Source: Candidatus Nomurabacteria bacterium
GTDB taxonomy: Bacteria; Patescibacteriota; Minisyncoccia; Phycocordibacterales; UBA10002
NCBI GenBank assembly: GCA_943354745.1
Contig: CALRDB010000002.1
Span: 3,679-67,678, forward strand
Length of the DNA stretch: 64,000 nucleotides
Direction of reading: 5' to 3'
In this document: piece after piece, positions 1-64,000 of the stretch
Numbering within the stretch: the stretch's first letter is position 1
Layout of the letters: each line of letters begins with the position of its first letter
Notes under the pieces: model-generated
What the model was told of the DNA's origin: nothing
The model's database searches: none
The model's input: only the letters and a program-made list of their open reading frames with translations
Program-made: the position numbers and the translations under genes

Positions 1-1
1 C

Positions 2-469
2 GACCTTCGAGGTAACCCGGGTGGGTACCTCGACGCCGCAGTCGAGATGGCAAGTTATTTTCTTCCCACAGGGAAAGTTATCGTCACTGAAAATTCAGGA
101 ACAGCCAGTAAGGGAAAAGTAGACCGAAGCCTTGGCTATAATCTATTTAATAAAAATCTCCGAATGGTCATCCTGGTCAATGGTGGCTCTGCTTCCGCAT
201 CGGAAATTCTTGCCGGAGCACTCCAGCAACATGGAGTTGCTCAGCTTGTCGGAACACAAACATTCGGTAAAGGATCGGTCCAACAACTGATTAAGGTAAC
301 TCCAGAAACATCACTCAAAGTAACCGTAGCGCGTTGGTTTACACCCAATGGCACCTCTATTTCTCTCAAAGGAATCACCCCTGATGTAGTGGTGAAGATG
401 ACACCAGAGGATATCGAGAAGAAACGCGACCCCCAACTAGAGAAAGCTATTGAACTACTCAACAAATAG
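2..469 (+). CDS. Carboxyl-terminal processing protease (S41 peptidase), 5'-truncated by window edge
   Basis: In-frame upstream extension DLRGNPGG (S41 motif) with no stop back to position 2; LVNGGSASASEILAGALQ signature. Confidence 0.8.
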   Translation, partial: DLRGNPGGYLDAAVEMASYFLPTGKVIVTENSGTASKGKVDRSLGYNLFNKNLRMVILVNGGSASASEILAGALQQHGVAQLVGTQTFGKGSVQQLIKVTPETSLKVTVARWFTPNGTSISLKGITPDVVVKMTPEDIEKKRDPQLEKAIELLNK

Positions 470-564
470 TCGACAACTAAACTACGAATGACAAAAAGAG
501 AAAGATGGGGTATCCTCTTAGGGTTATCAAGGTATCGGTTATTCAGCTATAAATTGTTGCTTCT

Positions 565-1008
565 ATGAAAATAGTGCTACTTAAAGATATTGCGGGTGTT
601 GGCCGAAGAAACGAAGTTAAGAACGTATCCGATGGATACGCGCTTAATATGCTTATCCCGAATAAACTTGCCGTCGTTGGAACACCATCAGCCATAGCCC
701 ATGCCGCACGACTAAAGGCAGAACAAGAAGGGGAGCGTAAATTGCAGGAAAATCTATTACTTAAGAATTTCTCCTCACTCGAAGGAGTGGAAATAGAGCT
801 CACCGAAAAAGCTAACGAGAAAGGACACTTGTTCGCCAGCGTTCATACCAGCACAATTGCCTCTGAGCTAAAAAAGCAAAAAGGCATCGATGTCCTTCCT
901 GATTTCTTGCACGTTGAAAAGCCTATTAAGGAAATCGGCGCTCATACGATTACCGTAAAGGCGCACGACAAGACAGGGACATTTTCTCTCGTGATAAAAG
1001 CGCTCTAA
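565..1008 (+). CDS. rplI: 50S ribosomal protein L9
   Basis: MKIVLLKDIAGVGRRNEVKNVSDGYALNMLIP, typical L9 N-terminal and overall length. Confidence 0.9.
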   Translation: MKIVLLKDIAGVGRRNEVKNVSDGYALNMLIPNKLAVVGTPSAIAHAARLKAEQEGERKLQENLLLKNFSSLEGVEIELTEKANEKGHLFASVHTSTIASELKKQKGIDVLPDFLHVEKPIKEIGAHTITVKAHDKTGTFSLVIKAL

Positions 1009-1063
1009 TAAGCCGAGTTACAGAAAAGCGCTTGACCCTGGGGCAAACCCCCAGCAGAACCGA

Positions 1064-1105
1064 AATTAAAAACTCCCCCTCAATAGAAACGAGGGGGAGT
1101 TTTTA
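1064..1105. terminator. Bidirectional rho-independent terminator between convergent rplI and rpmA
   Basis: aaaaactccccctcaatagaaacgagggggagtttttaatttt: GC stem flanked by A-run and T-run. Confidence 0.7.
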
Positions 1106-1115
1106 ATTTTATTTC

Positions 1116-1388
1116 TTATTGAACACTCACTTCTTTTCGCATCACCATACGCCCGTCATATTTGATCTTGCGTCGATTTTTGAAGGAGACAATACCGTCT
1201 TTATCGGCAAAGAGGGTGTGGTCCTTGCCCACTGAGACGTTCTTGCCGGGAAGAACCTTGGTGCCTCGCTGACGGATGATAATGTTTCCGGTCTTTGCTT
1301 TTTGACCAGCATGCAATTTAACCCCGAGGTAATGTGGGTTTGATCCTGTTAGGTTTTTTGCGGTCCCGCCGGCTTTTTTGTGTGCCAT
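1116..1388 (-). CDS. rpmA: 50S ribosomal protein L27
   Basis: [12 protein letters not shown]...GVKLHAGQ...IIRQRGTK, classic L27. Confidence 0.92.
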
Positions 1389-1496
1389 GGTAAGAAGAGG
1401 TAATTAGTAGACAGTATGTATATAAATAGAGGGAGAACGTGGCCTCGAATAAGCTTCGTCTACCTACTAAGTACCAGTTACTATATACTTAGTTGC

Positions 1497-1937
1497 ATGA
1501 ATATACCCGAAGTAAGGGAAAAAATCAAGTTGTTGCAGGACCGTCTTAACACTCGGGAACTATACACCGTTTTACTGATTTTAGTCGTTGGTTTTGGCTC
1601 TTTTGGACTTGGTAGACTTTCAACGATTCGGGAAGGGAAGCCGCCTGTCCTTGTTGAACAGGCAAATACTCCTATTCTTTCCACTCCGAATTCACCCGAA
1701 GGGAACACAGTGGTGGTAACACCCCCTTCTAAAAGTACAGGGCTAGCAGCAGTTCATTCTGCTACACCCGCCTCAGGTGGACAGCTTGTGGCCTCAAAGG
1801 GCGGAACAAAGTACTATTTCCCTTGGTGTGGTAGTGCTGCGCGCATTTCTGAAGCGAACAAAATCTGGTTCAATTCAGTGGAGGAAGCACGGAAGGCAGG
1901 GTATACACCAGCATCAAATTGCAAAGGACTGAAGTAG
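1497..1937 (+). CDS. Hypothetical membrane-anchored protein with Cys-containing C-terminal domain (YYFPWCG…CKG); start probably MNIPEV
   Basis: ORF 1416..1937; N-terminal TM segment after internal Met; no confident family assignment. Confidence 0.45.
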   Translation: MNIPEVREKIKLLQDRLNTRELYTVLLILVVGFGSFGLGRLSTIREGKPPVLVEQANTPILSTPNSPEGNTVVVTPPSKSTGLAAVHSATPASGGQLVASKGGTKYYFPWCGSAARISEANKIWFNSVEEARKAGYTPASNCKGLK

Positions 1938-1979
1938 TGGGTAGTTTGTAGTTGGTAGAAGAATCGGAGTTTTATTCGC

Positions 1980-2273
1980 ATGCGCAATTCGCTAAACATA
2001 TCTACAATGAAATATACAAGGGACATAGTGCTGACGGTATTGGGGTGGGCGTTTATCGTTATCGGAATCCTCGGCATCTTTTTGCCGTTCCTGCAGGGCA
2101 TTCTCTTTATTGTTATTGGTGTATATCTTCTTTCAATCGGTTCGCCGAAAGCCCATGCAAAATTACATGCGATGTATATCGCGTTCAAGATGCGCTTTCC
2201 CCGCGCCGCGTTTACACTGGTAAAAGTTGAAAAAAAGTGGGAGGATATGATTTCCCGTTGGCGTCGTCCATGA
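1980..2273 (+). CDS. PGPGW-domain small membrane protein
   Basis: GWAFIVIGILGIFLPFLQGILFIVIGVYLLS matches PGPGW (LPGPG-like) two-TM pattern. Confidence 0.5.
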   Translation: MRNSLNISTMKYTRDIVLTVLGWAFIVIGILGIFLPFLQGILFIVIGVYLLSIGSPKAHAKLHAMYIAFKMRFPRAAFTLVKVEKKWEDMISRWRRP

Positions 2274-2372
2274 AGGTTTGTTCTTCTTTCCCCTTTTCAA
2301 AGGGGAAGTACCGAGTCTGCGAGGGGTAGGGGTTTTGAAAAGGAATTCAGCACATATATCGTTAGGTAGCAT

Positions 2373-2446
2373 GTGCGTTTAGCTCAGTTGGTTAGAGCGT
2401 GCGATTCACATTCGCAAGGTCGCAGGTTCGATTCCTGCAACGCGCA
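2373..2446 (+). tRNA. tRNA-Val (anticodon CAC)
   Basis: Manual cloverleaf: acceptor GTGCGTT/AACGCGC, D-arm GCTCAGTTGGTTAGAGC, anticodon stem TGCGA/TCGCA with loop TTCACAT, T-arm GCAGGTTCGATTCCTGC, discriminator A; no encoded CCA. Confidence 0.85.
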
Positions 2447-2448
2447 TT

Positions 2449-3450
2449 ATGAGTTTCTGGGTTACACGTGTCTCTAAGTTTTTGGTACTCGCACTTGCGA
2501 TCCTTTTTGTTACTTGTACCGTGATGATTGCTTCTGAACATACCGTAACTATAGAGAAGGCGAGAACTCCAAAAGTGGTACAAAAATCAAATGAAATTAG
2601 AATGGTTTTCGTCGGAGATATCATGCTCTCCCGAAACATCGGGGAGACAATAGCGAAAAAGAAAGATCCGACGTTTTTCTTCGCCTCGACTACCGAGTTT
2701 CTAAAATCCGCCGACATTACCTTTGGAAATCTTGAAAACCCTGTCTCAACCAGAGGAATAAGATCGGGAAGTATCTATTCGTTCCGCGCAGACCCGCAAA
2801 CACTCCAAGGGCTCACATCAGCGGGTTTTAATGTCGTCTCTATCGCCAACAACCATATTTGGGACTATGGCAAACAAGCATTCAAGGATACTCTGTCGAA
2901 TCTATTGGAAAACGACATTGGTGCTGTTGGTGGGGGAGAGAACTACGCTGAAGCCCATACGCCTAAAATACTCGTGGTAGGGAAGACACGTATAGCATTT
3001 CTGGCCTATACCAACCTCATCTCTCCGAAGCTAGGGCTTGCAAGTTCCACTCCCGCAATTTCAAGATACGACGACACTATTCTTCAGACTGATATTACCG
3101 AAGCCAAAAAAGTGTCTGACTTTGTCGTGGTTTCCTTTCACTGGGGGGATGAATACCAAACCAAGCACAATCCCGAGCAGGAGAGGGTGGGGAAGTTCGT
3201 CATAGATGCGGGTGCGAATCTCGTCATCGGACACCATCCGCATGTCGTACAGGAGGTTGAGGAATATAACGGGGGATATATCGCCTACAGTCTCGGCAAT
3301 TTCATCTTCGACCAGAATTTTTCAAAGGACACGAAACACGGACTCGCGCTAGTCGTTACACTAAAGGACGACAAAATCATCTCCGTTGATAAAAAAGAAG
3401 TCTCTTTCGCTGATGGCTATCACCCTTATTTTGCCGAACATAATAAATAA
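2449..3450 (+). CDS. CapA/PgsA-family metallophosphatase (poly-gamma-glutamate capsule synthesis-like)
   Basis: VFVGDIMLSRNIG, GNLENPVS, SIANNHIWDYG, SFHWGDEYQ, GHHPHVVQ motifs; N-terminal TM anchor; ATG 2 nt after tRNA-Val. Confidence 0.8.
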   Translation: MSFWVTRVSKFLVLALAILFVTCTVMIASEHTVTIEKARTPKVVQKSNEIRMVFVGDIMLSRNIGETIAKKKDPTFFFASTTEFLKSADITFGNLENPVSTRGIRSGSIYSFRADPQTLQGLTSAGFNVVSIANNHIWDYGKQAFKDTLSNLLENDIGAVGGGENYAEAHTPKILVVGKTRIAFLAYTNLISPKLGLASSTPAISRYDDTILQTDITEAKKVSDFVVVSFHWGDEYQTKHNPEQERVGKFVIDAGANLVIGHHPHVVQEVEEYNGGYIAYSLGNFIFDQNFSKDTKHGLALVVTLKDDKIISVDKKEVSFADGYHPYFAEHNK

Positions 3451-3576
3451 GGATCTTCAAACCGCAGCCACTTATGGGATGCCACAGCAAGTCATTGACG
3501 AATTAATTCAAGAGAGTATTCTAATGTGTATAACTGCCAACCTCGTAAAGCCGTTAAGTAACGCAAACAAAAATAT

Positions 3577-3969
3577 ATGAAAAACGCTTTTGAAAGTTCG
3601 CCAGAAACAGTAGCGAGTGCTCAACCCGAAAATAGAGCCGAGGTTAGTGCCGCTGAATTAAAAGTAAAGTATCAACTGACGGACGAAACTTGTAATCTCC
3701 CCGAGGAATCGGAGGAAAGAGTTAGCAGAATCCTAGCGGAAAGAGAACGACTCGAACGTATCCATAGAGGTTTTACAAGAGAAATCCCGGAGATTCAAGT
3801 TGCTTTGAGGTTGCCGGAGGACGACCCTCATTTTAAAGGTATGAGAACCAGCCCGAATGCTTATAGGATGCGACTACAGGAGTGCCAAACCGCTCTTCCC
3901 CTCGTTTTTGATCGTATCAAGGAACTTGAATCAAGGAGTAAGAAAGTGCTTATTCCTTTCCAAGAATAG
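3577..3969 (+). CDS. Hypothetical protein (charged, coiled-coil-like)
   Basis: 130-aa ORF with no overlapping alternative; followed by terminator. Confidence 0.4.
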   Translation: MKNAFESSPETVASAQPENRAEVSAAELKVKYQLTDETCNLPEESEERVSRILAERERLERIHRGFTREIPEIQVALRLPEDDPHFKGMRTSPNAYRMRLQECQTALPLVFDRIKELESRSKKVLIPFQE

Positions 3970-3977
3970 GCCCTCCT

Positions 3978-4008
3978 ATAAAAGCCGCCATATGGCGGCT
4001 TTTACCTT
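3978..4008 (+). terminator. Rho-independent terminator
   Basis: aaagccgccatatggcggcttttacctttcttt: 10-bp stem plus T-rich tail. Confidence 0.7.
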
Positions 4009-4032
4009 TCTTTGCTAAAGTAGTTCACACTA

Positions 4033-4103
4033 CGGGATGTAGTATAACGGTAGTATCTACGATTCGGGTTCGTAGGGTCCGAGTTCAAATCTCGGCATCC
4101 CGA
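4033..4103 (+). tRNA. tRNA-Pro (anticodon CGG)
   Basis: Manual cloverleaf: acceptor CGGGATG/CATCCCG, anticodon stem TACGA/TCGTA with loop TTCGGGT (G37), T-arm CCGAGTTCAAATCTCGG, discriminator A. Confidence 0.8.
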
Positions 4104-4104
4104 C

Positions 4105-4704
4105 ATGATAATTGTCGACGTAGAATCAACCGGCGTAGATGCCAAACTAAACTCGCTCCTTTCGGTAGGGGCGCTGGATTTTGATAATCCCGAGAATCAG
4201 TTCTATATGGAATGCCGGGCGTTTGAGGGAGCGCACGTGGAAAAAGAAGCACTTGTGGTAGCAGGATTTAATGAAATCCAAATCCATGACCAAACAAAAA
4301 AAACGGACAGGGAAGTGGTGATCGCTTTTTTGGCATGGATGAAGACCTGCAAGGAATGGACCCTTGTGGGACAAAATCCATCATTTGACCGCGACTTCTT
4401 AGAAAAAACTGCCCACCGGTATCATATCGATTGGCCTCTCGCTCATAGGACGATTGATCTTCATTCGATTGCCTATTTTGAGCTTCTCAAAGCAGGGAAG
4501 GAGATTCCTCGCAAGAATAACCATACCGCCCTCAACCTCGATAGGATTCTAGAACAGGTAGGTCTACCCACTCGTACTAAAAGCCATAACGCACTCGATG
4601 ACTCAAAGCTCGAAGCAGAAGCATTTTCAAGATTACTTAATGGAAAGGGACTTTTGACCCAATATAGCCATTTCCCGATACCATCCAACGCAAAAAAGTC
4701 CTAG
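4105..4704 (+). CDS. DEDDh 3'-5' exonuclease (DnaQ/epsilon-like)
   Basis: MIIVDVESTG (Exo I), GQNPSFD (Exo II), HNALDDS (Exo III H-x4-D); ATG 1 nt after tRNA-Pro discriminator. Confidence 0.75.
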   Translation: MIIVDVESTGVDAKLNSLLSVGALDFDNPENQFYMECRAFEGAHVEKEALVVAGFNEIQIHDQTKKTDREVVIAFLAWMKTCKEWTLVGQNPSFDRDFLEKTAHRYHIDWPLAHRTIDLHSIAYFELLKAGKEIPRKNNHTALNLDRILEQVGLPTRTKSHNALDDSKLEAEAFSRLLNGKGLLTQYSHFPIPSNAKKS

Positions 4705-4732
4705 GACGGCTAAGAATATAGGTTTTAGAAAT

Positions 4733-4766
4733 ACAAAAATACGGCTCTATAGAGCCGTATTTTTGT
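4733..4766. terminator. Bidirectional terminator
   Basis: aaaaatacggctctatagagccgtatttttg. Confidence 0.7.
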
Positions 4767-4798
4767 ATTGACGTAGTCTTAAAAACGTGTGGAATTAT

Positions 4799-4827
4799 TG
4801 ACAGACTGGCTGAGGCGTGCTAGTATA
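4799..4827 (+). promoter_or_regulatory. Sigma70-like promoter (TTGACA-17bp-TAGTAT)
   Basis: ttgacagactggctgaggcgtgctagtat. Confidence 0.5.
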
Positions 4828-4979
4828 TAGAAGCAATCAGACGAGAGTCTGGTTGCTGTTTTTAATCACCGAGAACCTTGGAATTTTTCAAAGGTACTCA
4901 GATGAAATCTCCATTCGAACGGTCCAAGATTATCTTGGAGACGAGTGCGAGAAAAACGTAATACGAACTTTTAAAAAAT

Positions 4980-5444
4980 ATGATAGAACTTACTACTAGT
5001 TTTGTACTCCTACTTGGAAGCCTTTACGGCGGAGTATCGGCTACCGCCGAAACCCCTCCGAAAGGACCTGTACCCGTAGAGCAAGCTATGGCTAACCAGC
5101 CGGTTACGCTTGAATCGTACATCCGCGAGTATTTCAAGGATACGCCTATTATGGCGGAGATTGCAAAATGCGAGTCACGATTCAGACATCTCGGTAGGAA
5201 CGGCAAAGTGCTTCGCGGTGAACTAACCGTGGAAGATCTTGGTGTCATGCAGATCAACGAATTTTATCACGAGGATACTGCAAAGGTGCTTGGATTTGAC
5301 CTCCACACACTTGATGGGAACCTTGCGTATGCTAAATGGCTTTATGCAAAAGAAGGAACCGTTCCTTGGTACTCGTCTGCTAAGTGTTGGCAGAAATCAG
5401 ACACTATCGCCAAAACGGATATAAGGCTAGCAAAAATCAACTAA
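4980..5444 (+). CDS. Secreted lysozyme-like / lytic transglycosylase (SLT) domain protein
   Basis: Signal peptide; catalytic-like CES…GVMQIN…Y motifs of SLT family 1. Confidence 0.55.
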   Translation: MIELTTSFVLLLGSLYGGVSATAETPPKGPVPVEQAMANQPVTLESYIREYFKDTPIMAEIAKCESRFRHLGRNGKVLRGELTVEDLGVMQINEFYHEDTAKVLGFDLHTLDGNLAYAKWLYAKEGTVPWYSSAKCWQKSDTIAKTDIRLAKIN

Positions 5445-5445
5445 C

Positions 5446-5478
5446 TTCAAAAACTCCCCGAGTAATCGGGGAGTTTTT
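5446..5478. terminator. Bidirectional terminator
   Basis: aaaaactccccgagtaatcggggagtttttgtttg. Confidence 0.7.
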
Positions 5479-5484
5479 GTTTGC

Positions 5485-5718
5485 CTATGATTTGAGCTTT
5501 TTGAGCGGATGGAACTCTTTGTGAGTGCTTTCAGCATATTTATCTGAAGCATTCACGTACCGTGTTGTTGTTTGTAACGATTCATGCCCGAGGAGTATCT
5601 GGATAGCGGCAGGATTAGCGCCTTGTCCAGCAAGATAGGTAGCAAAGCCGTGGCGAAATGAATGCGCGGAGGTAGGAACAATGATACCAAGAAGCTCCTT
5701 ATACCGTTTAATTTTCAT
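5485..5718 (-). pseudogene. Tyrosine recombinase C-terminal fragment (catalytic HxxR…Y region only)
   Basis: AHSFRHGFATYL…LLGHESLQTTTRYV; lacks N-terminal core-binding domain; directly downstream of full-length xer gene. Confidence 0.6.
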
Positions 5719-5733
5719 CTGAAGGTAGTTGGT

Positions 5734-6681
5734 TTATAGTCCTTCTCCTCCATGGAATTTTTTATGAATGTCTCGTAAATGCTTTGACGTAACGTGCGTA
5801 TAGATTTGGGTGGTCGCGATATTGCGATGACCTAAAAACTCTTGCACAACACGCAGGTCAACCCCCTTGGTCATTAAATCAGTCGCGAATGAGTGTCTGA
5901 GTGTGTGTGGGGTCGCCAAAAAAGGGATTCCAGCCATCTTTGAGTACTTTTCGACGACAAGCTCTACACCACGGACCGAGAGACGGCGGGAGTCCTTTTT
6001 CGGACCTTTAAAATTGATAAAGAGGGCATTGTCACTGTCATCGCGACCTTTAATATATGCCTTGAGCCAATGTAAGGCTCGATCGGAGAAATAGACCGTT
6101 CGGGGATGTCCGCCTTTGCCTATGACGCCAAGTTCAAGGTCTTCCTTGTTTAACGAGCTTGCAAGCTGCTTTAGATCAAGCGCGACAAGCTCGGCAACGC
6201 GCAACCCCGTACTGAAAAGCACTTCAAGAATGGCACGGTCTCGCCGTCCCGCTGCTGTTTTGATGTCGGGTGCATCAAAAAACCTTCGAAGCTGCTCAAT
6301 ATCGAAAAACTTAATAAGGTGCTCCTTCCGGTTCTTTGGAAGCTTTATTTTCTCCGTGGGGACCGTCGGAATATTCTTCTCATGAAAAAACGCTACAAAC
6401 GACCGCAGGGCGATAAGGTACAGGCTCTGTGTCACCGGATGAAGGGTCGCGGAGGCCTTGCGGATCGCATTGGGGCGACGTGAAAGCCAAACGCGATATT
6501 TTGAAATATGCTCATCGTTAAGCTTATCGGGGGAAAGCTTTTCCAAATTATTTTCTTTGAGCCATGCGAAAAATTTTTGCACGAACCGCGAATAATTTTT
6601 CACCGTGTTTATCGAGAGTCCTTTCTCGACTTCTGAATACTCCAGAAAATCGTTCAAATATTGGGGGAGTGGTTTGTACAT
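5734..6681 (-). CDS. xerD: Site-specific tyrosine recombinase XerC/XerD family
   Basis: N-terminal SAM-like domain; HTLRHSFATDLMTKGVDLRVVQEFLGHRNIATTQIYTHV catalytic region; 315 aa. Confidence 0.8.
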   Translation of the reverse strand: MYKPLPQYLNDFLEYSEVEKGLSINTVKNYSRFVQKFFAWLKENNLEKLSPDKLNDEHISKYRVWLSRRPNAIRKASATLHPVTQSLYLIALRSFVAFFHEKNIPTVPTEKIKLPKNRKEHLIKFFDIEQLRRFFDAPDIKTAAGRRDRAILEVLFSTGLRVAELVALDLKQLASSLNKEDLELGVIGKGGHPRTVYFSDRALHWLKAYIKGRDDSDNALFINFKGPKKDSRRLSVRGVELVVEKYSKMAGIPFLATPHTLRHSFATDLMTKGVDLRVVQEFLGHRNIATTQIYTHVTSKHLRDIHKKFHGGEGL

Positions 6682-6809
6682 TTTGAGGTTCTTAAGAGTG
6701 TCTTATTTTGCCCTAGTAAATGTGGATTAACATATATTATACGAAGTACTGTCGCTTAGAGCAACGGGTGTTATCCACACCCGTTGCATCAGATCCCCTT
6801 CTGCTGTGT

Positions 6810-7112
6810 CTAGAGTAATCCGTTAATTTTATCCCAAATCCAAACTGCTGGCGCGACAATAAATGTATTCCAAAGTTCTACCGTCAAACCCCAGACGTAC
6901 ACTAAATTTTCGTGCACCGTCGGCGAGTCGATAATGTCTTTAAGGTTGTAACCGAAAAAACCGAGCACAATAAGTGCGATAACAATAAGCAGTATTAACT
7001 TGATAAACCCTCCCCTTCTATCGTGTGTGTTATTCATATCGTAATTATAAGTTAACCTCTTAATCATGCAAACTGTGTGGTCCGCGCCGTTGCCTCTCCC
7101 GCACTTTCGCAT
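6810..7112 (-). CDS. Small hypothetical membrane protein (true start possibly at 7037)
   Basis: One strong TM helix LILLIVIALIVLGFFGY; N-terminal part of ORF may be non-coding. Confidence 0.35.
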   Translation of the reverse strand: MRKCGRGNGADHTVCMIKRLTYNYDMNNTHDRRGGFIKLILLIVIALIVLGFFGYNLKDIIDSPTVHENLVYVWGLTVELWNTFIVAPAVWIWDKINGLL

Positions 7113-7115
7113 ATA

Positions 7116-8384
7116 TTATAAATATAAGAGGGGATTCAGATACGCTTTGAGGTCGGCAACGGGCATACGGTAATTTCCTTTACATACTGAACTTTTACGC
7201 TCCATGATCCGCATACCTTGTGTTGCATACACCGTTACATGTAAATGGGGTCCGGTTGAGTAGCCAGTATCACCACTGTAACCGATCACTTCACCGGTCG
7301 CCACACCTTGACCTTCGGTTACCTTAATCAAAGAGAAGTGGGCATAGAGAGTCGAGAGGCCGTTTTGGTGTTCTATGAGTACCCATTTGCCGTACGACGC
7401 TCCTGGACAGACCGTGTCAGTATCCCCTATCCCTTTTACTATCCCGCTCAGTGTAGCCTTAACCCTTGTTCCGACAGCAGCCTTAAAATCAACGCCGTTG
7501 TGACCTTTACCGTTATACGCTCCGCTTTTTGCAAAAGCAGTATCACCAAACTCCTGTGTAATCTTTATGACATCGAGTGGCCACAAAAGGACTCCTGAAC
7601 CGGATGGGGGAAGCCGGGAAGGGTCTATAGCGAAACGAAGCTCGGACTCAAAGGCAAGAAGTTCTTTTTCAAAAACATTTCGCTTTGCAACCTGTTGCGC
7701 TAATATCTTTCTATATTCGGTTTCCTTATTCTTCGTAGTCAAGAGGAGCTCACTTTTCGCCTTTTTGTTTTGAGCAAGCATCGCATTCTTATCACCCAAA
7801 TCAGCCCGAAGCGAAACCAATTTCTTCCGGTTCATCTCGGTTTCAGTTTGAACCTCCTCAAGGCCTGCCTTGAGTTCCTTGGTGCTGTTCATATCATCTC
7901 GAACATGCGCCTCAAAACGCTTCAAATCATCGACTTTTCCCCAGACCGTTGAAAGAGTTCCTCCCGAGAGCATAATTTCGATAAGCGTCCTTTTGTCCGC
8001 ATCAGCAAGATTTCGTATAGTTTGTGAAAGAGCATCTCGACTTATACCGATCTTCCCTTCCTTTTGGTGGATGTCTCGAGACAACTCTTCAAGACGCAGG
8101 TTAACGGCGGTGATTTTACTTGCTGTTAATTTAATTTCAGCAGAGAGCTTTTTTTGTTCAAGATCAATATACCGAATAGTACTTTGCAGTGTCTTTGTTT
8201 CTTTCCCTGTCGTTTCTATTTGTATCTGAAAATCTGCAATTTCTTTTTCGAGAATGGCAATGGCGGTATTTCTTTGAGTAATCTTAGTGCGAAGATCGGT
8301 AATGGTTTCACCATATACCGGGAAAAAAGGTACCAAAAAGAGGCACCCCACTATTCCAAGAATACTAAGCCTGCATCGGGACAT
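7116..8384 (-). CDS. M23 family peptidoglycan DD-metalloendopeptidase with N-terminal coiled coil (EnvC-like)
   Basis: GHNGVDF…HLHVTVY M23 motifs; long coiled-coil N-terminus; signal/TM. Confidence 0.8.
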   Translation of the reverse strand: MSRCRLSILGIVGCLFLVPFFPVYGETITDLRTKITQRNTAIAILEKEIADFQIQIETTGKETKTLQSTIRYIDLEQKKLSAEIKLTASKITAVNLRLEELSRDIHQKEGKIGISRDALSQTIRNLADADKRTLIEIMLSGGTLSTVWGKVDDLKRFEAHVRDDMNSTKELKAGLEEVQTETEMNRKKLVSLRADLGDKNAMLAQNKKAKSELLLTTKNKETEYRKILAQQVAKRNVFEKELLAFESELRFAIDPSRLPPSGSGVLLWPLDVIKITQEFGDTAFAKSGAYNGKGHNGVDFKAAVGTRVKATLSGIVKGIGDTDTVCPGASYGKWVLIEHQNGLSTLYAHFSLIKVTEGQGVATGEVIGYSGDTGYSTGPHLHVTVYATQGMRIMERKSSVCKGNYRMPVADLKAYLNPLLYL

Positions 8385-8388
8385 GCTT

Positions 8389-9750
8389 CTATTGTAGCAT
8401 GTCGATAGCGGCCAGAAGACGCCTTAAAGTCCGTTCTTTGCCCAGCATCGCTCCAAGGGTAAATGGATCGGGAGATTGCTCCTCCCCTGAAAGGGCTACA
8501 CGAGTCGGCCAAAGTACATCTCCCTTCCCTTTCGCCTCGGCGTAAGCAAATATTGCTTCCTTTACCCCGGGAATAGTGAACCTGTCAGATGGCAACTCTT
8601 CCAACACCGAAAGAACTTTTTCAAGATGCTCTTTGGGATCACTTTTCGCTTTTTTCCATTTCAGCATTTCGGTCGGATAGGTAGGGTCTTTGAGCAAATA
8701 GTCATACTCCCCAGCTTCAAGTTCGGTTTTAATATCACCGTACGTACTGATGCGATCCAACAACATCAGAGCAATTGCCTGGACCTGTGCCGCTGTCCGA
8801 TCCTTAGACAATATCTCAGGGAGGTGTGTAATAAGCCCTTCAACCCCGGCCTTTTTAAGGTATTCTTTATTTACTGAACGCATCTTCTCTTCGTTAAATA
8901 TCGCTCCTCCCTTTTGCACCTTGGTGAGGTCGAACACCTTGGTGAGTTCTTCCATGGAAAAAATCTCTTGATCCGTCCCGGAATTCCACCCTAAAAGGGT
9001 AAGATAATTGACTACCGCGGAAGCAATATAGCCACGCTCGCGATATTCCGAGACCGGAATAGCTCCGCGACGCTTGGACAGCTTAGTTCGATCAGGTGCG
9101 AGAATCAGCGGGAGATGCGCGTACAGAGGACGAGGAAAACCAAGTGCTTCCTGAATCAAAATTTGCCGTGGAGTATTCGAAATGCCGTCCTCACCGCGGA
9201 TAACGTGGGTGATCCCCATTTCGGCATCGTCTATGACGACGGCAAGATGATAGATGGGTTCGTCCATTGATTTGGCAATCACGAAATCGCCGAGCTCGGT
9301 CGTATCGAACGTAATGTCTCCGCGAATAAGATCCGTAAAGGTGAGCGACTTGTTGGGATTCTTAAAACGAATAACCTCAGCGCGTTTTACCCCCTCACTT
9401 TTTTTTGTTGATTGAAAATCTGCCGCAACCTCAACGGGAAGTTCACTCTCCTTTGAGACGTAGGCACGTCCTTGGTCTACCAGCTTTTTCAGGTAGTTTC
9501 TATAGATTTCACCACGCAGAGACTGTCTCCATACTTCCCCGTTATCGTAATCAAGACCAAGCCAGGTTAAACTTTCAATCACATCGGTCTCATACTCTTT
9601 CTTCGAGCGTTCCCTGTCAGTATCTTCAAGGCGGAAATAAAATGAACCGCCATTTTTCTTGGCAAACAAATAATTAAAGAGCGCAGTACGCGCATTACCG
9701 AGTTGTAGTTTGCCGGTCGGCGATGGCGGGAAACGAGTAATTATTTTCAT
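8389..9750 (-). CDS. gltX: Glutamyl-tRNA synthetase
   Basis: PSPTGKLQLGNARTALFNYLFAK (HIGH-class), KLSKRRG (KMSKS). Confidence 0.9.
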   Translation of the reverse strand: MKIITRFPPSPTGKLQLGNARTALFNYLFAKKNGGSFYFRLEDTDRERSKKEYETDVIESLTWLGLDYDNGEVWRQSLRGEIYRNYLKKLVDQGRAYVSKESELPVEVAADFQSTKKSEGVKRAEVIRFKNPNKSLTFTDLIRGDITFDTTELGDFVIAKSMDEPIYHLAVVIDDAEMGITHVIRGEDGISNTPRQILIQEALGFPRPLYAHLPLILAPDRTKLSKRRGAIPVSEYRERGYIASAVVNYLTLLGWNSGTDQEIFSMEELTKVFDLTKVQKGGAIFNEEKMRSVNKEYLKKAGVEGLITHLPEILSKDRTAAQVQAIALMLLDRISTYGDIKTELEAGEYDYLLKDPTYPTEMLKWKKAKSDPKEHLEKVLSVLEELPSDRFTIPGVKEAIFAYAEAKGKGDVLWPTRVALSGEEQSPDPFTLGAMLGKERTLRRLLAAIDMLQ

Positions 9751-9875
9751 ACTAAATCAGTATATAGGAATTAATTAAAAAGTCTTTCTTATTCGTAACC
9801 ATTCGTTGGACTCCAATTCGTCCCACTAGTGGAAAAATCAGAATTTCTCACTACGGGATAACTACTTTCGTATCG

Positions 9876-11000
9876 CTATTTTTCGTGCTTGAGTGCAATT
9901 TCCAAAATTTCGCGCGCGATTACCTCGGCAGCGTCGGTCTTTGCGAAATGAAGCGCATGCTCCGACATCTGCGTGACTCGCTCCTCGTTGCCGAGAACTC
10001 TCTGTATTTGGTCTTTAAGGATGTTGACCGTGAGGTTACTCTCTTCAAGGACGTCTGTCGCTCCAGTTTCCGCGTACGCATACGCGTTTTCGCGCTGATG
10101 GTTGCCGTTCGAATCGGTGATGGGAATAAGAATTGACGGCTTACCCCACATGGCTATCTCGAAGATAGTCGAGCCCGCCCTTGAAATAACCAGATTGGTC
10201 AGCTTCCCCGCCGAAGAAACTTGTGCAGTCGAAAGGTAGCCGAACGGATGATAACGATGCTTAAAAGTATTATCTTGCAAAAGAACCTTGGACCGTGCAA
10301 GCATATCGGCAAAATGCACTTCCCCTGTCTGGTGGATAACCTCGTACTTTTGCAGTAACTCCGGAAGCGCCTGCAGTATTGTTTCATTAAGCACAAGCGA
10401 GCCAAGCGACCCCCCAATAACAAATATAACCTTAGTGTCTGGTTCCAGTCCGAACCCTGCCCGATTCGCCAGTAACGGAGACAACAGTTCATGCCGGATA
10501 GGATTGCCCGTATATGCTACGCGCCCAGCAGGAAAGAAAGTTGCAGCCTGAGGAAAAGAAACCGCGATACGAGTAGCAAACTTCCCCGCCCAGAGATTGG
10601 TCCTCCCTGGTACCGTGTCAGACTCATGAATGATGACAGGGATTCTCCAAAACCGCGCAGCAAAAAGTGCAGGAAAACTTCCAAAACCTCCCTTACCCAC
10701 TACGACATCAGGAAACAAACGATACACAAGCACCAGAGCCTTGAGTACCCCAAAGATAGTTTTAACAACATCAAAAACATTCTTTATTGAAGCATAACGA
10801 CGAAGTTTACCTGCCAAGTTGGGAAGAAAAGTAATTTCGTTTTCAAACAATAAACTCGAGTTATACGCTTCGGGTGCCATGAAAAAAAGCTGCGGAGCAA
10901 TAAGCCGCTCCTTTTTTGCGATGAGTCGAACCTCTTCCGCGATTGCAATAATCGGATAGAAGTGTCCCCCTGATCCCCCGCCGGTGAATAATATTTTCAT
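9876..11000 (-). CDS. murG: UDP-N-acetylglucosamine--N-acetylmuramyl-(pentapeptide) pyrophosphoryl-undecaprenol N-acetylglucosamine transferase
   Basis: MKILFTGGGSGGHFYPIIAIAEE N-terminus and GT28 length. Confidence 0.88.
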   Translation of the reverse strand: MKILFTGGGSGGHFYPIIAIAEEVRLIAKKERLIAPQLFFMAPEAYNSSLLFENEITFLPNLAGKLRRYASIKNVFDVVKTIFGVLKALVLVYRLFPDVVVGKGGFGSFPALFAARFWRIPVIIHESDTVPGRTNLWAGKFATRIAVSFPQAATFFPAGRVAYTGNPIRHELLSPLLANRAGFGLEPDTKVIFVIGGSLGSLVLNETILQALPELLQKYEVIHQTGEVHFADMLARSKVLLQDNTFKHRYHPFGYLSTAQVSSAGKLTNLVISRAGSTIFEIAMWGKPSILIPITDSNGNHQRENAYAYAETGATDVLEESNLTVNILKDQIQRVLGNEERVTQMSEHALHFAKTDAAEVIAREILEIALKHEK

Positions 11001-11098
11001 ACTATACGAAAATACGAATTATACGAACATGCGAATTGCTGCGAATCCTATTCTCATTCGTAATCATTCGTAGGATTTCAATTCGTATTTTCGTATGT

Positions 11099-12190
11099 CT
11101 AGTTCTTCTGATAACGCGAGATATTAAGCAGTATGCCAGCCTCAAGAAGCGTAATCACCAAAGCTGTTCCGCCATGACTTACAAACGCCAGCGGAAGACC
11201 CGAAAGCGGAATGAGTGCTAACATTGACGCGATGTTCATAAACGCTGAAGCCCCTATGAGTATAACAATACCAATCGCAAGGAGTCCACTAAAAGTATCA
11301 GGGGAACGCGAAGCGATACGGAGCCCCCGAAGCAGAAGCGCGAGAAAAAGCATAATAAGAACGAAGCTTCCTATGAAACCGAATTCTTCCGCAGCTACGG
11401 CAAACACCGAATCCCCAATCGGTTCGGGAAGATATGAAAATTTTTGCACGCTTTGACCGAATCCTTTACCACTAAATCCACCAGAACCTATCGCGATAAG
11501 TGACTGCTGAACCTGATAGCCGGCTCCAAGCGGGTCTCCGGCAGGATTGAGAAAGGTTATAAATCGTTCTTTCAAATAAGGTCTGTACAAAACCAAACTT
11601 GAAAGACCAATGATTCCAATAAGCACAATTACACCGAAATGACGTAGACTGCCTCCAGCCACTAGAAATATCGCAAGGATTGCAAAGACCAGCACTGCGT
11701 AGGTATCAGTATCAGGTTGTAACAAGAGAAGGAATCCCGAAATACCAAAGAGAGCAAGCAGCGGAAGAAGACCGAAGGAAAACGTCTGAATTTTTTCCTT
11801 CGCTCCCGCGAAAAAGGCTGCCGCATACACAATAAACGAAATTTTCAAAAGCTCGGCAGGTTGGAATGAAAAGCCAAATACCCCAATCCAACGTCGGGCT
11901 CCACCATGCGACACGCCTATCCCTGGAATGAACACAAGAGCGGTAAAGACAATAGAGAAGAGAAGGAATGCAAGTGTATAACGTCGAAAATATTTATAGT
12001 GAAAGGTAGATACCAGATACGCGATCCCTCCTCCGAGAACCACCGCAATAAGTCGTGAGGTGGCAACATCCCCGAAGCGTGCCCCGTCCCGCGCCAAGAG
12101 GCCGATTGAGGCAGAGATGAATATCAAAAATCCTCCACCCACGAGCCCTGCTAAAATCCCTAGCAACCATTTGTCGACAGGCTTGTCCAT
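11099..12190 (-). CDS. ftsW: SEDS-family peptidoglycan glycosyltransferase FtsW/RodA
   Basis: Multi-TM; GFSGKGFGQS…YLPEPIGDSVFAVAAEEFGFIGS. Confidence 0.85.
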   Translation of the reverse strand: MDKPVDKWLLGILAGLVGGGFLIFISASIGLLARDGARFGDVATSRLIAVVLGGGIAYLVSTFHYKYFRRYTLAFLLFSIVFTALVFIPGIGVSHGGARRWIGVFGFSFQPAELLKISFIVYAAAFFAGAKEKIQTFSFGLLPLLALFGISGFLLLLQPDTDTYAVLVFAILAIFLVAGGSLRHFGVIVLIGIIGLSSLVLYRPYLKERFITFLNPAGDPLGAGYQVQQSLIAIGSGGFSGKGFGQSVQKFSYLPEPIGDSVFAVAAEEFGFIGSFVLIMLFLALLLRGLRIASRSPDTFSGLLAIGIVILIGASAFMNIASMLALIPLSGLPLAFVSHGGTALVITLLEAGILLNISRYQKN

Positions 12191-12193
12191 GAT

Positions 12194-13252
12194 TTAACTT
12201 ACGAGTGTAAGAATAACACCAAGAAGTGCCAACATGACGGAAAGGATCCAATAACGCATCGTAACTTTATACGACGGCCAACCAAGTGCTTCGAAGTGGT
12301 GATGGAGTGGAGAAATAATAAGCAATTTCCGTCCCAGAAATTTCTTATAAAATTTCTGTGCAATAACAGATGCACTTGTGACAAACAGAGGAAAGGCGAT
12401 AAGCAACAGAACAGAAATCCCCTCCCCTTCTCCCAGGGAATCTGTCATGAATGCGACGATTGAGATACAGAGCGTCAGTGCCATACTTCCGGTTTCCGAC
12501 ATATAGAACCGTGCAGGGGGGATGTTAAACCACAAGAAAGCCAAGATTCCTCCGAGCACTGCCGCACAAAATGCAGACAAATTTATTTGATTCTGAAAAA
12601 AAGCTATCGCTCCATATGCACCGAAGATGACTGCAAAAATACCACCAGCAAGACCGTCAATCCCATCAATAATTCCTCCAGAATACACGGCAAGCATCAC
12701 CAGAGTGAAAAGCGGAATAATGAGCCACCCAAGATAAAAGGGTCCCGTGAAGGGTAAGAAGACGGCTGAAACATCCAACTTGAAATGAAACCATATACCT
12801 GCAGAGATACCCACAATACATACAATCAAAAGCCGTTTGGTAAGTGATAATCCTCCAGCCCTATAACCTCCATTCCCGCGAATCTCAAGCAAATCATCAA
12901 TCCAGCCAATGCCGGCACCGATGAGAAGGGCGAGGAGCGGGATCCACGTTTGATCCCGACTAAGAAAATCAAGCTTGGAGAAAAGTGAGGTGGTAAAGAA
13001 AGCCCCCGCAGCATACACACCAAAGATGGCGAGAGCAGCTGAAAGCCAGATCACAATACCTCCCATACGAGGAGTACCGGTTTCTCTGGTTTGATGAAGC
13101 TGGTTGAAGAGTGGTGTCTCGCTACCCTTTCCCGGCCTCTTCTTCCACATCTTATGCGTATACAAATAGTGACTGAGCACAGGTGTTATGCCGATACCAA
13201 TCGTGAAGGCAAGAAGTGCAGGGATGAAGATTTTAATAAGATCGAGTAACAT
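12194..13252 (-). CDS. mraY: Phospho-N-acetylmuramoyl-pentapeptide transferase
   Basis: GIDGLAGG motif, polytopic membrane protein, adjacent to ftsW-murG. Confidence 0.88.
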   Translation of the reverse strand: MLLDLIKIFIPALLAFTIGIGITPVLSHYLYTHKMWKKRPGKGSETPLFNQLHQTRETGTPRMGGIVIWLSAALAIFGVYAAGAFFTTSLFSKLDFLSRDQTWIPLLALLIGAGIGWIDDLLEIRGNGGYRAGGLSLTKRLLIVCIVGISAGIWFHFKLDVSAVFLPFTGPFYLGWLIIPLFTLVMLAVYSGGIIDGIDGLAGGIFAVIFGAYGAIAFFQNQINLSAFCAAVLGGILAFLWFNIPPARFYMSETGSMALTLCISIVAFMTDSLGEGEGISVLLLIAFPLFVTSASVIAQKFYKKFLGRKLLIISPLHHHFEALGWPSYKVTMRYWILSVMLALLGVILTLVS

Positions 13253-13313
13253 GAAGTATCAAATTATGAATTTTGCATATCAGGCTTTTTGATTCTGCCG
13301 CACGTATTGCGCT

Positions 13314-13492
13314 GTCGTACCACAGGAGTACTAATTGTCTGCTAATTCGCTTCGCTCAAAGCATCCAATGTCGTACCACAGGAGTACTAATTGTCTGCTA
13401 ATTCGCTTCGCTCAAAGCATCCAATGTCGTACCACAGGAGTACTAATTGTCTGCTAATTCGCTTCGCTCAAAGCATCCAATGTCGCCCACAG
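13314..13492. repeat. Tandem repeat, 56-bp unit x 3.2 copies (unit gtcgtaccacaggagtactaattgtctgctaattcgcttcgctcaaagcatccaat)
   Basis: Perfect copies starting 13314, 13370, 13426 plus partial 13482; last copy encodes the final 9 codons and stop of the carboxypeptidase gene. Confidence 0.9.
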
Positions 13493-14422
13493 TAATTTCT
13501 CCACATCACTGTATCGTCCGTTCCGAGTGGAACCAAGTACTGAGATGATAACAGGATGATTGAAGCCGGCGTCAAACGCAATAACCAAATTCCCGCCAGA
13601 AAGGTCAGTGTAGCCTGTCTTCGAGGCAATAAGCAAGGGAAGAGTGTCAGTCTTTTTGTTGGTGTTCACCGCGGAGTATCTACCCCCATCTTCCGTACTT
13701 AAAACGAGCTCATTCAATCGTGTTTCTTCAAAAACTAAAGGGAACTGTTCGAGCGCATGAGCAAGCATCAACGTAGTTTCAGATGCGGAACTAAATGCTC
13801 CAGCGTGATCCTTATCAATATCCAAACCGTCCTCATTAAGAAAGTACGTAGAATGAAGTCCTAGCTCTTGCGCTTTCTCATTCATTTTCTGTATAAACAA
13901 CAAGCGATTTCCGTCGGCCGTTTGCGTGCTCGTCGCGATCACTCCTCCAATCGCTTCAGAAACAGCAACCGCTCCATCATTTGATGATTCGAGAAGGGTA
14001 AACTTAAGAAGGTCACGCAGCAGCCACCTATCCCCTACTTTAAATCCACTATCCCCTTCTTCTCTAATTGCTCGGGAACTAATGGGTATATATGTGGTAT
14101 CGGGAACAAGAGAGAGTGCGGTCACCGCAGTCATGAGTTTGGTAATTGAGGCAAGCGGTAACACCTCGAGCTCATTTTTACCAAAAAGAGTTTTCCTCGC
14201 CTTTACGTCGTACACCGATGCGGCCCGGCCCAAAAGTTCAAGCTCCACATAGGGATTTACCTTGGTAGGTTGCGTAGCCACCACAACCGAGGCTACCGAA
14301 GGTAACGCACTCTCCTGTGGATGCACAAAAAATAAAAGTGAACAAAGCGCCGCCGCCCAGAAAAAATATTCAGGTTTAACTTTTTCAAACAATTGTGTCG
14401 TTGGTTTATTCATTAGTTTCAT
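13454..14422 (-). CDS. D-alanyl-D-alanine carboxypeptidase (S11, PBP5/6-like)
   Basis: SITK (SxxK), SSND (SxN), KTGYT (KTG) motifs; likely start MKLMNK; upstream ORF extension overlaps scpB. Confidence 0.8.
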   Translation of the reverse strand: MKLMNKPTTQLFEKVKPEYFFWAAALCSLLFFVHPQESALPSVASVVVATQPTKVNPYVELELLGRAASVYDVKARKTLFGKNELEVLPLASITKLMTAVTALSLVPDTTYIPISSRAIREEGDSGFKVGDRWLLRDLLKFTLLESSNDGAVAVSEAIGGVIATSTQTADGNRLLFIQKMNEKAQELGLHSTYFLNEDGLDIDKDHAGAFSSASETTLMLAHALEQFPLVFEETRLNELVLSTEDGGRYSAVNTNKKTDTLPLLIASKTGYTDLSGGNLVIAFDAGFNHPVIISVLGSTRNGRYSDVEKLLWATLDALSEAN

Positions 14423-15002
14423 CAGATGAATCAAGGGTACTCTCTCCCATGTCGGTGACCGAAACCGTCTGTTTCTCCTGCTCGGTCTTAGCAACCTCAA
14501 GCTCTGCTCGAATGCTTTCGAGCAAAGGGAGATCTTCAACACTCGAAAGACCAAGAAGTGAAACGAGTTCAATGGTTGGGTGGTACAAAAATACTCGCTC
14601 ATCTGTTTCGCTCTGTTTGCGTTCCACAAGACCGCGAATAAGCAGACTTCGCAGTATTGCGGTTGAATTAACACCTCGAATGTACTCTATATCCCGTCGA
14701 CTAACCTTGCCTTTATACAGAACGATCGAAAGTGTTTCGAGTGCCGCTTTACCAAGTTCTGTGGAAAGTTCTTCCTTTCGAAGACGCTCAATAACTTCAT
14801 GCGTTGCAGAAGCTGTTGCAAGCGCTATTTCATCTTCGGTCTGTACCAGCGTAATACCTCTCCCTTCAAGCTTAAGCTTTAGCTCTTCCAAAGCTTTTTT
14901 TGCATCAACTGACGATACCTTGAGTGAGCGACAAAGCTCAGGAAGCGTCATCGGCTCCCCTTTCCAAAATAGTACCGCTTCAATTTGTTTGTCTAGTTCC
15001 AT
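14406..15002 (-). CDS. scpB: Segregation and condensation protein B
   Basis: MELDKQIEAVLFWKGEPMTLPEL… winged-helix ScpB pattern; adjacent to scpA. Confidence 0.8.
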   Translation of the reverse strand: MELDKQIEAVLFWKGEPMTLPELCRSLKVSSVDAKKALEELKLKLEGRGITLVQTEDEIALATASATHEVIERLRKEELSTELGKAALETLSIVLYKGKVSRRDIEYIRGVNSTAILRSLLIRGLVERKQSETDERVFLYHPTIELVSLLGLSSVEDLPLLESIRAELEVAKTEQEKQTVSVTDMGESTLDSSDETNE

Positions 15003-15091
15003 AACATTGGTAACGTATCCCTAATGACAAGATGACCGAGCTCCCAAAAATTGAATATAGTATACAGTCATTAGTTCTAGGTAAGTGCTAG

Positions 15092-15817
15092 CTAGTAGCG
15101 GGGGATCCCCACCTGCCCTGTCTCCATCACAATATCCCCAAGTGGCTTGTCCTGGTTAACGTAAATCAGTCCATCTTTGACGAGCTCTAGCAAAGCAAGA
15201 AAACCGACAATAACCGTAACTCGATCCCCTTTGTGTGCCCCCGAAAACTCATTGAAATTCATACGAAGCGCAGAGGTTATTCGACCTTTTAGGTTTTCAA
15301 TCATCTGTTCCAAACTAATTACTTTCTTGATAGCTACCTTTGAAAGAGCTTCTGTCTTTGGAATTGCCGACAACACAGAACGTATTGCACTTTGCATGAG
15401 CGAAAGAGATATTGACTTAGGGGGAGCGAATACGGGTACCACCTTCCGCTCGAGTGAACAAAAAAGAGGGTGCTCACCAAAGCGCTCTCTTACATGACGT
15501 GAAAGCTCACGGTATCGTTGCAAAAGTTTTAGCCGATTTTGTAAATCTTCAATATTTTCCTCCTCCTCACGAGAAAGGGAAAGTTGAGGCAGAAGGGCCT
15601 TTGACTTTATCAAAAGCAACGTGGAAGCAACGTAAGCAAATTGCGCACTTTCGGCAAGTGGAAAGTCGATAAAACTTTTCACATAATTAAGGAAGTCATC
15701 CGTTACTTTTGAAAGTGCTATGTCGCCAATATGAAGCTGTCTCCGTTCGATAAGTGTCAAAAGCAGATCCAAGGCTCCCTCAAATTTCTCCTGCTTTACA
15801 GTGAAGCTTTCCATCAC
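15092..15817 (-). CDS. scpA: Segregation and condensation protein A
   Basis: FEGALDLLLTLIERRQLHIGDIALSKVTDDFL typical ScpA N-terminus. Confidence 0.8.
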   Translation of the reverse strand: MMESFTVKQEKFEGALDLLLTLIERRQLHIGDIALSKVTDDFLNYVKSFIDFPLAESAQFAYVASTLLLIKSKALLPQLSLSREEEENIEDLQNRLKLLQRYRELSRHVRERFGEHPLFCSLERKVVPVFAPPKSISLSLMQSAIRSVLSAIPKTEALSKVAIKKVISLEQMIENLKGRITSALRMNFNEFSGAHKGDRVTVIVGFLALLELVKDGLIYVNQDKPLGDIVMETGQVGIPRY

Positions 15818-15850
15818 GTCACTATACCATTTTTATGGCTACACACCAAA

Positions 15851-16423
15851 CTATTCCTTCCATTCATAGTCAAGCTGACTGTAGACCCTACTGTTCTCAA
15901 AATGGTCATAGAGAAACGAGCCGTCGCGAAGGATACCGTCAAGTTTGAACCCGAGACGTTCGGGAATCGCCCCGCTCTTTGTATTGTTTGTACGACAATG
16001 GATCTCGATGCGGTGTAGCTTCAGTTCCTTAAAACCATACGAAACAAGCGCACGTACACAATCGGTCATGATTCCTCTACCTTCCTCAGCCTCAGAAAGC
16101 CAATAGCCGATTTCTGCCCGCCGAGACTTGCGATGTATCCCGTTAAATCCCATTGAGCCGATAAGTTTCTCACCTTCGTATACACCCAAATCGAGCGACT
16201 CTCCTTCCCTCGCCTTTTCCATGCGCTTCATGATATTTTCTCGTGATACCTCCGGTCCCGTTTGCGCATCCACCCAATCCAACCACTCGCGCAAATAGGC
16301 TCGGTTCTTGTCCACGAGCTTGTACAACGCTTCAGCCTCATCCGGCCGGATAAAGCGGAGCGTAATATTGTCCCGAACCCAAAGTGAAAAAGTATCGGTG
16401 TTCATATCGTCTTCCTCTGTCAT
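15851..16423 (-). CDS. GNAT family N-acetyltransferase (RimJ/RimL-like)
   Basis: GNAT core GYWLSEAEEGRGIMTDCVRALVSYGF…HRIEIHC. Confidence 0.7.
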   Translation of the reverse strand: MTEEDDMNTDTFSLWVRDNITLRFIRPDEAEALYKLVDKNRAYLREWLDWVDAQTGPEVSRENIMKRMEKAREGESLDLGVYEGEKLIGSMGFNGIHRKSRRAEIGYWLSEAEEGRGIMTDCVRALVSYGFKELKLHRIEIHCRTNNTKSGAIPERLGFKLDGILRDGSFLYDHFENSRVYSQLDYEWKE

Positions 16424-16463
16424 CCCCGTGACGTAGCAGTGGCGGAGTAGTCGTAGACTATAC

Positions 16464-16508
16464 GGGGATCCAGAATCAACTGGATTCCCGCCTCCGCGGG
16501 AATGACAA
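16464..16508 (-). repeat. Hairpin repeat family copy a (CTGTCATTCC-stem-loop-GGAATCCAG)
   Basis: rc: tgtcattcccgcggaggcgggaatccag, nested in a larger palindrome. Confidence 0.7.
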
Positions 16509-16513
16509 CAAAA

Positions 16514-17950
16514 CTATTTCTTATCCACTTTAATCCCAAGCTCCTTAAGCTGGTCCGGACGGGCATCTGACGGTGCGTCCATGACGGAGGTGTGGCCTCC
16601 TGCATCCATTGGGAACGCGATGACTTCACGGATGTTCGGCTCATTTGCGAGGAGCATTACAAGTCGGTCGAGGCCCGGAGCCATACCGGCATGCGGCGGC
16701 GCACCGTATTCGTACGCTTTGATGATGTGACCGAATCGTTCCTCGGTTTGCTCCGATGTAAGACCCATAAGCTCGAACACTTTTCGTTGTACTTTCGGGT
16801 CGGAAATACGTACACCACCCGACGCAAGTTCATAGCCGTTGCAGACAAGGTCGTACTGTTGGGCGCCGAGTCCATCGAGTTCGGGGCTACGCTTCCCCGC
16901 CGCTTCCTTGTTGATGTTCATGAGCTTCTCGACATGTTCCGGCCGCGGAGCGGAAAAAGGATTATGGGCGAATGTGTAGTGGCTATTGTTGTCATCCCAT
17001 TCCAAAAGTGGGAAATCAACGACCCATGCGAACGCCATGGTGTTCGGGTCTTTCTTTTCCTCTTCACTCCGCATGTCGAATTTATCAGCACCGAATTGCT
17101 TCATCGCTTCTTCATGTGTGAAGACAGGAAACGGCTTTCTAAGCACCGTCTTCCCCACCGATTCAGCCACGTGAATCATAAGTCCCTCAACAAGGTCGAG
17201 AACATCGCGTTGTTTTACAAACGCCATTTCAAGGTCTATCTGTGTGTGTTCGAACTGACGATCGCCGCGAAGGTCTTCGTCTCGCATCGCACGCGCGAGC
17301 TGGAAGTAACGCTCAAAGCCCGAAAGCATCAAAAGCTGTTTGTATTGCTGGGGAGCCTGTGGAAGCGCATAGAATTTTCCCGGCTGCATGCGTGAGGGCA
17401 CAAGAAAGTCGCGTGCGCCTTCGGGCGAGGTCTTGGTCAGCATCGGGGTCTCTATTTCGATGAAATCATTCTTGCCCATGTACTCGCGGATAAGGGAGGT
17501 CACCTTCGCACGCAGGCGAAGATTCTTTTGCAGGCGCGGTCGGCGAAGGTCGAGGTAGCGATACTTAAGTCGGGCCTCTTCCCCAATATCCATACCGTCA
17601 CTACGTACGTCAAAGTGCGGCGTTTCCGCCTGACTGATTACCTGTGCACTAAGCATCTCCAGCTCCACCTCCCCGTTCGGCTCGTTCTTGTTCACTAGTT
17701 TTTCGGGGCGCTTGTTCACTTTGCCGGAAACGGCAATAACCCACTCGGGACGAATGGTTCCCGCCAGCGCGTGCGCTTCGGCGTGGCTCGGGAGCGCTAT
17801 CATCTGGACTTTGCCACTCTCGTCACGAAGGTCAATGAAGATAAGTTTCCCGTGGTCGCGGCGAATGTCCACGAAACCCGCGACAGTTACTTCCTGTCCG
17901 ACCATTTCTTTGAGGCTTTTAATCATTGTCCTGTTTTCCGGTTGGCTCAT
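16514..17950 (-). CDS. aspS: Aspartyl-tRNA synthetase, short form lacking GAD insertion (likely non-discriminating)
   Basis: Class II motifs; QAPQQYKQLLMLSGFERYFQ, GAPPHAGMAPGLDRLVML; 478 aa. Confidence 0.85.
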   Translation of the reverse strand: MSQPENRTMIKSLKEMVGQEVTVAGFVDIRRDHGKLIFIDLRDESGKVQMIALPSHAEAHALAGTIRPEWVIAVSGKVNKRPEKLVNKNEPNGEVELEMLSAQVISQAETPHFDVRSDGMDIGEEARLKYRYLDLRRPRLQKNLRLRAKVTSLIREYMGKNDFIEIETPMLTKTSPEGARDFLVPSRMQPGKFYALPQAPQQYKQLLMLSGFERYFQLARAMRDEDLRGDRQFEHTQIDLEMAFVKQRDVLDLVEGLMIHVAESVGKTVLRKPFPVFTHEEAMKQFGADKFDMRSEEEKKDPNTMAFAWVVDFPLLEWDDNNSHYTFAHNPFSAPRPEHVEKLMNINKEAAGKRSPELDGLGAQQYDLVCNGYELASGGVRISDPKVQRKVFELMGLTSEQTEERFGHIIKAYEYGAPPHAGMAPGLDRLVMLLANEPNIREVIAFPMDAGGHTSVMDAPSDARPDQLKELGIKVDKK

Positions 17951-17952
17951 AC

Positions 17953-18300
17953 ACGCAAATTTATAAATAAAAAAGTCCTTACAAAATCACCCCAAAGGAT
18001 GGTTTTGTAAGGACGTTCTTACGAGCGTGGTGCCACCTTACTTTCCCTTCTGTCATTCCCATGAAAATGGGAATCCAGTCGGGCTTCTTCGTTAGCTATA
18101 GCGGGCTTTCCCGAAGGGTTCTACTGTGGGCGAGCAGCTGTCTTCAACTGCTTTAGCCCTTTTCTTCCCTTAGCCTGCCCCGACAAGTCTTCTTCGTCGG
18201 GACTCAGCCGTGTCATCGGCTTCAGTGCTTTCATATACTGTACCACGTGTGAGGAAAAAGAAAAGCCGGTCTTCCCCACCCAGGAGGAAGCCGGCCTTGG
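17953..18300 (-). promoter_or_regulatory. T-box riboswitch leader of aspS (antiterminator A1 GUAAGG/CCUUAC with 7-nt bulge UGGCACC; terminator 17968-18014); 5' boundary uncertain
   Basis: Minus-strand RNA: AAGGUGGCACCACG matches T-box AGGGUGGNACCGCG in 12 of 14 positions; UGGC complements tRNA-Asp GCCA end; 12-bp terminator GUCCUUACAAAA/UUUUGUAAGGAC + U6 immediately before AUG. Confidence 0.65.
18050..18080 (+). repeat. Hairpin repeat family copy b
   Basis: ctgtcattcccatgaaaatgggaatccagtc. Confidence 0.7.
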
Positions 18301-18568
18301 TTTAGGGTGCCAAACGGCAATCAGGTATGGACTACGCATAGAGCAAGGCCCTATAGGTTTTCCCATATCTTACAACCTATCAACCCTATGACGTCATGTC
18401 ATTTTTTCGCCGACTATGCCTCTCTTGCATGCGATGGCGAGGGAAGGTAGAGGTAGTACTTATCGCACCAGGCGAGTTCCCACTTTCCGTTCCCCAGATA
18501 GACGACAATCTATCATACTACCGACTTTAGGAATTTTTGCTAGTTGCCTTTCCGTCCACGCACCTTCT

Positions 18569-18871
18569 TTAATGACCTGTATTCAGTACCAGATGTGCAA
18601 ATGGCAGAAAATAATCCTGAAGCGATTTTTCATCCACTGAAAAATGATGTCTCTGTGACGGTAAATCTTCTACAACTTCCCGTAGCACATTAATTTCAGA
18701 GCGTTCTGCCGGCCGAAGCGGTAATTCAGAGAGAGCATCGAAGATTCCTCTTGCCCGTTTCATCGCCCCATCCGCGAGTGCCGTATCACCTTTTGCAAGG
18801 GCAGATTGGAGGCGAGAAACCTCGCTACCGAGGTTTGCTACATAAAAGGCACTTGTTCGCGCGGGTGTCAT
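18569..18871 (-). CDS. Hypothetical protein
   Basis: 100-aa ORF in operon-like arrangement with downstream ORF and trpS; overlaps next ORF by 4 nt. Confidence 0.45.
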   Translation of the reverse strand: MTPARTSAFYVANLGSEVSRLQSALAKGDTALADGAMKRARGIFDALSELPLRPAERSEINVLREVVEDLPSQRHHFSVDEKSLQDYFLPFAHLVLNTGH

Positions 18872-19212
18872 AGTATCCGTTTGTTAATAATCATTCTTAT
18901 TTTCTCCTGAAGCTCCGGACTTTCAACCAGCATACCCCTGTTGTTTTGGGCTGGACGGATATTGATGAGCGAAGTGAACTCAATCCACTCGGCACGAGGC
19001 CTGTTCAGATGAATGTTGAAACCCCAGACGGTATCCTGCTTTGAGCCATTCTCCGTTAGGCACATATTCGCGTCCATGTGATATTCGCCGCCGAGCGCCA
19101 GAATCTCTCGCTCAATATCAACTACGCCTTTTACCATATCACCGTACCACTCCCGAGCGAGTGTAGCCAGCTCCTCTCTCGAAATTGCCTCAGTTACGAT
19201 TTTAATCTCCAT
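18868..19212 (-). CDS. Hypothetical protein
   Basis: 114-aa ORF immediately downstream of trpS, 1-nt spacing. Confidence 0.45.
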   Translation of the reverse strand: MEIKIVTEAISREELATLAREWYGDMVKGVVDIEREILALGGEYHMDANMCLTENGSKQDTVWGFNIHLNRPRAEWIEFTSLINIRPAQNNRGMLVESPELQEKIRMIINKRIL

Positions 19213-20166
19213 CTAATATAGTTTAACTCCAACCTTCTCCCTCACCTCGTCCATTTTGGCCGAGGCTTTTTCCTTGGCGCGGATGCCGCCTTCCTTTAAG
19301 ACTTTGAGTACTGCGGCGGTATCGCCTGCGATAGTCTTTCGCTTCTCCCGAAGCGGGCGGATAAAGGTTTTGATGTCGTTAATAAGCGCCTCCTTGAGTG
19401 CTTTGTACTTCCCCTCGTGCTGTTTGTACAAGACGGTCAATTCTTCTTCGGAACGGAAAAGTTTGTGCATCTCGTACACATTCTTTGGAATGCCTCCGCT
19501 TGAATCGGTGACAATACTCATCACGCACTTTTCAATTTCGGCATCTTCGGCAAAGAGCGGAATAGTGTTGCCGTAGCTCTTGCTCATCTTGCGGCCGTCA
19601 ATACCGGGGACAACGGCAACGTTCGCCAAAATCTTCGGTTCAGGCAATTTAAAAGTTTCGCCGTAAATGCGATTGAATTTCTCGGCGGTGTCGCGGGTAA
19701 TCTCGACGTGCTGTTTTTGGTCAGCACCAACAGGCACTACATCAGTGTCATAGAGAAGGATATCCGCGACCATAAGCATCGGGTAGTTAAAGAGCCCAAC
19801 ACTTATCTCCTTGCTCAGATTCGCCTCCGCAGCTTTGTAGGCATGTGCTCTCTGGAGGTACGGCACTGTGGTTATTGTGTCGAATATCCATGCAAGCTCG
19901 GTGTGTTCAGAAACATCCGATTGTTTGAAGATAATGGATTTTTCTGGGTCTAGACCAATCGAAAGATAGTCAATGGCTAGGTCAATAATGTTTTGCTTCA
20001 TCACCTTCGCGTCCTGAATGGCGTTAAGTGCATGGTAATCCGCAAGCATGAAAAGGCAATCGTGAGTCTCCTGCATATCCACGAATTGTTTCATCGCGCC
20101 GAAAAAGTTGCCGATATGCGGCCTTCCCGACGGTTGTATTCCCGATAACAGTATCTTTTTTGACAT
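19213..20166 (-). CDS. trpS: Tryptophanyl-tRNA synthetase
   Basis: GIQPSGRPHIGNFFGA (HIGH), KMSKSYGN (KMSKS); 317 aa. Confidence 0.9.
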   Translation of the reverse strand: MSKKILLSGIQPSGRPHIGNFFGAMKQFVDMQETHDCLFMLADYHALNAIQDAKVMKQNIIDLAIDYLSIGLDPEKSIIFKQSDVSEHTELAWIFDTITTVPYLQRAHAYKAAEANLSKEISVGLFNYPMLMVADILLYDTDVVPVGADQKQHVEITRDTAEKFNRIYGETFKLPEPKILANVAVVPGIDGRKMSKSYGNTIPLFAEDAEIEKCVMSIVTDSSGGIPKNVYEMHKLFRSEEELTVLYKQHEGKYKALKEALINDIKTFIRPLREKRKTIAGDTAAVLKVLKEGGIRAKEKASAKMDEVREKVGVKLY

Positions 20167-20208
20167 GCTTGTAATACTACCAAAAACCGCACCTTTTTGG
20201 AACTGGCT

Positions 20209-20238
20209 CTGGATTCCTGCTTACACAGGAATGACAGG
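20209..20238 (-). repeat. Hairpin repeat family copy c
   Basis: rc: cctgtcattcctgtgtaagcaggaatccag; about 30 nt upstream of trpS start. Confidence 0.7.
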
Positions 20239-20381
20239 TATTAGAGATTAGGTGAATTAGAAATTAGACATTACTTTACAGTTTGACGGGAAGTTCAACA
20301 ATAAAGGTAGACTCTTTCCCTTCTCCTCCCGATTCGGCGAGGGAGGATACCTGTAGCCTCTACATAGTACCGTAGAGATCA

Positions 20382-20768
20382 CTAAGAAATGTTTTGTCTC
20401 GGGTAGCGCGTCCCTCGCAGCAAAAAGTTGTGTTCTATTTCTGAGAGCCCGAAAGCCTTTGTGAAATAGTTCAAAATAAAAGTCGTGTCCATCCCCACTT
20501 TGCAACTGTACACATCAGCAGTGAGAAAACGTCTCTCAGTAAACGTGTGAATACTGATATGACTTTCGGCAATCAGCACTACCCCACTCACTCCACCAGG
20601 ATCTTTGGCTCCATTTCCATCAAATACCACAAGTTGCGGTTCGGCAATTTTGTGCATACCGAGAAGCTCGGGAAGTTCATTGAGACATGAAAGAACAAGC
20701 TCCTTGTCACAGAGTCTCTTTTTATCACCGTTATATCCGTCAATTGTTAGATGTTCACCGAAATGCAT
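20382..20768 (-). CDS. speH: S-adenosylmethionine decarboxylase proenzyme (pyruvoyl-dependent, SpeH type)
   Basis: LIAESHISIHTFTE self-cleavage motif (ES|H). Confidence 0.8.
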   Translation of the reverse strand: MHFGEHLTIDGYNGDKKRLCDKELVLSCLNELPELLGMHKIAEPQLVVFDGNGAKDPGGVSGVVLIAESHISIHTFTERRFLTADVYSCKVGMDTTFILNYFTKAFGLSEIEHNFLLRGTRYPRQNIS

Positions 20769-20967
20769 ACGCTCTATAGCGACACCTATTAAAAACTATA
20801 CCGTAATGTAAAATCCCGCCTCCGGCACACCCTTCATCAAGGACGCACCGAAGGCGGGACTCCTCATAAATTAAAAAATCGGTTACCTAACGTAACCAAC
20901 TTATTTGGGAGGACTCGCCGCACTTGTGAACAATCTTTTGGAAGTATATGTGTAATCGTACACAGCG

Positions 20968-21594
20968 TCAACGCTTTTGTGTGGACAAACGTTCTCGTAA
21001 TTCAGGAAAGTGACGATACATCTTCTGATTAAAGTCGTCCATGTCAGTGAATAGCTCCGCGATAAAGCCTGTCTGCCTCGCAACCTTGATATTTTCATGC
21101 TCATCATCCCAAAAGAGTGTTTCTGGTGGATGTATACCTTTCGTCGTTTCTACGTAGTTCCAAAAGCTGGCATCTTCTTTTCGAGAGCCGACATGCGCCG
21201 ATGAAAACACGGCGTCAAAATACATACCGAGACCAAACTCATTGAGGATATAGTCGGTACGATATTTTTCATTATCCGTTGCCAGAAAGGTAGCAACACC
21301 ACTCGCCCGGAGTGTCTGTATGGTCGAAAGCATTTCCTCATTACGCAAACCTTCTTTACTAAACCAAAAATAAAGAAGCTCTTCGAGAGTGCCCTTCCAC
21401 CCCCAACTACGATAGTAGCGAGCGAGTTCAATCTTTAAATCTCGTTTGCCAATAGTACAATCTCGGAATACCTCATTGAAAAATGGCGCGGTAGTTTCCT
21501 TGGTAATACCGTAGTCGGCACACAATCGATCGGTGAACCGCTTATCGCGATTAATCACCACACCGTCTCCGTCAATAATAAGATTTTTAATCAT
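20968..21594 (-). CDS. HAD-superfamily hydrolase
   Basis: N-terminal IIDGDGVV (DxD motif I); overlaps MFS stop by 4 nt. Confidence 0.55.
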   Translation of the reverse strand: MIKNLIIDGDGVVINRDKRFTDRLCADYGITKETTAPFFNEVFRDCTIGKRDLKIELARYYRSWGWKGTLEELLYFWFSKEGLRNEEMLSTIQTLRASGVATFLATDNEKYRTDYILNEFGLGMYFDAVFSSAHVGSRKEDASFWNYVETTKGIHPPETLFWDDEHENIKVARQTGFIAELFTDMDDFNQKMYRHFPELRERLSTQKR

Positions 21595-22865
21595 GTTTTA
21601 TGTCGTGCGCGGTGCGGCTTCACTGGAATAAGAGAAAATGAGACGTGCTTCTTTCCATGCTTATGGACCACAAAACGGTAGAACATCCACACAAGCAAGA
21701 CAGGAATAGCACTTATGACAATGGTCCAGGTTGGCCCCACAAAGGTGTAAGCGAATCCTGCAAGTACCGGGCCGATGGCCCATCCAAGATCCTGAAAAAG
21801 CGTAATGACCCCCGCAATCGTACCATCGTTGTCGTGTTCACGATCGAGTGAGTGTAGCCAGGACCAAAGTGAAATGCTGGCCATTTCGTCTCCCGATGTT
21901 GCAAGAAACCCAAAAAGTAAAAAGAGCCAACCGAAGTCAAAGCCAAGGAGTATACCGGATACCGCGAATAAAAGCAGACCGAAAAAGACAAGAGCTCGCT
22001 TATCACTTCTATCGGCAAGATGTCCAAAAAGGAACCCGAGCAGTACAATCGAAAAGTCGAAGATACCCAAACCAAGACTGAGTAGTCCCGCATTCGCCTG
22101 ATGAGCGATCACGAGCGGTACGACAAACCAAATAGCACCGTAGAAAATACAACCGACGAAAGAGACGAGGAGTAACATACCACTCGCTGGGTTAAGGCGT
22201 TTAAGCGCTCTAAGTGTCGTGTGAAGAAAATGGCGACGAATAAAATAATGGTGCGAAGATACTTTCTTCTCCTTGTGAACTGAAACATAATCTTCCGGAC
22301 TAAAAAAAAGAAAAAACAACGAGACGAGGAGAAGTACGAAGATGACAGATCCCATAATTTCAGGTTTTTGTGTCAGTACCAAAGGAAGCGCAATGCTTGC
22401 AAGTACCACACCGATTGACCCCGCTACATCTCGAACTGAAATGAACTTACCCGCTATGTCCTTAGGAGCATGCGAAAGTACATACGCGTCAACGCCTGGT
22501 CCAAAGAAAAGCCAGCCAAAAATACTAAAGAGTAGACTAAGAAGATAGGTTATCCTCGTAAGCCCGAATGTAAGCGTAATCGCGGCAAACAAAAAGAGAA
22601 GAGTGGTTATCTTCAAAAATCTGCGATAACCAAAGCGGTCGAGAAGATGTCCCGCTGGAACATCGAGAAGAAGCTGCACAAAGGAGCAACTTCCCATCAG
22701 GAGACCGACGACCCACAAAGGAAAAAATTGCTCACCGAGAGGTGAGATAAGGGAGTAATGCAAACTCCCTCCGAATTTAAACAACAACAAGAAAAACCAA
22801 AATGGCAAAAAGCTTAGAAGAGCGTTTGCGAGTGAGCGAGTGTTTGCTGTTGAAGTGGAAGACAT
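21591..22865 (-). CDS. MFS transporter
   Basis: 12 predicted TM helices; start taken at MSSTSTANT since upstream ORF extension overlaps tRNA-Arg. Confidence 0.7.
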   Translation of the reverse strand: MSSTSTANTRSLANALLSFLPFWFFLLLFKFGGSLHYSLISPLGEQFFPLWVVGLLMGSCSFVQLLLDVPAGHLLDRFGYRRFLKITTLLFLFAAITLTFGLTRITYLLSLLFSIFGWLFFGPGVDAYVLSHAPKDIAGKFISVRDVAGSIGVVLASIALPLVLTQKPEIMGSVIFVLLLVSLFFLFFSPEDYVSVHKEKKVSSHHYFIRRHFLHTTLRALKRLNPASGMLLLVSFVGCIFYGAIWFVVPLVIAHQANAGLLSLGLGIFDFSIVLLGFLFGHLADRSDKRALVFFGLLLFAVSGILLGFDFGWLFLLFGFLATSGDEMASISLWSWLHSLDREHDNDGTIAGVITLFQDLGWAIGPVLAGFAYTFVGPTWTIVISAIPVLLVWMFYRFVVHKHGKKHVSFSLIPVKPHRARHKT

Positions 22866-22879
22866 GATGGGCTTATGAA

Positions 22880-22954
22880 TGGTGCTCCTAGCTGGAATCG
22901 AACCAGCATCATCTCCTTCGGAGGGAGATATCCTATCCATTGAACGACAGGAGC
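22880..22954 (-). tRNA. tRNA-Arg (anticodon CCG), CCA encoded
   Basis: rc gives GCTCCTG-TC-GTTCAATGGATAGGAT-A-TCTCC/CTCCGAA/GGAGA-TGAT-GCTGGTTCGATTCCAGC-TAGGAGC-A-CCA. Confidence 0.8.
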
Positions 22955-23097
22955 GTCAGGCACCTGCCCGACACGCTTCGCTGTCGATGCGGGCGGGAGT
23001 CGGGCAGGTATCCATTGAACGACAAGTGCGCACGACTATCTTATCTCCTCAGTCGGGAAATGGGAACCTCTTTTAGTTCCGTTGTCCGACTTGCCTT

Positions 23098-23388
23098 TTG
23101 ACTCATTTTCTTCTATCTTTTGCGTGGGCAGCAAATTTAGTAGAAATTATGAACGAAGATCAACTAATTATGCACGTGGAGGGAACCATCGTATTCTCTT
23201 CTGAGGGGTATACGAACCAGGCAAGGGCGGAACAACAAGGGAACCGAGAGGAGCCGGGAAAACCTTCACCTCTTCATAATACAAACAGCAATCAGGCTCT
23301 TTTTGCGGCGAACAAGCCTGCAAGGGAGTGGAGGCAGAGAAAACTCAATGAGGATAGACGCCGAGTACGGGGACTTGAAATTCGATAA
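23098..23388 (+). CDS. Hypothetical small protein (weak)
   Basis: Only ORF between tRNA-Arg and terminator; low complexity. Confidence 0.25.
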   Translation: MTHFLLSFAWAANLVEIMNEDQLIMHVEGTIVFSSEGYTNQARAEQQGNREEPGKPSPLHNTNSNQALFAANKPAREWRQRKLNEDRRRVRGLEIR

Positions 23389-23412
23389 CATATAAACATA
23401 TAAAAGAGACGA

Positions 23413-23452
23413 CAAATGCAAAAAGCGACCACCGGTGGTGGTCGCTCTTTTT
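23413..23452. terminator. Bidirectional rho-independent terminator
   Basis: aaaagcgaccaccggtggtggtcgctcttttttatctttt. Confidence 0.75.
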
Positions 23453-23494
23453 TATCTTTTCATCGTCTACATTCTACTTACTACTCGCTTCGCG

Positions 23495-24589
23495 CTATAT
23501 CCCCTGCTTCTTTAACTCTTCAACAAGCTTCTTTACGTCTTTCGAGAGCTTGCTTGGAAGGTCAATGACAATTTTAATAAGTAAGTCACCACGACGGTTC
23601 CTGTCGATGGGCACTCCTTTCCCTTTGAGGCGAAGCATCTCACCCGGTTTAATACCCTCGGGAATCTTAACCGTCACATTACCATCGAGAGTGGGAATAG
23701 TGTATTCATCACCGAGTAACGCGCTTGAAAGTTTAATCTGCAAATCCATAAGGAGATTACTTCCTTCTCTTTGGAAGAGAGCGTGCTTTTGTACATGTAC
23801 CTTCACATAGAGATCTCCTGCAACGCCTCCTTGTATTGCCTCACCTGCTCCCCCGAGACGGATAACTTCTCCATCTTCTATACCCACCGGCACCTTAACG
23901 ACAATCTCCTCCTGTTTTCGATTAACTCCAGCACCGTGACAGGTGCCACACTTCTCGGAAGGTACTTGGCCCCGTCCCAAACAATCATCGCAGGTCTTGG
24001 TGGTCTGGACAGCTCCGAAAATAGAACGACGACTTTCACGAATTTTGCCCTTACCATTGCAAGTTTTACAGGTCTCCAGCTTCGCGCCCGGCTTTGCTCC
24101 GCTTCCTTTACAGATATCACAGCTACTCGTCTTATTTAACAGCATGCGGCGTTCAACACCGAAGATAGACTCGGAGAATGAAAGCTCAATATCGACGGAA
24201 ATATCACGTCCGCGTCTCGCGCGCTCTCGTTGACCACCGAAGAAGTCACTGAAAATATCACCGAGGTCAAATTCAAATCCATTCGCGTTCCCGCTGAAAC
24301 CTTGCCCTGAAGCAAAGTTACTGAAATCGAATCCTTCAAAGCCTTCATGTCCGGCTCCAGCACCATTACTCGCGCCCCCGGAAAATACTCGGCCATAGGC
24401 ATCATACTCCGCGCGCTTTTTCTCGTCCGAAAGCACGCTGTACGCCTCGTTCACTTCTTTAAACTTCGCCTCATCACCACCTTTCTTATCGGGGTGGAAT
24501 TTATGCGCCATCGTACGAAACGCCTTTTTAATATCGTCTTGCGAGGCTGCTTTTTGGATACCGAGAAGGTCGTAGTAATTTTTTGACAT
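23495..24589 (-). CDS. dnaJ: Chaperone DnaJ (Hsp40)
   Basis: J-domain YYDLLGI…HPDK; four CxxCxGxG zinc-finger repeats. Confidence 0.9.
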   Translation of the reverse strand: MSKNYYDLLGIQKAASQDDIKKAFRTMAHKFHPDKKGGDEAKFKEVNEAYSVLSDEKKRAEYDAYGRVFSGGASNGAGAGHEGFEGFDFSNFASGQGFSGNANGFEFDLGDIFSDFFGGQRERARRGRDISVDIELSFSESIFGVERRMLLNKTSSCDICKGSGAKPGAKLETCKTCNGKGKIRESRRSIFGAVQTTKTCDDCLGRGQVPSEKCGTCHGAGVNRKQEEIVVKVPVGIEDGEVIRLGGAGEAIQGGVAGDLYVKVHVQKHALFQREGSNLLMDLQIKLSSALLGDEYTIPTLDGNVTVKIPEGIKPGEMLRLKGKGVPIDRNRRGDLLIKIVIDLPSKLSKDVKKLVEELKKQGI

Positions 24590-24813
24590 AGCTATACGAA
24601 AATACGAATTACACGAATCAACGAATGGCTACGAATAAGAATCGAAAATAAGTATATATCAAGAAGCTTCTACGCTAGATTGACAGAGTATACATTATGT
24701 TCTACTGTTTTGTCCAGCCGGTTTAGAAATCAACAAAAAAATGGCCGGGTAAGAGGATGGCACCAAATGAACAATTATAAATGTAACAAGGGGTGTCTTT
24801 TTTTATGCAAAAA

Positions 24814-25515
24814 TTACTGTATTATATACACCACATCCTTCCGTTCCACGATGACCTTCCAACCGCTACGCTTCGCGTGAGCGTAGAGCTTCGCGTTCGG
24901 ATTAAAGCACATCGGCTCGTCCACCAGTTCAAGGAACGGAATATCGCTCTCGGTATCCCCTACTCCGATTGAACCTTTAAGCGAAAGCTTCTCTTTCGCA
25001 ACCGCATGTTGAACCACAGCAGCTTTATTGAGCATAAAGGTCTCCTCGGTGATTTTGCCGGTGAATCGCTCTGTGGGTCCCGTCTCATACATAAGACCGT
25101 AGACCTTATCGAAACCAAGACGTTTGCAGAAATGATCCAGAACGCCTTTCGGTGAATGCGAAACCGCAAGCAAAAAATAATCCTTCTTTTTAAGATCCTT
25201 AATAAGGTCACGGGTGTAGCGATAGACACGGTCCTTCTGTTCAGCTACTACCTCTTCAGCAACGCGACTAAAATCGGCGTATGCGACACCCTTAATGTTC
25301 TGCATGAACACTTTGATAATCGCATGGATATATGCGTCATACTCACCTTTCCGGTCAAGCCATGCCAGTCTTTGCCGTGCAAAGTCCTGCGCCTTTTGCT
25401 TGCTAAAGATTCCCTCTTCAATGAGGCGGTCAACAATTTGGATAAGAAGACTTGAGCGGAAAATAGTTCCGTCGATATCGAAGATAGCTACCTTTTGCAT
25501 ATAAATAGTATACAC
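24814..25515 (-). CDS. HAD-IB family hydrolase (phosphoserine-phosphatase-like)
   Basis: VAIFDIDGTIF motif I; GVGDTESDIPFL motif III. Confidence 0.65.
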   Translation of the reverse strand: MYTIYMQKVAIFDIDGTIFRSSLLIQIVDRLIEEGIFSKQKAQDFARQRLAWLDRKGEYDAYIHAIIKVFMQNIKGVAYADFSRVAEEVVAEQKDRVYRYTRDLIKDLKKKDYFLLAVSHSPKGVLDHFCKRLGFDKVYGLMYETGPTERFTGKITEETFMLNKAAVVQHAVAKEKLSLKGSIGVGDTESDIPFLELVDEPMCFNPNAKLYAHAKRSGWKVIVERKDVVYIIQ

Positions 25516-25568
25516 CAGAGAGGACTAGCGTAACTTAAGTAAATGTGTTACCGTTTTACTAGAACCTT

Positions 25569-26054
25569 ATGAAAAAAATCTTCCCTGAGTACCCGAATCT
25601 ACTCCTCTACGCCAGTCAAAGCTGGAACCTCGGATTAGCAGCAGAAAGACTACAGGCACGTTGCAGAACGATCAGCACCTTTTCAGATACAGCGCTCGCT
25701 TCAAAGTTCATTACATCATATGGAAGTGAAATTGACTGTGTGATTCTCATTGTGCCGGCGAAAGAGATTATGAAGACTCCTTTTGGCATTTTGGCGATTA
25801 CATCGAAACCCATGGCGAAATTAGTCGCTGCCATTACCAAGAAATCGATCTTCTCAGCGATAATCAATCCCATTACATTCTGGGAGGTGTTTGATCATAC
25901 CCATCTCTCCGCAACTAAGATTGCGTTTAATCAAATGGATCGAGCCGTTGGTCCATGGCCGTCAAAAGAGAGACTGTACATGGACCTCGATTGGTCAGCC
26001 GTCTTTTCCATAGTGCAAGGTTTCATGCATGAGCGTGGCGATCACACACCGTGA
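25569..26054 (+). CDS. Hypothetical protein
   Basis: 161-aa ORF, no family recognised. Confidence 0.35.
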   Translation: MKKIFPEYPNLLLYASQSWNLGLAAERLQARCRTISTFSDTALASKFITSYGSEIDCVILIVPAKEIMKTPFGILAITSKPMAKLVAAITKKSIFSAIINPITFWEVFDHTHLSATKIAFNQMDRAVGPWPSKERLYMDLDWSAVFSIVQGFMHERGDHTP

Positions 26055-26115
26055 AAGTACCCTGAACGAATTCACAAAACGCCGATCCAATCTTGGAGCG
26101 GCATTTTTTATGCTA

Positions 26116-27171
26116 TTACATCTTAATAACTTTTTCCCAAGGAAGACCTTTTTTCCCAAAATGACCATAGGCGGCAGTCTGCAAATACCACGGTTTCCTG
26201 AGGTCAAGACGTTCGATAATCGCAAGTGGCCGAAAGTCAAAATGTTTCTTCACCAATGGCGCAAGACTCTTCCCTTTCTCGTCAATCGCGTGAACCATAA
26301 GCGGATCAATGTGGCCGATAGCATACGCGACAGAAACGAGACAATCTTTCGCGTATCCGTTTGCAACCAAATTTTTCGCCACAAACCGACACATGTAAGC
26401 AGCAGAGCGGTCGACTTTGGTGAGATCTTTTCCTGAGAATGCTCCTCCTCCATGACAGATAAGTCCGCCGTAGGTATCCACCATGATTTTGCGGCCAGTG
26501 AGTCCAGCATCTGCTTCGAATCCTCCCTGTACAAAACTCCCAGTTGGATTGACAAGGACCTCGATTCCTTGAAGCGACCCTATAATCGGAGCAATGATTT
26601 TCTTCGTAACGACATCGGTCACCTCGTCGTGCCCGACACTCTTGTCGTGCTGAGTAGAGACAAGCGCTGTGGCAATCTTGTTATCAAGAATGGTGATTTG
26701 GGTCTTACCATCGGGCTTGAGCCATTTTATTTCCTTTTTCTCTCGCGCCTCCTGAAGTCTTCGAGCCATCTTGTGTACTAACACAACACCCTTCGGTAAA
26801 AATTCGGGCGTTTCCGTCGTGGCAAAGCCGTACATAATACCTTGGTCGCCCGCACCTCCTGTGTTAACTCCTTGTGCGATATCAGGTGACTGCTCCACGA
26901 TAAAAACCTGGATATCTAACGGTTTGGTATAGCCAATACTTCTATACACCTGTGCAGCGATTTTCTTGTAATCCACCTTTGCTTTAGTAGTAACTTCTCC
27001 GCCGAGTACGAGATGTCCGTGGCTTCCAAACGTTTCTACGGCAACTCGACTCATAGGATCCTGCCTCATGCATTCGTCTAAAATCGCGTCTGAAATTTGG
27101 TCACAGACCTTATCTGGATGGCCATTGGTAACACTCTCTACGGTGTACGTCTTACGATCATGTATATGCAT
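26116..27171 (-). CDS. metK: S-adenosylmethionine synthetase
   Basis: GHPDKVCDQISDAILD, GGAGDQGIMYGFA motifs. Confidence 0.9.
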   Translation of the reverse strand: MHIHDRKTYTVESVTNGHPDKVCDQISDAILDECMRQDPMSRVAVETFGSHGHLVLGGEVTTKAKVDYKKIAAQVYRSIGYTKPLDIQVFIVEQSPDIAQGVNTGGAGDQGIMYGFATTETPEFLPKGVVLVHKMARRLQEAREKKEIKWLKPDGKTQITILDNKIATALVSTQHDKSVGHDEVTDVVTKKIIAPIIGSLQGIEVLVNPTGSFVQGGFEADAGLTGRKIMVDTYGGLICHGGGAFSGKDLTKVDRSAAYMCRFVAKNLVANGYAKDCLVSVAYAIGHIDPLMVHAIDEKGKSLAPLVKKHFDFRPLAIIERLDLRKPWYLQTAAYGHFGKKGLPWEKVIKM

Positions 27172-27256
27172 CGATTTGAAATTAATTTTTAATTTTCTAA
27201 TTTTTTAATTTCTAAATAATTTCCCGATGTCTTTTGTTTAAAAACTGGAAATTGGT

Positions 27257-27400
27257 TATTAAAAATTAAAATCCTTCCGTCCAGGAAGAATTTGACATTG
27301 TATCTTCCCTCGCGGGCTAGATGGAGCACCGCGTTCTCACAAAACCGGTTGCCGGAGGATCCTTGAGCTAGTACTCTCCCCTCTCTCTTGATATATATTC
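27257..27400 (-). promoter_or_regulatory. SAM-I (S-box) riboswitch with intrinsic terminator in metK leader
   Basis: Minus-strand RNA AUCAAGAGAGAGGGGAGAGUACUAGCUCAAGGAUCCUCCGGCAACC…GGUGCUCCAUCUAGCCCGCGAGGGAAGAUA matches SAM-I conserved blocks (AUCAAGAGAGG, GGCAACC, GGUGC..A); hairpin CUUCCUGGACGGAAG followed by U-rich tract. Confidence 0.6.
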
Positions 27401-27489
27401 AGTTGTGACTACATAGTATCTAACTTACGAAAAACATGCAAAGTTACACGACAACTATCTATAGTAGAACTTAGGCACTCGGTCTCTTT

Positions 27490-27519
27490 CTGTCATCCTC
27501 GCGGATGCGGGGATCCAGT
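27490..27519 (+). repeat. Hairpin repeat family copy d (variant CATCC arm)
   Basis: ctgtcatcctcgcggatgcggggatccagtg. Confidence 0.6.
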
Positions 27520-27537
27520 GTTGAGTTATTTTTTAAG

Positions 27538-27568
27538 GACTGGATTCCACTTTAGAGTGGAATGACAC
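27538..27568 (-). repeat. Hairpin repeat family copy e
   Basis: rc: gtgtcattccactctaaagtggaatccagtc. Confidence 0.7.
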
Positions 27569-27591
27569 CGATTGCGTAAATCCTACATATA

Positions 27592-28182
27592 TTACACCTC
27601 TATCGTTACGGCTCCTTCACGAAGTACCTGTGGCGCTCCACTAAGAAGCGACACCAGCGTGGAAGGTTTCCCCACATACGCTCGCTTTGCCCCGATATAC
27701 ATATCAACATGTGTCCCAAAATAAGACTTAGCTTCCTTAATGGTTCTTGCCGGCGTCTTTCCTTCGAAGTTCGCACTCGGCGCTACCAGTGGACCGGTCT
27801 CCTTGAGCAAAGCCTGGAGGCGGGAGGAGCGCGGAAGCCTGAACGCGAGTGAACCGGTATTACGATGCAAATACGAAAACTTTTTTGCTTTGCAAGGAAA
27901 GACAACACTTACTTTCCCTGGCCAAACCTTCTTCAGAAATTTCTCCTGTACCAGCGTGACTTTGCATCCAAATACACGGAGGTCCGTAATGTCACTGATC
28001 AGCACAATAAATGGTTTCTGTGCCGTCTCCCGCCGGAACGCGTATAGGCGCTCGACCGCTTTGCGGTTGAGCGCCTTAGCCACGATTCCATAGATAGTAT
28101 CGGTAGGAATAACCGCGAGACCTCCTCGACTGAGAAGTGAGCTAAGATGAGTTGAAAACATAGATGTCCTTATTATATACAA
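27592..28182 (-). CDS. tsaC: L-threonylcarbamoyladenylate synthase (YrdC/Sua5 family)
   Basis: VIPTDTIYGIVAKA…KPFIVLISD YrdC motifs. Confidence 0.75.
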   Translation of the reverse strand: MYIIRTSMFSTHLSSLLSRGGLAVIPTDTIYGIVAKALNRKAVERLYAFRRETAQKPFIVLISDITDLRVFGCKVTLVQEKFLKKVWPGKVSVVFPCKAKKFSYLHRNTGSLAFRLPRSSRLQALLKETGPLVAPSANFEGKTPARTIKEAKSYFGTHVDMYIGAKRAYVGKPSTLVSLLSGAPQVLREGAVTIEV

Positions 28183-28239
28183 AAATACGAACGCGGGGTT
28201 CGTACTTTCGTATCGGTTTTGGGAGTTCGTATTGTTTGA

Positions 28240-28815
28240 TTATTTTGCCGTAAACGCTCCCGCTACTCCTTCTACAACGATATCTTCACGGTAGTTAAAA
28301 GCCGGTGTGCCAATATCTTTATACAAGACTACTTTGTATGTCCCAGCAGTAACTGTAGGTCGGAGGAGTTCAATGGTTACCTTCTGACCATTACCGACGA
28401 ATACCTTTTGTGCCCCGAGGATATTACCAAGCTTGCCATCTTTCTCTTCACGAACGGCAGCCCACAAAATATCTGCAGCATCCAAATTTGCGATTTCCAC
28501 ACGATCACCCGCAACCTGATCCACTACATGAAGATTGGTTACCGAAACGGTGCTCGTAGCAGTAGTACCAGCAGAAGAAACATCTGAGACCCCCTTAACT
28601 TTATTTGCTACTTCCTTAACCTTAGGTGTCTCGGCTTTCTTATCACCGGTAGCCTCCTTCACGGTAGCGGCCAAAGTGTCGTTAGTAGGAAGAGCGTTTC
28701 CACCTCGGCGATCTTGCCAAAATACCCCCGCGGCAAAACCAACAAGAAGTCCGATAATTAAAGCGGTGATAACCTTCGCGGAAGCACTGTTTGTCGCCGG
28801 CTCGATAGTTTCCAT
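28240..28815 (-). CDS. Hypothetical membrane-anchored secreted protein
   Basis: N-terminal TM helix, Thr/Ser-rich linker, C-terminal beta-rich domain. Confidence 0.4.
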   Translation of the reverse strand: METIEPATNSASAKVITALIIGLLVGFAAGVFWQDRRGGNALPTNDTLAATVKEATGDKKAETPKVKEVANKVKGVSDVSSAGTTATSTVSVTNLHVVDQVAGDRVEIANLDAADILWAAVREEKDGKLGNILGAQKVFVGNGQKVTIELLRPTVTAGTYKVVLYKDIGTPAFNYREDIVVEGVAGAFTAK

Positions 28816-28921
28816 AGAGAAAATCAGTTATGAATAAATATTAAGAATTATGGCTGTATTGTATTCAGATTGTCTCTATTGGAAATCTTGATTTAATTGA
28901 TATATATGTTATAAGTAACTT

Positions 28922-29668
28922 ATGGTTTTGCGCACTCGTTTTAAAAAAGACATTGTCTGTGAGTTTATTCCTCCCCCTCGCCCCTCACAAAAGGTGATTA
29001 TTTTCTGTAAGGGAATGCCTGGGTTACCCAGATGCCCAGAAGTGTTGGACTTCTGGTCCAAAAAAGGATACTGGGTATTTTTCCCCCGTTATCGTGGCAC
29101 CTGGGAAAGCGACGGCGAGTTTTTGAGGGAATCTCCCGAAAAGGACATTCTTGATGTCATCGACGAACTTCCAAAAGGATTTACCGATCTCTGGTCCGGT
29201 AAACGCTACACACTACCGACTACAAACTCCAAACTGTATATCTTCGGCGGTAGTTTCGGCGGGCCGGCTGCGATTCTTTGTTCGCGCGATCCACGTGTGA
29301 CGAAAGCGGTAGCTTTTGCCCCTGTCATTGACTGGGAAGCGCCGTCAGAGGAAGAGCCCATGGATAAACTCGGCGCATTTATTCCGAAAGGTTTTGGAAA
29401 TGGATATCGATTCTCGAAAAAGAATTGGGACCGACTCAGCCACAACAAGTTTTACAGTCCACTCAAAGAGTCCGATACAATAGACGGCAAAAAACTTCTC
29501 ATCTTCCACGCAAAGGATGACGAATCGTGCCACTATCCCGCGACCAAAACATTCGCCGAGAAAACCGGCGCACAGCTCATCACCCTCCGTACCGGTCGTC
29601 ATTTCGGTTTCTCAAAATCCATTGAGCCGAGGTTCTATAAGGAAATCAAAAAATTCCTTAACCACTGA
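28922..29668 (+). CDS. Alpha/beta hydrolase
   Basis: GGSFGG nucleophile elbow, Asp/His downstream (FHAKDDESCHY). Confidence 0.6.
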   Translation: MVLRTRFKKDIVCEFIPPPRPSQKVIIFCKGMPGLPRCPEVLDFWSKKGYWVFFPRYRGTWESDGEFLRESPEKDILDVIDELPKGFTDLWSGKRYTLPTTNSKLYIFGGSFGGPAAILCSRDPRVTKAVAFAPVIDWEAPSEEEPMDKLGAFIPKGFGNGYRFSKKNWDRLSHNKFYSPLKESDTIDGKKLLIFHAKDDESCHYPATKTFAEKTGAQLITLRTGRHFGFSKSIEPRFYKEIKKFLNH

Positions 29669-29829
29669 ATTTAGCTTTTATTTACGGCCGTAAATAAAAG
29701 CTGAGTTAGTAAAATGAAGCCACCAGACCCTCATATGAGTCTGAAGGTTGAGCCTTGCTTGTTTTTACAGAGACATTGTTTCAAGAGCGAGTATTTCGTC
29801 CGCCAGTTTTTTAAACTCCATCTTTGCAA

Positions 29830-30126
29830 CTAGTTCGCGTCCTGTTGTGATTTTGTAATACTGTTCCTCGAAAATTGCCTAAGCTCCACTGCCTGTGCTC
29901 GAAGTTCAACTGCCTTAGCATCATCAATATCATCCAAAATCTTCGCGGCTTCGCGAAGGGAGTCAACAACTTTGTCGACCACTATACCGTGCGATTCATT
30001 TTGGACCGGCCGACCATCGTCAAAGATACGACTCAAAACATGCCTGATGTTTTCCTTACCATTTTCAAGTACTTCGTGTGCCTTTTGATACGGAGGTTTT
30101 GGCGTCTCCCATTTTGTTTCGTTCAT
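29830..30126 (-). CDS. Hypothetical protein
   Basis: 98-aa acidic ORF. Confidence 0.35.
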   Translation of the reverse strand: MNETKWETPKPPYQKAHEVLENGKENIRHVLSRIFDDGRPVQNESHGIVVDKVVDSLREAAKILDDIDDAKAVELRAQAVELRQFSRNSITKSQQDAN

Positions 30127-30172
30127 AAAAGTAGAAATAATCTTCTAGTAATCTGTAAATAAAACTATAGCG

Positions 30173-31033
30173 TTATTTGAGTCCCTCCGCATCTTCAACC
30201 TTATACTCCCCTATCCGTGTACGACGAAGTCCTGCGAGCGTGGCGGGAACGCCGAGTCGCCGACCGAATTCTTCGGCGAGAGAGCGGATGTAGGTGCCGC
30301 TTGTAACGTCGAAGCGGGCAGAAATAATGGGGAGGCTTATTCCTCCTTTGTTAAAGGAGGTGCCTCCGTCTTCGGAGGCGGAGGATTTTAACCACCCCTC
30401 AATCCCCTCCTTCAGAACTTCTCCGCCTCGCAGACTCGGCACCTCCTCTGGGAGAAGAGGAGGTGGGAGGGGAGGAAATCCCTCACCTTTCGGGTCCCCT
30501 CCCTTTTTCAAAGGGAGAATCTTAAGTCCAAGAAACTCCACAGAAGTTATCTCCATCGTCTTTATCGGTGTATCTACGACTTCCCCACGCCTCGCTTTTT
30601 TGTAGAGCGCTTCTCCACCCCGTTTGATAGCGGAATACGCCGGAACCGGAAGCTCAAGCTTTCCTATCATTGTCTGCAGTATCTTTTCCATTTCTTCGTT
30701 TGAGATTTTAGAAATTGAATCATTATTTGAAAATTGAGAATTGGAAATTGGTAATTCTTCAAGAATCTTCCCCGTTATATCTCCCGTATCCGTTTTTACT
30801 CCGAGTAGTATTTCCGCTTCGTATGCTTTATCCAGCTTCAAAAACTCGTGCAGTTTTTTGGTTCCGTCGCCAACTCCGATAATCATGAGTCCTGTCGCCA
30901 TCGGGTCCAGCGTTCCCGCGTGCCCCATTTTGCGTATATTCAGCTTCTTCCGCAGTATACGGATACAGTCAAAGGAAGTAATGCCTTTAGGTTTATCAAC
31001 AAGTAGTATATTTTGAGGTAGAATAGTAACCAT
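30173..31033 (-). CDS. truB: tRNA pseudouridine(55) synthase with Pro/Gly-rich internal insertion
   Basis: LLVDKPKGITSFD…GHAGTLDPMATGLMIIGVG catalytic motif. Confidence 0.85.
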   Translation of the reverse strand: MVTILPQNILLVDKPKGITSFDCIRILRKKLNIRKMGHAGTLDPMATGLMIIGVGDGTKKLHEFLKLDKAYEAEILLGVKTDTGDITGKILEELPISNSQFSNNDSISKISNEEMEKILQTMIGKLELPVPAYSAIKRGGEALYKKARRGEVVDTPIKTMEITSVEFLGLKILPLKKGGDPKGEGFPPLPPPLLPEEVPSLRGGEVLKEGIEGWLKSSASEDGGTSFNKGGISLPIISARFDVTSGTYIRSLAEEFGRRLGVPATLAGLRRTRIGEYKVEDAEGLK

Positions 31034-31144
31034 ATCAGCTATTTAAATATCGAATACTAAATCTCGAATATCGAAAAATACTCAATATTTTAATAGTGAA
31101 TATTTAAGATTTTTTAGAAATTAGATATTAGATATTTCATTACT

Positions 31145-31399
31145 ATGTCTCACATTAGTCGCGACGAGTTTCGGAAAGCGCTTTATAAACTGCGAACAAG
31201 CGGTTCGTTCTCCAATCAGGAAATAGACGAGGTTGAAAACGTCTTTTATGGCAGTCTACATGAGAGTGGATTTTCCGCAGGCATCAGCCCCGAGGAGCTC
31301 CAAAAAGGAATTCACTATCTGAAACACCACCCGGAAAATCACCATCTTTCTCCCGATGAAATTAAGAAACTAGAGGAAGTGCTGACACACTATCTGTAA
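31145..31399 (+). CDS. Hypothetical protein
   Basis: 84-aa ORF. Confidence 0.35.
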   Translation: MSHISRDEFRKALYKLRTSGSFSNQEIDEVENVFYGSLHESGFSAGISPEELQKGIHYLKHHPENHHLSPDEIKKLEEVLTHYL

Positions 31400-31438
31400 A
31401 ACACTGAAAAGGCACGGACGGAAAACATTGAACTGAAC

Positions 31439-31846
31439 CTAAATATCACGAGTTCCGACTCGTTCCGTGTTGGTTTCGCTCTGCTTCTGTTCCGTGCCTT
31501 TCCTAAGTGTCCGTACTGCTCGGACCGCCTTTTTGAGATGACGGACAGCGAAAAAGCCTACCACACCGAGGACCAGAAGTAAGAATTTAGTTTTTAATTT
31601 TGTACCGGTGATAGCGGCAACAGAAAACTGAAGCATATTCGAGCCCGTAGAGGCTGCACCGAAATTAGAAAGCACATCACGCACTGACACAAAGACCGTA
31701 ACAAAAAATACGGTAATCACAAAGATGACACAATCAAACGCCAACGGAGCAAGATTCCTCAGCATGTACAAAAGATACACACGGCGCATAATGCGCTGTC
31801 TCAGTGTACGTCGTGTTTCTGTTTGGGTAATAAAATCGTCTTGCAT
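31439..31846 (-). CDS. Putative membrane anti-sigma factor
   Basis: Single TM protein encoded immediately downstream of ECF sigma gene, 4-nt spacing. Confidence 0.45.
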   Translation of the reverse strand: MQDDFITQTETRRTLRQRIMRRVYLLYMLRNLAPLAFDCVIFVITVFFVTVFVSVRDVLSNFGAASTGSNMLQFSVAAITGTKLKTKFLLLVLGVVGFFAVRHLKKAVRAVRTLRKGTEQKQSETNTERVGTRDI

Positions 31847-31850
31847 GTAC

Positions 31851-32462
31851 TTAATGACTTAACGGGCTCCGCGCTTTCCGTTTCTCGATTAATTCTTTCA
31901 GTTCTTGCTTTGCCCGATGCACTCTCGCACGTACGGCTCCTTCTGAAATACCGAGAATCCGCGCAACATCAGCATGAGGCTTCCCTTCTATAAAGTGTAA
32001 GCGCATTGGTTCGGCAAGGCCTTCTGAAAGTTCCTTAAGAAGTGATTCAACTTCATCACGGTTAAGCTCCTGCTCGCGACGCTCACCAGCTCCACGATCG
32101 GCTACAAGCTCCTGAAACTCAGGATCGAGATCTGCGAGAAAATTCCCATCTCCCTTAGCTTTCTTATACGCGGTAAAGCAGGTGTTAACAAGAATGCGGT
32201 AACCCCATGACTTGAAACCAGCCCCGGGCTGAGGTTCAAATCTTCGCGCGTTTTTGTAAATTTTTACGAAGGCATCTTGAACAGCATCTTGTGCCGCTTC
32301 TTTGGTGCCTAGGATGTAATACGCCTTACGCAAAAAAGCTTCCTCGTACCGTTCGAGTAGTTTTTCAAACAGATATGGTTTATCGAATGAACGCTTAAGT
32401 AGCTCTTCATCGGACAAACCAGTTATGATGTCCTTCTTTGCGTTAGGTTCTTCCAAAAGCAT
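31851..32462 (-). CDS. ECF-type RNA polymerase sigma factor (sigma-70 regions 2 and 4)
   Basis: Region 2 FVKIYKNARRF…WGYRILVN; region 4 HTH ADVARILGISEGAVRARVHRAKQEL. Confidence 0.8.
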   Translation of the reverse strand: MLLEEPNAKKDIITGLSDEELLKRSFDKPYLFEKLLERYEEAFLRKAYYILGTKEAAQDAVQDAFVKIYKNARRFEPQPGAGFKSWGYRILVNTCFTAYKKAKGDGNFLADLDPEFQELVADRGAGERREQELNRDEVESLLKELSEGLAEPMRLHFIEGKPHADVARILGISEGAVRARVHRAKQELKELIEKRKARSPLSH

Positions 32463-32753
32463 ACAGGGGTTTGATTACCTTATCGCAAATAGTACTCACC
32501 TTTCCTCTCCTCTGCAACTGAGTGAAGGACTCTGATGTTACACTCGCGTCGTTGAATATAGATATTGAAATATATTTTGAAGAAACGAAACTGTCCGTAG
32601 TTTACGAAAACCGCTCTCTTAACGTACACCTAAAAGAATAGATGTCCACACCTTACTCTTTCTCTCGTACGTAGAGCGTGCGATAATTAGCAGAACTACC
32701 TGCGCTCTTTGCAGGAAAAGGTCGAAGATCATTTCATCTAAATATTTACATAC

Positions 32754-32930
32754 ATGCGAAACAATTCCTCCTCGAACGGATTTCGACATCTCACCCCCAT
32801 CCTCATTGTCCTGCTCGCACTCCTCTTTCTGCTTGAAGCTATGAATTTACTCACACACGCGGTCGTCGCGGTCGTGTGGCCGATACTGTTCGGACTCATT
32901 GGTCTCGTCAAGCTCGAAGAAGCTAAGTAA
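32754..32930 (+). CDS. Small hydrophobic protein, 58 aa (not in ORF track, <60 aa)
   Basis: ATG…TAA ORF encoding MRNNSSSNGFRHLTPILIVLLALLFLLEAMNLLTHAVVAVVWPILFGLIGLVKLEEAK, followed by strong terminator. Confidence 0.35.
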   Translation: MRNNSSSNGFRHLTPILIVLLALLFLLEAMNLLTHAVVAVVWPILFGLIGLVKLEEAK

Positions 32931-32946
32931 CGCTAAACGAACGCAA

Positions 32947-32982
32947 AGAAAAACCCCGCCATGGCGGGGTTTTTCTTTTTCG
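32947..32982 (+). terminator. Rho-independent terminator
   Basis: aaaaaccccgccatggcggggtttttcttttt. Confidence 0.8.
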
Positions 32983-33089
32983 ATACCTTCTACAAAAATC
33001 ATTTGTCCACAAAGACAGTAGCTTTGTTCTGTCAGTTGATAGACGTAAGGAGATTCGTATATTCGTACCCCATTCGTAATTCGTAGTGA

Positions 33090-33428
33090 CTAGAAACTTC
33101 GGCGATCTCCACCTCTCTCACTGCCTCCACTGCCTCGATCGTTGCCACCACCACGACTGTCGAATCGTCGGGGAGGGCGGTCTGCCATCGGGCGAGCCTC
33201 GTTAACACGAAGCTTCCTTCCGTCCAAGTCTTTGTCGTTCCACATCTCGATGGCCTTGGCCGAGTCGGCCTCTTCCATCTCAACGAAGCCGAAGCCGCGT
33301 GAGCGACCACTCATCCTATCGGTGAGTACGGTTGCAGAAACAACCGCTCCAGACTGGGCAAAAGCGTCACGCAAGCTGTCGTTCGTTGTGTTGTACGACA
33401 AGTTGCCGACGTAAAGTTTTGTTGCCAT
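33090..33428 (-). CDS. RRM-domain RNA-binding protein with Gly/Arg-rich tail
   Basis: RNP2 LYVGNL, RNP1 RGFGFVEM; start at MATKLYVGNLS. Confidence 0.8.
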   Translation of the reverse strand: MATKLYVGNLSYNTTNDSLRDAFAQSGAVVSATVLTDRMSGRSRGFGFVEMEEADSAKAIEMWNDKDLDGRKLRVNEARPMADRPPRRFDSRGGGNDRGSGGSERGGDRRSF

Positions 33429-33634
33429 GTATTGAGAAAAACTATCCTTATAACTGTCTCCGACCTCGATCACCGCATCCGCACCGAGCGGATGAAAGAC
33501 CCTTCCTCAATACGGCTGCTTACGCTTCCTATACTTGAGAAAAAAGACAAATTCAAGATAGCACGATTAAAAAGAGGACGCAACGTGTATACCCTCACAC
33601 TAACTTCTTGAAGAAGTTCGTGTAGGGGTATAGT

Positions 33635-34015
33635 ATGAAAGCTGAAAAGTTGAACCTCAGAAACAGAAAGATTCTTATGAAAAATCCCTCGGCGTCTCAG
33701 ACGGAAAACTGGCTGGGTGCAATCTTCTTCCCCGTTCTTTTCGGTATTTTCACCTTTGGCGCTACGTTCATTCCATTCATCGGCGCCGTTGTTGTGATGA
33801 TACTGGTCTTTGGAGCAGGTTTTTTTATCACATGGTGCGACGCACCTACCGCGTGCCGGATACTTATCGGGGTAGGTTCCGCGACCGGATTTTTCTTGCC
33901 ATTACTGTTCAGACACGCTTCATTTGAGGCATGTATGTGGAACCTTATCCTTTTCGGGACAGTGGTCATTCTTGGTCTTATCCTCGGACAGAGAACTTCC
34001 TCAAGGCGGACATAA
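33635..34015 (+). CDS. Hypothetical membrane protein
   Basis: 3-4 TM helices; followed by terminator 34043-34075. Confidence 0.4.
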   Translation: MKAEKLNLRNRKILMKNPSASQTENWLGAIFFPVLFGIFTFGATFIPFIGAVVVMILVFGAGFFITWCDAPTACRILIGVGSATGFFLPLLFRHASFEACMWNLILFGTVVILGLILGQRTSSRRT

Positions 34016-34119
34016 TCACACCCTGTGTGTTTTCCAAAGTTTTACGACTCTCGTTTCGGGAGTCGTTCTTTTTTTACAACGTGTCTTGTGGAAACATCTA
34101 GACTTGTTAGAATACCCGT

Positions 34120-35430
34120 ATGTCAGAAGTAAAGAAAAGACTCTCAACCGAACCGTATAAAGGCGTGCGGGATTTCTATCCCGACGACTTTGCGGTGGAG
34201 AAATATATTTTCAGTGTCTGGAGTGATACCTGTCGGAAATTCGGCTATGAAGAATACACCGCTTCTATCCTTGAACCGGCGGAGCTCTACCGCGGGAAGA
34301 CCAGCGACGAAATTGTAAACGACCAGACCTATACCTTTACCGACCGAGGAGAACGTGAAGTTACCCTCCGCCCCGAGATGACCCCCACCGTAGCCAGACT
34401 CATTGCGGCGAAACGCAAGACGCTCTACTTCCCTGTCCGCTGGTTTTCTCTTCCGAATCTGTTCCGTTATGAGCGTCCTCAGCGTGGGCGCCTGCGTGAG
34501 CACTATCAGTTGAACGCCGATATTTTCGGCGTCGCCGGCATAGACGCAGAGACGGAAATAGTTTCGCTCGCCTATGAAATAATGCGTTCATTCGGCGTCG
34601 CTGACGGGAACTTTGAAATCCGTATTAACAGCCGGAAGGTGATGAACTACATCATAGAGCACCTCCTTGGTCAGACGGGTGAGGAAGGCAAAAAAACGGC
34701 ACAGCTCATTGACCGACGCGCGAAGATGGAGAAAGAAGTGTTTGAAAAGGCGCTCAGTGAACATCTGAAGGAAAAAGATACACTTCTTCTGACGCTTCTC
34801 AATTCCAAAAACTTTGAAGAATTCGTATCGCATCTCCCGAAAGTGCCTTCGCTTGAAGAAGCGCTTAAGGAAATTGACTCACTCAAAGCGTCACTTGAAG
34901 CACTGGGTATCATGAATGTTGTTTTTGACCAGACGCTGATGCGCGGATTTGATTACTACAGTGGTATCGTGTTTGAAGTATTTGATAAGAATCCGGCAAA
35001 TCCCCGCTCGCTGTTCGGAGGTGGCCGCTACGATAACCTGCTGGACCTGTTCGGCGTGGAGAAAGTACCGACCGTCGGATTCGGTATGGGTGATGTGACA
35101 ATCCACGACGTTTTGGAAACCTACGACCTGCTTCCGAAAAAGTTCCCTCCACCCGCAGACATCTATCTCTCCGCGTTTGACGCGAATTTCAAGGGTTACG
35201 TAAACGATATCGCGCAGAATCTCCGCCGAGCGGGAGTCCGTGTTGTCGTAGACTACGGAGCCGGCAAGGCGGGCACGAAAGTTGCAAATGCCGACCGCGC
35301 CAGAGTTCCCTTCTTCGCTCTTATCGGTGAAGCAGAAAAAGCTTCGGGACACATCAAGGTGAAAAATTTGGAGACCGGCAAAGAAGCTTTGCTTACGGAG
35401 GACAAAATTGCCGAATATATAAAAAGTTGA
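34120..35430 (+). CDS. hisS: Histidyl-tRNA synthetase
   Basis: KGVRDFYPDD, class II motifs, GGGRYDNL. Confidence 0.9.
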   Translation: MSEVKKRLSTEPYKGVRDFYPDDFAVEKYIFSVWSDTCRKFGYEEYTASILEPAELYRGKTSDEIVNDQTYTFTDRGEREVTLRPEMTPTVARLIAAKRKTLYFPVRWFSLPNLFRYERPQRGRLREHYQLNADIFGVAGIDAETEIVSLAYEIMRSFGVADGNFEIRINSRKVMNYIIEHLLGQTGEEGKKTAQLIDRRAKMEKEVFEKALSEHLKEKDTLLLTLLNSKNFEEFVSHLPKVPSLEEALKEIDSLKASLEALGIMNVVFDQTLMRGFDYYSGIVFEVFDKNPANPRSLFGGGRYDNLLDLFGVEKVPTVGFGMGDVTIHDVLETYDLLPKKFPPPADIYLSAFDANFKGYVNDIAQNLRRAGVRVVVDYGAGKAGTKVANADRARVPFFALIGEAEKASGHIKVKNLETGKEALLTEDKIAEYIKS

Positions 35431-35540
35431 TACGAATGCAACGAATTATCATGCGAATGCTACTAATCCACGAATCCCGACTCTCTTCATTCGCATATTC
35501 GAAGCATTCGTGCATTAATTTGTAGCATTCGTATCATGCT

Positions 35541-36116
35541 ATGAGAAAAGTCACCTTCGACATCGAAACCACCAATTTCTTCACCGACACCGGTTCCAAC
35601 GACCCGGCGTCTTTGACTATCGCGTGTGTATGCACGCACGATTCGGAAACGGACAAATATACAAGCTACTTTGAAGAGGATCTCCCTAAACTCTGGCCCA
35701 TTCTGGAAAAGGCCGATGTCCTCATTGGCTATAATTCAGACCACTTTGATATCCCGCTTTTGAATAAATACTACCCCGGAGACCTCACCAAAATTAAAAG
35801 TCTTGACCTAATGAAAGAGATCCAGAAAGTACTTGGCCGGCGTATCAAATTAGATTCCATCGCATCCGCGACCATTGGAGACCATAAAATTGCGCACGGT
35901 TCGATGGCTAACATTTGGTGGCGCCAAGGAGAAAAACAGAAGGTTGTGGAATACTGCCTCGATGATGTGAGGATTACCAAAGCGATTCACGATTACGCAC
36001 TCAAACATGGAAAAGTAAAATACCCAGATGGAAAAGTGATTAAGGAATTAGTTCTCGAAACGTCAAATTGGGAAATCAAGAATGAAACTGTTTTAACGCA
36101 TACGTTACCGTTCTAG
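35541..36116 (+). CDS. DEDD-family 3'-5' exonuclease (second copy)
   Basis: MRKVTFDIETTN (Exo I), GYNSDHFDIPLL (Exo II), YCLDDVRITKAIHDY (Exo III). Confidence 0.65.
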   Translation: MRKVTFDIETTNFFTDTGSNDPASLTIACVCTHDSETDKYTSYFEEDLPKLWPILEKADVLIGYNSDHFDIPLLNKYYPGDLTKIKSLDLMKEIQKVLGRRIKLDSIASATIGDHKIAHGSMANIWWRQGEKQKVVEYCLDDVRITKAIHDYALKHGKVKYPDGKVIKELVLETSNWEIKNETVLTHTLPF

Positions 36117-36163
36117 CGTACTCTCTACACTTCTATTTACTAATAATTTGTTATACTTCGTCC

Positions 36164-36979
36164 ATGGAAACATCAAAAAACAATCCACTCACGCTCCCGA
36201 TGGCAATTGTCATCGCAGGTCTTCTTATCGCCGGTGCGATTTTTGTTCGCGGAAATGAGACTTCCCCTTCAAAAGCCGTTGAAAAAGGCCGAGTAGCAGT
36301 ACAATCTCCGCCAGTACTTGGAGCTCTTACCCTTAACCCTGTCGACGAGACGAGAGATCATATCAGAGGAAACCCTGGTGCTGATATCGTATTCGTAGAG
36401 TTCTCAGATACGGAATGTCCATTCTGTAAGCGTTTCCACGCGACGATGCAACAAGTGATTAACGAGTACGGCAAATCAGGCAAAGTTGCCTGGGTCTATC
36501 GACAATTCCCTATCGTCCAGCTTCACTCGAGAGCTCCAAAAGAATCGGAGGCTATGGAGTGCGCCGCGGAAGTTGGTGGAAATGCTAAATTCTGGGAATA
36601 TGCGGACAGACTCTTCGCAGTTACGAATTCAAACAATAGTTTGGATCCTGGGGTACTTCCGCAGATCGCAACCGAAGTGGGGCTAAACAAAACTTCGTTT
36701 ACAGACTGTCTCTCAAGCGGAAGAACGCAGGCAAGAATCAAAGTTGACCAGGAAGATGGCAGGAGAGCCGGTATTAATGGAACACCGCACAGTATTCTGG
36801 TTCTCAAGAACCCAATATCAGAAAAGGGCAGAAAGGCGATTCTGGACCTTATGGAACAATACCGAGATCCAGAGGGAAACCTTCCGGTTGAATTCTCGCT
36901 TGATGGGCTCCGCGTTAGCCTCAATGGAGCGCTTCCATTCCCCATCATCAAGACCACCATTGAAGCAATTCTCAAATAG
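36164..36979 (+). CDS. DsbA-like thiol:disulfide oxidoreductase, membrane-anchored
   Basis: Thioredoxin-fold CPFC active site (FSDTECPFCKRFH); N-terminal TM. Confidence 0.75.
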   Translation: METSKNNPLTLPMAIVIAGLLIAGAIFVRGNETSPSKAVEKGRVAVQSPPVLGALTLNPVDETRDHIRGNPGADIVFVEFSDTECPFCKRFHATMQQVINEYGKSGKVAWVYRQFPIVQLHSRAPKESEAMECAAEVGGNAKFWEYADRLFAVTNSNNSLDPGVLPQIATEVGLNKTSFTDCLSSGRTQARIKVDQEDGRRAGINGTPHSILVLKNPISEKGRKAILDLMEQYRDPEGNLPVEFSLDGLRVSLNGALPFPIIKTTIEAILK

Positions 36980-37079
36980 ATTTAGGAAATAAGATTTACG
37001 ACATATGAAAAAGCCCGTTCTCGTGTGAGTGCGGGCTTTTTAGCATGAAAAATCGCCGATGTTTTCTTCTTACTACTCC

Positions 37080-40016
37080 CTATGTACTACTTACTCTCTT
37101 GAGCTTGCACCACTCGCACTCAGCTTCATCGCAAAACTCGGTCATAATCCGGCCTGACCAGACTGAATCAATAAGCGACTGGATATCTTTCTTGAGCGTC
37201 TCAATATCAACATCGGTGATAGGAAGTGAGACGATACCGCACTTCCCTTTCTTATCGGGAATGACGAACACAAGAGATGGAACAATTTCCTTACCTTTAT
37301 ACTTCGGATCTCCGTGGAGAAGGTATTTGTAAAATGTGAGCTGTCTAAAATAACTACCATCGGAGGACTTAGTCTCTCCTTTAATCGCAGCAACCGTCAT
37401 TACCTCCTTAGTCTTATAGTCAAAGACGCGCACCGTATCTTCTATAACAAGAACCGCGTCGAGCTTGCCGTGAACGGGAATGGTCACAGCGTTCCCTTCA
37501 TACGTCCCCGAAAACTGTCCTTCACTCCAGCTTTCGGTGACCGCCTTCACTACTCCGAAATGGTTCTGCAGCTCGCGCGCGATTACGTTCGCCTCTTCAA
37601 ACAATTCCTTCTTCACCGCTTCTTTTTCGAAAATGGGAAGTAGTGAACGGCTAAGGTACGAAGAAACAGAATCTTTAAAAACATGTTCAATGTGTTCGAC
37701 GCTTCGGTCGGTATCCGCCCAGATATACGCAAACGCTTCGTGTACTGCAGTTCCTTTCTCCGCACTCGCTGCAGGAGCCTGAGGAATCTTGAGAATACTT
37801 TGATACACGAAAGAGCTTGGACACGTAAGAAAGTGGTTCAATGCGGTCACCGACAGTCCTTTTTCTAGCAAAATTGTTTTCGCAAGATCAACTATTTTTT
37901 CTCCTTTTCTATTTCGTACGTTCGTCTCTTGTTCGTAGTTCGTAGCAAGGGAAGGTGTCTCTACGATCGGCATGGGGGCAGAAATACGCTGTACACATTT
38001 TGGATCAAGCTCATCGATAAACCGTAATGGGGTTTCCACTTTCCCACCCGCTATTTCCTCTGGAACAAGGAGTACCGCATGTTTCTTTGCGCGAGTCAAG
38101 GCGACATAGAAGAGCCTCCGTGCGTCACGGGTTGCGTCTTCGTCATCTTTCGCTTTCTCTGGGAGTACGAAATACACGCCTCGTGCTCGGCCCATCCACG
38201 AACTTTCGGTCACAAAGGGGATAAAGACGTACTCAAACTCAAGTCCTTTGCTTCCATGAGCCGTCATTGCCCTCACCTGTAGCTCAGGAGAACCAACACT
38301 CACCTTCACGCTCCTCTCTTCCGCTGAGGCCTTATACGAGCGAAGCTTCCGAAGAAGTTCTTGGGTGTCCTGAATATCACCCTCTCGTATAAGATATTCA
38401 GCAAGTTCTGTAATACCGCGCCACACTTCCATAGCGGAAGGATCCCTGATGGCGAGTTTTACGAATCCCGATATTTCAGCTGCGAACATGATATAGGCAA
38501 GAGCTCCATCGCTCGACAGTTTATTTTGAAGATGACGAAGTGCGGGAATCTTTTCCACAACTCCTTGCCTACCGCTCCGCAATGCTCGAATACACTCTAC
38601 ACCTCCCTCAAACGGAAGATCCCAGAGTCCCACAGCGATAGTCTTCGCAAGCGCCTCAACGTTTGTCGTGTCCGATAGATATTCGATAAGGGTGAAAAAA
38701 AGATTTCCGATGGGGTGATTAAAGATGTTTACTTTCCGCTCAGAAGAAACAGGAACGTGCTTTGACTCTAAAAAACGAATCACTCGTTCAAGGTCGCGAT
38801 TTGTCTTGGTAATGATCGCCACCGTACTCCCGCTCTCTTGTGCAAGAATCTTCTGAATCTCTTGTGCAAGATATTCGAGCGTGGCGGATTCCTTCCCTCC
38901 AACAAGATCAATAGGCCGGACGGCTTCACTCCCCGACGCAGACAGCCGTATACGGAGATGTGTATTTTCTCCGTCTTCATAGTTATGTTCGATCATGGAA
39001 AATGCCCCATCGAGTAGATGTTGGTGTGATCGATAATTTTTCTCGAGTGCAATAATCTTCATATCCTTCCATGCATTTTTGAATGTACGGAAGTTTTCAA
39101 CCGATGCCCCCTGAAAGCGGTAGATCGCCTGTTTTTCATCTCCAACAACGAAGAGGTTTGGTGATGTAAAGAAATCAGCCAAAAGACGAATGAGCAGGTT
39201 CTGCGAATCGTTGGTGTCTTGATGTTCATCTACAAGCAGATAGAGAAACTTTTCCTGCAAAAGACGAAGGAGAAGCGTGTCTTTTTGAAGCGTGGTTAAT
39301 AGTTCTATAATGAGGTCGTCAAAGTCGATACGCCGTTCTTCCCTCTTTCGTTGTTCATATCCCGCATACACATCAGCAAACAACACTGTCCGTTCACACT
39401 TCTCGATCTGTTTTTCCGCATCTGCTTTTAGTTTCCCTTTCGTAGCGCCACGGGTTGACATAGATTCCGGATCAGCCTTGATGTGCTTGATCTGTTCTTT
39501 CGCAAACACGCGAATCATATCGGGTGAAAGTGCTTCGCGTTTGGCGTCGCTTATCGCACCAAGTATTTTCTGCACGTAAAAATCAGGATTACCAAAAGGA
39601 CGAAGTGATGAAAACGATTCATCCTTTAAAATTGAACGAATAAGACTTTCAGCATCGATATCGGTCATCTGTGTCGTTCTGTCCAATTGCGTGAAATGGT
39701 CTTTGTGCTCCGCGATAACAGACGCCGCAAATCCATGGAAAGTATGTAAATGCACTTCATCAGCACGCGACCCCATGAGTGCGCGAAGTTTCTGGCGCAT
39801 CGCCTTCACTCCCGCTTCGGTAAAGGTGATAGCCAAAATGCCCGATGGGGGCGTATCGGTCTTACGGAGAATCTGCGCGATACGAAGCGTCAGTACTGTC
39901 GTCTTCCCTGTCCCCGGCCCCGCTATGACCATGACAGGGCCGTCGATAGTATCGACAGCCTCCCTTTGTTTCGAGTTCAACTGCTTGTACTGAGCATTAA
40001 ATACATCTTCGGACAT
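37080..40016 (-). CDS. UvrD/PcrA/AddA-type ATP-dependent helicase fused to C-terminal PD-(D/E)xK nuclease with 4-Cys cluster
   Basis: Walker A AGPGTGKT; UvrD motifs; C-terminal HGKLDAVLVIEDTVRVFDYKT and CDEAECEWC; ORF-track start is GTG, ATG at MSEDVF. Confidence 0.8.
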   Translation of the reverse strand: MSEDVFNAQYKQLNSKQREAVDTIDGPVMVIAGPGTGKTTVLTLRIAQILRKTDTPPSGILAITFTEAGVKAMRQKLRALMGSRADEVHLHTFHGFAASVIAEHKDHFTQLDRTTQMTDIDAESLIRSILKDESFSSLRPFGNPDFYVQKILGAISDAKREALSPDMIRVFAKEQIKHIKADPESMSTRGATKGKLKADAEKQIEKCERTVLFADVYAGYEQRKREERRIDFDDLIIELLTTLQKDTLLLRLLQEKFLYLLVDEHQDTNDSQNLLIRLLADFFTSPNLFVVGDEKQAIYRFQGASVENFRTFKNAWKDMKIIALEKNYRSHQHLLDGAFSMIEHNYEDGENTHLRIRLSASGSEAVRPIDLVGGKESATLEYLAQEIQKILAQESGSTVAIITKTNRDLERVIRFLESKHVPVSSERKVNIFNHPIGNLFFTLIEYLSDTTNVEALAKTIAVGLWDLPFEGGVECIRALRSGRQGVVEKIPALRHLQNKLSSDGALAYIMFAAEISGFVKLAIRDPSAMEVWRGITELAEYLIREGDIQDTQELLRKLRSYKASAEERSVKVSVGSPELQVRAMTAHGSKGLEFEYVFIPFVTESSWMGRARGVYFVLPEKAKDDEDATRDARRLFYVALTRAKKHAVLLVPEEIAGGKVETPLRFIDELDPKCVQRISAPMPIVETPSLATNYEQETNVRNRKGEKIVDLAKTILLEKGLSVTALNHFLTCPSSFVYQSILKIPQAPAASAEKGTAVHEAFAYIWADTDRSVEHIEHVFKDSVSSYLSRSLLPIFEKEAVKKELFEEANVIARELQNHFGVVKAVTESWSEGQFSGTYEGNAVTIPVHGKLDAVLVIEDTVRVFDYKTKEVMTVAAIKGETKSSDGSYFRQLTFYKYLLHGDPKYKGKEIVPSLVFVIPDKKGKCGIVSLPITDVDIETLKKDIQSLIDSVWSGRIMTEFCDEAECEWCKLKRVSST

Positions 40017-40115
40017 GCACGTAGTATAGCAAATGCGAAAAAACCGGCTCTTCACCGGTTTTTTCTTATTCCGTGTCAGTTCCGCGTTGGCTTCGTTCTG
40101 TCTCGTTCCGTGATT

Positions 40116-41315
40116 TTAATAGCCCTGCAACTTTTTCGACTTCTTATGCTGGCGGATTTTTTCGTGAGCTTTCGCTTCGATTTGGCGGATACGTTCGCGA
40201 GTCACGCCGAATTTTTGTCCCACTTCTTCGAGTGTGTGCGTGACACCGTCGAGGAGGCCATGCCGAAGCTCTAGAATCTTTCGCTCTTTTTCTGAAAGGT
40301 CGCCGAGAATTTCCTTCACTTGGTCTCCGAGGATACGGCGGGACGATTCCTGGTCGGGAGAAAGTATCTTGTCATCATGTAAAAAGTCTCCGAGTGTTGA
40401 CTTGCCGTCGTCGCCCTCATCGCCGACTGGCGATTCCAGCGAAACGGTATCTTGGTCAATTTTTTCAATCTGGTACACCTTGTCCGTCTCAATACCCATC
40501 TCGATACCGATTTCTTCCGGAAGCGGGTCGCGGCCGAGATCTTGTGAAAGTCGTCTCACGACTTGCTTGTACTTAGCGATAGTCTCCACCATATGGACCG
40601 GCACGCGAATAGTGCGGGATTGATCGGCGAGTGCGCGAGTAATCGCTTGGCGGATCCACCACGTAGCATACGTTGAAAATTTATACCCCTTGGTCCAGTC
40701 GAATTTGTCGACAGCCTTAAAGAGACCTAAGTTCCCTTCTTGAATGAGATCGAGGAGTGTGAGGTCAGGCGAGCGTCCCACGTATTTTTTAGCAATCGAA
40801 ACAACCAAACGGAGGTTCGCTCGAGCAAGAAGATTTTTGGCTTCCATGTCTCCCGCCTGAATGCGCTTCGCGAGCTCTTTTTCGTCTTTGGCGTTGATGA
40901 GGGGGTATTGTCCGATTTCCTTGAGGTACATCTGAATCGAATCATAGGATCCTTCACTACTCTTGCCGAGGTAGACATTTTTCTTTCCATGCGGTTCCGC
41001 GACTTCTTTCTCAAGCATTCCACCACCTTCGAGTACGTCAATACCCGCTGTTTGGAATTTGGAGTAAAGTTCATCGAGGAACATGATGTCCTCTTCGATG
41101 GTAGGAAATTCTTTCAAAATGTCGTTATAGGTGATGAACCCGCGATTCTTACCCTTTGCGACAAGACGATCAGCACGTATATCACGCTCCTTACCTTTAG
41201 CCATTTTCTCGACAGGTTTTGATGCAACCTTACTCTTTATAGGCTTCTTTTTTGGAGCAACCTTTGCTTTAATGGCTTTTTTCTTCTTTTTGAGGTCTTT
41301 TTTCGCTTTTGACAT
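40116..41315 (-). CDS. rpoD: RNA polymerase sigma factor RpoD (sigma-70)
   Basis: Region 2 [17 protein letters not shown]…[10 protein letters not shown]; region 4; ORF-track start is TTG at 41387, ATG at 41315. Confidence 0.88.
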
Positions 41316-41387
41316 AGTGGCGATAGTATATCTTAAATAGCGGTAACTGCAACCGTCCGAACATACGAAGAAAAGAGTGGGTTCCAA

Positions 41388-42010
41388 AGAACCTGGGGCT
41401 GCTTAAAAAATGTAAGAAAAAAGCGACTTGAGATGCTACCCAAGTCGCTCGACACAATGCGGTACACTACTCGACCCGACCCAACTCCGCAAAACCATGA
41501 GTGACTAAACCGCAATCGCCAAACGCTCGCGAACGAGCGTTTGGCCCCAAGCAAAGGACGTGATACCGCACCGGACACCACTCAACACGACCGCGGATTG
41601 ACATAATTGCCATGCCTCCGTAAACGAAAGCACGGCCCCGTACCGTAGAACTCAGTGCAGAACAACTGGACACGAAGCCCGAGCCCACCATGCTGTGCCA
41701 TACCTAAATGTGTCAGCCGATTCGAAAATCGACTGACACCCGAACGCTACAAATGAACAGAGGACAAAACAAGACCCTGCAAAACAATACGGCAATCGCA
41801 CTCCAACCGAAGTCGGAGTGCTCCAAGCTGTAACGCTCCGGACCCTGCAACACTTGACGATACCGGACATGACCGCAGAATACACCACCGAAATAAACGG
41901 GAGGTGAAATCCACCTCCCGTTCCCAGACAGGACACAAACGTACAATGCATAACCCTACTGAACCTTACCGAACTGGACCGAAATATTCCGCACCTGCTT
42001 CCAAGTTTGG
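41388..42010. other. CA-skewed hairpin-dense noncoding block A
   Basis: + strand about 63% A+C; perfect hairpins e.g. ccaaacgctcgcgaacgagcgtttgg, cgggaggtgaaatccacctcccg, gtgtcagccgattcgaaaatcgactgacac; ORF track shows only short overlapping two-strand ORFs. Confidence 0.7.
41415..41450 (-). terminator. Rho-independent terminator (minus-strand sense) immediately upstream of rpoD
   Basis: + strand gaaaaaagcgacttgagatgctacccaagtcgc; minus strand gives 8-bp stem followed by U6. Confidence 0.6.
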
Positions 42011-42017
42011 ACCCGGA

Positions 42018-42659
42018 CTATTCACCTGCATATCCTTTCGGTTGCTCCGTCCACTGCCAGCTCACTGCCTCGAACTTCCCGTACGCGCCCCGTTGCTCGG
42101 CCGAGAAGAGACCTATCCCGATATCGCGCCCCGCACTGCCGACGAGCCTCTGGATAATCTTCTCATTAAGCGGCGCCGAGAATGAGATGAGCGCCTCACA
42201 TGACCAGTCGTCAAACTGGGGGCAACGAACGATGCCCATCTCGCGTGAGTTCGGCCTCGCGTGACGATTGCGGGAGTACACACTCCAACCGGAAGTGCTC
42301 GAGAGTATGAGATATCCTCCGATGATGCAGTATTGACTCACCTGATCCACGAAGTGGCCACTATGCCTATCCTGATACGGCCATGCCGCCATGCGAACCG
42401 CGTGCTTCAGCCACCTGCCTGGCACCGCGATACACCCACTGCGAGTGTCGCGGACAAGCAAGTCAGCTAAAGGTTGCTTTGAGATCTTGATGATCTGTTC
42501 ACGCCTGGTATGGTCCGTTATCGGATGCATAAGAAGCGGTGTGACTCCCCGTAGGTGAACGAGGAGGTATTTCTTTGATATCGGTGCCGGTAGCTTCATA
42601 ACGGAGCTCCGAACCGCGTTGGGAACTGGCATTTCTGCCATAACTGTTTTTGTGTTCAT
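42018..42659 (-). CDS. Hypothetical protein (orphan ORF embedded in noncoding island)
   Basis: 213-aa ORF with normal base composition flanked by CA-skewed DNA; no recognised domain. Confidence 0.45.
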   Translation of the reverse strand: MNTKTVMAEMPVPNAVRSSVMKLPAPISKKYLLVHLRGVTPLLMHPITDHTRREQIIKISKQPLADLLVRDTRSGCIAVPGRWLKHAVRMAAWPYQDRHSGHFVDQVSQYCIIGGYLILSSTSGWSVYSRNRHARPNSREMGIVRCPQFDDWSCEALISFSAPLNEKIIQRLVGSAGRDIGIGLFSAEQRGAYGKFEAVSWQWTEQPKGYAGE

Positions 42660-43639
42660 AAATCAATGATCTGTCCAAAACCAACATGCAGAATAACACG
42701 TTTATATAAATACGTCAACTTTCGTATAAAAAGGCGCCATCCGAAGCCGGACAGCGCCATATGATCCAAACACCGGCGAGCATTGCAACGCGATACTATT
42801 CAGAACGCTAACTAACACAAGAGCAATTTCCCGCTCCGATGTAGCATCGGAGCGGGACCCGCAACAGAAGTAACCGCACTCCGGAATACCTTGCGATACA
42901 GAGCCTAGCCCCGCCGGACCGAAATTGCCACCCGTCTTCGAAAAAACGGGTGGCCACGGACCGTACCCGGTTCTACCCGACAGGACATTAGAGTACACAA
43001 CAAGAACCAACACCACCAGAATTTCCTGCCAGCCGTAACCGGCTGACAGGACCCGGACGCTACTCGAGAGTTCAGGACAGGACCTGACTGGACAGAAACG
43101 CGCGTAACCGTAATTCCAGGCCTCTGCGTGCAGAGACCTGGTCCGTGCAAAACAGCGGAATGCACTGGCGGACAGAACAGTATCGAACCGAACCGTACTA
43201 TAGGCTAACAGGAACTTAATTCCCCAAACTCCCTCATCGAGAGTTTGGGTCCGAGCTTCACGGGACATTGCGACACGATGCGACTGCTAGACGCATCTTT
43301 CCAGAAATTCCTATCCTCCCGAGAGAGGTAGGATCCGAACAAAAAAATCTTCTGACGCACAAGACCAGACCTGACTGTAACTGAGACGGCACAAACGCAA
43401 CTGTCGAGTCCTTGTAGTAAGGACTCGACCCTGACCATGCACAACTCCACAACGCCAGACCGAACGGGACAGGGACTAAGCATACTTTTGCGCAATTTCC
43501 TGTCCGTTCTAACGAATGAACAGGACCCACACTCAACCTCACCCAACAGAACATTTGAGAGCGACGACGCAGAATACCTTACCATAGTGAACAGTTACGC
43601 CGAAGCGTACCTGCTGTTTTTCAATGCTCAAATGCTAAC

Positions 43640-43702
43640 TGCAAAGTAACACGAAAATCTATTTTAGGCAAGAAAAAGGCGTCCCGAACGAATCGAGACG
43701 CC
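43640..43702 (-). promoter_or_regulatory. Terminator (43672-43702) plus conserved 20-nt motif TGCAAAGTAACACGAAAAT (43640-43658), module copy 1
   Basis: Minus strand: GGCGUCUCGAUUCGUUCGGGACGCC-UUUUUCUU followed by UAGAUUUUCGUGUUACUUUGCA. Confidence 0.55.
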
Positions 43703-45276
43703 AGCCATAAAGAAGACAAGCCCTGGGCACGGTGCGGAACAATACCTCACCGAGCATAACCTTAATTTGAGTGCTCCGACACATCGAAGCACTCACCCTA
43801 CCGCGGACTTGCATACGAGAAGAAACCCAACCTTGCTAGTGAGTACCGAACCCAAAAGAACCACTGTGTGCGACACCGTATCTACCGATGCCTGGCAAGG
43901 CAGGCATCGGTCCTACACCCTACCGCTCTCTACCCCATGGTACCTAACACCACTGAACACTACATCATCGAAACGAAGTCTGAACGCCGATTGAGAATCG
44001 GCGTTCACCCGTACCGAACCATACCTTGCAACAATCCACAGAACTGAAACGCGCAGCAGATGACAGGACCGAAATTTGTCGTCCCGATTTGTTCATCGGG
44101 ACGACATCCGTACTCTGCGACACCGGTCATTACCTGACAGGTGCACACGCTACGTTACAGGACCATAATGTGCTATCTCGATGAAGCATCGAGATAGCAT
44201 CCGCACCACTATTGGCCGGACAATAAGATACTCTGCAACACCCGAGAATTGAGATCCATAATTTCACCGTCCCAATAGTACATCGGGACGGTGACCCAAC
44301 AAAACCATACCTGACAGGACACCGCGATACTGCAGAACACAGGAGAGGACACTGACTTACCGTAACTTCCCAGACCCTCGCAAGCGAAGGTCTGGGACCC
44401 AACCATACCGGATAACGCCGGACAACGCGCCACTCTACTACACCTGAACGCAATCGCCCATCCCGATCTTAATCGGAATGGGCTCCGAGAAAAACCGTAC
44501 CGTAGAATACACTGCCTTAACACACGAAACGGTGACATACGGAACCGCATTATTCTGCTTCAACCGAAGTCAAAGCAGAACCCACACCGGACATGAATTC
44601 ACCGTACAACACCCTACCCCACTTAAGATGACAAGAGAGCGATAGGTCGCCCTGACCGAAACCAGAGCAACCCCCTACAGAACAGCGCATCGCCACAGGA
44701 TTGCACGCGCTACATAACCAAGCCGGAGCGCAAAGGCTGTCCCGATCGAAATCGGGACGGTCCCGAAGCAAACGGCACGTTTGCGCACACTTGATTACAG
44801 AACTTGAATGCAACATGCTGAACTGAGGCACTGCGTATATACCGCTCCGACCGAAGTCGAAGCGGCTTCGCACGCTACGCTACCGTGCGGGACACAAACA
44901 GACGTTACACCACTCTACGTAACCGCGATACATCACGCGCTCACTGAGCGCGTGATGCCCCCCGCCGCACCAAGCGACACTAAACCCCGACGGACAGAGG
45001 CTATCCTGAACGTGCCACAACTGTCATGCACCGTGAGATGCATGACATCAGCGACAAGCATTACCAGGCCTGACAGAGACACGCCTTGCAGTACGTTTCC
45101 TAGCCTGACCTAATCCTGCGAAACCAGAATTTACCACCCCGACCAGAGTCGGGGTGGTACCCGAGGAAAGCATTAGCTGACCTGACATAAAGACGGAAAG
45201 CCCCACCTATGCTTACTGGGCCGAACGCTACCAAATTTAACTCATTTTCAGTTGACAATGAGCTACTAACGAATTT

Positions 45277-45356
45277 CAAAGTAACACGAAAATAGAGATA
45301 ACGCAAGATTCGCAATCCTGCAAGAAAAAAGGCGTTTTGAGAAAACTCAAGACGCC
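45277..45356 (-). promoter_or_regulatory. Terminator (45325-45356) plus conserved motif CAAAGTAACACGAAAAT (45277-45293), module copy 2; terminates helicase gene
   Basis: Minus strand: GGCGUCUUGAGUUUUCUCAAAACGCC-UUUUUUCUU then …CUAUUUUCGUGUUACUUUG. Confidence 0.55.
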
Positions 45357-45378
45357 GTCGATTGACCTGCAATGGAGA

Positions 45379-47214
45379 TTACTTTCCAAACATCCGCTTC
45401 ACCTCCGCTACCGCCTCGGCGAAGCTTTTGCCACCGTCGTAGTATTGGCGAAGCCCTTCAGAGAGCCGTGGCCAAACGATCTTCCGAAACTGCTGTGAGA
45501 TAAATATGATAGCCCCTTTATCCTTCGGACTCCGAATGTTCCGCCCCATGTGCTGAAGTGACTTGATCCCCACGCGCCATTGTTCAAGTTTGAAATGAGT
45601 GCTTTCACCCCACTTCCTCACCTCGAACACACTTGCTGGATCATCCGGCCTGCTGTATCCAGGACGAAGATCGAAGATGACCGGCGCGAGGCCGTCAGGA
45701 AGATCGAGCCCTTGCCCGAAGTTCGTTTCCGTACCGACCAGAGTCATACCGAGACCATCTTTGAACTCCTGCGCGGCAGTCCGAGCCATTCGTTCACCGC
45801 CATAGCTCACAGTGTCGAGACCCAGATTCGTCGAGTGAACCAAGAATTGATCACGCTCATCGTTTGAGACGACAATGACCAGACTCCGAATCCCCATGTC
45901 CGCCCACTCCTTGCACGCCTTGACCATGCTCTTGAGCGCTTTCTTCAGATCATCGGGCTTCCGGTTCTTCGTTGAGAGGTCCGGCGTATCGGACGGCATG
46001 AAGATCTTGGCGTTCTGTGGAGGAAAGCTTGACGGAAGCGAGAGAAACTCTCCTTCTTCCATTCCGGTTTCCCAACCGAACGTGTCTTTATCCCCGACAG
46101 TAGCCGAGAAGGCCGCGTACTCTTCGCCCAGTATTGAGCGGATGATAGGCGCCACTGTGTGTGCCTTAATCACCAGCTTATGCTGAACGCGCTTACCCTC
46201 CGCGAGTTCCTGCTGATGAAAGGCGTAGCTGTAGTTCATCCTTTTCCGTTTCAACGTGTCGAGCGAATACTCGAACGAGTGAATGTACCGGCGGATATCC
46301 CGCACCAGCACCTCCACTTGGCGAAGTGTTAGGGCCTCTTCCACTTCATCGACGGCCCCTTCACCTATTGCTTTGATGAGCTTATCTCCCAGCCTCGCCG
46401 GATTAATCGCTTCAAGCAGACCCATGAGCTCGAGGATTTCTCCATCCTCAATGATGGTCGGCTTCCACGCAGCCTTCTTCTTAACGATGTCAATCATGCG
46501 TTTCTGAAACTTCGCGAGAAGATCCGTCTCATCGACCTCAAGTCTCTCGAGTAGTTTGACGGCTCGACCGAGGTGATAGTCACTAATCTCGTAAGAGAGC
46601 GTGCGACGAACCACGTCGCCCATTAGGTGCGCTTCGTCAATGACGAGCACCTTCGGCTTCTCCCACCGCTTCGTGAAAAGCTGAGAGAAGAGATAATACG
46701 CAAAGGTGCAGAGCACGATTGGCGCGTTCATAGCCTTGTGGGTGAAGTGATAGTACTGACAGCGCTCCGCGTCCTTCTCGTGCGTCTCCCCCGTTTTGAG
46801 GTTGACGCGATGCGGACAGTTCCGCAGGAAAGAGCAGGCGATTTCATCCGCGCGATATTGAACATCTTCCGGCTTGGTCTCAAGCGAGAATCGTTCATCC
46901 GCGTTGTCCTCGTAGTAGTAGCACGGGAAATCATGTTTACCCACCACGATGGCGAGGTCGAGATATTCCCGATAAATCTGCTGGAGGATGGTCTTGTTCG
47001 GCGTGATGAGAAACAGCGGTTTCTTGCCCGCGTTTGCCGCGGCCTTCAGAATGGCATACTCGACGGCAGTCTTGCCGTGGCCGGTCGGCATCTCAATGAT
47101 GGACTTCGGATGCTGTGCCCAGAATTCGAGAACCTGCCGCTGTTGCGGGCGCATAACGCTGTGCTTCTCTGACGGAAATGCCGAACAGAGTTCGGCAAAG
47201 GTTTGTCTGCTCAT
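45379..47214 (-). CDS. DinG/XPD (Rad3)-family ATP-dependent DNA helicase with Fe-S domain
   Basis: Walker A EMPTGHGKT, DEAH box VIDEAHLM, four Cys between motifs I and II; ORF-track start TTG at 47256, ATG at 47214. Confidence 0.75.
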   Translation of the reverse strand: MSRQTFAELCSAFPSEKHSVMRPQQRQVLEFWAQHPKSIIEMPTGHGKTAVEYAILKAAANAGKKPLFLITPNKTILQQIYREYLDLAIVVGKHDFPCYYYEDNADERFSLETKPEDVQYRADEIACSFLRNCPHRVNLKTGETHEKDAERCQYYHFTHKAMNAPIVLCTFAYYLFSQLFTKRWEKPKVLVIDEAHLMGDVVRRTLSYEISDYHLGRAVKLLERLEVDETDLLAKFQKRMIDIVKKKAAWKPTIIEDGEILELMGLLEAINPARLGDKLIKAIGEGAVDEVEEALTLRQVEVLVRDIRRYIHSFEYSLDTLKRKRMNYSYAFHQQELAEGKRVQHKLVIKAHTVAPIIRSILGEEYAAFSATVGDKDTFGWETGMEEGEFLSLPSSFPPQNAKIFMPSDTPDLSTKNRKPDDLKKALKSMVKACKEWADMGIRSLVIVVSNDERDQFLVHSTNLGLDTVSYGGERMARTAAQEFKDGLGMTLVGTETNFGQGLDLPDGLAPVIFDLRPGYSRPDDPASVFEVRKWGESTHFKLEQWRVGIKSLQHMGRNIRSPKDKGAIIFISQQFRKIVWPRLSEGLRQYYDGGKSFAEAVAEVKRMFGK

Positions 47215-47356
47215 AATCAGTCTTCGGATGTTTGATGTTTGGTGTTCCCTTGTCAAAATCCACTCCCGAAGGAGTGAACTGGAGTCTTAGCCCCGTGCTA
47301 ATCCTCGACGCACACTAACAGGATTTCTCGTCTACGTCAAGGTTTGGTTACGGGTC

Positions 47357-47385
47357 TGTCATTCCCTTGGAAAAGGGAATTCAGT
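47357..47385 (+). repeat. Hairpin repeat family copy f
   Basis: ctgtcattcccttggaaaagggaattcagtg. Confidence 0.65.
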
Positions 47386-48380
47386 GCTGTAGTCCAAATA
47401 TAAAAAGCGCCTCGACGAATCGAGACGCTTATTCCTGACCCAACAAAAGAGCACCTCACATTGGATGAGAATACCCGAACTGACAATACCCGACCGAGAA
47501 GGACCAAAATTGAAGCGTTCCCGAAAACGAGAACGCTTCCCCGCACAGGACACTACCTGACTGCACTGAAACCAACCACTCCGAAATTGAAGCGTCCCGA
47601 CGAATCGAGACGCCTCATCCGGACTCGAGCATTCACAAACGAACAGGACGGAACCTGACTGAACGACGCCGCATGCCACCTCAATCGGCATTCCGCTTTA
47701 GAAACGGAATACCCCCGTACCTTACCTTTGAAATGAGAGGCAAAATTCGAGCATCCCGACTAATTCTCGGGATGCTCGCCTGACAAAGGTGTACCATGAT
47801 TGAGCGAGCCGGCGAAAACCGACTCGCTCCCGAACAGAACTCTACGTCACGCCTCCGAAACAAACGACTGCCTACGGGGCGATACAAAACAGGTGCATAC
47901 GAAGACTTGCCGTAATTGCCGAACACCTTCGAAAAGGCGCTCGGCTCCACACCGAACCTGTTCTCGCAGGACACTACAACAGAAATGTTGGCTTGAGCTA
48001 ACTCATGCAAGCCACACGGCACATCTGATGACCTCAACTGAGCGAGCCGGCCGAAACCGACTCACCCCCGAACGTAAACAGACAGCTCTGCACGGGACAA
48101 TAGCGCACCCAACCTAAACCGACACCACCTGACCATAATTACCAAGCTCCTACGAACAAGAGCTTGGTTCCCGAGCGTACCAAGAAGCGCGAAACAGAAC
48201 AGTTGACTGCGAAACATGACTTTAGAGAACCACAATTGTCGAATCCGTGCTCGCACGGATTCGACCCGAGGAATGACTCAAACAAACATACTGGACTGAA
48301 CGGAACTTTACACTTGTGTGCCCCAAAATAGGTGACCGCAATCACTGCGACAACGAATTGTCGAAGTACGAAATACCGAG

Positions 48381-48432
48381 TGCAAAGTAACACAGAAATA
48401 TAAAAACGGCAAGTCTCGTGAAAGACCTGCCG
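48381..48432 (-). promoter_or_regulatory. Terminator (48403-48432) plus conserved motif TGCAAAGTAACACAGAAAT (48381-48399), module copy 3
   Basis: Minus strand: GGCAGGUCUUUCACGAGACUUGCC-GUUUUUAUAUUUCUGUGUUACUUUGCA. Confidence 0.55.
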
Positions 48433-49135
48433 TATGACTACATTACCTGACCTTACCCTACCCAACCGTACCTTGCCTCAAAGAACAAGACCTAACCGTG
48501 CCACATTCTCCCGCCCCTCTTGCGAATGGCGGGACCCGTGCCATAATCGACCTTACTGAACCTTACCTAAGAGGAACCGGCGGAAGAATCCTCTGCCGAA
48601 ACTTGACGAGCACTTTCGGAAAAGTGCTCGTCCCATGCTGCAGTTCAGATTACTACGCGTCACCTGACCGCGCGAGACGCTACGTTACCGCACTGTAGCG
48701 AGCCGATTGTTATCGGCCCGCTCCCGAACAAAACCCGACACCACGTTAGCCCGCAGAACTGAACCAAGCTTGAGCGTATTAGTGGACAGCTCCGCTAGGA
48801 GCTGTCCAACCGATACCTTTTCATAACGCACTGAACAGTGGATTACAAAACGGGACACTGCACCACCGGACCGTAATCAGTATCCCGACTTTCAGCGGGA
48901 TACTCCGGTACCGAACAGGACAGGGCCATACTTAGGAACACTCAAAATGAGCACACCTGACTTGACCGTACCGCAATTGCCAAACTTCTGCGAACAGAGG
49001 TTTGGCTCCACACAGCGCCTGTGTTCACAGGACTACAGGGTACAAAACCTGACGATTGAGTACGACAGGATACGAGACCGAAATGGTCGGCGGAAATGCT
49101 TTTCCGCCGACACCGACAACAGACTGAACTCTGTC

Positions 49136-49167
49136 AAAAAAAAGCGGAGGTACCGAAGCACCTCCAC
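49136..49167 (-). terminator. Strong rho-independent terminator (minus sense) after hypothetical gene
   Basis: Minus strand GCGGAGGUGCUUCGGUACCUCCGC followed by U8. Confidence 0.7.
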
Positions 49168-49188
49168 ATGACTGTCACTTCTTCGTCG

Positions 49189-50010
49189 TTACTCGGTAGC
49201 TACCGGAGCCGGACTGAGTCCCGCCACGCGTTTTTCGAGAACCTTACTCGACATTCGGCCGTTGTCCTCCGTCTTCGGAGCATGCTTCTCAGCCTGGCCG
49301 ACGTACTTGATTTCAATGTCGTCATTGATCGGTTCGATCTTGATTACTTCGAACTTCGAAACACGAAACTGTCCGTAGGAACCGGGCTTGTTTGGGGCCG
49401 AACCGCGCCAGTCGCCGAGACCGGATTTTTCGCCGGCCTTCTGCCAGAGCTGGAGCACGGTGTCGTCAGAGAAGTCAGGGTCCTTGAAGGTGAACTCAAT
49501 CTCGCACGCCCACTTCGGAATTAAAGGGCGGACCGTACGATTGGACCCCTTGGTCTGTTGGTTGACGGTACGACCCGCGTGAACTTCCCACGGAGTGTTC
49601 GCTTTCGCCTCCTCCTCCCCCATCGGCAACGCCTCGGTCGCAACTTCCCCGTTCGCATCGAGCCCCTTGAAGGCATAGAAGCGTTTGGTGAAGGTCACGA
49701 TGCTGGGGATTTCGGTTCCGCCACCTGACTTGGTGATGGCCGACGTGCGCTTCCCTTTCTTGACGGAGATGTGCTTCCCGCCGTTACAGAGGGTGGCCAT
49801 GAGGTTGTCCATTGGCCAGCCCATTTCACCGTTCGGTCCGCGATAGAGCTTGGCCTGAGCAACCACAACATCTTGGATGTCGCCGCGCTTGGGCGTTGCC
49901 GCTTTTTTGCCGCCGATCTCTTCAAGTGTACCGAGAAGCATGGGGTTTTGGATTGCTGCGGTTACTGAATCCAGTAACATCCGCACTGTCTTCTGCTGTC
50001 TTTCTGCCAT
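49189..50010 (-). CDS. Hypothetical protein (273 aa)
   Basis: Long ORF with balanced composition directly downstream of dnaG; no recognised family. Confidence 0.5.
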   Translation of the reverse strand: MAERQQKTVRMLLDSVTAAIQNPMLLGTLEEIGGKKAATPKRGDIQDVVVAQAKLYRGPNGEMGWPMDNLMATLCNGGKHISVKKGKRTSAITKSGGGTEIPSIVTFTKRFYAFKGLDANGEVATEALPMGEEEAKANTPWEVHAGRTVNQQTKGSNRTVRPLIPKWACEIEFTFKDPDFSDDTVLQLWQKAGEKSGLGDWRGSAPNKPGSYGQFRVSKFEVIKIEPINDDIEIKYVGQAEKHAPKTEDNGRMSSKVLEKRVAGLSPAPVATE

Positions 50011-50116
50011 AATTACCCTTACTTAATGCACCGAATCGCCGAAGCGAGCCGGTTTTGTTATGTAGTTGTCGAAGAGCTATAGATTCGGGCCGAAAAGCCT
50101 TGTCTGTAAGCCCTTG

Positions 50117-50137
50117 TTCACAGTGTGTGAACAGTGC
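50117..50137. promoter_or_regulatory. Palindromic candidate operator TGTTCACA-gtg-TGTGAACA upstream of the 273-aa hypothetical gene
   Basis: Perfect 8-bp inverted repeat with 3-nt spacer about 110 nt upstream of start codon. Confidence 0.3.
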
Positions 50138-50227
50138 CAAAAGCACACGCGATTAGCTCGACCAAACTAACAGAGATACGAAATTTTGTCAATAGTACGT
50201 AGTAAAGCAGGGTACCGTGTAAACGAG

Positions 50228-51982
50228 TTAAGAAGTCGTAGTAAACCGGTGGGATTTGAGGGCTCCCAATTTTTGGGTGAGTTCTTTACACTTTGCCAGC
50301 AGGGCTTGCGTCTCTTCTTTATTCCCGTCGTGCTCTGATTTGGCCAGTGTGTCCATTGTCTCAGAAAGAAGCATCGTAATATGCTCTTGTTCCAAATGAC
50401 GAAGAAGCTCCTCTTCCTCACTTACACCGGGCGAGGTATCCCCGTAGAGCGCTTCGGCTTCAAGCAAGAGAACATCAGCAAGTGCTTTATAGTGCTCTAC
50501 TTTTTTATCGAATACCTCCTTTTCAAAGATGCGGAGAAGTGCAGTCTGTAACCGCTCGAACAACAACGTATTCTTCTGCGACTCCGAAAGAAGATAAATA
50601 CTAAACACCCTCCGTTCAAGTGTATTCGAACGAACCGGTGCGGTAGCTTTACGTAATTCAGGTATTTCTTTTTCTCCAGCGACAGCCGGTACTTTTTTAA
50701 ACGCCTCCCAGAGCGCATCTTCCCGAAGACCGCTTTTCTCGGCGATTACTTTTATAAAATGGGATTGCTCAACAGGAGAAGTGAGAAGGCGGAGAAGCGG
50801 AAGTAGCGTCTTCTCAATCGCGAGCGCACGTTCCCTTCCCTCCTTGGAAGCATTGATAAGGTTAAGAAGAAGAAAATCAATAACGTGCTTTGATTCTGTT
50901 ACCGCCCTGTCCCATTCCTTTGGCTCCTTCAAAATAAGTTCAGCGGGATCTTTGCCTCCCCCGATCGCAATAACCTTCACATTCATACCAAGGGCGAGCG
51001 CCAGTTTTATCGCACGCTCGCTTGCTCGCACACCCGCACTATCCGCATCAAACGAAAGCAAGAGATTTTCGGACAGTCTTTTCAGACGCACAAGTTGTTG
51101 TTCGGTGAGTGCTGTCCCCGAAGATGCGACAGCATTCTCATGACCAGCTTGATGCACCATAAGAAGGTCCACTTGTCCTTCAACCAGTATCGCCGCGTCC
51201 TTTTGTCGTATCACGAGTTTCGCGCGGTCAAATCCATACAGGACTTCGGACTTATTGAAGAGCACGGTCTCGGGGCTGTTGATATATTTGCCTGTCTTTC
51301 CATCATCAAGTCTGGGGAGAATACGTCCTGAAAATGCGATAACTCGTCCCGCACTATCCCGAATCGGAAACATAATCCTCCCCCGGAAAGTATCATAGTA
51401 TTTCTTAGGACCTGACCCTGTGTGCCCTACAGAATCGGTTTGGTTGGCAATTTTAATCAAGCCGACCTTTCCCATTTCTTCCGGTGTAAATTTTTCCCGA
51501 GTGAGATAGTCGAATAGTTGCCTCCACTCCGCGGGGGCAAATCCTACTCGCCAGTCTTGTAGCGTTTTTTGGGTGAGACCTCTTCCGTCTATGTACACCT
51601 TCGCTTCAGCTGTAGCCCGCAATGTTTCTTCATAAAATCTCGTCGCTTTTTCGAGACAGAGATACAACCGTGCGTATTCGCTCTGTACCTTTGGATCAAG
51701 CTTAGTCAGGGTGACTCCCGCACGTTGCGCGAGCACCCGTAAAGCACCAATAAAGTCGAGTCCTTCAAACTCCTGCACGAACGTGAAAATATCCCCCTTT
51801 GCCTGACACCCGAAACAGTAATAGGAGTTGCGAGCAGGCGAGACAAAGAACGACGGCGACTTCTCATTGTGGAATGGGCATTTAGCCTTATAGGAAGTTC
51901 CTGCACGCTCAAGCTTTAGGTACGATCCAACCACATCGGCGATACCTAATCTTTCTTTAATTTGTTCAACCGGAGTGGACAT
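50228..51982 (-). CDS. dnaG: DNA primase
   Basis: Zinc-ribbon CPFHNEKSPSF…CFGC; TOPRIM domain; 584 aa. Confidence 0.9.
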   Translation of the reverse strand: MSTPVEQIKERLGIADVVGSYLKLERAGTSYKAKCPFHNEKSPSFFVSPARNSYYCFGCQAKGDIFTFVQEFEGLDFIGALRVLAQRAGVTLTKLDPKVQSEYARLYLCLEKATRFYEETLRATAEAKVYIDGRGLTQKTLQDWRVGFAPAEWRQLFDYLTREKFTPEEMGKVGLIKIANQTDSVGHTGSGPKKYYDTFRGRIMFPIRDSAGRVIAFSGRILPRLDDGKTGKYINSPETVLFNKSEVLYGFDRAKLVIRQKDAAILVEGQVDLLMVHQAGHENAVASSGTALTEQQLVRLKRLSENLLLSFDADSAGVRASERAIKLALALGMNVKVIAIGGGKDPAELILKEPKEWDRAVTESKHVIDFLLLNLINASKEGRERALAIEKTLLPLLRLLTSPVEQSHFIKVIAEKSGLREDALWEAFKKVPAVAGEKEIPELRKATAPVRSNTLERRVFSIYLLSESQKNTLLFERLQTALLRIFEKEVFDKKVEHYKALADVLLLEAEALYGDTSPGVSEEEELLRHLEQEHITMLLSETMDTLAKSEHDGNKEETQALLAKCKELTQKLGALKSHRFTTTS

Positions 51983-52072
51983 ATAGTGAGATTAACGACC
52001 TGTGGATAGCCTTGATTTTTTCTCAATTTTGGGTGTATAATGCACTTGATCGTAAGATCGCAGATTTTAGAG

Positions 52073-52867
52073 CTAAGGGGCCCCAGAAATGGGGTCCTTT
52101 GTGCTTTTTAGGGCCTCTTTTGAGCTTTCTTCGCCGTTCCAGCAGATAAAATCCCGCAGTTCAAAGATGTCGAAAATAAACAGACCTTCCTTCACCAAGG
52201 CGTTCAGCTCGCGGGAAACTCTGCCGGCTGTAGCGAATAATACAACCTTTTTACCGTTTACAAGTAGGCTTTTTATCGGGTCGGCAAAGTCGCTATCCCC
52301 GCTCCACAAAACAAACGTGTCGACATTATCCCGCAGGTCATCTATCCGCATATCCGTGCCTATCTCAACGTCAAAATTGCATTTCCTGTCCTCTATGGAG
52401 TAAATACCTTGTGCATTCATCTCCTTGAACTTATTGTTGAGAAACTCAACTGTTTCGATACTGTACTTCCTGAGCAGAGATTTCCTCATGAATTTCTTCA
52501 ACAAATCCGGCGACTGCAAAGAAATACTTGAGACGTCGATTGGCAACTTCATTATCTTTACCGACTTAGTTCGTATTTCGTATTTGCATCGCTCTAACTT
52601 TTTTATTTCTTCTCGGGAGTGGGGGTCGCCGACTAGCTCTCCTTGATACCATTTTATGGAACCCACACTCTCAAAAGATTTGAGAAACTGCTTCAAACGA
52701 TTTGGACTGACATGCCATTTTAATTTTTCCGACCAAGGACGGACATTGGCAAAATCAATATAGGTGTTCGTTTTGCCAACGAAAAGGCCATCCACCTTCT
52801 GCACCGTAGGCATACGGTCCTCTCTCTTTGCCAGCTCTTCAATTCTTTGGGTCTTGGGCGTGAACAT
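52073..52867 (-). CDS. NYN/LabA-like domain protein (predicted RNase)
   Basis: C-terminal LWSGDSDF signature of NYN domain. Confidence 0.6.
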   Translation of the reverse strand: MFTPKTQRIEELAKREDRMPTVQKVDGLFVGKTNTYIDFANVRPWSEKLKWHVSPNRLKQFLKSFESVGSIKWYQGELVGDPHSREEIKKLERCKYEIRTKSVKIMKLPIDVSSISLQSPDLLKKFMRKSLLRKYSIETVEFLNNKFKEMNAQGIYSIEDRKCNFDVEIGTDMRIDDLRDNVDTFVLWSGDSDFADPIKSLLVNGKKVVLFATAGRVSRELNALVKEGLFIFDIFELRDFICWNGEESSKEALKSTKDPISGAP

Positions 52868-52871
52868 GCTT

Positions 52872-53084
52872 TTAGCTTACTTTTTGGTAGCGGTAGTTAT
52901 ATCGAATAGAGTCATTGAGGAATTGCCCATGCGAGGATGAGCCGAGAAATTGCTGATACAGATGGACAGGAACATCAAAATACTGGTACACATCACCTGA
53001 CGTGAACTCCACCTCTAAAATTGCCGACGATGCGTCGTAGCCGATTGAACTGATATTTGAGGATGATACGGGTGTGCGGTACAT
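52872..53084 (-). CDS. KTSC domain protein
   Basis: ISSIGYDASSAILEVEFTSGDVYQYFDVPVHLYQQFLGSSSHGQFLNDSIRYNYRY matches KTSC pattern; start at MYRTPV. Confidence 0.6.
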   Translation of the reverse strand: MYRTPVSSSNISSIGYDASSAILEVEFTSGDVYQYFDVPVHLYQQFLGSSSHGQFLNDSIRYNYRYQKVS

Positions 53085-53085
53085 A

Positions 53086-53301
53086 TTACTTTTCTGTGAA
53101 GAGAACCATCTCGTTGGTATCAACGAAATGGCTGTGGATAACTTCGCCACTATTCTCACAGGCTGTTTTAGCCTTATTTAAGGCCGTCAAAAAGTTACGA
53201 TAGTCAGTATATTCCAGAACCTTGGCAAGCTCCCGCGATGACCAGTATTCCTTGCCATCGTTATCTACCTTTTTGATTGTCTCAAATATATTTTCTTTCA
53301 T
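53086..53301 (-). pseudogene. Bro-N/DinD-like N-terminal domain only (truncated, 71 aa)
   Basis: GKEYWSSRELAKVLEYTDYRNFLTALNKAKTACENSG resembles N-terminus of DinD/Bro-N antirepressor-like proteins; ends abruptly; overlaps KTSC ORF in another frame. Confidence 0.45.
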
Positions 53302-53315
53302 GCTTTTGTGAATAC

Positions 53316-54122
53316 CTACGATTTCATTGCAACCAATACCTGCACCTGCACCTTTTCACGGAATATACCACTTGGTTCACAGTTCAAGAGCTTCTGCTTC
53401 AGTTCTTCCTCAAACGCTTCTATCCTATCACCAAACATTTCTCGACGCGCGAAAGAGGTAGAATAGAGATACCCGATAGCCTGCTCAAGCGACCACACTA
53501 TCTCATAGTCATGTATCCATTCATCATATCCTCCGAATGGTGACTCTTCGAGGAGTTCCTCCCAATCTTTCCACTTCTCGAGAAAAGAGCCGTTTCTTCG
53601 CTCTTCTCCTAGATACTTTTGAATGACCTCTTTGCGCACTTTCTTCCACTCTTCTTTGTTGTTTGTCCAACCGGAGGTTGGATTCTGAATAAGTGCCACA
53701 CCTCCTTGAGCCTCAGATACCCCATAGATTTCTTTCAGTACCTCTGCCCCATCCCTCCAATGAAGCGACGCTCCCGCTGTCGCCAATCGAAATGTCCCCA
53801 TCTGTTCGCTGATATCCTCTGCCTTTCCCGTAATCCAGCGTACATTTTTTACGTTGCGCTTCTGTGCTTCTTTTTTTGCCTCCATGATCATATCCGGCTC
53901 GATATCGAGACCTACAATTTCCTCAAAATCTTTCGCGAGCGGAAGCAGAATCTGTCCGGTTCCGCAACCAAGGTCAAGAAGTTTCCCTTTTCCATTCAAT
54001 TGGAAATACTTCCGAAGATAGGCGAACATCTCCTCTGGATACCATGGTCGGTACCTGGCGTAATACGAAGATGCTCCATGGAACAGCTTACGTTGGTCAC
54101 CTCCTTTTGGAAAAATACTCAC
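53316..54122 (-). CDS. Class I SAM-dependent methyltransferase
   Basis: LLDLGCGTGQ (motif I), GLDIEPDMI (motif II). Confidence 0.75.
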   Translation of the reverse strand: MSIFPKGGDQRKLFHGASSYYARYRPWYPEEMFAYLRKYFQLNGKGKLLDLGCGTGQILLPLAKDFEEIVGLDIEPDMIMEAKKEAQKRNVKNVRWITGKAEDISEQMGTFRLATAGASLHWRDGAEVLKEIYGVSEAQGGVALIQNPTSGWTNNKEEWKKVRKEVIQKYLGEERRNGSFLEKWKDWEELLEESPFGGYDEWIHDYEIVWSLEQAIGYLYSTSFARREMFGDRIEAFEEELKQKLLNCEPSGIFREKVQVQVLVAMKS

Positions 54123-54214
54123 AACCTATAACATATCACCAAATGACCCATAACAGAATAACCCAAAACCAGTAAGGTTTTGGGTTATTCAGTCATTCGG
54201 TTATAAGTGATGAG

Positions 54215-57200
54215 TTATTCAGTTGATTCTTCGAACGCAGGCTCGGGGTAGAGTTCTTTCTGTAACTTCTCGATCATAGCTGCTTTCGGGCCTCCCTTGA
54301 ATCCGGTTCCTGCAGGGATAAGGCGACCGATAATGACGTTCTCCATAAGACCTCGGAGTGTGTCTTTGCTACCTCGGACCGCCGAGTTGATGAGTACTCG
54401 TGTGGTGTGTTGGAAGGATGCGGCGGAAAGGAAGCTGCGACGAGAAAGAGAGACTTCCGAAATACCCATAACGAGTGAGTCTGCCTTTGCTTCTTCCCCT
54501 CCTTGCTCCTTGGCAAGATCATTTTCACGAGAGAGCGTGAGTGGGTCAACAACATCTCCGACAGAAAGCGTCGTACCTCCTTGATCCTTCACCTTTCGGC
54601 GGAAGAACATCTGACGAACAATAGTTTCAATGTGTTTTCGTGCCACAGTTTCTCCTTGCAAGTCGTAAGGCTTGGTGACTTCAGTGATGATGTATTCCTG
54701 CGCTCGTTCACGTCCGCCGTATTTGAAGAGCTCGTCGATATCAGCCGCACCGTCGGTAAGCAAGTCGCCTTTCTTCACTCGGTCTCCAACCTTTACGAAT
54801 GGGATACGGTTGTAGCTGGTGACATACTCTGATTCGCTCTTCTTCTTGGTGGTCTTAGACTTATCGGCGATGTCAGGAAGTACCGAGATAACTTTTTCTT
54901 TTCCAAGATCTTTGATGTCGATAACCGTACCGTCAACTCGGGCAACTACAGCCGGACTTTTCGGAGCACGCTTCTCAAAGAGTTCCTCAACTCGAGGAAG
55001 ACCCTGTGTGATATCGCCACCGAGAGATGAGACACCTCCCGTATGGAAGGTACGCATTGTAAGCTGAGTTCCTGGTTCACCGATGGCCTGTGCGGCAACC
55101 GTTCCGACAGCCTCACCTAATCCAACCACTTCGTGTTTACCAAGATCAAGTCCGTAGCATTTCTGACAAATACCCGAAATGCTCTTACAGGTAAGCGGTG
55201 ATCGCACCAGTACTTCCTTCACTCCCGACTCCTGTACTTGGAGTCCATCGAGTTTCGAGAGCAGGTCCCCTTTCTTGAAGAGTACCTTGTCGTCATCGAT
55301 AATGTCAGCTGCCATGAATCGTCCACGAATATTCTTACCAAGCTGCGTATCTGCACCAGAACCAGTACTCCGGGCAATCTTGATGCCATCTTTAGTGCCA
55401 CAGTCCTCTTCGGTCACCATCACATCTTGGGCGACAACGAAAAGCTTTCTCGTAAGATACCCTGCTTTCGCGGTGTTAAGCGCGGTGTCAGTAAGACCTT
55501 TGCGCGAACCGTGCGTCGTGATGAAGTACTCAATCGGAGTAAGACCTTCCTTCATACAGGACAAGATTGGAAATTCGATTGTCTCACCAGCGGTATTTTG
55601 GATGAGACCCTTCATACCGGCCATTTGCGTAATTTGAGAGAACGAACCTCGAGCACCGGAATACACCATGTCGTACAGTGAACCATTCTTGTCGAGTGAA
55701 TCGGGAATCAGTTTTTCCACCTCACTTTTAGCGGCATGCCAGATTTCAATATTCTTTCGAAGGCGTTCATCTTCCGAGAGAAGACCATTACGCCATTGTT
55801 CAAATGCCAATTCAGACTTTACCTTGGCTCGATCAATAACTTCTGACTTGCCTGGAGGAACCTTCACATCATCAATACCCCACGTAATACCGGAGTAGGT
55901 AGCATATTTGAACCCGAACGCCTTAATGCGGTCCATAATGGTAGGAATCTCAGCGATACCGTAGCGGTTGATGAGGTCGTCAATCAGAGCCGACATACTT
56001 TTTCGCTCCATTTCTTTGTTGATGTACGCGTAATCGTTTGGAAGTACGCTGTTGAACAAGAGTCGTCCTACCGTTGTCTCAAACACTTTACCGTCAAATG
56101 CTTTATATTTTTCCTGTTCGGTGGCGAGCACTTTGATCTTCGCCCGGAAGTCGACAACATCGAAATCCCACGCCGTAATCGCGTTGTTCGGTCTCGCAAA
56201 CATTTTGCCTTCACCTTTTGCTCCGGGGAATACTTTGGTCATCCACCAGCAACCGAGCACGATATCGAGCATTTTTCCGGACACAATAGGATCACCTGAA
56301 CCTGGCTTCAAAATGTTCTTGTGAGCAGCCATGATTTCACTGGCCTCCATCTGTGCTTCCTCTGAGAGCGGTACGTGTACGGCCATCTGGTCTCCGTCGA
56401 AGTCCGCATTAAAGGCGGTACACACGAGCGGGTGGACGTGGATAGCGTTTCCTTCAATAAGTACGGGCTGGAAGGCCTGAATACCTAGACGGTGAAGGGT
56501 GGGTGCGCGGTTAAGCAGTACATATTTATTTTTGATGACATCTTCAAGAATCGCCCAGACTTCGGGAACTCCTTCTTCGATAAGACGTCCCGCGCCACGA
56601 ATATTAAAGGCGAGCTCTTTCTGAAGAAGTTTACAAATTACGAACGGCCGGAACAATTCAAGCGCCATGTGTTTCGGAAGACCACACTGGTGGAGCTTTA
56701 GTTCAGGACCAACCACAATAACAGAACGACCTGAGTAGTCGACTCGTTTACCGAGAAGGTTTTGGCGGAAGAGTCCTCGCTTGCCCTTCAAGTTGTCAGA
56801 AAGAGATTTAAGCGGACGTCGTTGTGACGCCGTAAGCGCGCCTGCGGCACCGGCACCATGGCGGATAGAATTGTCGATGAGTGAGTCGACAGCCTCTTGA
56901 AGAATACGTTTCTCGTTGCGCAAAATAACATCAGGAGCACTGATCTCCTTCAATTTGCGAAGACGGTTATTCCGATTAATCACGCGTCGATACAGGTCAT
57001 TGACGTCTGAGGTCGCATAGCGCCCACCATCGAGCGGAACCATCGGTCGTAGCGCGGGAGGAATAACGGGGATACTCGTAAGGAACATCCACTCAGGGCG
57101 GATCTTCGCGGAAATCATAGAACGAACAAGAGAAAGTCGTTTGTTCATGCGATCGCGTTCGACAGAACTTACCTTGTCGATTTGTTCCTCAAGTGATTTT

Positions 57201-57901
57201 CGGAGGACATCCAGATCAAGTACAAGGAGGAGGTTATAGATTGCTTCTGCACCAACACCGGCTTCGAAAAGTGTACCGTATTTAAGTGAGAATGAATGAT
57301 ACTGCACTTCATCAAGCACCGCACCTTTAACGATACCCTCGATTTCGCGCTTAGTGGAAAGATACCGCTCCTTGAGAGCTTCACGATCCTTTTCAGTCGA
57401 AAGTGCTTTAACTTTCGAACGGTACTCACCTTCGAGTTCACGGAGCAAGCGGGCACATTCAGTCGGCTCTACCTTCGTGATAAGGTATCCGGCAAAATAA
57501 ATAACCTTTTCAAGTTCTCCACTCGACATACCAAGGAGGAGTCCGAGGCGTGATGGCATACTCCTAAGGAACCAGATATGGGACACGGGCGAAGAGAGGT
57601 CGATATGACCCATGCGCTCACGGCGAACAATGGAGCGAGTGAGTTCTACACCACATTTTTCGCATACAATTCCCTTATAACGAACACCACGATATTTTCC
57701 GCAATAACATTCGTAGTCACGATCGGGACCGAAGATACGTTCATCAAAGAGACCGTTCTTCTCACTTCGCTGTGTACGGTAGTTAATTGTCTCGGACTTC
57801 GTAATTTCGCCGAAAGACCACTCCTTAATATCATTTGGAGACGCGAGCTTAAGGAATACTGAATCGAAGTCGTTTATATTTGAGATGGTTTTTGATTTCA
57901 T
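54215..57901 (-). CDS. rpoC: DNA-directed RNA polymerase subunit beta'
   Basis: Zinc-binding [22 protein letters not shown]; NADFDGD catalytic motif; 1228 aa. Confidence 0.95.
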
Positions 57902-57938
57902 AGCAATACGAATTACAAATCTTTACGAATATACGAAG

Positions 57939-60900
57939 TTAACGGCTTCGTTCTCGTTTGCGCTCGTAAGTGCTCGACCGCTTTGCGGGAATTTCTTCCC
58001 CCGTCTCCCCTTCCTTCTTAAGTTCAACGTCAAGTGCCAATCCGCGAAGTGTGTTAAGCAACACACTAAATGATGCGGGTGCATTCATCTGAGAAATACG
58101 TTCACCCTTCACGATAGCGTCGAAAGCGGCAGAACGACCTAAGATGTCGTCTGATTTAATGGTGAGCATTTCGCGAAGTGTGTACGCGGCACCATGACCG
58201 AGAAGTGCCCAGACCTCCATTTCACCGAAGCGTTGTCCTCCACCTTGTGCCTTTCCTCCGAGCGGCTGCTGCGTGATGAGTGAGTACGGTCCGATCGAAC
58301 GCATGTGAATCTTGTCTTCAACCATGTGATGGAGCTTCATGATATACATGTAGCCCACGGCGATATCCTGACTGAATTTATCACCACTTCGTCCATCAAA
58401 GAGTTTCATCTTTCCGTTTGAGTTGATGCCCGCTTTGACCAGCTCTTCTTTAATTTCTGTGTCGGTAGCTCCGGCGAAAGGTGGAACGATAGCCTGATAC
58501 CCAAGTGTACTGGCGGCAAGTCCGAGGTGAAGCTCCAGAATTTGTCCGAGGTTCATACGAGAAGGAACACCAAGGGGCGTAAGGATCATGTCCACAGGAC
58601 GTCCATCGGCCATATAGGGCATATCTTCCTCGGGAAGAACTTTCGAAACAACACCTTTATTACCGTGTCGTCCGGCAAATTTATCACCCACTGAGGCGGC
58701 ACGAAGTTCTGCCACTTCTATATGGATGCGTTTGATGATGCCCGATTCAAGCTTATCGCCCTTCTCGCGAGAAAATACTTTCACACCAATGATGCGTCCG
58801 CGCTTTCCGTTCTCCATGCGCTTTGAGGTATCTTTCACGTCACGCGCTTTCTCACCGAAAAGTGAACGGAGGAGTCGCTCTTCTGGGGTAAGTTGGGTCT
58901 CTCCTTTCGGGGTAATTTTACCAACAAGGATATCGCCGGGACGCACTTCAGCGCCGATGCGGACCACACCGTCTTCATCGAGATTTTTTAATTTGCTTTC
59001 ACCGACGTTCGGGATGTCATGTGTCGTGATCTCCGGTCCGAGCTTTGTGTCTCGCACATTTACAACGAATTCTTCGATATGAATACTGGTGAACCGGCTA
59101 TCTTTTACGAGACGCTCGGAAATAATGATAGCGTCTTCATAGTTAGAACCAGACCATGACATGAATGCGATGAGGATGTTTTGACCAAGTGCCATCTGAC
59201 CTCGGTCACTTGAGGAGGTATCAGAAAGTACATCACCACGTTTCACTTCCTGTCCGAGTGAGGCCGTTGGTCGTTGATGGAACGAGGTGAAGCCATTGGT
59301 TCGTGAGAAGTTGACGAGTGGATACTCCTTCTCCTTTCCTTTCGTGCTCTTGAGTACGATGCGTCGTGCGTCAATGTGACTAATGACACCGTCTTCTTCC
59401 GCGATAATAAGCCGTCCTGTATCACGAGCCGCGGTCTCTTCGATACCTGTCGCGACAAGAGGAGCTTCAGGAGTAAGACAGGGAGTTGCTTGTTTTTGCA
59501 TATTCGAACCCATGAGCGCTCGGTTTGCGTCGTCATGGTTAAGAAACGGGATCATAGAGGTGGCAACCGAAAACGCTTGGTTGGTGGCGACATCGATATA
59601 GTCGACTTCCTCACGAGCAATGAGTTCAGGCTTACCATTGAGACGCACTTCAACTTCCTCGACAAGAATAGTTCCGTCGGTGTCATATTTCGTCGCAGCG
59701 TGCGCAATCTTGAAATTTTCTTCCTCAAGTGCGTTGAGGTACTGCACTTCTTTGGTGATCTTGCCATTCTTTACTTTCGCATACGGCGTTTCGATCATAC
59801 CGAAGCTGTTGAGCCGTGCGTAGGTGGACAAGCGTAAAATAAGACCGATGTTCGGACCTTCTGGTGTGTGGATAGGACAGAGTCGGCCGTAGTGAGACGG
59901 GTGAACGTCACGCACTTCGAAACCAGCACGTTCACGCGTAAGACCACCCGGACCAAGAGCCGAAAGGGTCCGAAGATGTTCAAGTTCGGAGAGAATGTTC
60001 TCCTGTTGCATGAACTGAGAGAGTTGGTTCGTAGTGAAGAATTCTTTAATACGAGCTTGCAGAGGCTTTGGTGAAATGAAGTTCACAGGAAGTGTGACAT
60101 CCGATTCCACGGTAGACATGCGGTCCTGCACGTTACGCTTGATTTGTGCCATACCGACACGAATCTTTTGCTGGAAGAGCTCACCGACAAAACGAACACG
60201 ACGAGAACCGAGGTGATCGATATCATCTTCTGCTGCGTCTGACGTATTGTTGAGCAAAATAACTTTGGAAACAATCGCCACGAGGTCCTCGAGCGAAATC
60301 GTGCGACGGTCCATCTCTTTTTCATCCATCGCCTTTCCGAAACGCTTGTTGAAACGGAATCGGCCTACCTTTGAAAGGTCATAGCGTTCAGGATCAAAGA
60401 TAGAATTGATGAACTCTTTGGCATTTTCAACACTACCGATCTCCCCGTCTCGAAGACGTTTGTGAATTTCAATGTAGGCCTCATCGGTGGTCTTGGCGTG
60501 GTCTTTGGCGATCGTTGCTTTGATATGAGGTTCAGCTTGGGGAAGCGTGGAAAACAGACTAAGCATATGTTTCTCATCTTTGGCTCCACGAATACGAAGG
60601 AGTGACGTGACCGCAAACTTTCGCTTTCGGTCGATACGCACATACAGAGCGCCGTCAACGTCAGTTTCAATTTCTATCCAGGCGCCTCGAGCTGGGATAA
60701 TCTTTGCTCCAAAATATTTCCTTCCCTTCACTTCTTCAGCAGTGAAGAATACACCGAACGAACGCGCGAGCTGCGGCACGATAACACGCTCAATACCCGA
60801 AATCACAAACGTACCGTGACTGGTCATAAGTGGAAAGTCCGCCATAAAGAGTTCTTGCTCCTTCACGGACCCCACAATTTTGTTTTTGAGTCGGACGGTT

Positions 60901-61187
60901 ACTTTTAGCGGCGCTTCATAGGAGAGCTTATTTTGCTTCGCGTAAAATTCATCAAACTTGGGTTCAGAAAGCTTGAAACCAGTAAAATCAAGTTCGAACT
61001 TTTTGCCAGAGTAGTCCTTAATAGAAGAGAACTCGGAAAAGACCTCTCGGAGCCCGTTTTCGAGCAACCACTTAAACGAATCAACCTGAGGCTCCACGAG
61101 ATTAGGGAGTGTCGTGAGCGGAGTCTTATATGCACCGAAGTACTTTTTCGGCCATGCCTGCAAATTAGACTCTTTCTGTGTGCTCAT
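57939..61187 (-). CDS. rpoB: DNA-directed RNA polymerase subunit beta
   Basis: Full-length conserved beta subunit (1082 aa, lacks lineage insertions). Confidence 0.95.
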   Translation of the reverse strand: MSTQKESNLQAWPKKYFGAYKTPLTTLPNLVEPQVDSFKWLLENGLREVFSEFSSIKDYSGKKFELDFTGFKLSEPKFDEFYAKQNKLSYEAPLKVTVRLKNKIVGSVKEQELFMADFPLMTSHGTFVISGIERVIVPQLARSFGVFFTAEEVKGRKYFGAKIIPARGAWIEIETDVDGALYVRIDRKRKFAVTSLLRIRGAKDEKHMLSLFSTLPQAEPHIKATIAKDHAKTTDEAYIEIHKRLRDGEIGSVENAKEFINSIFDPERYDLSKVGRFRFNKRFGKAMDEKEMDRRTISLEDLVAIVSKVILLNNTSDAAEDDIDHLGSRRVRFVGELFQQKIRVGMAQIKRNVQDRMSTVESDVTLPVNFISPKPLQARIKEFFTTNQLSQFMQQENILSELEHLRTLSALGPGGLTRERAGFEVRDVHPSHYGRLCPIHTPEGPNIGLILRLSTYARLNSFGMIETPYAKVKNGKITKEVQYLNALEEENFKIAHAATKYDTDGTILVEEVEVRLNGKPELIAREEVDYIDVATNQAFSVATSMIPFLNHDDANRALMGSNMQKQATPCLTPEAPLVATGIEETAARDTGRLIIAEEDGVISHIDARRIVLKSTKGKEKEYPLVNFSRTNGFTSFHQRPTASLGQEVKRGDVLSDTSSSDRGQMALGQNILIAFMSWSGSNYEDAIIISERLVKDSRFTSIHIEEFVVNVRDTKLGPEITTHDIPNVGESKLKNLDEDGVVRIGAEVRPGDILVGKITPKGETQLTPEERLLRSLFGEKARDVKDTSKRMENGKRGRIIGVKVFSREKGDKLESGIIKRIHIEVAELRAASVGDKFAGRHGNKGVVSKVLPEEDMPYMADGRPVDMILTPLGVPSRMNLGQILELHLGLAASTLGYQAIVPPFAGATDTEIKEELVKAGINSNGKMKLFDGRSGDKFSQDIAVGYMYIMKLHHMVEDKIHMRSIGPYSLITQQPLGGKAQGGGQRFGEMEVWALLGHGAAYTLREMLTIKSDDILGRSAAFDAIVKGERISQMNAPASFSVLLNTLRGLALDVELKKEGETGEEIPAKRSSTYERKRERSR

Positions 61188-61236
61188 AGTTAGTTAGCGT
61201 ATTAAAAACTAGTAATTCAGACTCCTCTTCACATAT

Positions 61237-61266
61237 GCAAACGAAAAAGGCCCCTTATCTTGTTGG
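61237..61266. terminator. Bidirectional terminator upstream of rpoB
   Basis: aaaaaggccccttatcttgttgggtctttttt. Confidence 0.5.
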
Positions 61267-61648
61267 GTCTTTTTTGGTTGCAAAATAGTATGATTATGTG
61301 GTGCTTAGCAAGATATATAGGACAGGCCTTATATAAAGCTCCCCGCTTTATACAAGATCCTTGGCTCGGAAATGAAAACACAAAGCCATTTTCACTTCTC
61401 TCACCCCACGTCGCTTATAATGCTTGCCCGCAGGGACGGAACTCACTCTTTCCGCAGGTGCCAAGGAGTCTAGCTTAACCCTCCTTTTTTGTCAATAGCT
61501 TCGTTATACACAGGTGGCGGTTTTTGCTTTCGCTCTCACCATACTCGCTGAAATACGCGGAGTACGAACATCCAGACACCTTAAGTGTGCCTCGTGTTAC
61601 AATGTCGTTGTCTTTCATTCTCATATTCGTACTAATTCGTAAGTTCGT

Positions 61649-62821
61649 ATGATAAAAAAACTCTTTGGCGTTGAGAAAAACATTTTCTTCATGGGGTTGG
61701 TCTCCTTCTTCAACGACTTCTCCAATGAAATGATTGTTTCCGTCTTCCCTGCTTTCTTCAGCTCGGTACTAAAATCAGGAGCCGCTAGCCTAGGGCTTAT
61801 CGAGGGTATTGCCGATGGCTTTGCAAACGTTACGAAAATCTTTTCGGGACACCTGGCCGACAAATTACAAAAGAGAAAACTACTTGCTCTCATCGGCTAC
61901 ATGCTCTCAGTAGCGACAAGACCATTCTATTTGGCTTCTTCGGTTGCTGGACATGTCCTTGGCATTAGAGTTGTCGACCGTATCGGAAAAGGTATACGTG
62001 AAGCACCTCGTGATGCCCTACTCTCTCTTTCTACTACGACCGAAACCATGGGGCGTTCGTTTGGTTTCCACCGAGCCATGGATTCTCTCGGTGCCATACT
62101 CGGCCCTTTGGCCGCCTTTTTTATTCTTGAGGCGTTTCCTGGCGCGTTTAATCGAGTCTTTCTCACTGCCTTTTTTGTCGGTCTACTTGCTCTCTTTACA
62201 TTCATCTTCATTCGGGAAATACACGTCATACACAAACACGGAGGAAACGTCCACCTGCGACTCAACGCGCACACGAAAGAGTTTAAGCGTCTTCTTGGAA
62301 TCATCTTTATCCTTTCCCTCGCCAACCTTCCCATCGCTCTGCTCTTACTGAGGACTCAAGACTTAGGACTAAAGCCTAATTTTATTCCCCTCTTCTACCT
62401 CTTCTTTAGTGTTTCTTATACCACCTTTTCGGTTAAAGCCGGACAACTCTCCGATAGAGTTGGTGACAAACCGGTCATTCTCGGTGGATATCTCCTTATC
62501 GCGCTCGGATACGTTTTCATGATTTACGACCACACTCTCGTCGCCCTAGCGGTTGGCTTTATGACCTTTGGAATGGGAAGTGCTTTCACTGACGGTACAC
62601 AGCGATCGTTTGCCGCGAGACTTACGGCCCCTGAAGAACGCGGAAGTGCTTATGGCCTCCTTAACGCCGCAATTGGGCTTGGACTTCTCTGTTCAGGTAT
62701 CGGCGGAGGTCTCCTGTGGGAGATGTTTGGAGCCACCACGGCACTGACGGTTTCGCTTTCTCTCATTCTCGTCTCACTCATTGCGTTTGGCCTCATTGAC
62801 GGCAAACACACCGACCACTAA
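61649..62821 (+). CDS. MFS transporter
   Basis: 12 TM helices; GxxxDRxGxR-like loop DRIGKGIREAPRDAL. Confidence 0.75.
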   Translation: MIKKLFGVEKNIFFMGLVSFFNDFSNEMIVSVFPAFFSSVLKSGAASLGLIEGIADGFANVTKIFSGHLADKLQKRKLLALIGYMLSVATRPFYLASSVAGHVLGIRVVDRIGKGIREAPRDALLSLSTTTETMGRSFGFHRAMDSLGAILGPLAAFFILEAFPGAFNRVFLTAFFVGLLALFTFIFIREIHVIHKHGGNVHLRLNAHTKEFKRLLGIIFILSLANLPIALLLLRTQDLGLKPNFIPLFYLFFSVSYTTFSVKAGQLSDRVGDKPVILGGYLLIALGYVFMIYDHTLVALAVGFMTFGMGSAFTDGTQRSFAARLTAPEERGSAYGLLNAAIGLGLLCSGIGGGLLWEMFGATTALTVSLSLILVSLIAFGLIDGKHTDH

Positions 62822-62826
62822 GACTA

Positions 62827-63510
62827 CTACTTCTGACGTAGTTTCCACTCGTTTATTTTCGCCTGATGGCCGGAGAGAAGAATTTTGGGGACGCGGAGTT
62901 TTTTGCCTTTGTATTCAAAAGTTTCAGGACGGGTGTAGACATCGGGGCTAGCAATACGGCTTTCCTCGAGAGAATTAAAATCTCCGAGCACACCCTTCAC
63001 CTGTCGTGCGATAACGTCAATCATAAGCATCGCTGGGAGTTCCCCACCGGTTAGTACGAACGGACCGACCGATATTTCTTCCACTTTGAATGCTTTCTTC
63101 ACGCGCGCATCTATTCCCTCATACCGCCCGCAAATGATGACGATGTCTTTATGTTTCGCGTACTTCACCCCACTCTCGTTGGTGAACTGTTTCCCGCTCG
63201 GACTGAGCCAGACAAGAGGAACTTTTAGATTAAAACTTTTAGCTTTTAGCTTTTTCGACATTCCAACATTCTTGAGAATGTTGGAATATGCTTTTTCGAT
63301 GGCGCGGATAACGGGTTCGGCTTGAATGACCATGCCAGGGCCACCACCATACGGTGCGCGGTCAATGCGTTTGTGCTTATCCTCGGTGAAATCCCGTGGA
63401 TTATAAAACTTCACCTGTATCTTTTTATCCTCAATGGCACGCTTCAAAATAGACTCCCCGAGGTAGGAGTCGAACGCGTGTGGAAACAGAGTTATGATGT
63501 GAAAAGTCAT
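62827..63510 (-). CDS. trmD: tRNA (guanine37-N1)-methyltransferase
   Basis: MTFHIITLFPHAFDSYL…DRAPYGGGPGMV SPOUT/TrmD motifs; start at MTFHII. Confidence 0.88.
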   Translation of the reverse strand: MTFHIITLFPHAFDSYLGESILKRAIEDKKIQVKFYNPRDFTEDKHKRIDRAPYGGGPGMVIQAEPVIRAIEKAYSNILKNVGMSKKLKAKSFNLKVPLVWLSPSGKQFTNESGVKYAKHKDIVIICGRYEGIDARVKKAFKVEEISVGPFVLTGGELPAMLMIDVIARQVKGVLGDFNSLEESRIASPDVYTRPETFEYKGKKLRVPKILLSGHQAKINEWKLRQK

Positions 63511-63609
63511 TTTAATAGTTAGCAGCAAGTAGATAGTAGTTAGTAGAAAGAAAAAGCGCAAGAAAAAATTTGAGCCACCTGGGAAGATGGCTCACAGCAG
63601 ACAGTGGAG

Positions 63610-63915
63610 TTACTTGAGTTGTTTCTGGTAGCGGTTCCCTTTGACGAGTTTGTACCCTAACCTTTCGTAGAACCCTCTGGCTTCTCGACTACTGTTGAGG
63701 CAAACCTGCGAGTATAGTAACTTGATGGCGAGTGCTTCAACTTCATTCATTAGAGCTCGCCCTATACCCTGTGACTTAAGACAGTCTTTGACGCGGACAA
63801 ACCCGACTTCTCCATTCCATGGCCATGTCGGTTTGATTCCGGGAGAGAGACTGACTGTGCCAATTATGGCGTCGCGTTTATCCCGCGCTACCAACATCCT
63901 TCCTCCACACTTCAC
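63610..63915 (-). CDS. GNAT family acetyltransferase (possibly longer at N-terminus)
   Basis: GNAT motif A QGIGRALMNEV and motif B GFYERLGY. Confidence 0.55.
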   Translation of the reverse strand: MKCGGRMLVARDKRDAIIGTVSLSPGIKPTWPWNGEVGFVRVKDCLKSQGIGRALMNEVEALAIKLLYSQVCLNSSREARGFYERLGYKLVKGNRYQKQLK

Positions 63916-64000
63916 AAAAAGCGGGAATGTTCGGGATTCGAAGCACCCGAACCGCTCCCACCCTTTGAATAACTCTTGGATGCTCGTTTCGTCAGATTTG

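What the first reader, a model, noticed from the sequence alone, without database searches (positions are those of the whole stretch)
47290..49185. Second CA-skewed block partitioned into ~1-kb units by minus-strand terminators
Terminators at 49136-49167, 48403-48432 and 47402-47429, plus weaker AAAUUGAAGCG…CGCUUC hairpins at 47508-47540 and 47582-47612, subdivide 1.9 kb of ORF-free hairpin-rich DNA. The hairpin GCGUCCCGA(A)CGAAUCGAGACGCC recurs at 47590 and 43678, and in variant form at 47407.
Basis: seen in the sequence. Interest (0 to 1): 0.6.

Follow-up and report, generated by a model that had tools for sequence, protein, structure and literature searches.

The report
VIPR guide-RNA array with helicase
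The ORF-free, hairpin-rich block is an array of about 17 guide RNAs made of five-base repeats, part of a recently described CRISPR-like VIPR system that here carries two RAMP proteins and a DinG/XPD-type helicase.

Summary
Window 47290-49188 is ORF-free and C+A-rich on the + strand. It holds 16 minus-strand hairpins of at least 10 bp, against 1.2 expected, and three of them are terminator-like.

Between the hairpins the minus strand is a string of pentanucleotide repeats, nGY-NN. G is at position 2 in 68% of units, a pyrimidine at position 3 in 91%, and positions 4 and 5 are unconstrained. The repeats stay in fixed register with each hairpin: GG[G/A]-hairpin-AAUU-NN-GGU-NN...

This is the architecture of vrRNAs of VIPR systems, described in two 2026 bioRxiv preprints. 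The flanking ORF273 is a Vipr-family RAMP. Its family profile hits only the SUSP1 Vipr structure in the PDB (E=2e-16). It keeps the GGY-binding Arg and Asp-Trp-Arg, and its model has a Cas7-like fold. ORF213 is a diverged paralogue, and the 611-aa protein between them is an Fe-S XPD/DinG-type helicase.

The 8.8-kb island between dnaG and rpoD carries about 46 such tracts. Block C holds about 17, in two transcription units. Four related metagenomic or MAG locus types show the same layout.

Verdict: a new member of a known, very recently described kind. No targets were found.

The parts
49189..50010 (-). vipr (ORF273): Vipr-family RAMP protein, predicted to polymerise on the repeat tracts
   Evidence: The 81-sequence family profile hits only PDB 36pp_D, SUSP1 Vipr, at E=2.3e-16 over the full length. 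hhalign to the phage Alf5 Vipr gives 91%. R161 and D200-W201-R202 align to SUSP1 R138 and D177-W178-R179. AF2 pLDDT is 86.5. Foldseek top hits are Csm3/Cas7, E about 1e-6.
49142..49169 (-). terminator-like hairpin plus U8 after vipr; also the first hairpin of array C1
49086..49111 (-). leader hairpin of array C1 (11 bp)
48979..49085 (-). vrRNA unit 1: tract 49007-49085 (15 pentamers) plus hairpin 48979-49006
   Evidence: G2 10/15, Y3 13/15
48879..48978 (-). vrRNA unit 2: tract 48905-48978 (14 pentamers, starts A-ATTGC-GGTAC) plus hairpin 48879-48904
   Evidence: Y3 14/14
48781..48878 (-). vrRNA unit 3: tract 48811-48878 (13 pentamers) plus hairpin 48781-48810
48695..48780 (-). vrRNA unit 4: tract 48725-48780 (11 pentamers) plus hairpin 48695-48724
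   Evidence: Y3 11/11
48605..48694 (-). vrRNA unit 5: tract 48633-48694 (12 pentamers) plus hairpin 48605-48632
   Evidence: G2 10/12, Y3 12/12
48506..48604 (-). extra hairpin 48577-48599, then vrRNA unit 6: tract 48533-48576 (8 pentamers) plus large-loop hairpin about 48506-48532
   Evidence: boundaries approximate
48404..48505 (-). vrRNA unit 7: tract 48436-48505 (13 pentamers, including GGCAA GGTAC GGTTG GGTAG GGTAA GGTCA GGTAA). Its tail is the terminator hairpin 48404-48435, which ends array C1
   Evidence: G1 10/13, G2 12/13, Y3 13/13
48384..48412 (-). promoter-like element of array C2: TTGCCG, 17 nt, TG-T-TACTTT (extended -10)
   Evidence: Read from the sequence. It is one of four aligned copies in family D5 (42677-42719, 43630-43672, 45265-45307, 48371-48413). 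Not experimentally tested.
48343..48368 (-). leader hairpin of array C2
48238..48342 (-). vrRNA unit 8: tract 48266-48342 (15 pentamers) plus hairpin 48238-48265
48141..48237 (-). vrRNA unit 9: tract 48169-48237 (13 pentamers) plus hairpin 48141-48168
48040..48140 (-). vrRNA unit 10: tract 48068-48140 (14 pentamers) plus hairpin 48040-48067
47918..48039 (-). vrRNA unit 11: tract 47946-48039 (18 pentamers) plus hairpin 47918-47945
47802..47917 (-). vrRNA unit 12: tract 47830-47917 (17 pentamers) plus hairpin 47802-47829
47748..47801 (-). short unit 13: tract 47779-47801 (4 pentamers) plus hairpin 47748-47778
   Evidence: possibly degenerate
47687..47747 (-). short unit 14: tract 47714-47747 (6 pentamers) plus hairpin 47687-47713
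   Evidence: weak repeat content
47585..47686 (-). vrRNA unit 15: tract 47621-47686 (13 pentamers) plus hairpin 47585-47620
47512..47584 (-). vrRNA unit 16: tract 47540-47584 (8 pentamers) plus hairpin 47512-47539
47402..47511 (-). vrRNA unit 17: tract 47434-47511 (15 pentamers). Its tail is the terminator hairpin 47402-47433, which ends array C2
   Evidence: Y3 15/15
47312..47340 (-). promoter-like element of the helicase gene: TTGACG, 17 nt, TG-T-TAGTGT
   Evidence: read from the sequence; inference
45379..47214 (-). accessory helicase (vap-like): XPD/DinG-family SF2 helicase with Walker A, DEAH box and four invariant Cys (Fe-S cluster)
   Evidence: Pfam ResIII, DEAD, DEAD_2 and Helicase_C_2. 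PADLOC typeIV_DinG E=1e-41. Motifs are invariant in five orthologues. PDB hits are XPD/Rad3.
43678..45378 (-). array B1: helicase terminator 45331-45356, promoter-like 45278-45306, about 17 tracts, terminator 43678-43702
42731..43677 (-). array B2: promoter-like 43643-43671, about 10 tracts, terminator 42731-42760. The ORFs listed here (42702-43268, 43205-43585) are judged spurious
42018..42659 (-). vipr paralogue (ORF213; the true start is probably 9-27 codons further in), preceded by the promoter-like site 42690-42718. Keeps the thumb Arg and the beta-1 His, but its G-loop is GIGLF instead of GLGDWR
   Evidence: hhalign to the ORF273 family gives 96%, E=3e-9. hhalign to the Alf5 Vipr gives 90%. 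Alignment; promoter.
41421..42017 (-). array A: about 6 tracts downstream of ORF213, ending at terminator 41421-41450

Best explanation
Window 47290-49188 is two back-to-back arrays (C1 and C2) of about 17 VIPR guide RNAs (vrRNAs), transcribed from the minus strand. Each unit is a tract of 4-18 pentanucleotide repeats, n-G-Y-N-N, flanked by stable hairpins of about 12 bp.

The arrays belong to an 8.8-kb VIPR island (41390-50100) with four kinds of component:
- a Vipr RAMP (ORF273);
- a diverged Vipr paralogue (ORF213);
- an Fe-S XPD/DinG-type helicase;
- three further arrays, giving about 46 tracts in all.

Proposed mechanism, by analogy with the SUSP1 VIPR system (bioRxiv 10.64898/2026.04.26.720920 and 10.64898/2026.04.26.720927):
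1. The long transcripts are cut into units at or next to the hairpins.
2. ORF273 protomers bind one per repeat. They sequester the G-Y bases through the thumb Arg and the G-loop Asp-Trp-Arg, and they present the variable NN bases.
3. The filament reads double-stranded DNA of a competing phage or mobile element through gapped NN pairing.
4. The helicase is then recruited to unwind or clear the bound DNA.

Shown here: the repeat code, the register with the hairpins, the strandedness, the protein homologies, and conservation of the locus layout in relatives. Inferred: transcription and processing, filament formation, DNA targeting and the pairing rule, and the roles of the helicase and of ORF213. 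ORF213 may be a cap or handle binder for the AAUU/hairpin junction, in the manner of Cas5 or Cas6.
For: Repeats:
- G autocorrelation is 1.3 at lags 5, 10, 15 and 20 in all three non-coding blocks. Coding DNA shows lag 3 instead.
- GGY-GGY pairs at lag 5 give z=6.6 (block C) and z=7.9 (block B) against dinucleotide shuffles.
- Over 209 pentamers in block C, G at position 2 is 68% (phase-matched shuffle control 39 +/- 2%) and a pyrimidine at position 3 is 91% (control 65 +/- 2%). Positions 4 and 5 have 1.99 and 1.95 bits of entropy.
- 46 of the window's 53 minus-strand tracts lie in the 5.3 kb of island non-coding DNA.

Register and hairpins:
- The profile after hairpins reads A A T T N N G G T N N, then (G G T N N)n, and GG[G/A] before the next hairpin falls in the same phase.
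- Hairpins number 16 against 1.2 expected, with G-U pairs only on the minus strand. Stems all differ while the flanks are conserved.

Proteins:
- The ORF273 family profile hits only SUSP1 Vipr in the PDB, E=2.3e-16 over the full length. The GGY-contact residues R, D, W and R are conserved.
- The fold is Cas7/Csm3-like, and 1223 family representatives are found.
- ORF213 is a paralogue. The helicase motifs are intact.

Conservation:
- Loci L001, L006 and L007 have the same order (RAMP, gap, helicase, gap, second RAMP, gap), and L002 lacks only the helicase. Their gaps are GU-rich, 5-periodic and hairpin-rich, and their hairpins are followed by an ATTC-NN-GGT handle.
- The next-closest Vipr relatives also sit beside such helicases.

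Positive controls: phage Alf5 and the IMG/VR contig L129 show canonical GGYNN tracts next to their vipr genes.
Against: - No RNA data, so transcripts, processing sites and protein binding are unproven.
- The first G of GGY is not conserved here (40%, the same as the control). The repeat is therefore nGY, or 'YNNNG'-like, rather than canonical GGY.
- ORF273 has Asn where SUSP1 has His17.
- The tails are simple hairpins with variable sequence, not the invariant pseudoknotted tail of SUSP1.
- Many tracts contain degenerate units.
- No target was found with the xNN rule or with NNN variants, either locally or in the viral and metagenome collections.
- I could not see the preprint's figures or tables, so I cannot say which of its seven types, if any, this is.
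Confidence: 0.85

Rival explanations
1. A degenerate type IV (DinG-associated) CRISPR-Cas locus. The hairpins would be decayed CRISPR repeats, the intervening DNA old spacers, and the two small proteins Csf2/Csf3-like RAMPs.
For: The helicase's best PADLOC match is typeIV_DinG, CAS-IV-A associated, E=1e-41. ORF273 has a Cas7-like fold. Hairpins recur at roughly 100-nt spacing.
Against: - No family of direct repeats: Tandem Repeats Finder reports nothing in the island, and the hairpin stems all differ.
- The 'spacers' share one strand-biased composition and a 5-nt repeat in fixed register with the hairpins, which acquired spacers would not have.
- Neither RAMP hits any Cas model in PADLOC, NCBIfam or Pfam.
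- NCBIfam cas_csf4 scores 24.9 bits against a cut-off of 400.
- The helicase has four invariant Cys, as in XPD/DinG.
- No cas1, cas2 or cas6 in the window.
Confidence: 0.05
2. Structured long non-coding RNAs, or a protein sponge or scaffold, unrelated to guiding. The GU-rich repeats would titrate an RNA-binding protein, as CsrB or TRAP-type triplet repeats do, and the hairpins would stabilise the RNA.
For: The layout is repeated short motifs separated by 2-3 variable bases plus stable UUCG-type hairpins. No targets were found.
Against: The arrays are always linked to Vipr-family RAMPs that keep the residues contacting GGY in the SUSP1 structure. Those proteins are experimentally RNA-guided DNA binders in SUSP1 and P. 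fulva (preprint 10.64898/2026.04.26.720920). Near-maximal entropy at NN fits information storage better than a sponge.
Confidence: 0.06
3. A remnant of a protein-coding gene, or a region translated with an alternative genetic code.
For: None beyond a few ORFs of 100-190 aa that run through the blocks.
Against: All frames carry all three stop codons. Periodicity is 5 nt, not 3. The coding-sense strand would be 60% G+T. Relatives have equally ORF-free gaps. The ORFs have no Pfam hits.
Confidence: 0.01

Closest known systems
VIPR systems (Viral Interference Programmable Repeat), type II as in Escherichia phage SUSP1 and FelixO1-like phages; bioRxiv 10.64898/2026.04.26.720920 and 10.64898/2026.04.26.720927
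   Same: A small RAMP (Vipr) sits beside intergenic arrays of RNAs built of pentanucleotide repeats, with conserved G-Y and hypervariable NN, each tract capped by a structured element. There is no CRISPR array and no adaptation genes. The thumb Arg and the G-loop Asp-Trp-Arg are conserved.
   Different: - Here the locus is chromosomal, in a host I take to be CPR/Patescibacteria-like. That is inferred only from the relatives' Candidatus Taylorbacteria labels.
- About 46 tracts in five arrays, against about 4 vrRNAs in SUSP1.
- The first G is relaxed (nGY).
- Tails are simple 12-bp hairpins of variable sequence followed by an AAUU handle, rather than an invariant pseudoknotted tail.
- There are two Vipr paralogues.
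- The accessory gene is an XPD/DinG helicase rather than a small DNA-binding Vap.
VIPR types III-V, which the preprint says encode nucleases or helicases and are enriched in host defence islands
   Same: A helicase accessory gene and a location on a cellular chromosome. The Vipr-plus-helicase link extends to the next-closest Vipr relatives.
   Different: The preprint's text does not describe the helicase family, a second Vipr, or hairpin-delimited arrays. Its figures and tables were not readable here, so identity with one of these types is unverified.
Type IV-A CRISPR-Cas (Csf effector plus CasDinG)
   Same: A RAMP-based RNA-guided complex partnered with a DinG-family helicase and no nuclease. 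Type IV-A is reported to interfere without DNA cleavage; this is from my own knowledge of the type IV literature and was not checked here.
   Different: No CRISPR repeats, no Cas6, Csf1 or Csf3 signatures, and a different guide architecture. The helicase does not reach the Csf4 family cut-off, and it has four invariant Cys, consistent with an Fe-S cluster.
Cas7 backbone subunits (Csm3 of type III-A; Cas7 of type VII)
   Same: The best structural matches of the ORF273 model, with an RRM core, thumb and G-loop.
   Different: Sequence identity is 10-13% and TM-scores are 0.4-0.5. Cas7 binds crRNA with a 6-nt period, whereas the RNA here has a 5-nt period.

Membership tests
VIPR system | A Vipr protein: a small RAMP homologous to the characterised Vipr (RRM core, thumb, G-loop) | tested here: met
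   The ORF273 family profile (81 sequences) hits PDB 36pp_D, SUSP1 Vipr, at E=2.3e-16, residues 1-192 of 202, as the only PDB hit. hhalign to the Alf5 Vipr gives 91%. The AF2 model (pLDDT 86.5) best matches Csm3/Cas7.
VIPR system | Residues that hold the GGY motif in the SUSP1 structure (H17, R138, D177, W178, R179) | tested here: met
   ORF273 has R161 and D200-W201-R202 aligned to R138 and D177-W178-R179, with Asn at the H17 position. ORF213 keeps the Arg and the His but has GIGLF in the G-loop. The feature is therefore met for ORF273 only.
VIPR system | Intergenic RNAs made of tandem pentanucleotide repeats, GGY/NN or a related consensus, with at least 4 units (typically 9-16) | tested here: met
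   5-nt periodicity. 17 tracts of 4-18 units in block C. The consensus is nGY-NN: G2 68%, Y3 91%, G1 not above control. This corresponds to the 'YNNNG' variant named in the preprint's methods.
VIPR system | Hypervariable NN positions | tested here: met
   Entropy is 1.99 and 1.95 bits at positions 4 and 5 over 209 pentamers. This is a within-locus comparison only.
VIPR system | A structured tail capping each repeat tract | tested here: met
   Each tract abuts a hairpin of 9-15 bp in fixed register. Unlike SUSP1, the stems vary in sequence and no pseudoknot is evident.
VIPR system | No CRISPR array or adaptation genes in the locus; a minimal gene set with an accessory (vap) gene | tested here: met
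   No CRISPR-like repeats. The genes are two RAMPs plus one helicase.
VIPR system | vrRNAs are expressed, processed and co-purify with Vipr | not testable with these tools
   Only promoter-like and terminator-like sites can be read from the sequence.
VIPR system | NN bases specify a DNA target with a one-nucleotide skip | tested here: inconclusive
   No match above shuffled controls locally. Five 10-unit seeds gave 0 hits in viral contigs. An 8-unit seed and a metagenome seed gave only hits that extend at chance level.
Type IV CRISPR-Cas | A CRISPR array of near-identical direct repeats with unique spacers | tested here: not met
Type IV CRISPR-Cas | Csf1, Csf2 and Csf3 effector proteins and the CasDinG (Csf4) family | tested here: not met
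   The RAMPs have no hits in PADLOC, NCBIfam or Pfam. The helicase hits one PADLOC typeIV_DinG model (E=1e-41) but scores only 24.9 bits against TIGR03117 cas_csf4, whose cut-off is 400.
Intrinsic (Rho-independent) terminators | A GC-rich stem-loop directly followed by a U run | tested here: met
   Met for 49142-49169, 48404-48435 and 47402-47433. Not met for the other 14 or so hairpins of the block, which are followed by AAUU-NN-GGU.
Any Rfam family, including the hammerhead ribozymes reported between vrRNAs in some VIPR arrays | A covariance-model match | tested here: not met
   Nothing in the island at the gathering threshold. At E<=1 there are only two chance-level sRNA hits.

The most novel reading that the evidence does not exclude
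This rare clade may be a separate VIPR type standing between minimal phage VIPRs and multi-subunit class 1 (type IV-like) CRISPR effectors. It combines two specialised RAMP paralogues, an Fe-S XPD/DinG helicase, and very large multi-promoter arrays of hairpin-delimited guides. Only four close clusters exist among 5.8 billion proteins, and only one of 185,579 species genomes carries it.

In this reading the second RAMP, which has lost the Asp-Trp-Arg G-loop, acts as a Cas5/Cas6-like subunit that recognises or cuts at the hairpin/AAUU junction. The relaxed nGY repeat, with Asn in place of His17, would imply a pairing rule different from the published xNN code.
Probability: 0.25. Interest if true: 0.8.

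Novelty: new member of a known kind. Interest (0 to 1): 0.55.

Why it matters
VIPR systems were described only in 2026, and they are proposed to be the ancestors of the CRISPR RAMP effectors. This locus is a natural example with about 46 guides, two RAMP paralogues and a DinG/XPD helicase, on what the relatives suggest is a CPR-type bacterial chromosome.

That makes it a useful test case for three questions:
- how VIPR arrays are processed, since here the units are delimited by hairpins and an AAUU handle;
- how helicase accessory genes turn DNA binding into interference;
- whether subunit specialisation began before CRISPR arrays existed.

It also shows that VIPR arrays can be recognised from raw sequence by three signs: strand-biased G+U content, 5-nt periodicity, and hairpins in register with the repeats.

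Tried and rejected
- **Alternative genetic code or degraded gene.** Rejected: all stop codons occur in all frames, and periodicity is 5 nt, not 3.
- **tRNA-like or known RNA families.** ARAGORN and Rfam find nothing in the island.
- **CRISPR array.** No direct-repeat family.
- **Pfam, NCBIfam and PADLOC on the two small proteins.** No hits.
- **First AF2 model.** Built from 4 sequences, it was too poor to use (pLDDT 51). It was replaced by a model from an 81-sequence alignment.
- **Target prediction.** The xNN rule and NN or NNN with 0-3 skipped bases gave nothing above shuffled controls in the window and fetched loci. The only perfect matches were self-copies of the same locus. Five exact 10-unit seeds gave 0 hits in viral contigs. 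One 8-unit seed gave 104 hits that extended at chance level, at most 5 of 12 positions. One 10-unit seed gave 7 metagenome hits, also at chance.
- **Assigning one of the preprint's seven types.** Its text names neither the helicase family nor double-Vipr systems, and its figures and tables are not held.
- **Host identity.** No source names the window's proteins. The genome is not among the species representatives scanned.
Full report
**Setting**

The window is a bacterial chromosome segment. It carries rpoB, rpoC, dnaG, rpoD, three tRNAs and a SAM riboswitch. Between rpoD (40116-41387) and dnaG (50228-51982) lies an 8.8-kb stretch of higher G+C, about 52% against 46%. Everything in it is on the minus strand, in this order:
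- ORF273 (49189-50010);
- non-coding block C (47290-49188, the finding);
- a helicase of 611 aa from the ATG at 47214 (45379-47214; the ORF listing extends the ORF to 625 aa from a TTG at 47256);
- non-coding block B (42700-45378);
- ORF213 (42018-42659);
- non-coding block A (41390-42017).

**The observation**

The described features are all real.
- Block C is A 0.30, C 0.30, G 0.22, T 0.18 on the + strand. Blocks A and B have the same composition, and the flanking genes do not.
- All six frames carry all three stop codons, so no single recoding opens a frame.
- Terminator-like hairpins with U runs lie at 49144-49167, 48406-48433 and 47405-47430.
- The hairpins at 47512-47539 and 47585-47620, and the recurrence of GGCGTCTCGATTCG(T)TCGGGACGCC at 43678, 47402 and 47585, are confirmed.
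- Block C has 16 minus-strand hairpins of at least 10 bp, against 1.2 +/- 1.1 in dinucleotide shuffles. Only 6 form on the + strand, because 21 pairs are G-U. The folded strand is therefore the minus strand.

Listing the hairpins with their flanks showed a common module on the minus strand: GG[G/A], a stem of about 12 bp, a tetraloop (often UUCG), the return stem, then AAUU-NN-GGU. The stems all differ while the flanks are conserved. In 14 units with a 12-4-12 geometry, every one of the 12 pairs changes on both sides. That set was chosen for pairing, so only the variability is informative, not the percentage paired.

Between hairpins the sequence is periodic with period 5.
- G autocorrelation is 1.3 at lags 5, 10, 15 and 20 in blocks A, B and C. 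The neighbouring genes show lag 3 instead.
- GGY-GGY pairs at lag 5 are 17 observed against 4.1 +/- 1.9 expected in block C (z=6.6), and z=7.9 in block B.
- Aligned on the hairpin ends, the profile reads A A T T N N G G T N N, then (G G T N N)n. The GG[G/A] before the next hairpin is in the same phase.
- Over 209 pentamers of block C, position 2 is G in 68% (control with the same best-phase choice: 39 +/- 2%). Position 3 is a pyrimidine in 91% (control 65 +/- 2%; G never occurs there).
- Position 1 is G in only 40%, the same as the control. Positions 4 and 5 have 1.99 and 1.95 bits of entropy.
- Across the whole 64-kb window, 46 of 53 minus-strand tracts with at least 6 good units fall in the 5.3 kb of island non-coding DNA. 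The whole + strand has 8.

**The proteins**

ORF273 and ORF213 have no Pfam, NCBIfam or PADLOC hits. ORF273 has only four close clusters among 5.8 billion proteins.

Profiles of both families hit one PDB entry, 36pp_D 'SUSP1 Vipr protein'. That led to two 2026 bioRxiv preprints describing VIPR systems. The preprints report the following:
- Vipr is a minimal RAMP.
- vrRNAs consist of 9-16 (up to 30) tandem GGY/NN pentanucleotide repeats plus a structured 3' tail.
- One Vipr protomer binds each repeat, and the NN bases pair with DNA while skipping every third target base.
- There are seven types. Their accessory genes include nucleases or helicases in types III-V, and array architectures vary.
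- Variant repeats occur, including 'YNNNG'.

An exhaustive profile search found 1223 family representatives at E<=1e-3. An 81-sequence alignment seeded on ORF273 hits SUSP1 Vipr at E=2.3e-16 over its full length, and nothing else in the PDB.

ORF273 R161 and D200-W201-R202 align with SUSP1 R138 and D177-W178-R179, the residues that hold G1 and G2 and form the pyrimidine pocket. His17 of SUSP1 is Asn in this clade. With the deeper alignment the AF2 model reaches pLDDT 86.5. Its best PDB matches are Csm3/Cas7 of type III-A and Cas7 of type VII, at E about 1e-6.

ORF213 is a paralogue of ORF273 (hhalign 96%, E=3e-9). It keeps the thumb Arg and a His at the beta-1 position, but its G-loop is GIGLF.

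The helicase has Walker A, DEAH and four invariant cysteines between them, as in XPD/DinG Fe-S helicases. Its best PADLOC model is a type IV-associated DinG (E=1e-41), but it is far below the NCBIfam Csf4 cut-off (24.9 against 400 bits).

**Relatives**

The layout RAMP, 1-2 kb gap, helicase, 1-2 kb gap, second RAMP, 1-2 kb gap recurs in several places. These are a 189-kb JGI contig (L001), a Logan contig (L006) and a MAG (L007, GCA_030649255.1). It also recurs without the helicase in Candidatus Taylorbacteria contigs (L002-L005, L118).

In most of those gaps the gene strand is G+U-rich and 5-periodic (z 3.4-8.9; three of the eleven gaps are not significant). The gaps are full of tracts and of hairpins followed by an ATTC-NN-GGT handle. 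The gaps are therefore a conserved part of the system, not decayed genes.

The next-closest Vipr relatives (P0016, P0017) also sit next to ResIII/Helicase_C_2 helicases.

As positive controls, the FelixO1-like phage Alf5 (same Vipr as SUSP1 over the 44-aa query fragment) and an IMG/VR contig (L129) show canonical GGYNN tracts next to their vipr genes.

**Anatomy of the finding**

Block C is two arrays.
- **Array C1** starts after the vipr terminator (49142-49169). It has a leader hairpin (49086-49111) and seven tract-plus-hairpin units, and it ends at the terminator 48404-48435.
- **Array C2** starts at a promoter-like element (TTGCCG, 17 nt, TG-T-TACTTT; 48384-48412). This is one of four aligned copies that follow terminators in the island (family D5). 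It has a leader hairpin (48343-48368) and ten units, and it ends at the terminator 47402-47433.

Tracts hold 4-18 pentamers. The best-formed tract is 48436-48505, with 12 of 13 units G at position 2 and 13 of 13 Y at position 3. Units 13 and 14 are short and weak.

Each tract is flanked by a hairpin on both sides, and the last tract of each array uses the terminator as its hairpin. The sequence alone therefore cannot say whether the hairpin is a 5' or a 3' element of the mature RNA. By analogy with SUSP1 I treat it as the 3' tail and AAUU as the 5' end.

**Mechanism**

What is shown:
- the repeat code, its register with the hairpins, and its strand;
- the Vipr homology, with conserved RNA-contact residues;
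- the paralogue and the intact helicase;
- conservation of the whole layout in relatives.

What is inferred:
- transcription from the promoter-like sites;
- processing at the hairpin/AAUU junction, with no ribozyme detected;
- polymerisation of ORF273 on the tracts, and gapped NN reading of foreign double-stranded DNA;
- recruitment of the helicase to unwind or clear the bound DNA.

My suggestion that ORF213 caps or processes the hairpin/AAUU junction is speculative. It rests only on the lost Asp-Trp-Arg and on the AUU that occupies the GGY slot of the first pentamer.

**Targets**

I found none.
- The xNN rule, and NN or NNN with 0-3 skipped bases, gave no match above shuffled controls in the window and fetched loci. 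The only perfect matches were self-copies.
- Exact 10-unit seeds from five tracts found nothing in viral contigs.
- An 8-unit seed gave 104 hits, all extending at chance level.
- A 10-unit seed gave 7 metagenome hits, also at chance.

Exact-match scanning is insensitive, and the pairing rule for nGY repeats may differ. This is therefore no evidence against targeting.

**Comparison and novelty**

All sequence-testable defining features of VIPR are met. Expression and targeting are untestable or inconclusive.

Membership of type IV CRISPR-Cas fails on the array and on the Csf proteins.

Relative to the published text, this clade stands out in five respects:
- a second, diverged Vipr;
- an Fe-S XPD/DinG helicase;
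- very large multi-promoter arrays;
- variable-sequence hairpin tails with an AUU handle;
- a relaxed first G.

The preprint states that types III-V have helicases or nucleases and that array architectures vary, and I could not read its figures or tables. I therefore file this as a new member of a known kind. I hold open, at about 25%, that it is a distinct type bridging VIPR and multi-RAMP CRISPR effectors.

Noticed in passing
window 13313-13492: A tandem repeat of a 56-nt unit, 3.2 copies at 98% identity, just upstream of or overlapping the start of the minus-strand ORF 13454-14674. Its nature is unknown.
   Followed up: partly
window 2372-2447 and 4033-4104: tRNA-Val(CAC) and tRNA-Pro(CGG) are each followed within 1-2 nt by the start of a listed + strand ORF (2449-3450 and 4105-4704). 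tRNA-Arg(CCG) at 22880-22954 overlaps the 5' end of the minus-strand ORF 21591-22940. The ORF starts are probably over-extended.
   Followed up: no
window 27297-27397 (-): A SAM riboswitch (S-box), just above the Rfam gathering score (45.0 against 44.4 bits), upstream of the minus-strand ORF 26116-27171.
   Followed up: no
window 11001-13000 and 22001-23000: Other stretches with strongly positive AT skew on the + strand (0.26-0.30). They lie inside long minus-strand ORFs (11099-12190, 12194-13252, 21591-22940). They are coding and are not further arrays: only two isolated pentamer tracts fall there.
   Followed up: partly
window 52073-52867 (-): A NYN-domain protein, a predicted RNase fold (Pfam E=3e-14), lies one gene beyond dnaG from the island. 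It could be unrelated, or a candidate processing nuclease.
   Followed up: no
window 43678-43702, 47402-47433, 47585-47620: Nearly the same hairpin, GGCGUCUCGAUUCG(U)UCGGGACGCC, is used twice as a terminator and once as an internal tail. All other hairpins differ from one another. This suggests duplication of array ends.
   Followed up: partly
L002-L005 and L118 (Candidatus Taylorbacteria contigs): These relatives have both RAMP paralogues and the arrays but no helicase. They lie next to a large serine recombinase and a DUF3800 gene. They may be a helicase-less variant or a mobile form.
   Followed up: partly
L129 7472-7644 (IMGVR_UViG_3300038427_000172): A viral contig carries a distant Vipr homologue (ORF 7665-8237). 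Directly upstream are three canonical GGYNN tracts separated by GGGATTCC(G/C).
   Followed up: partly
L001 about 11598-11623, 12389-12420, 12614-12642, 15115-15140, 15561-15588: In the JGI relative, near-identical terminator hairpins (GGCA(C/A)GTTC-tcac-GAAC(G/T)TGCC plus a U run) recur. Each is followed by a similar T-rich promoter-like stretch, mirroring the multi-unit transcription layout of the window.
   Followed up: no
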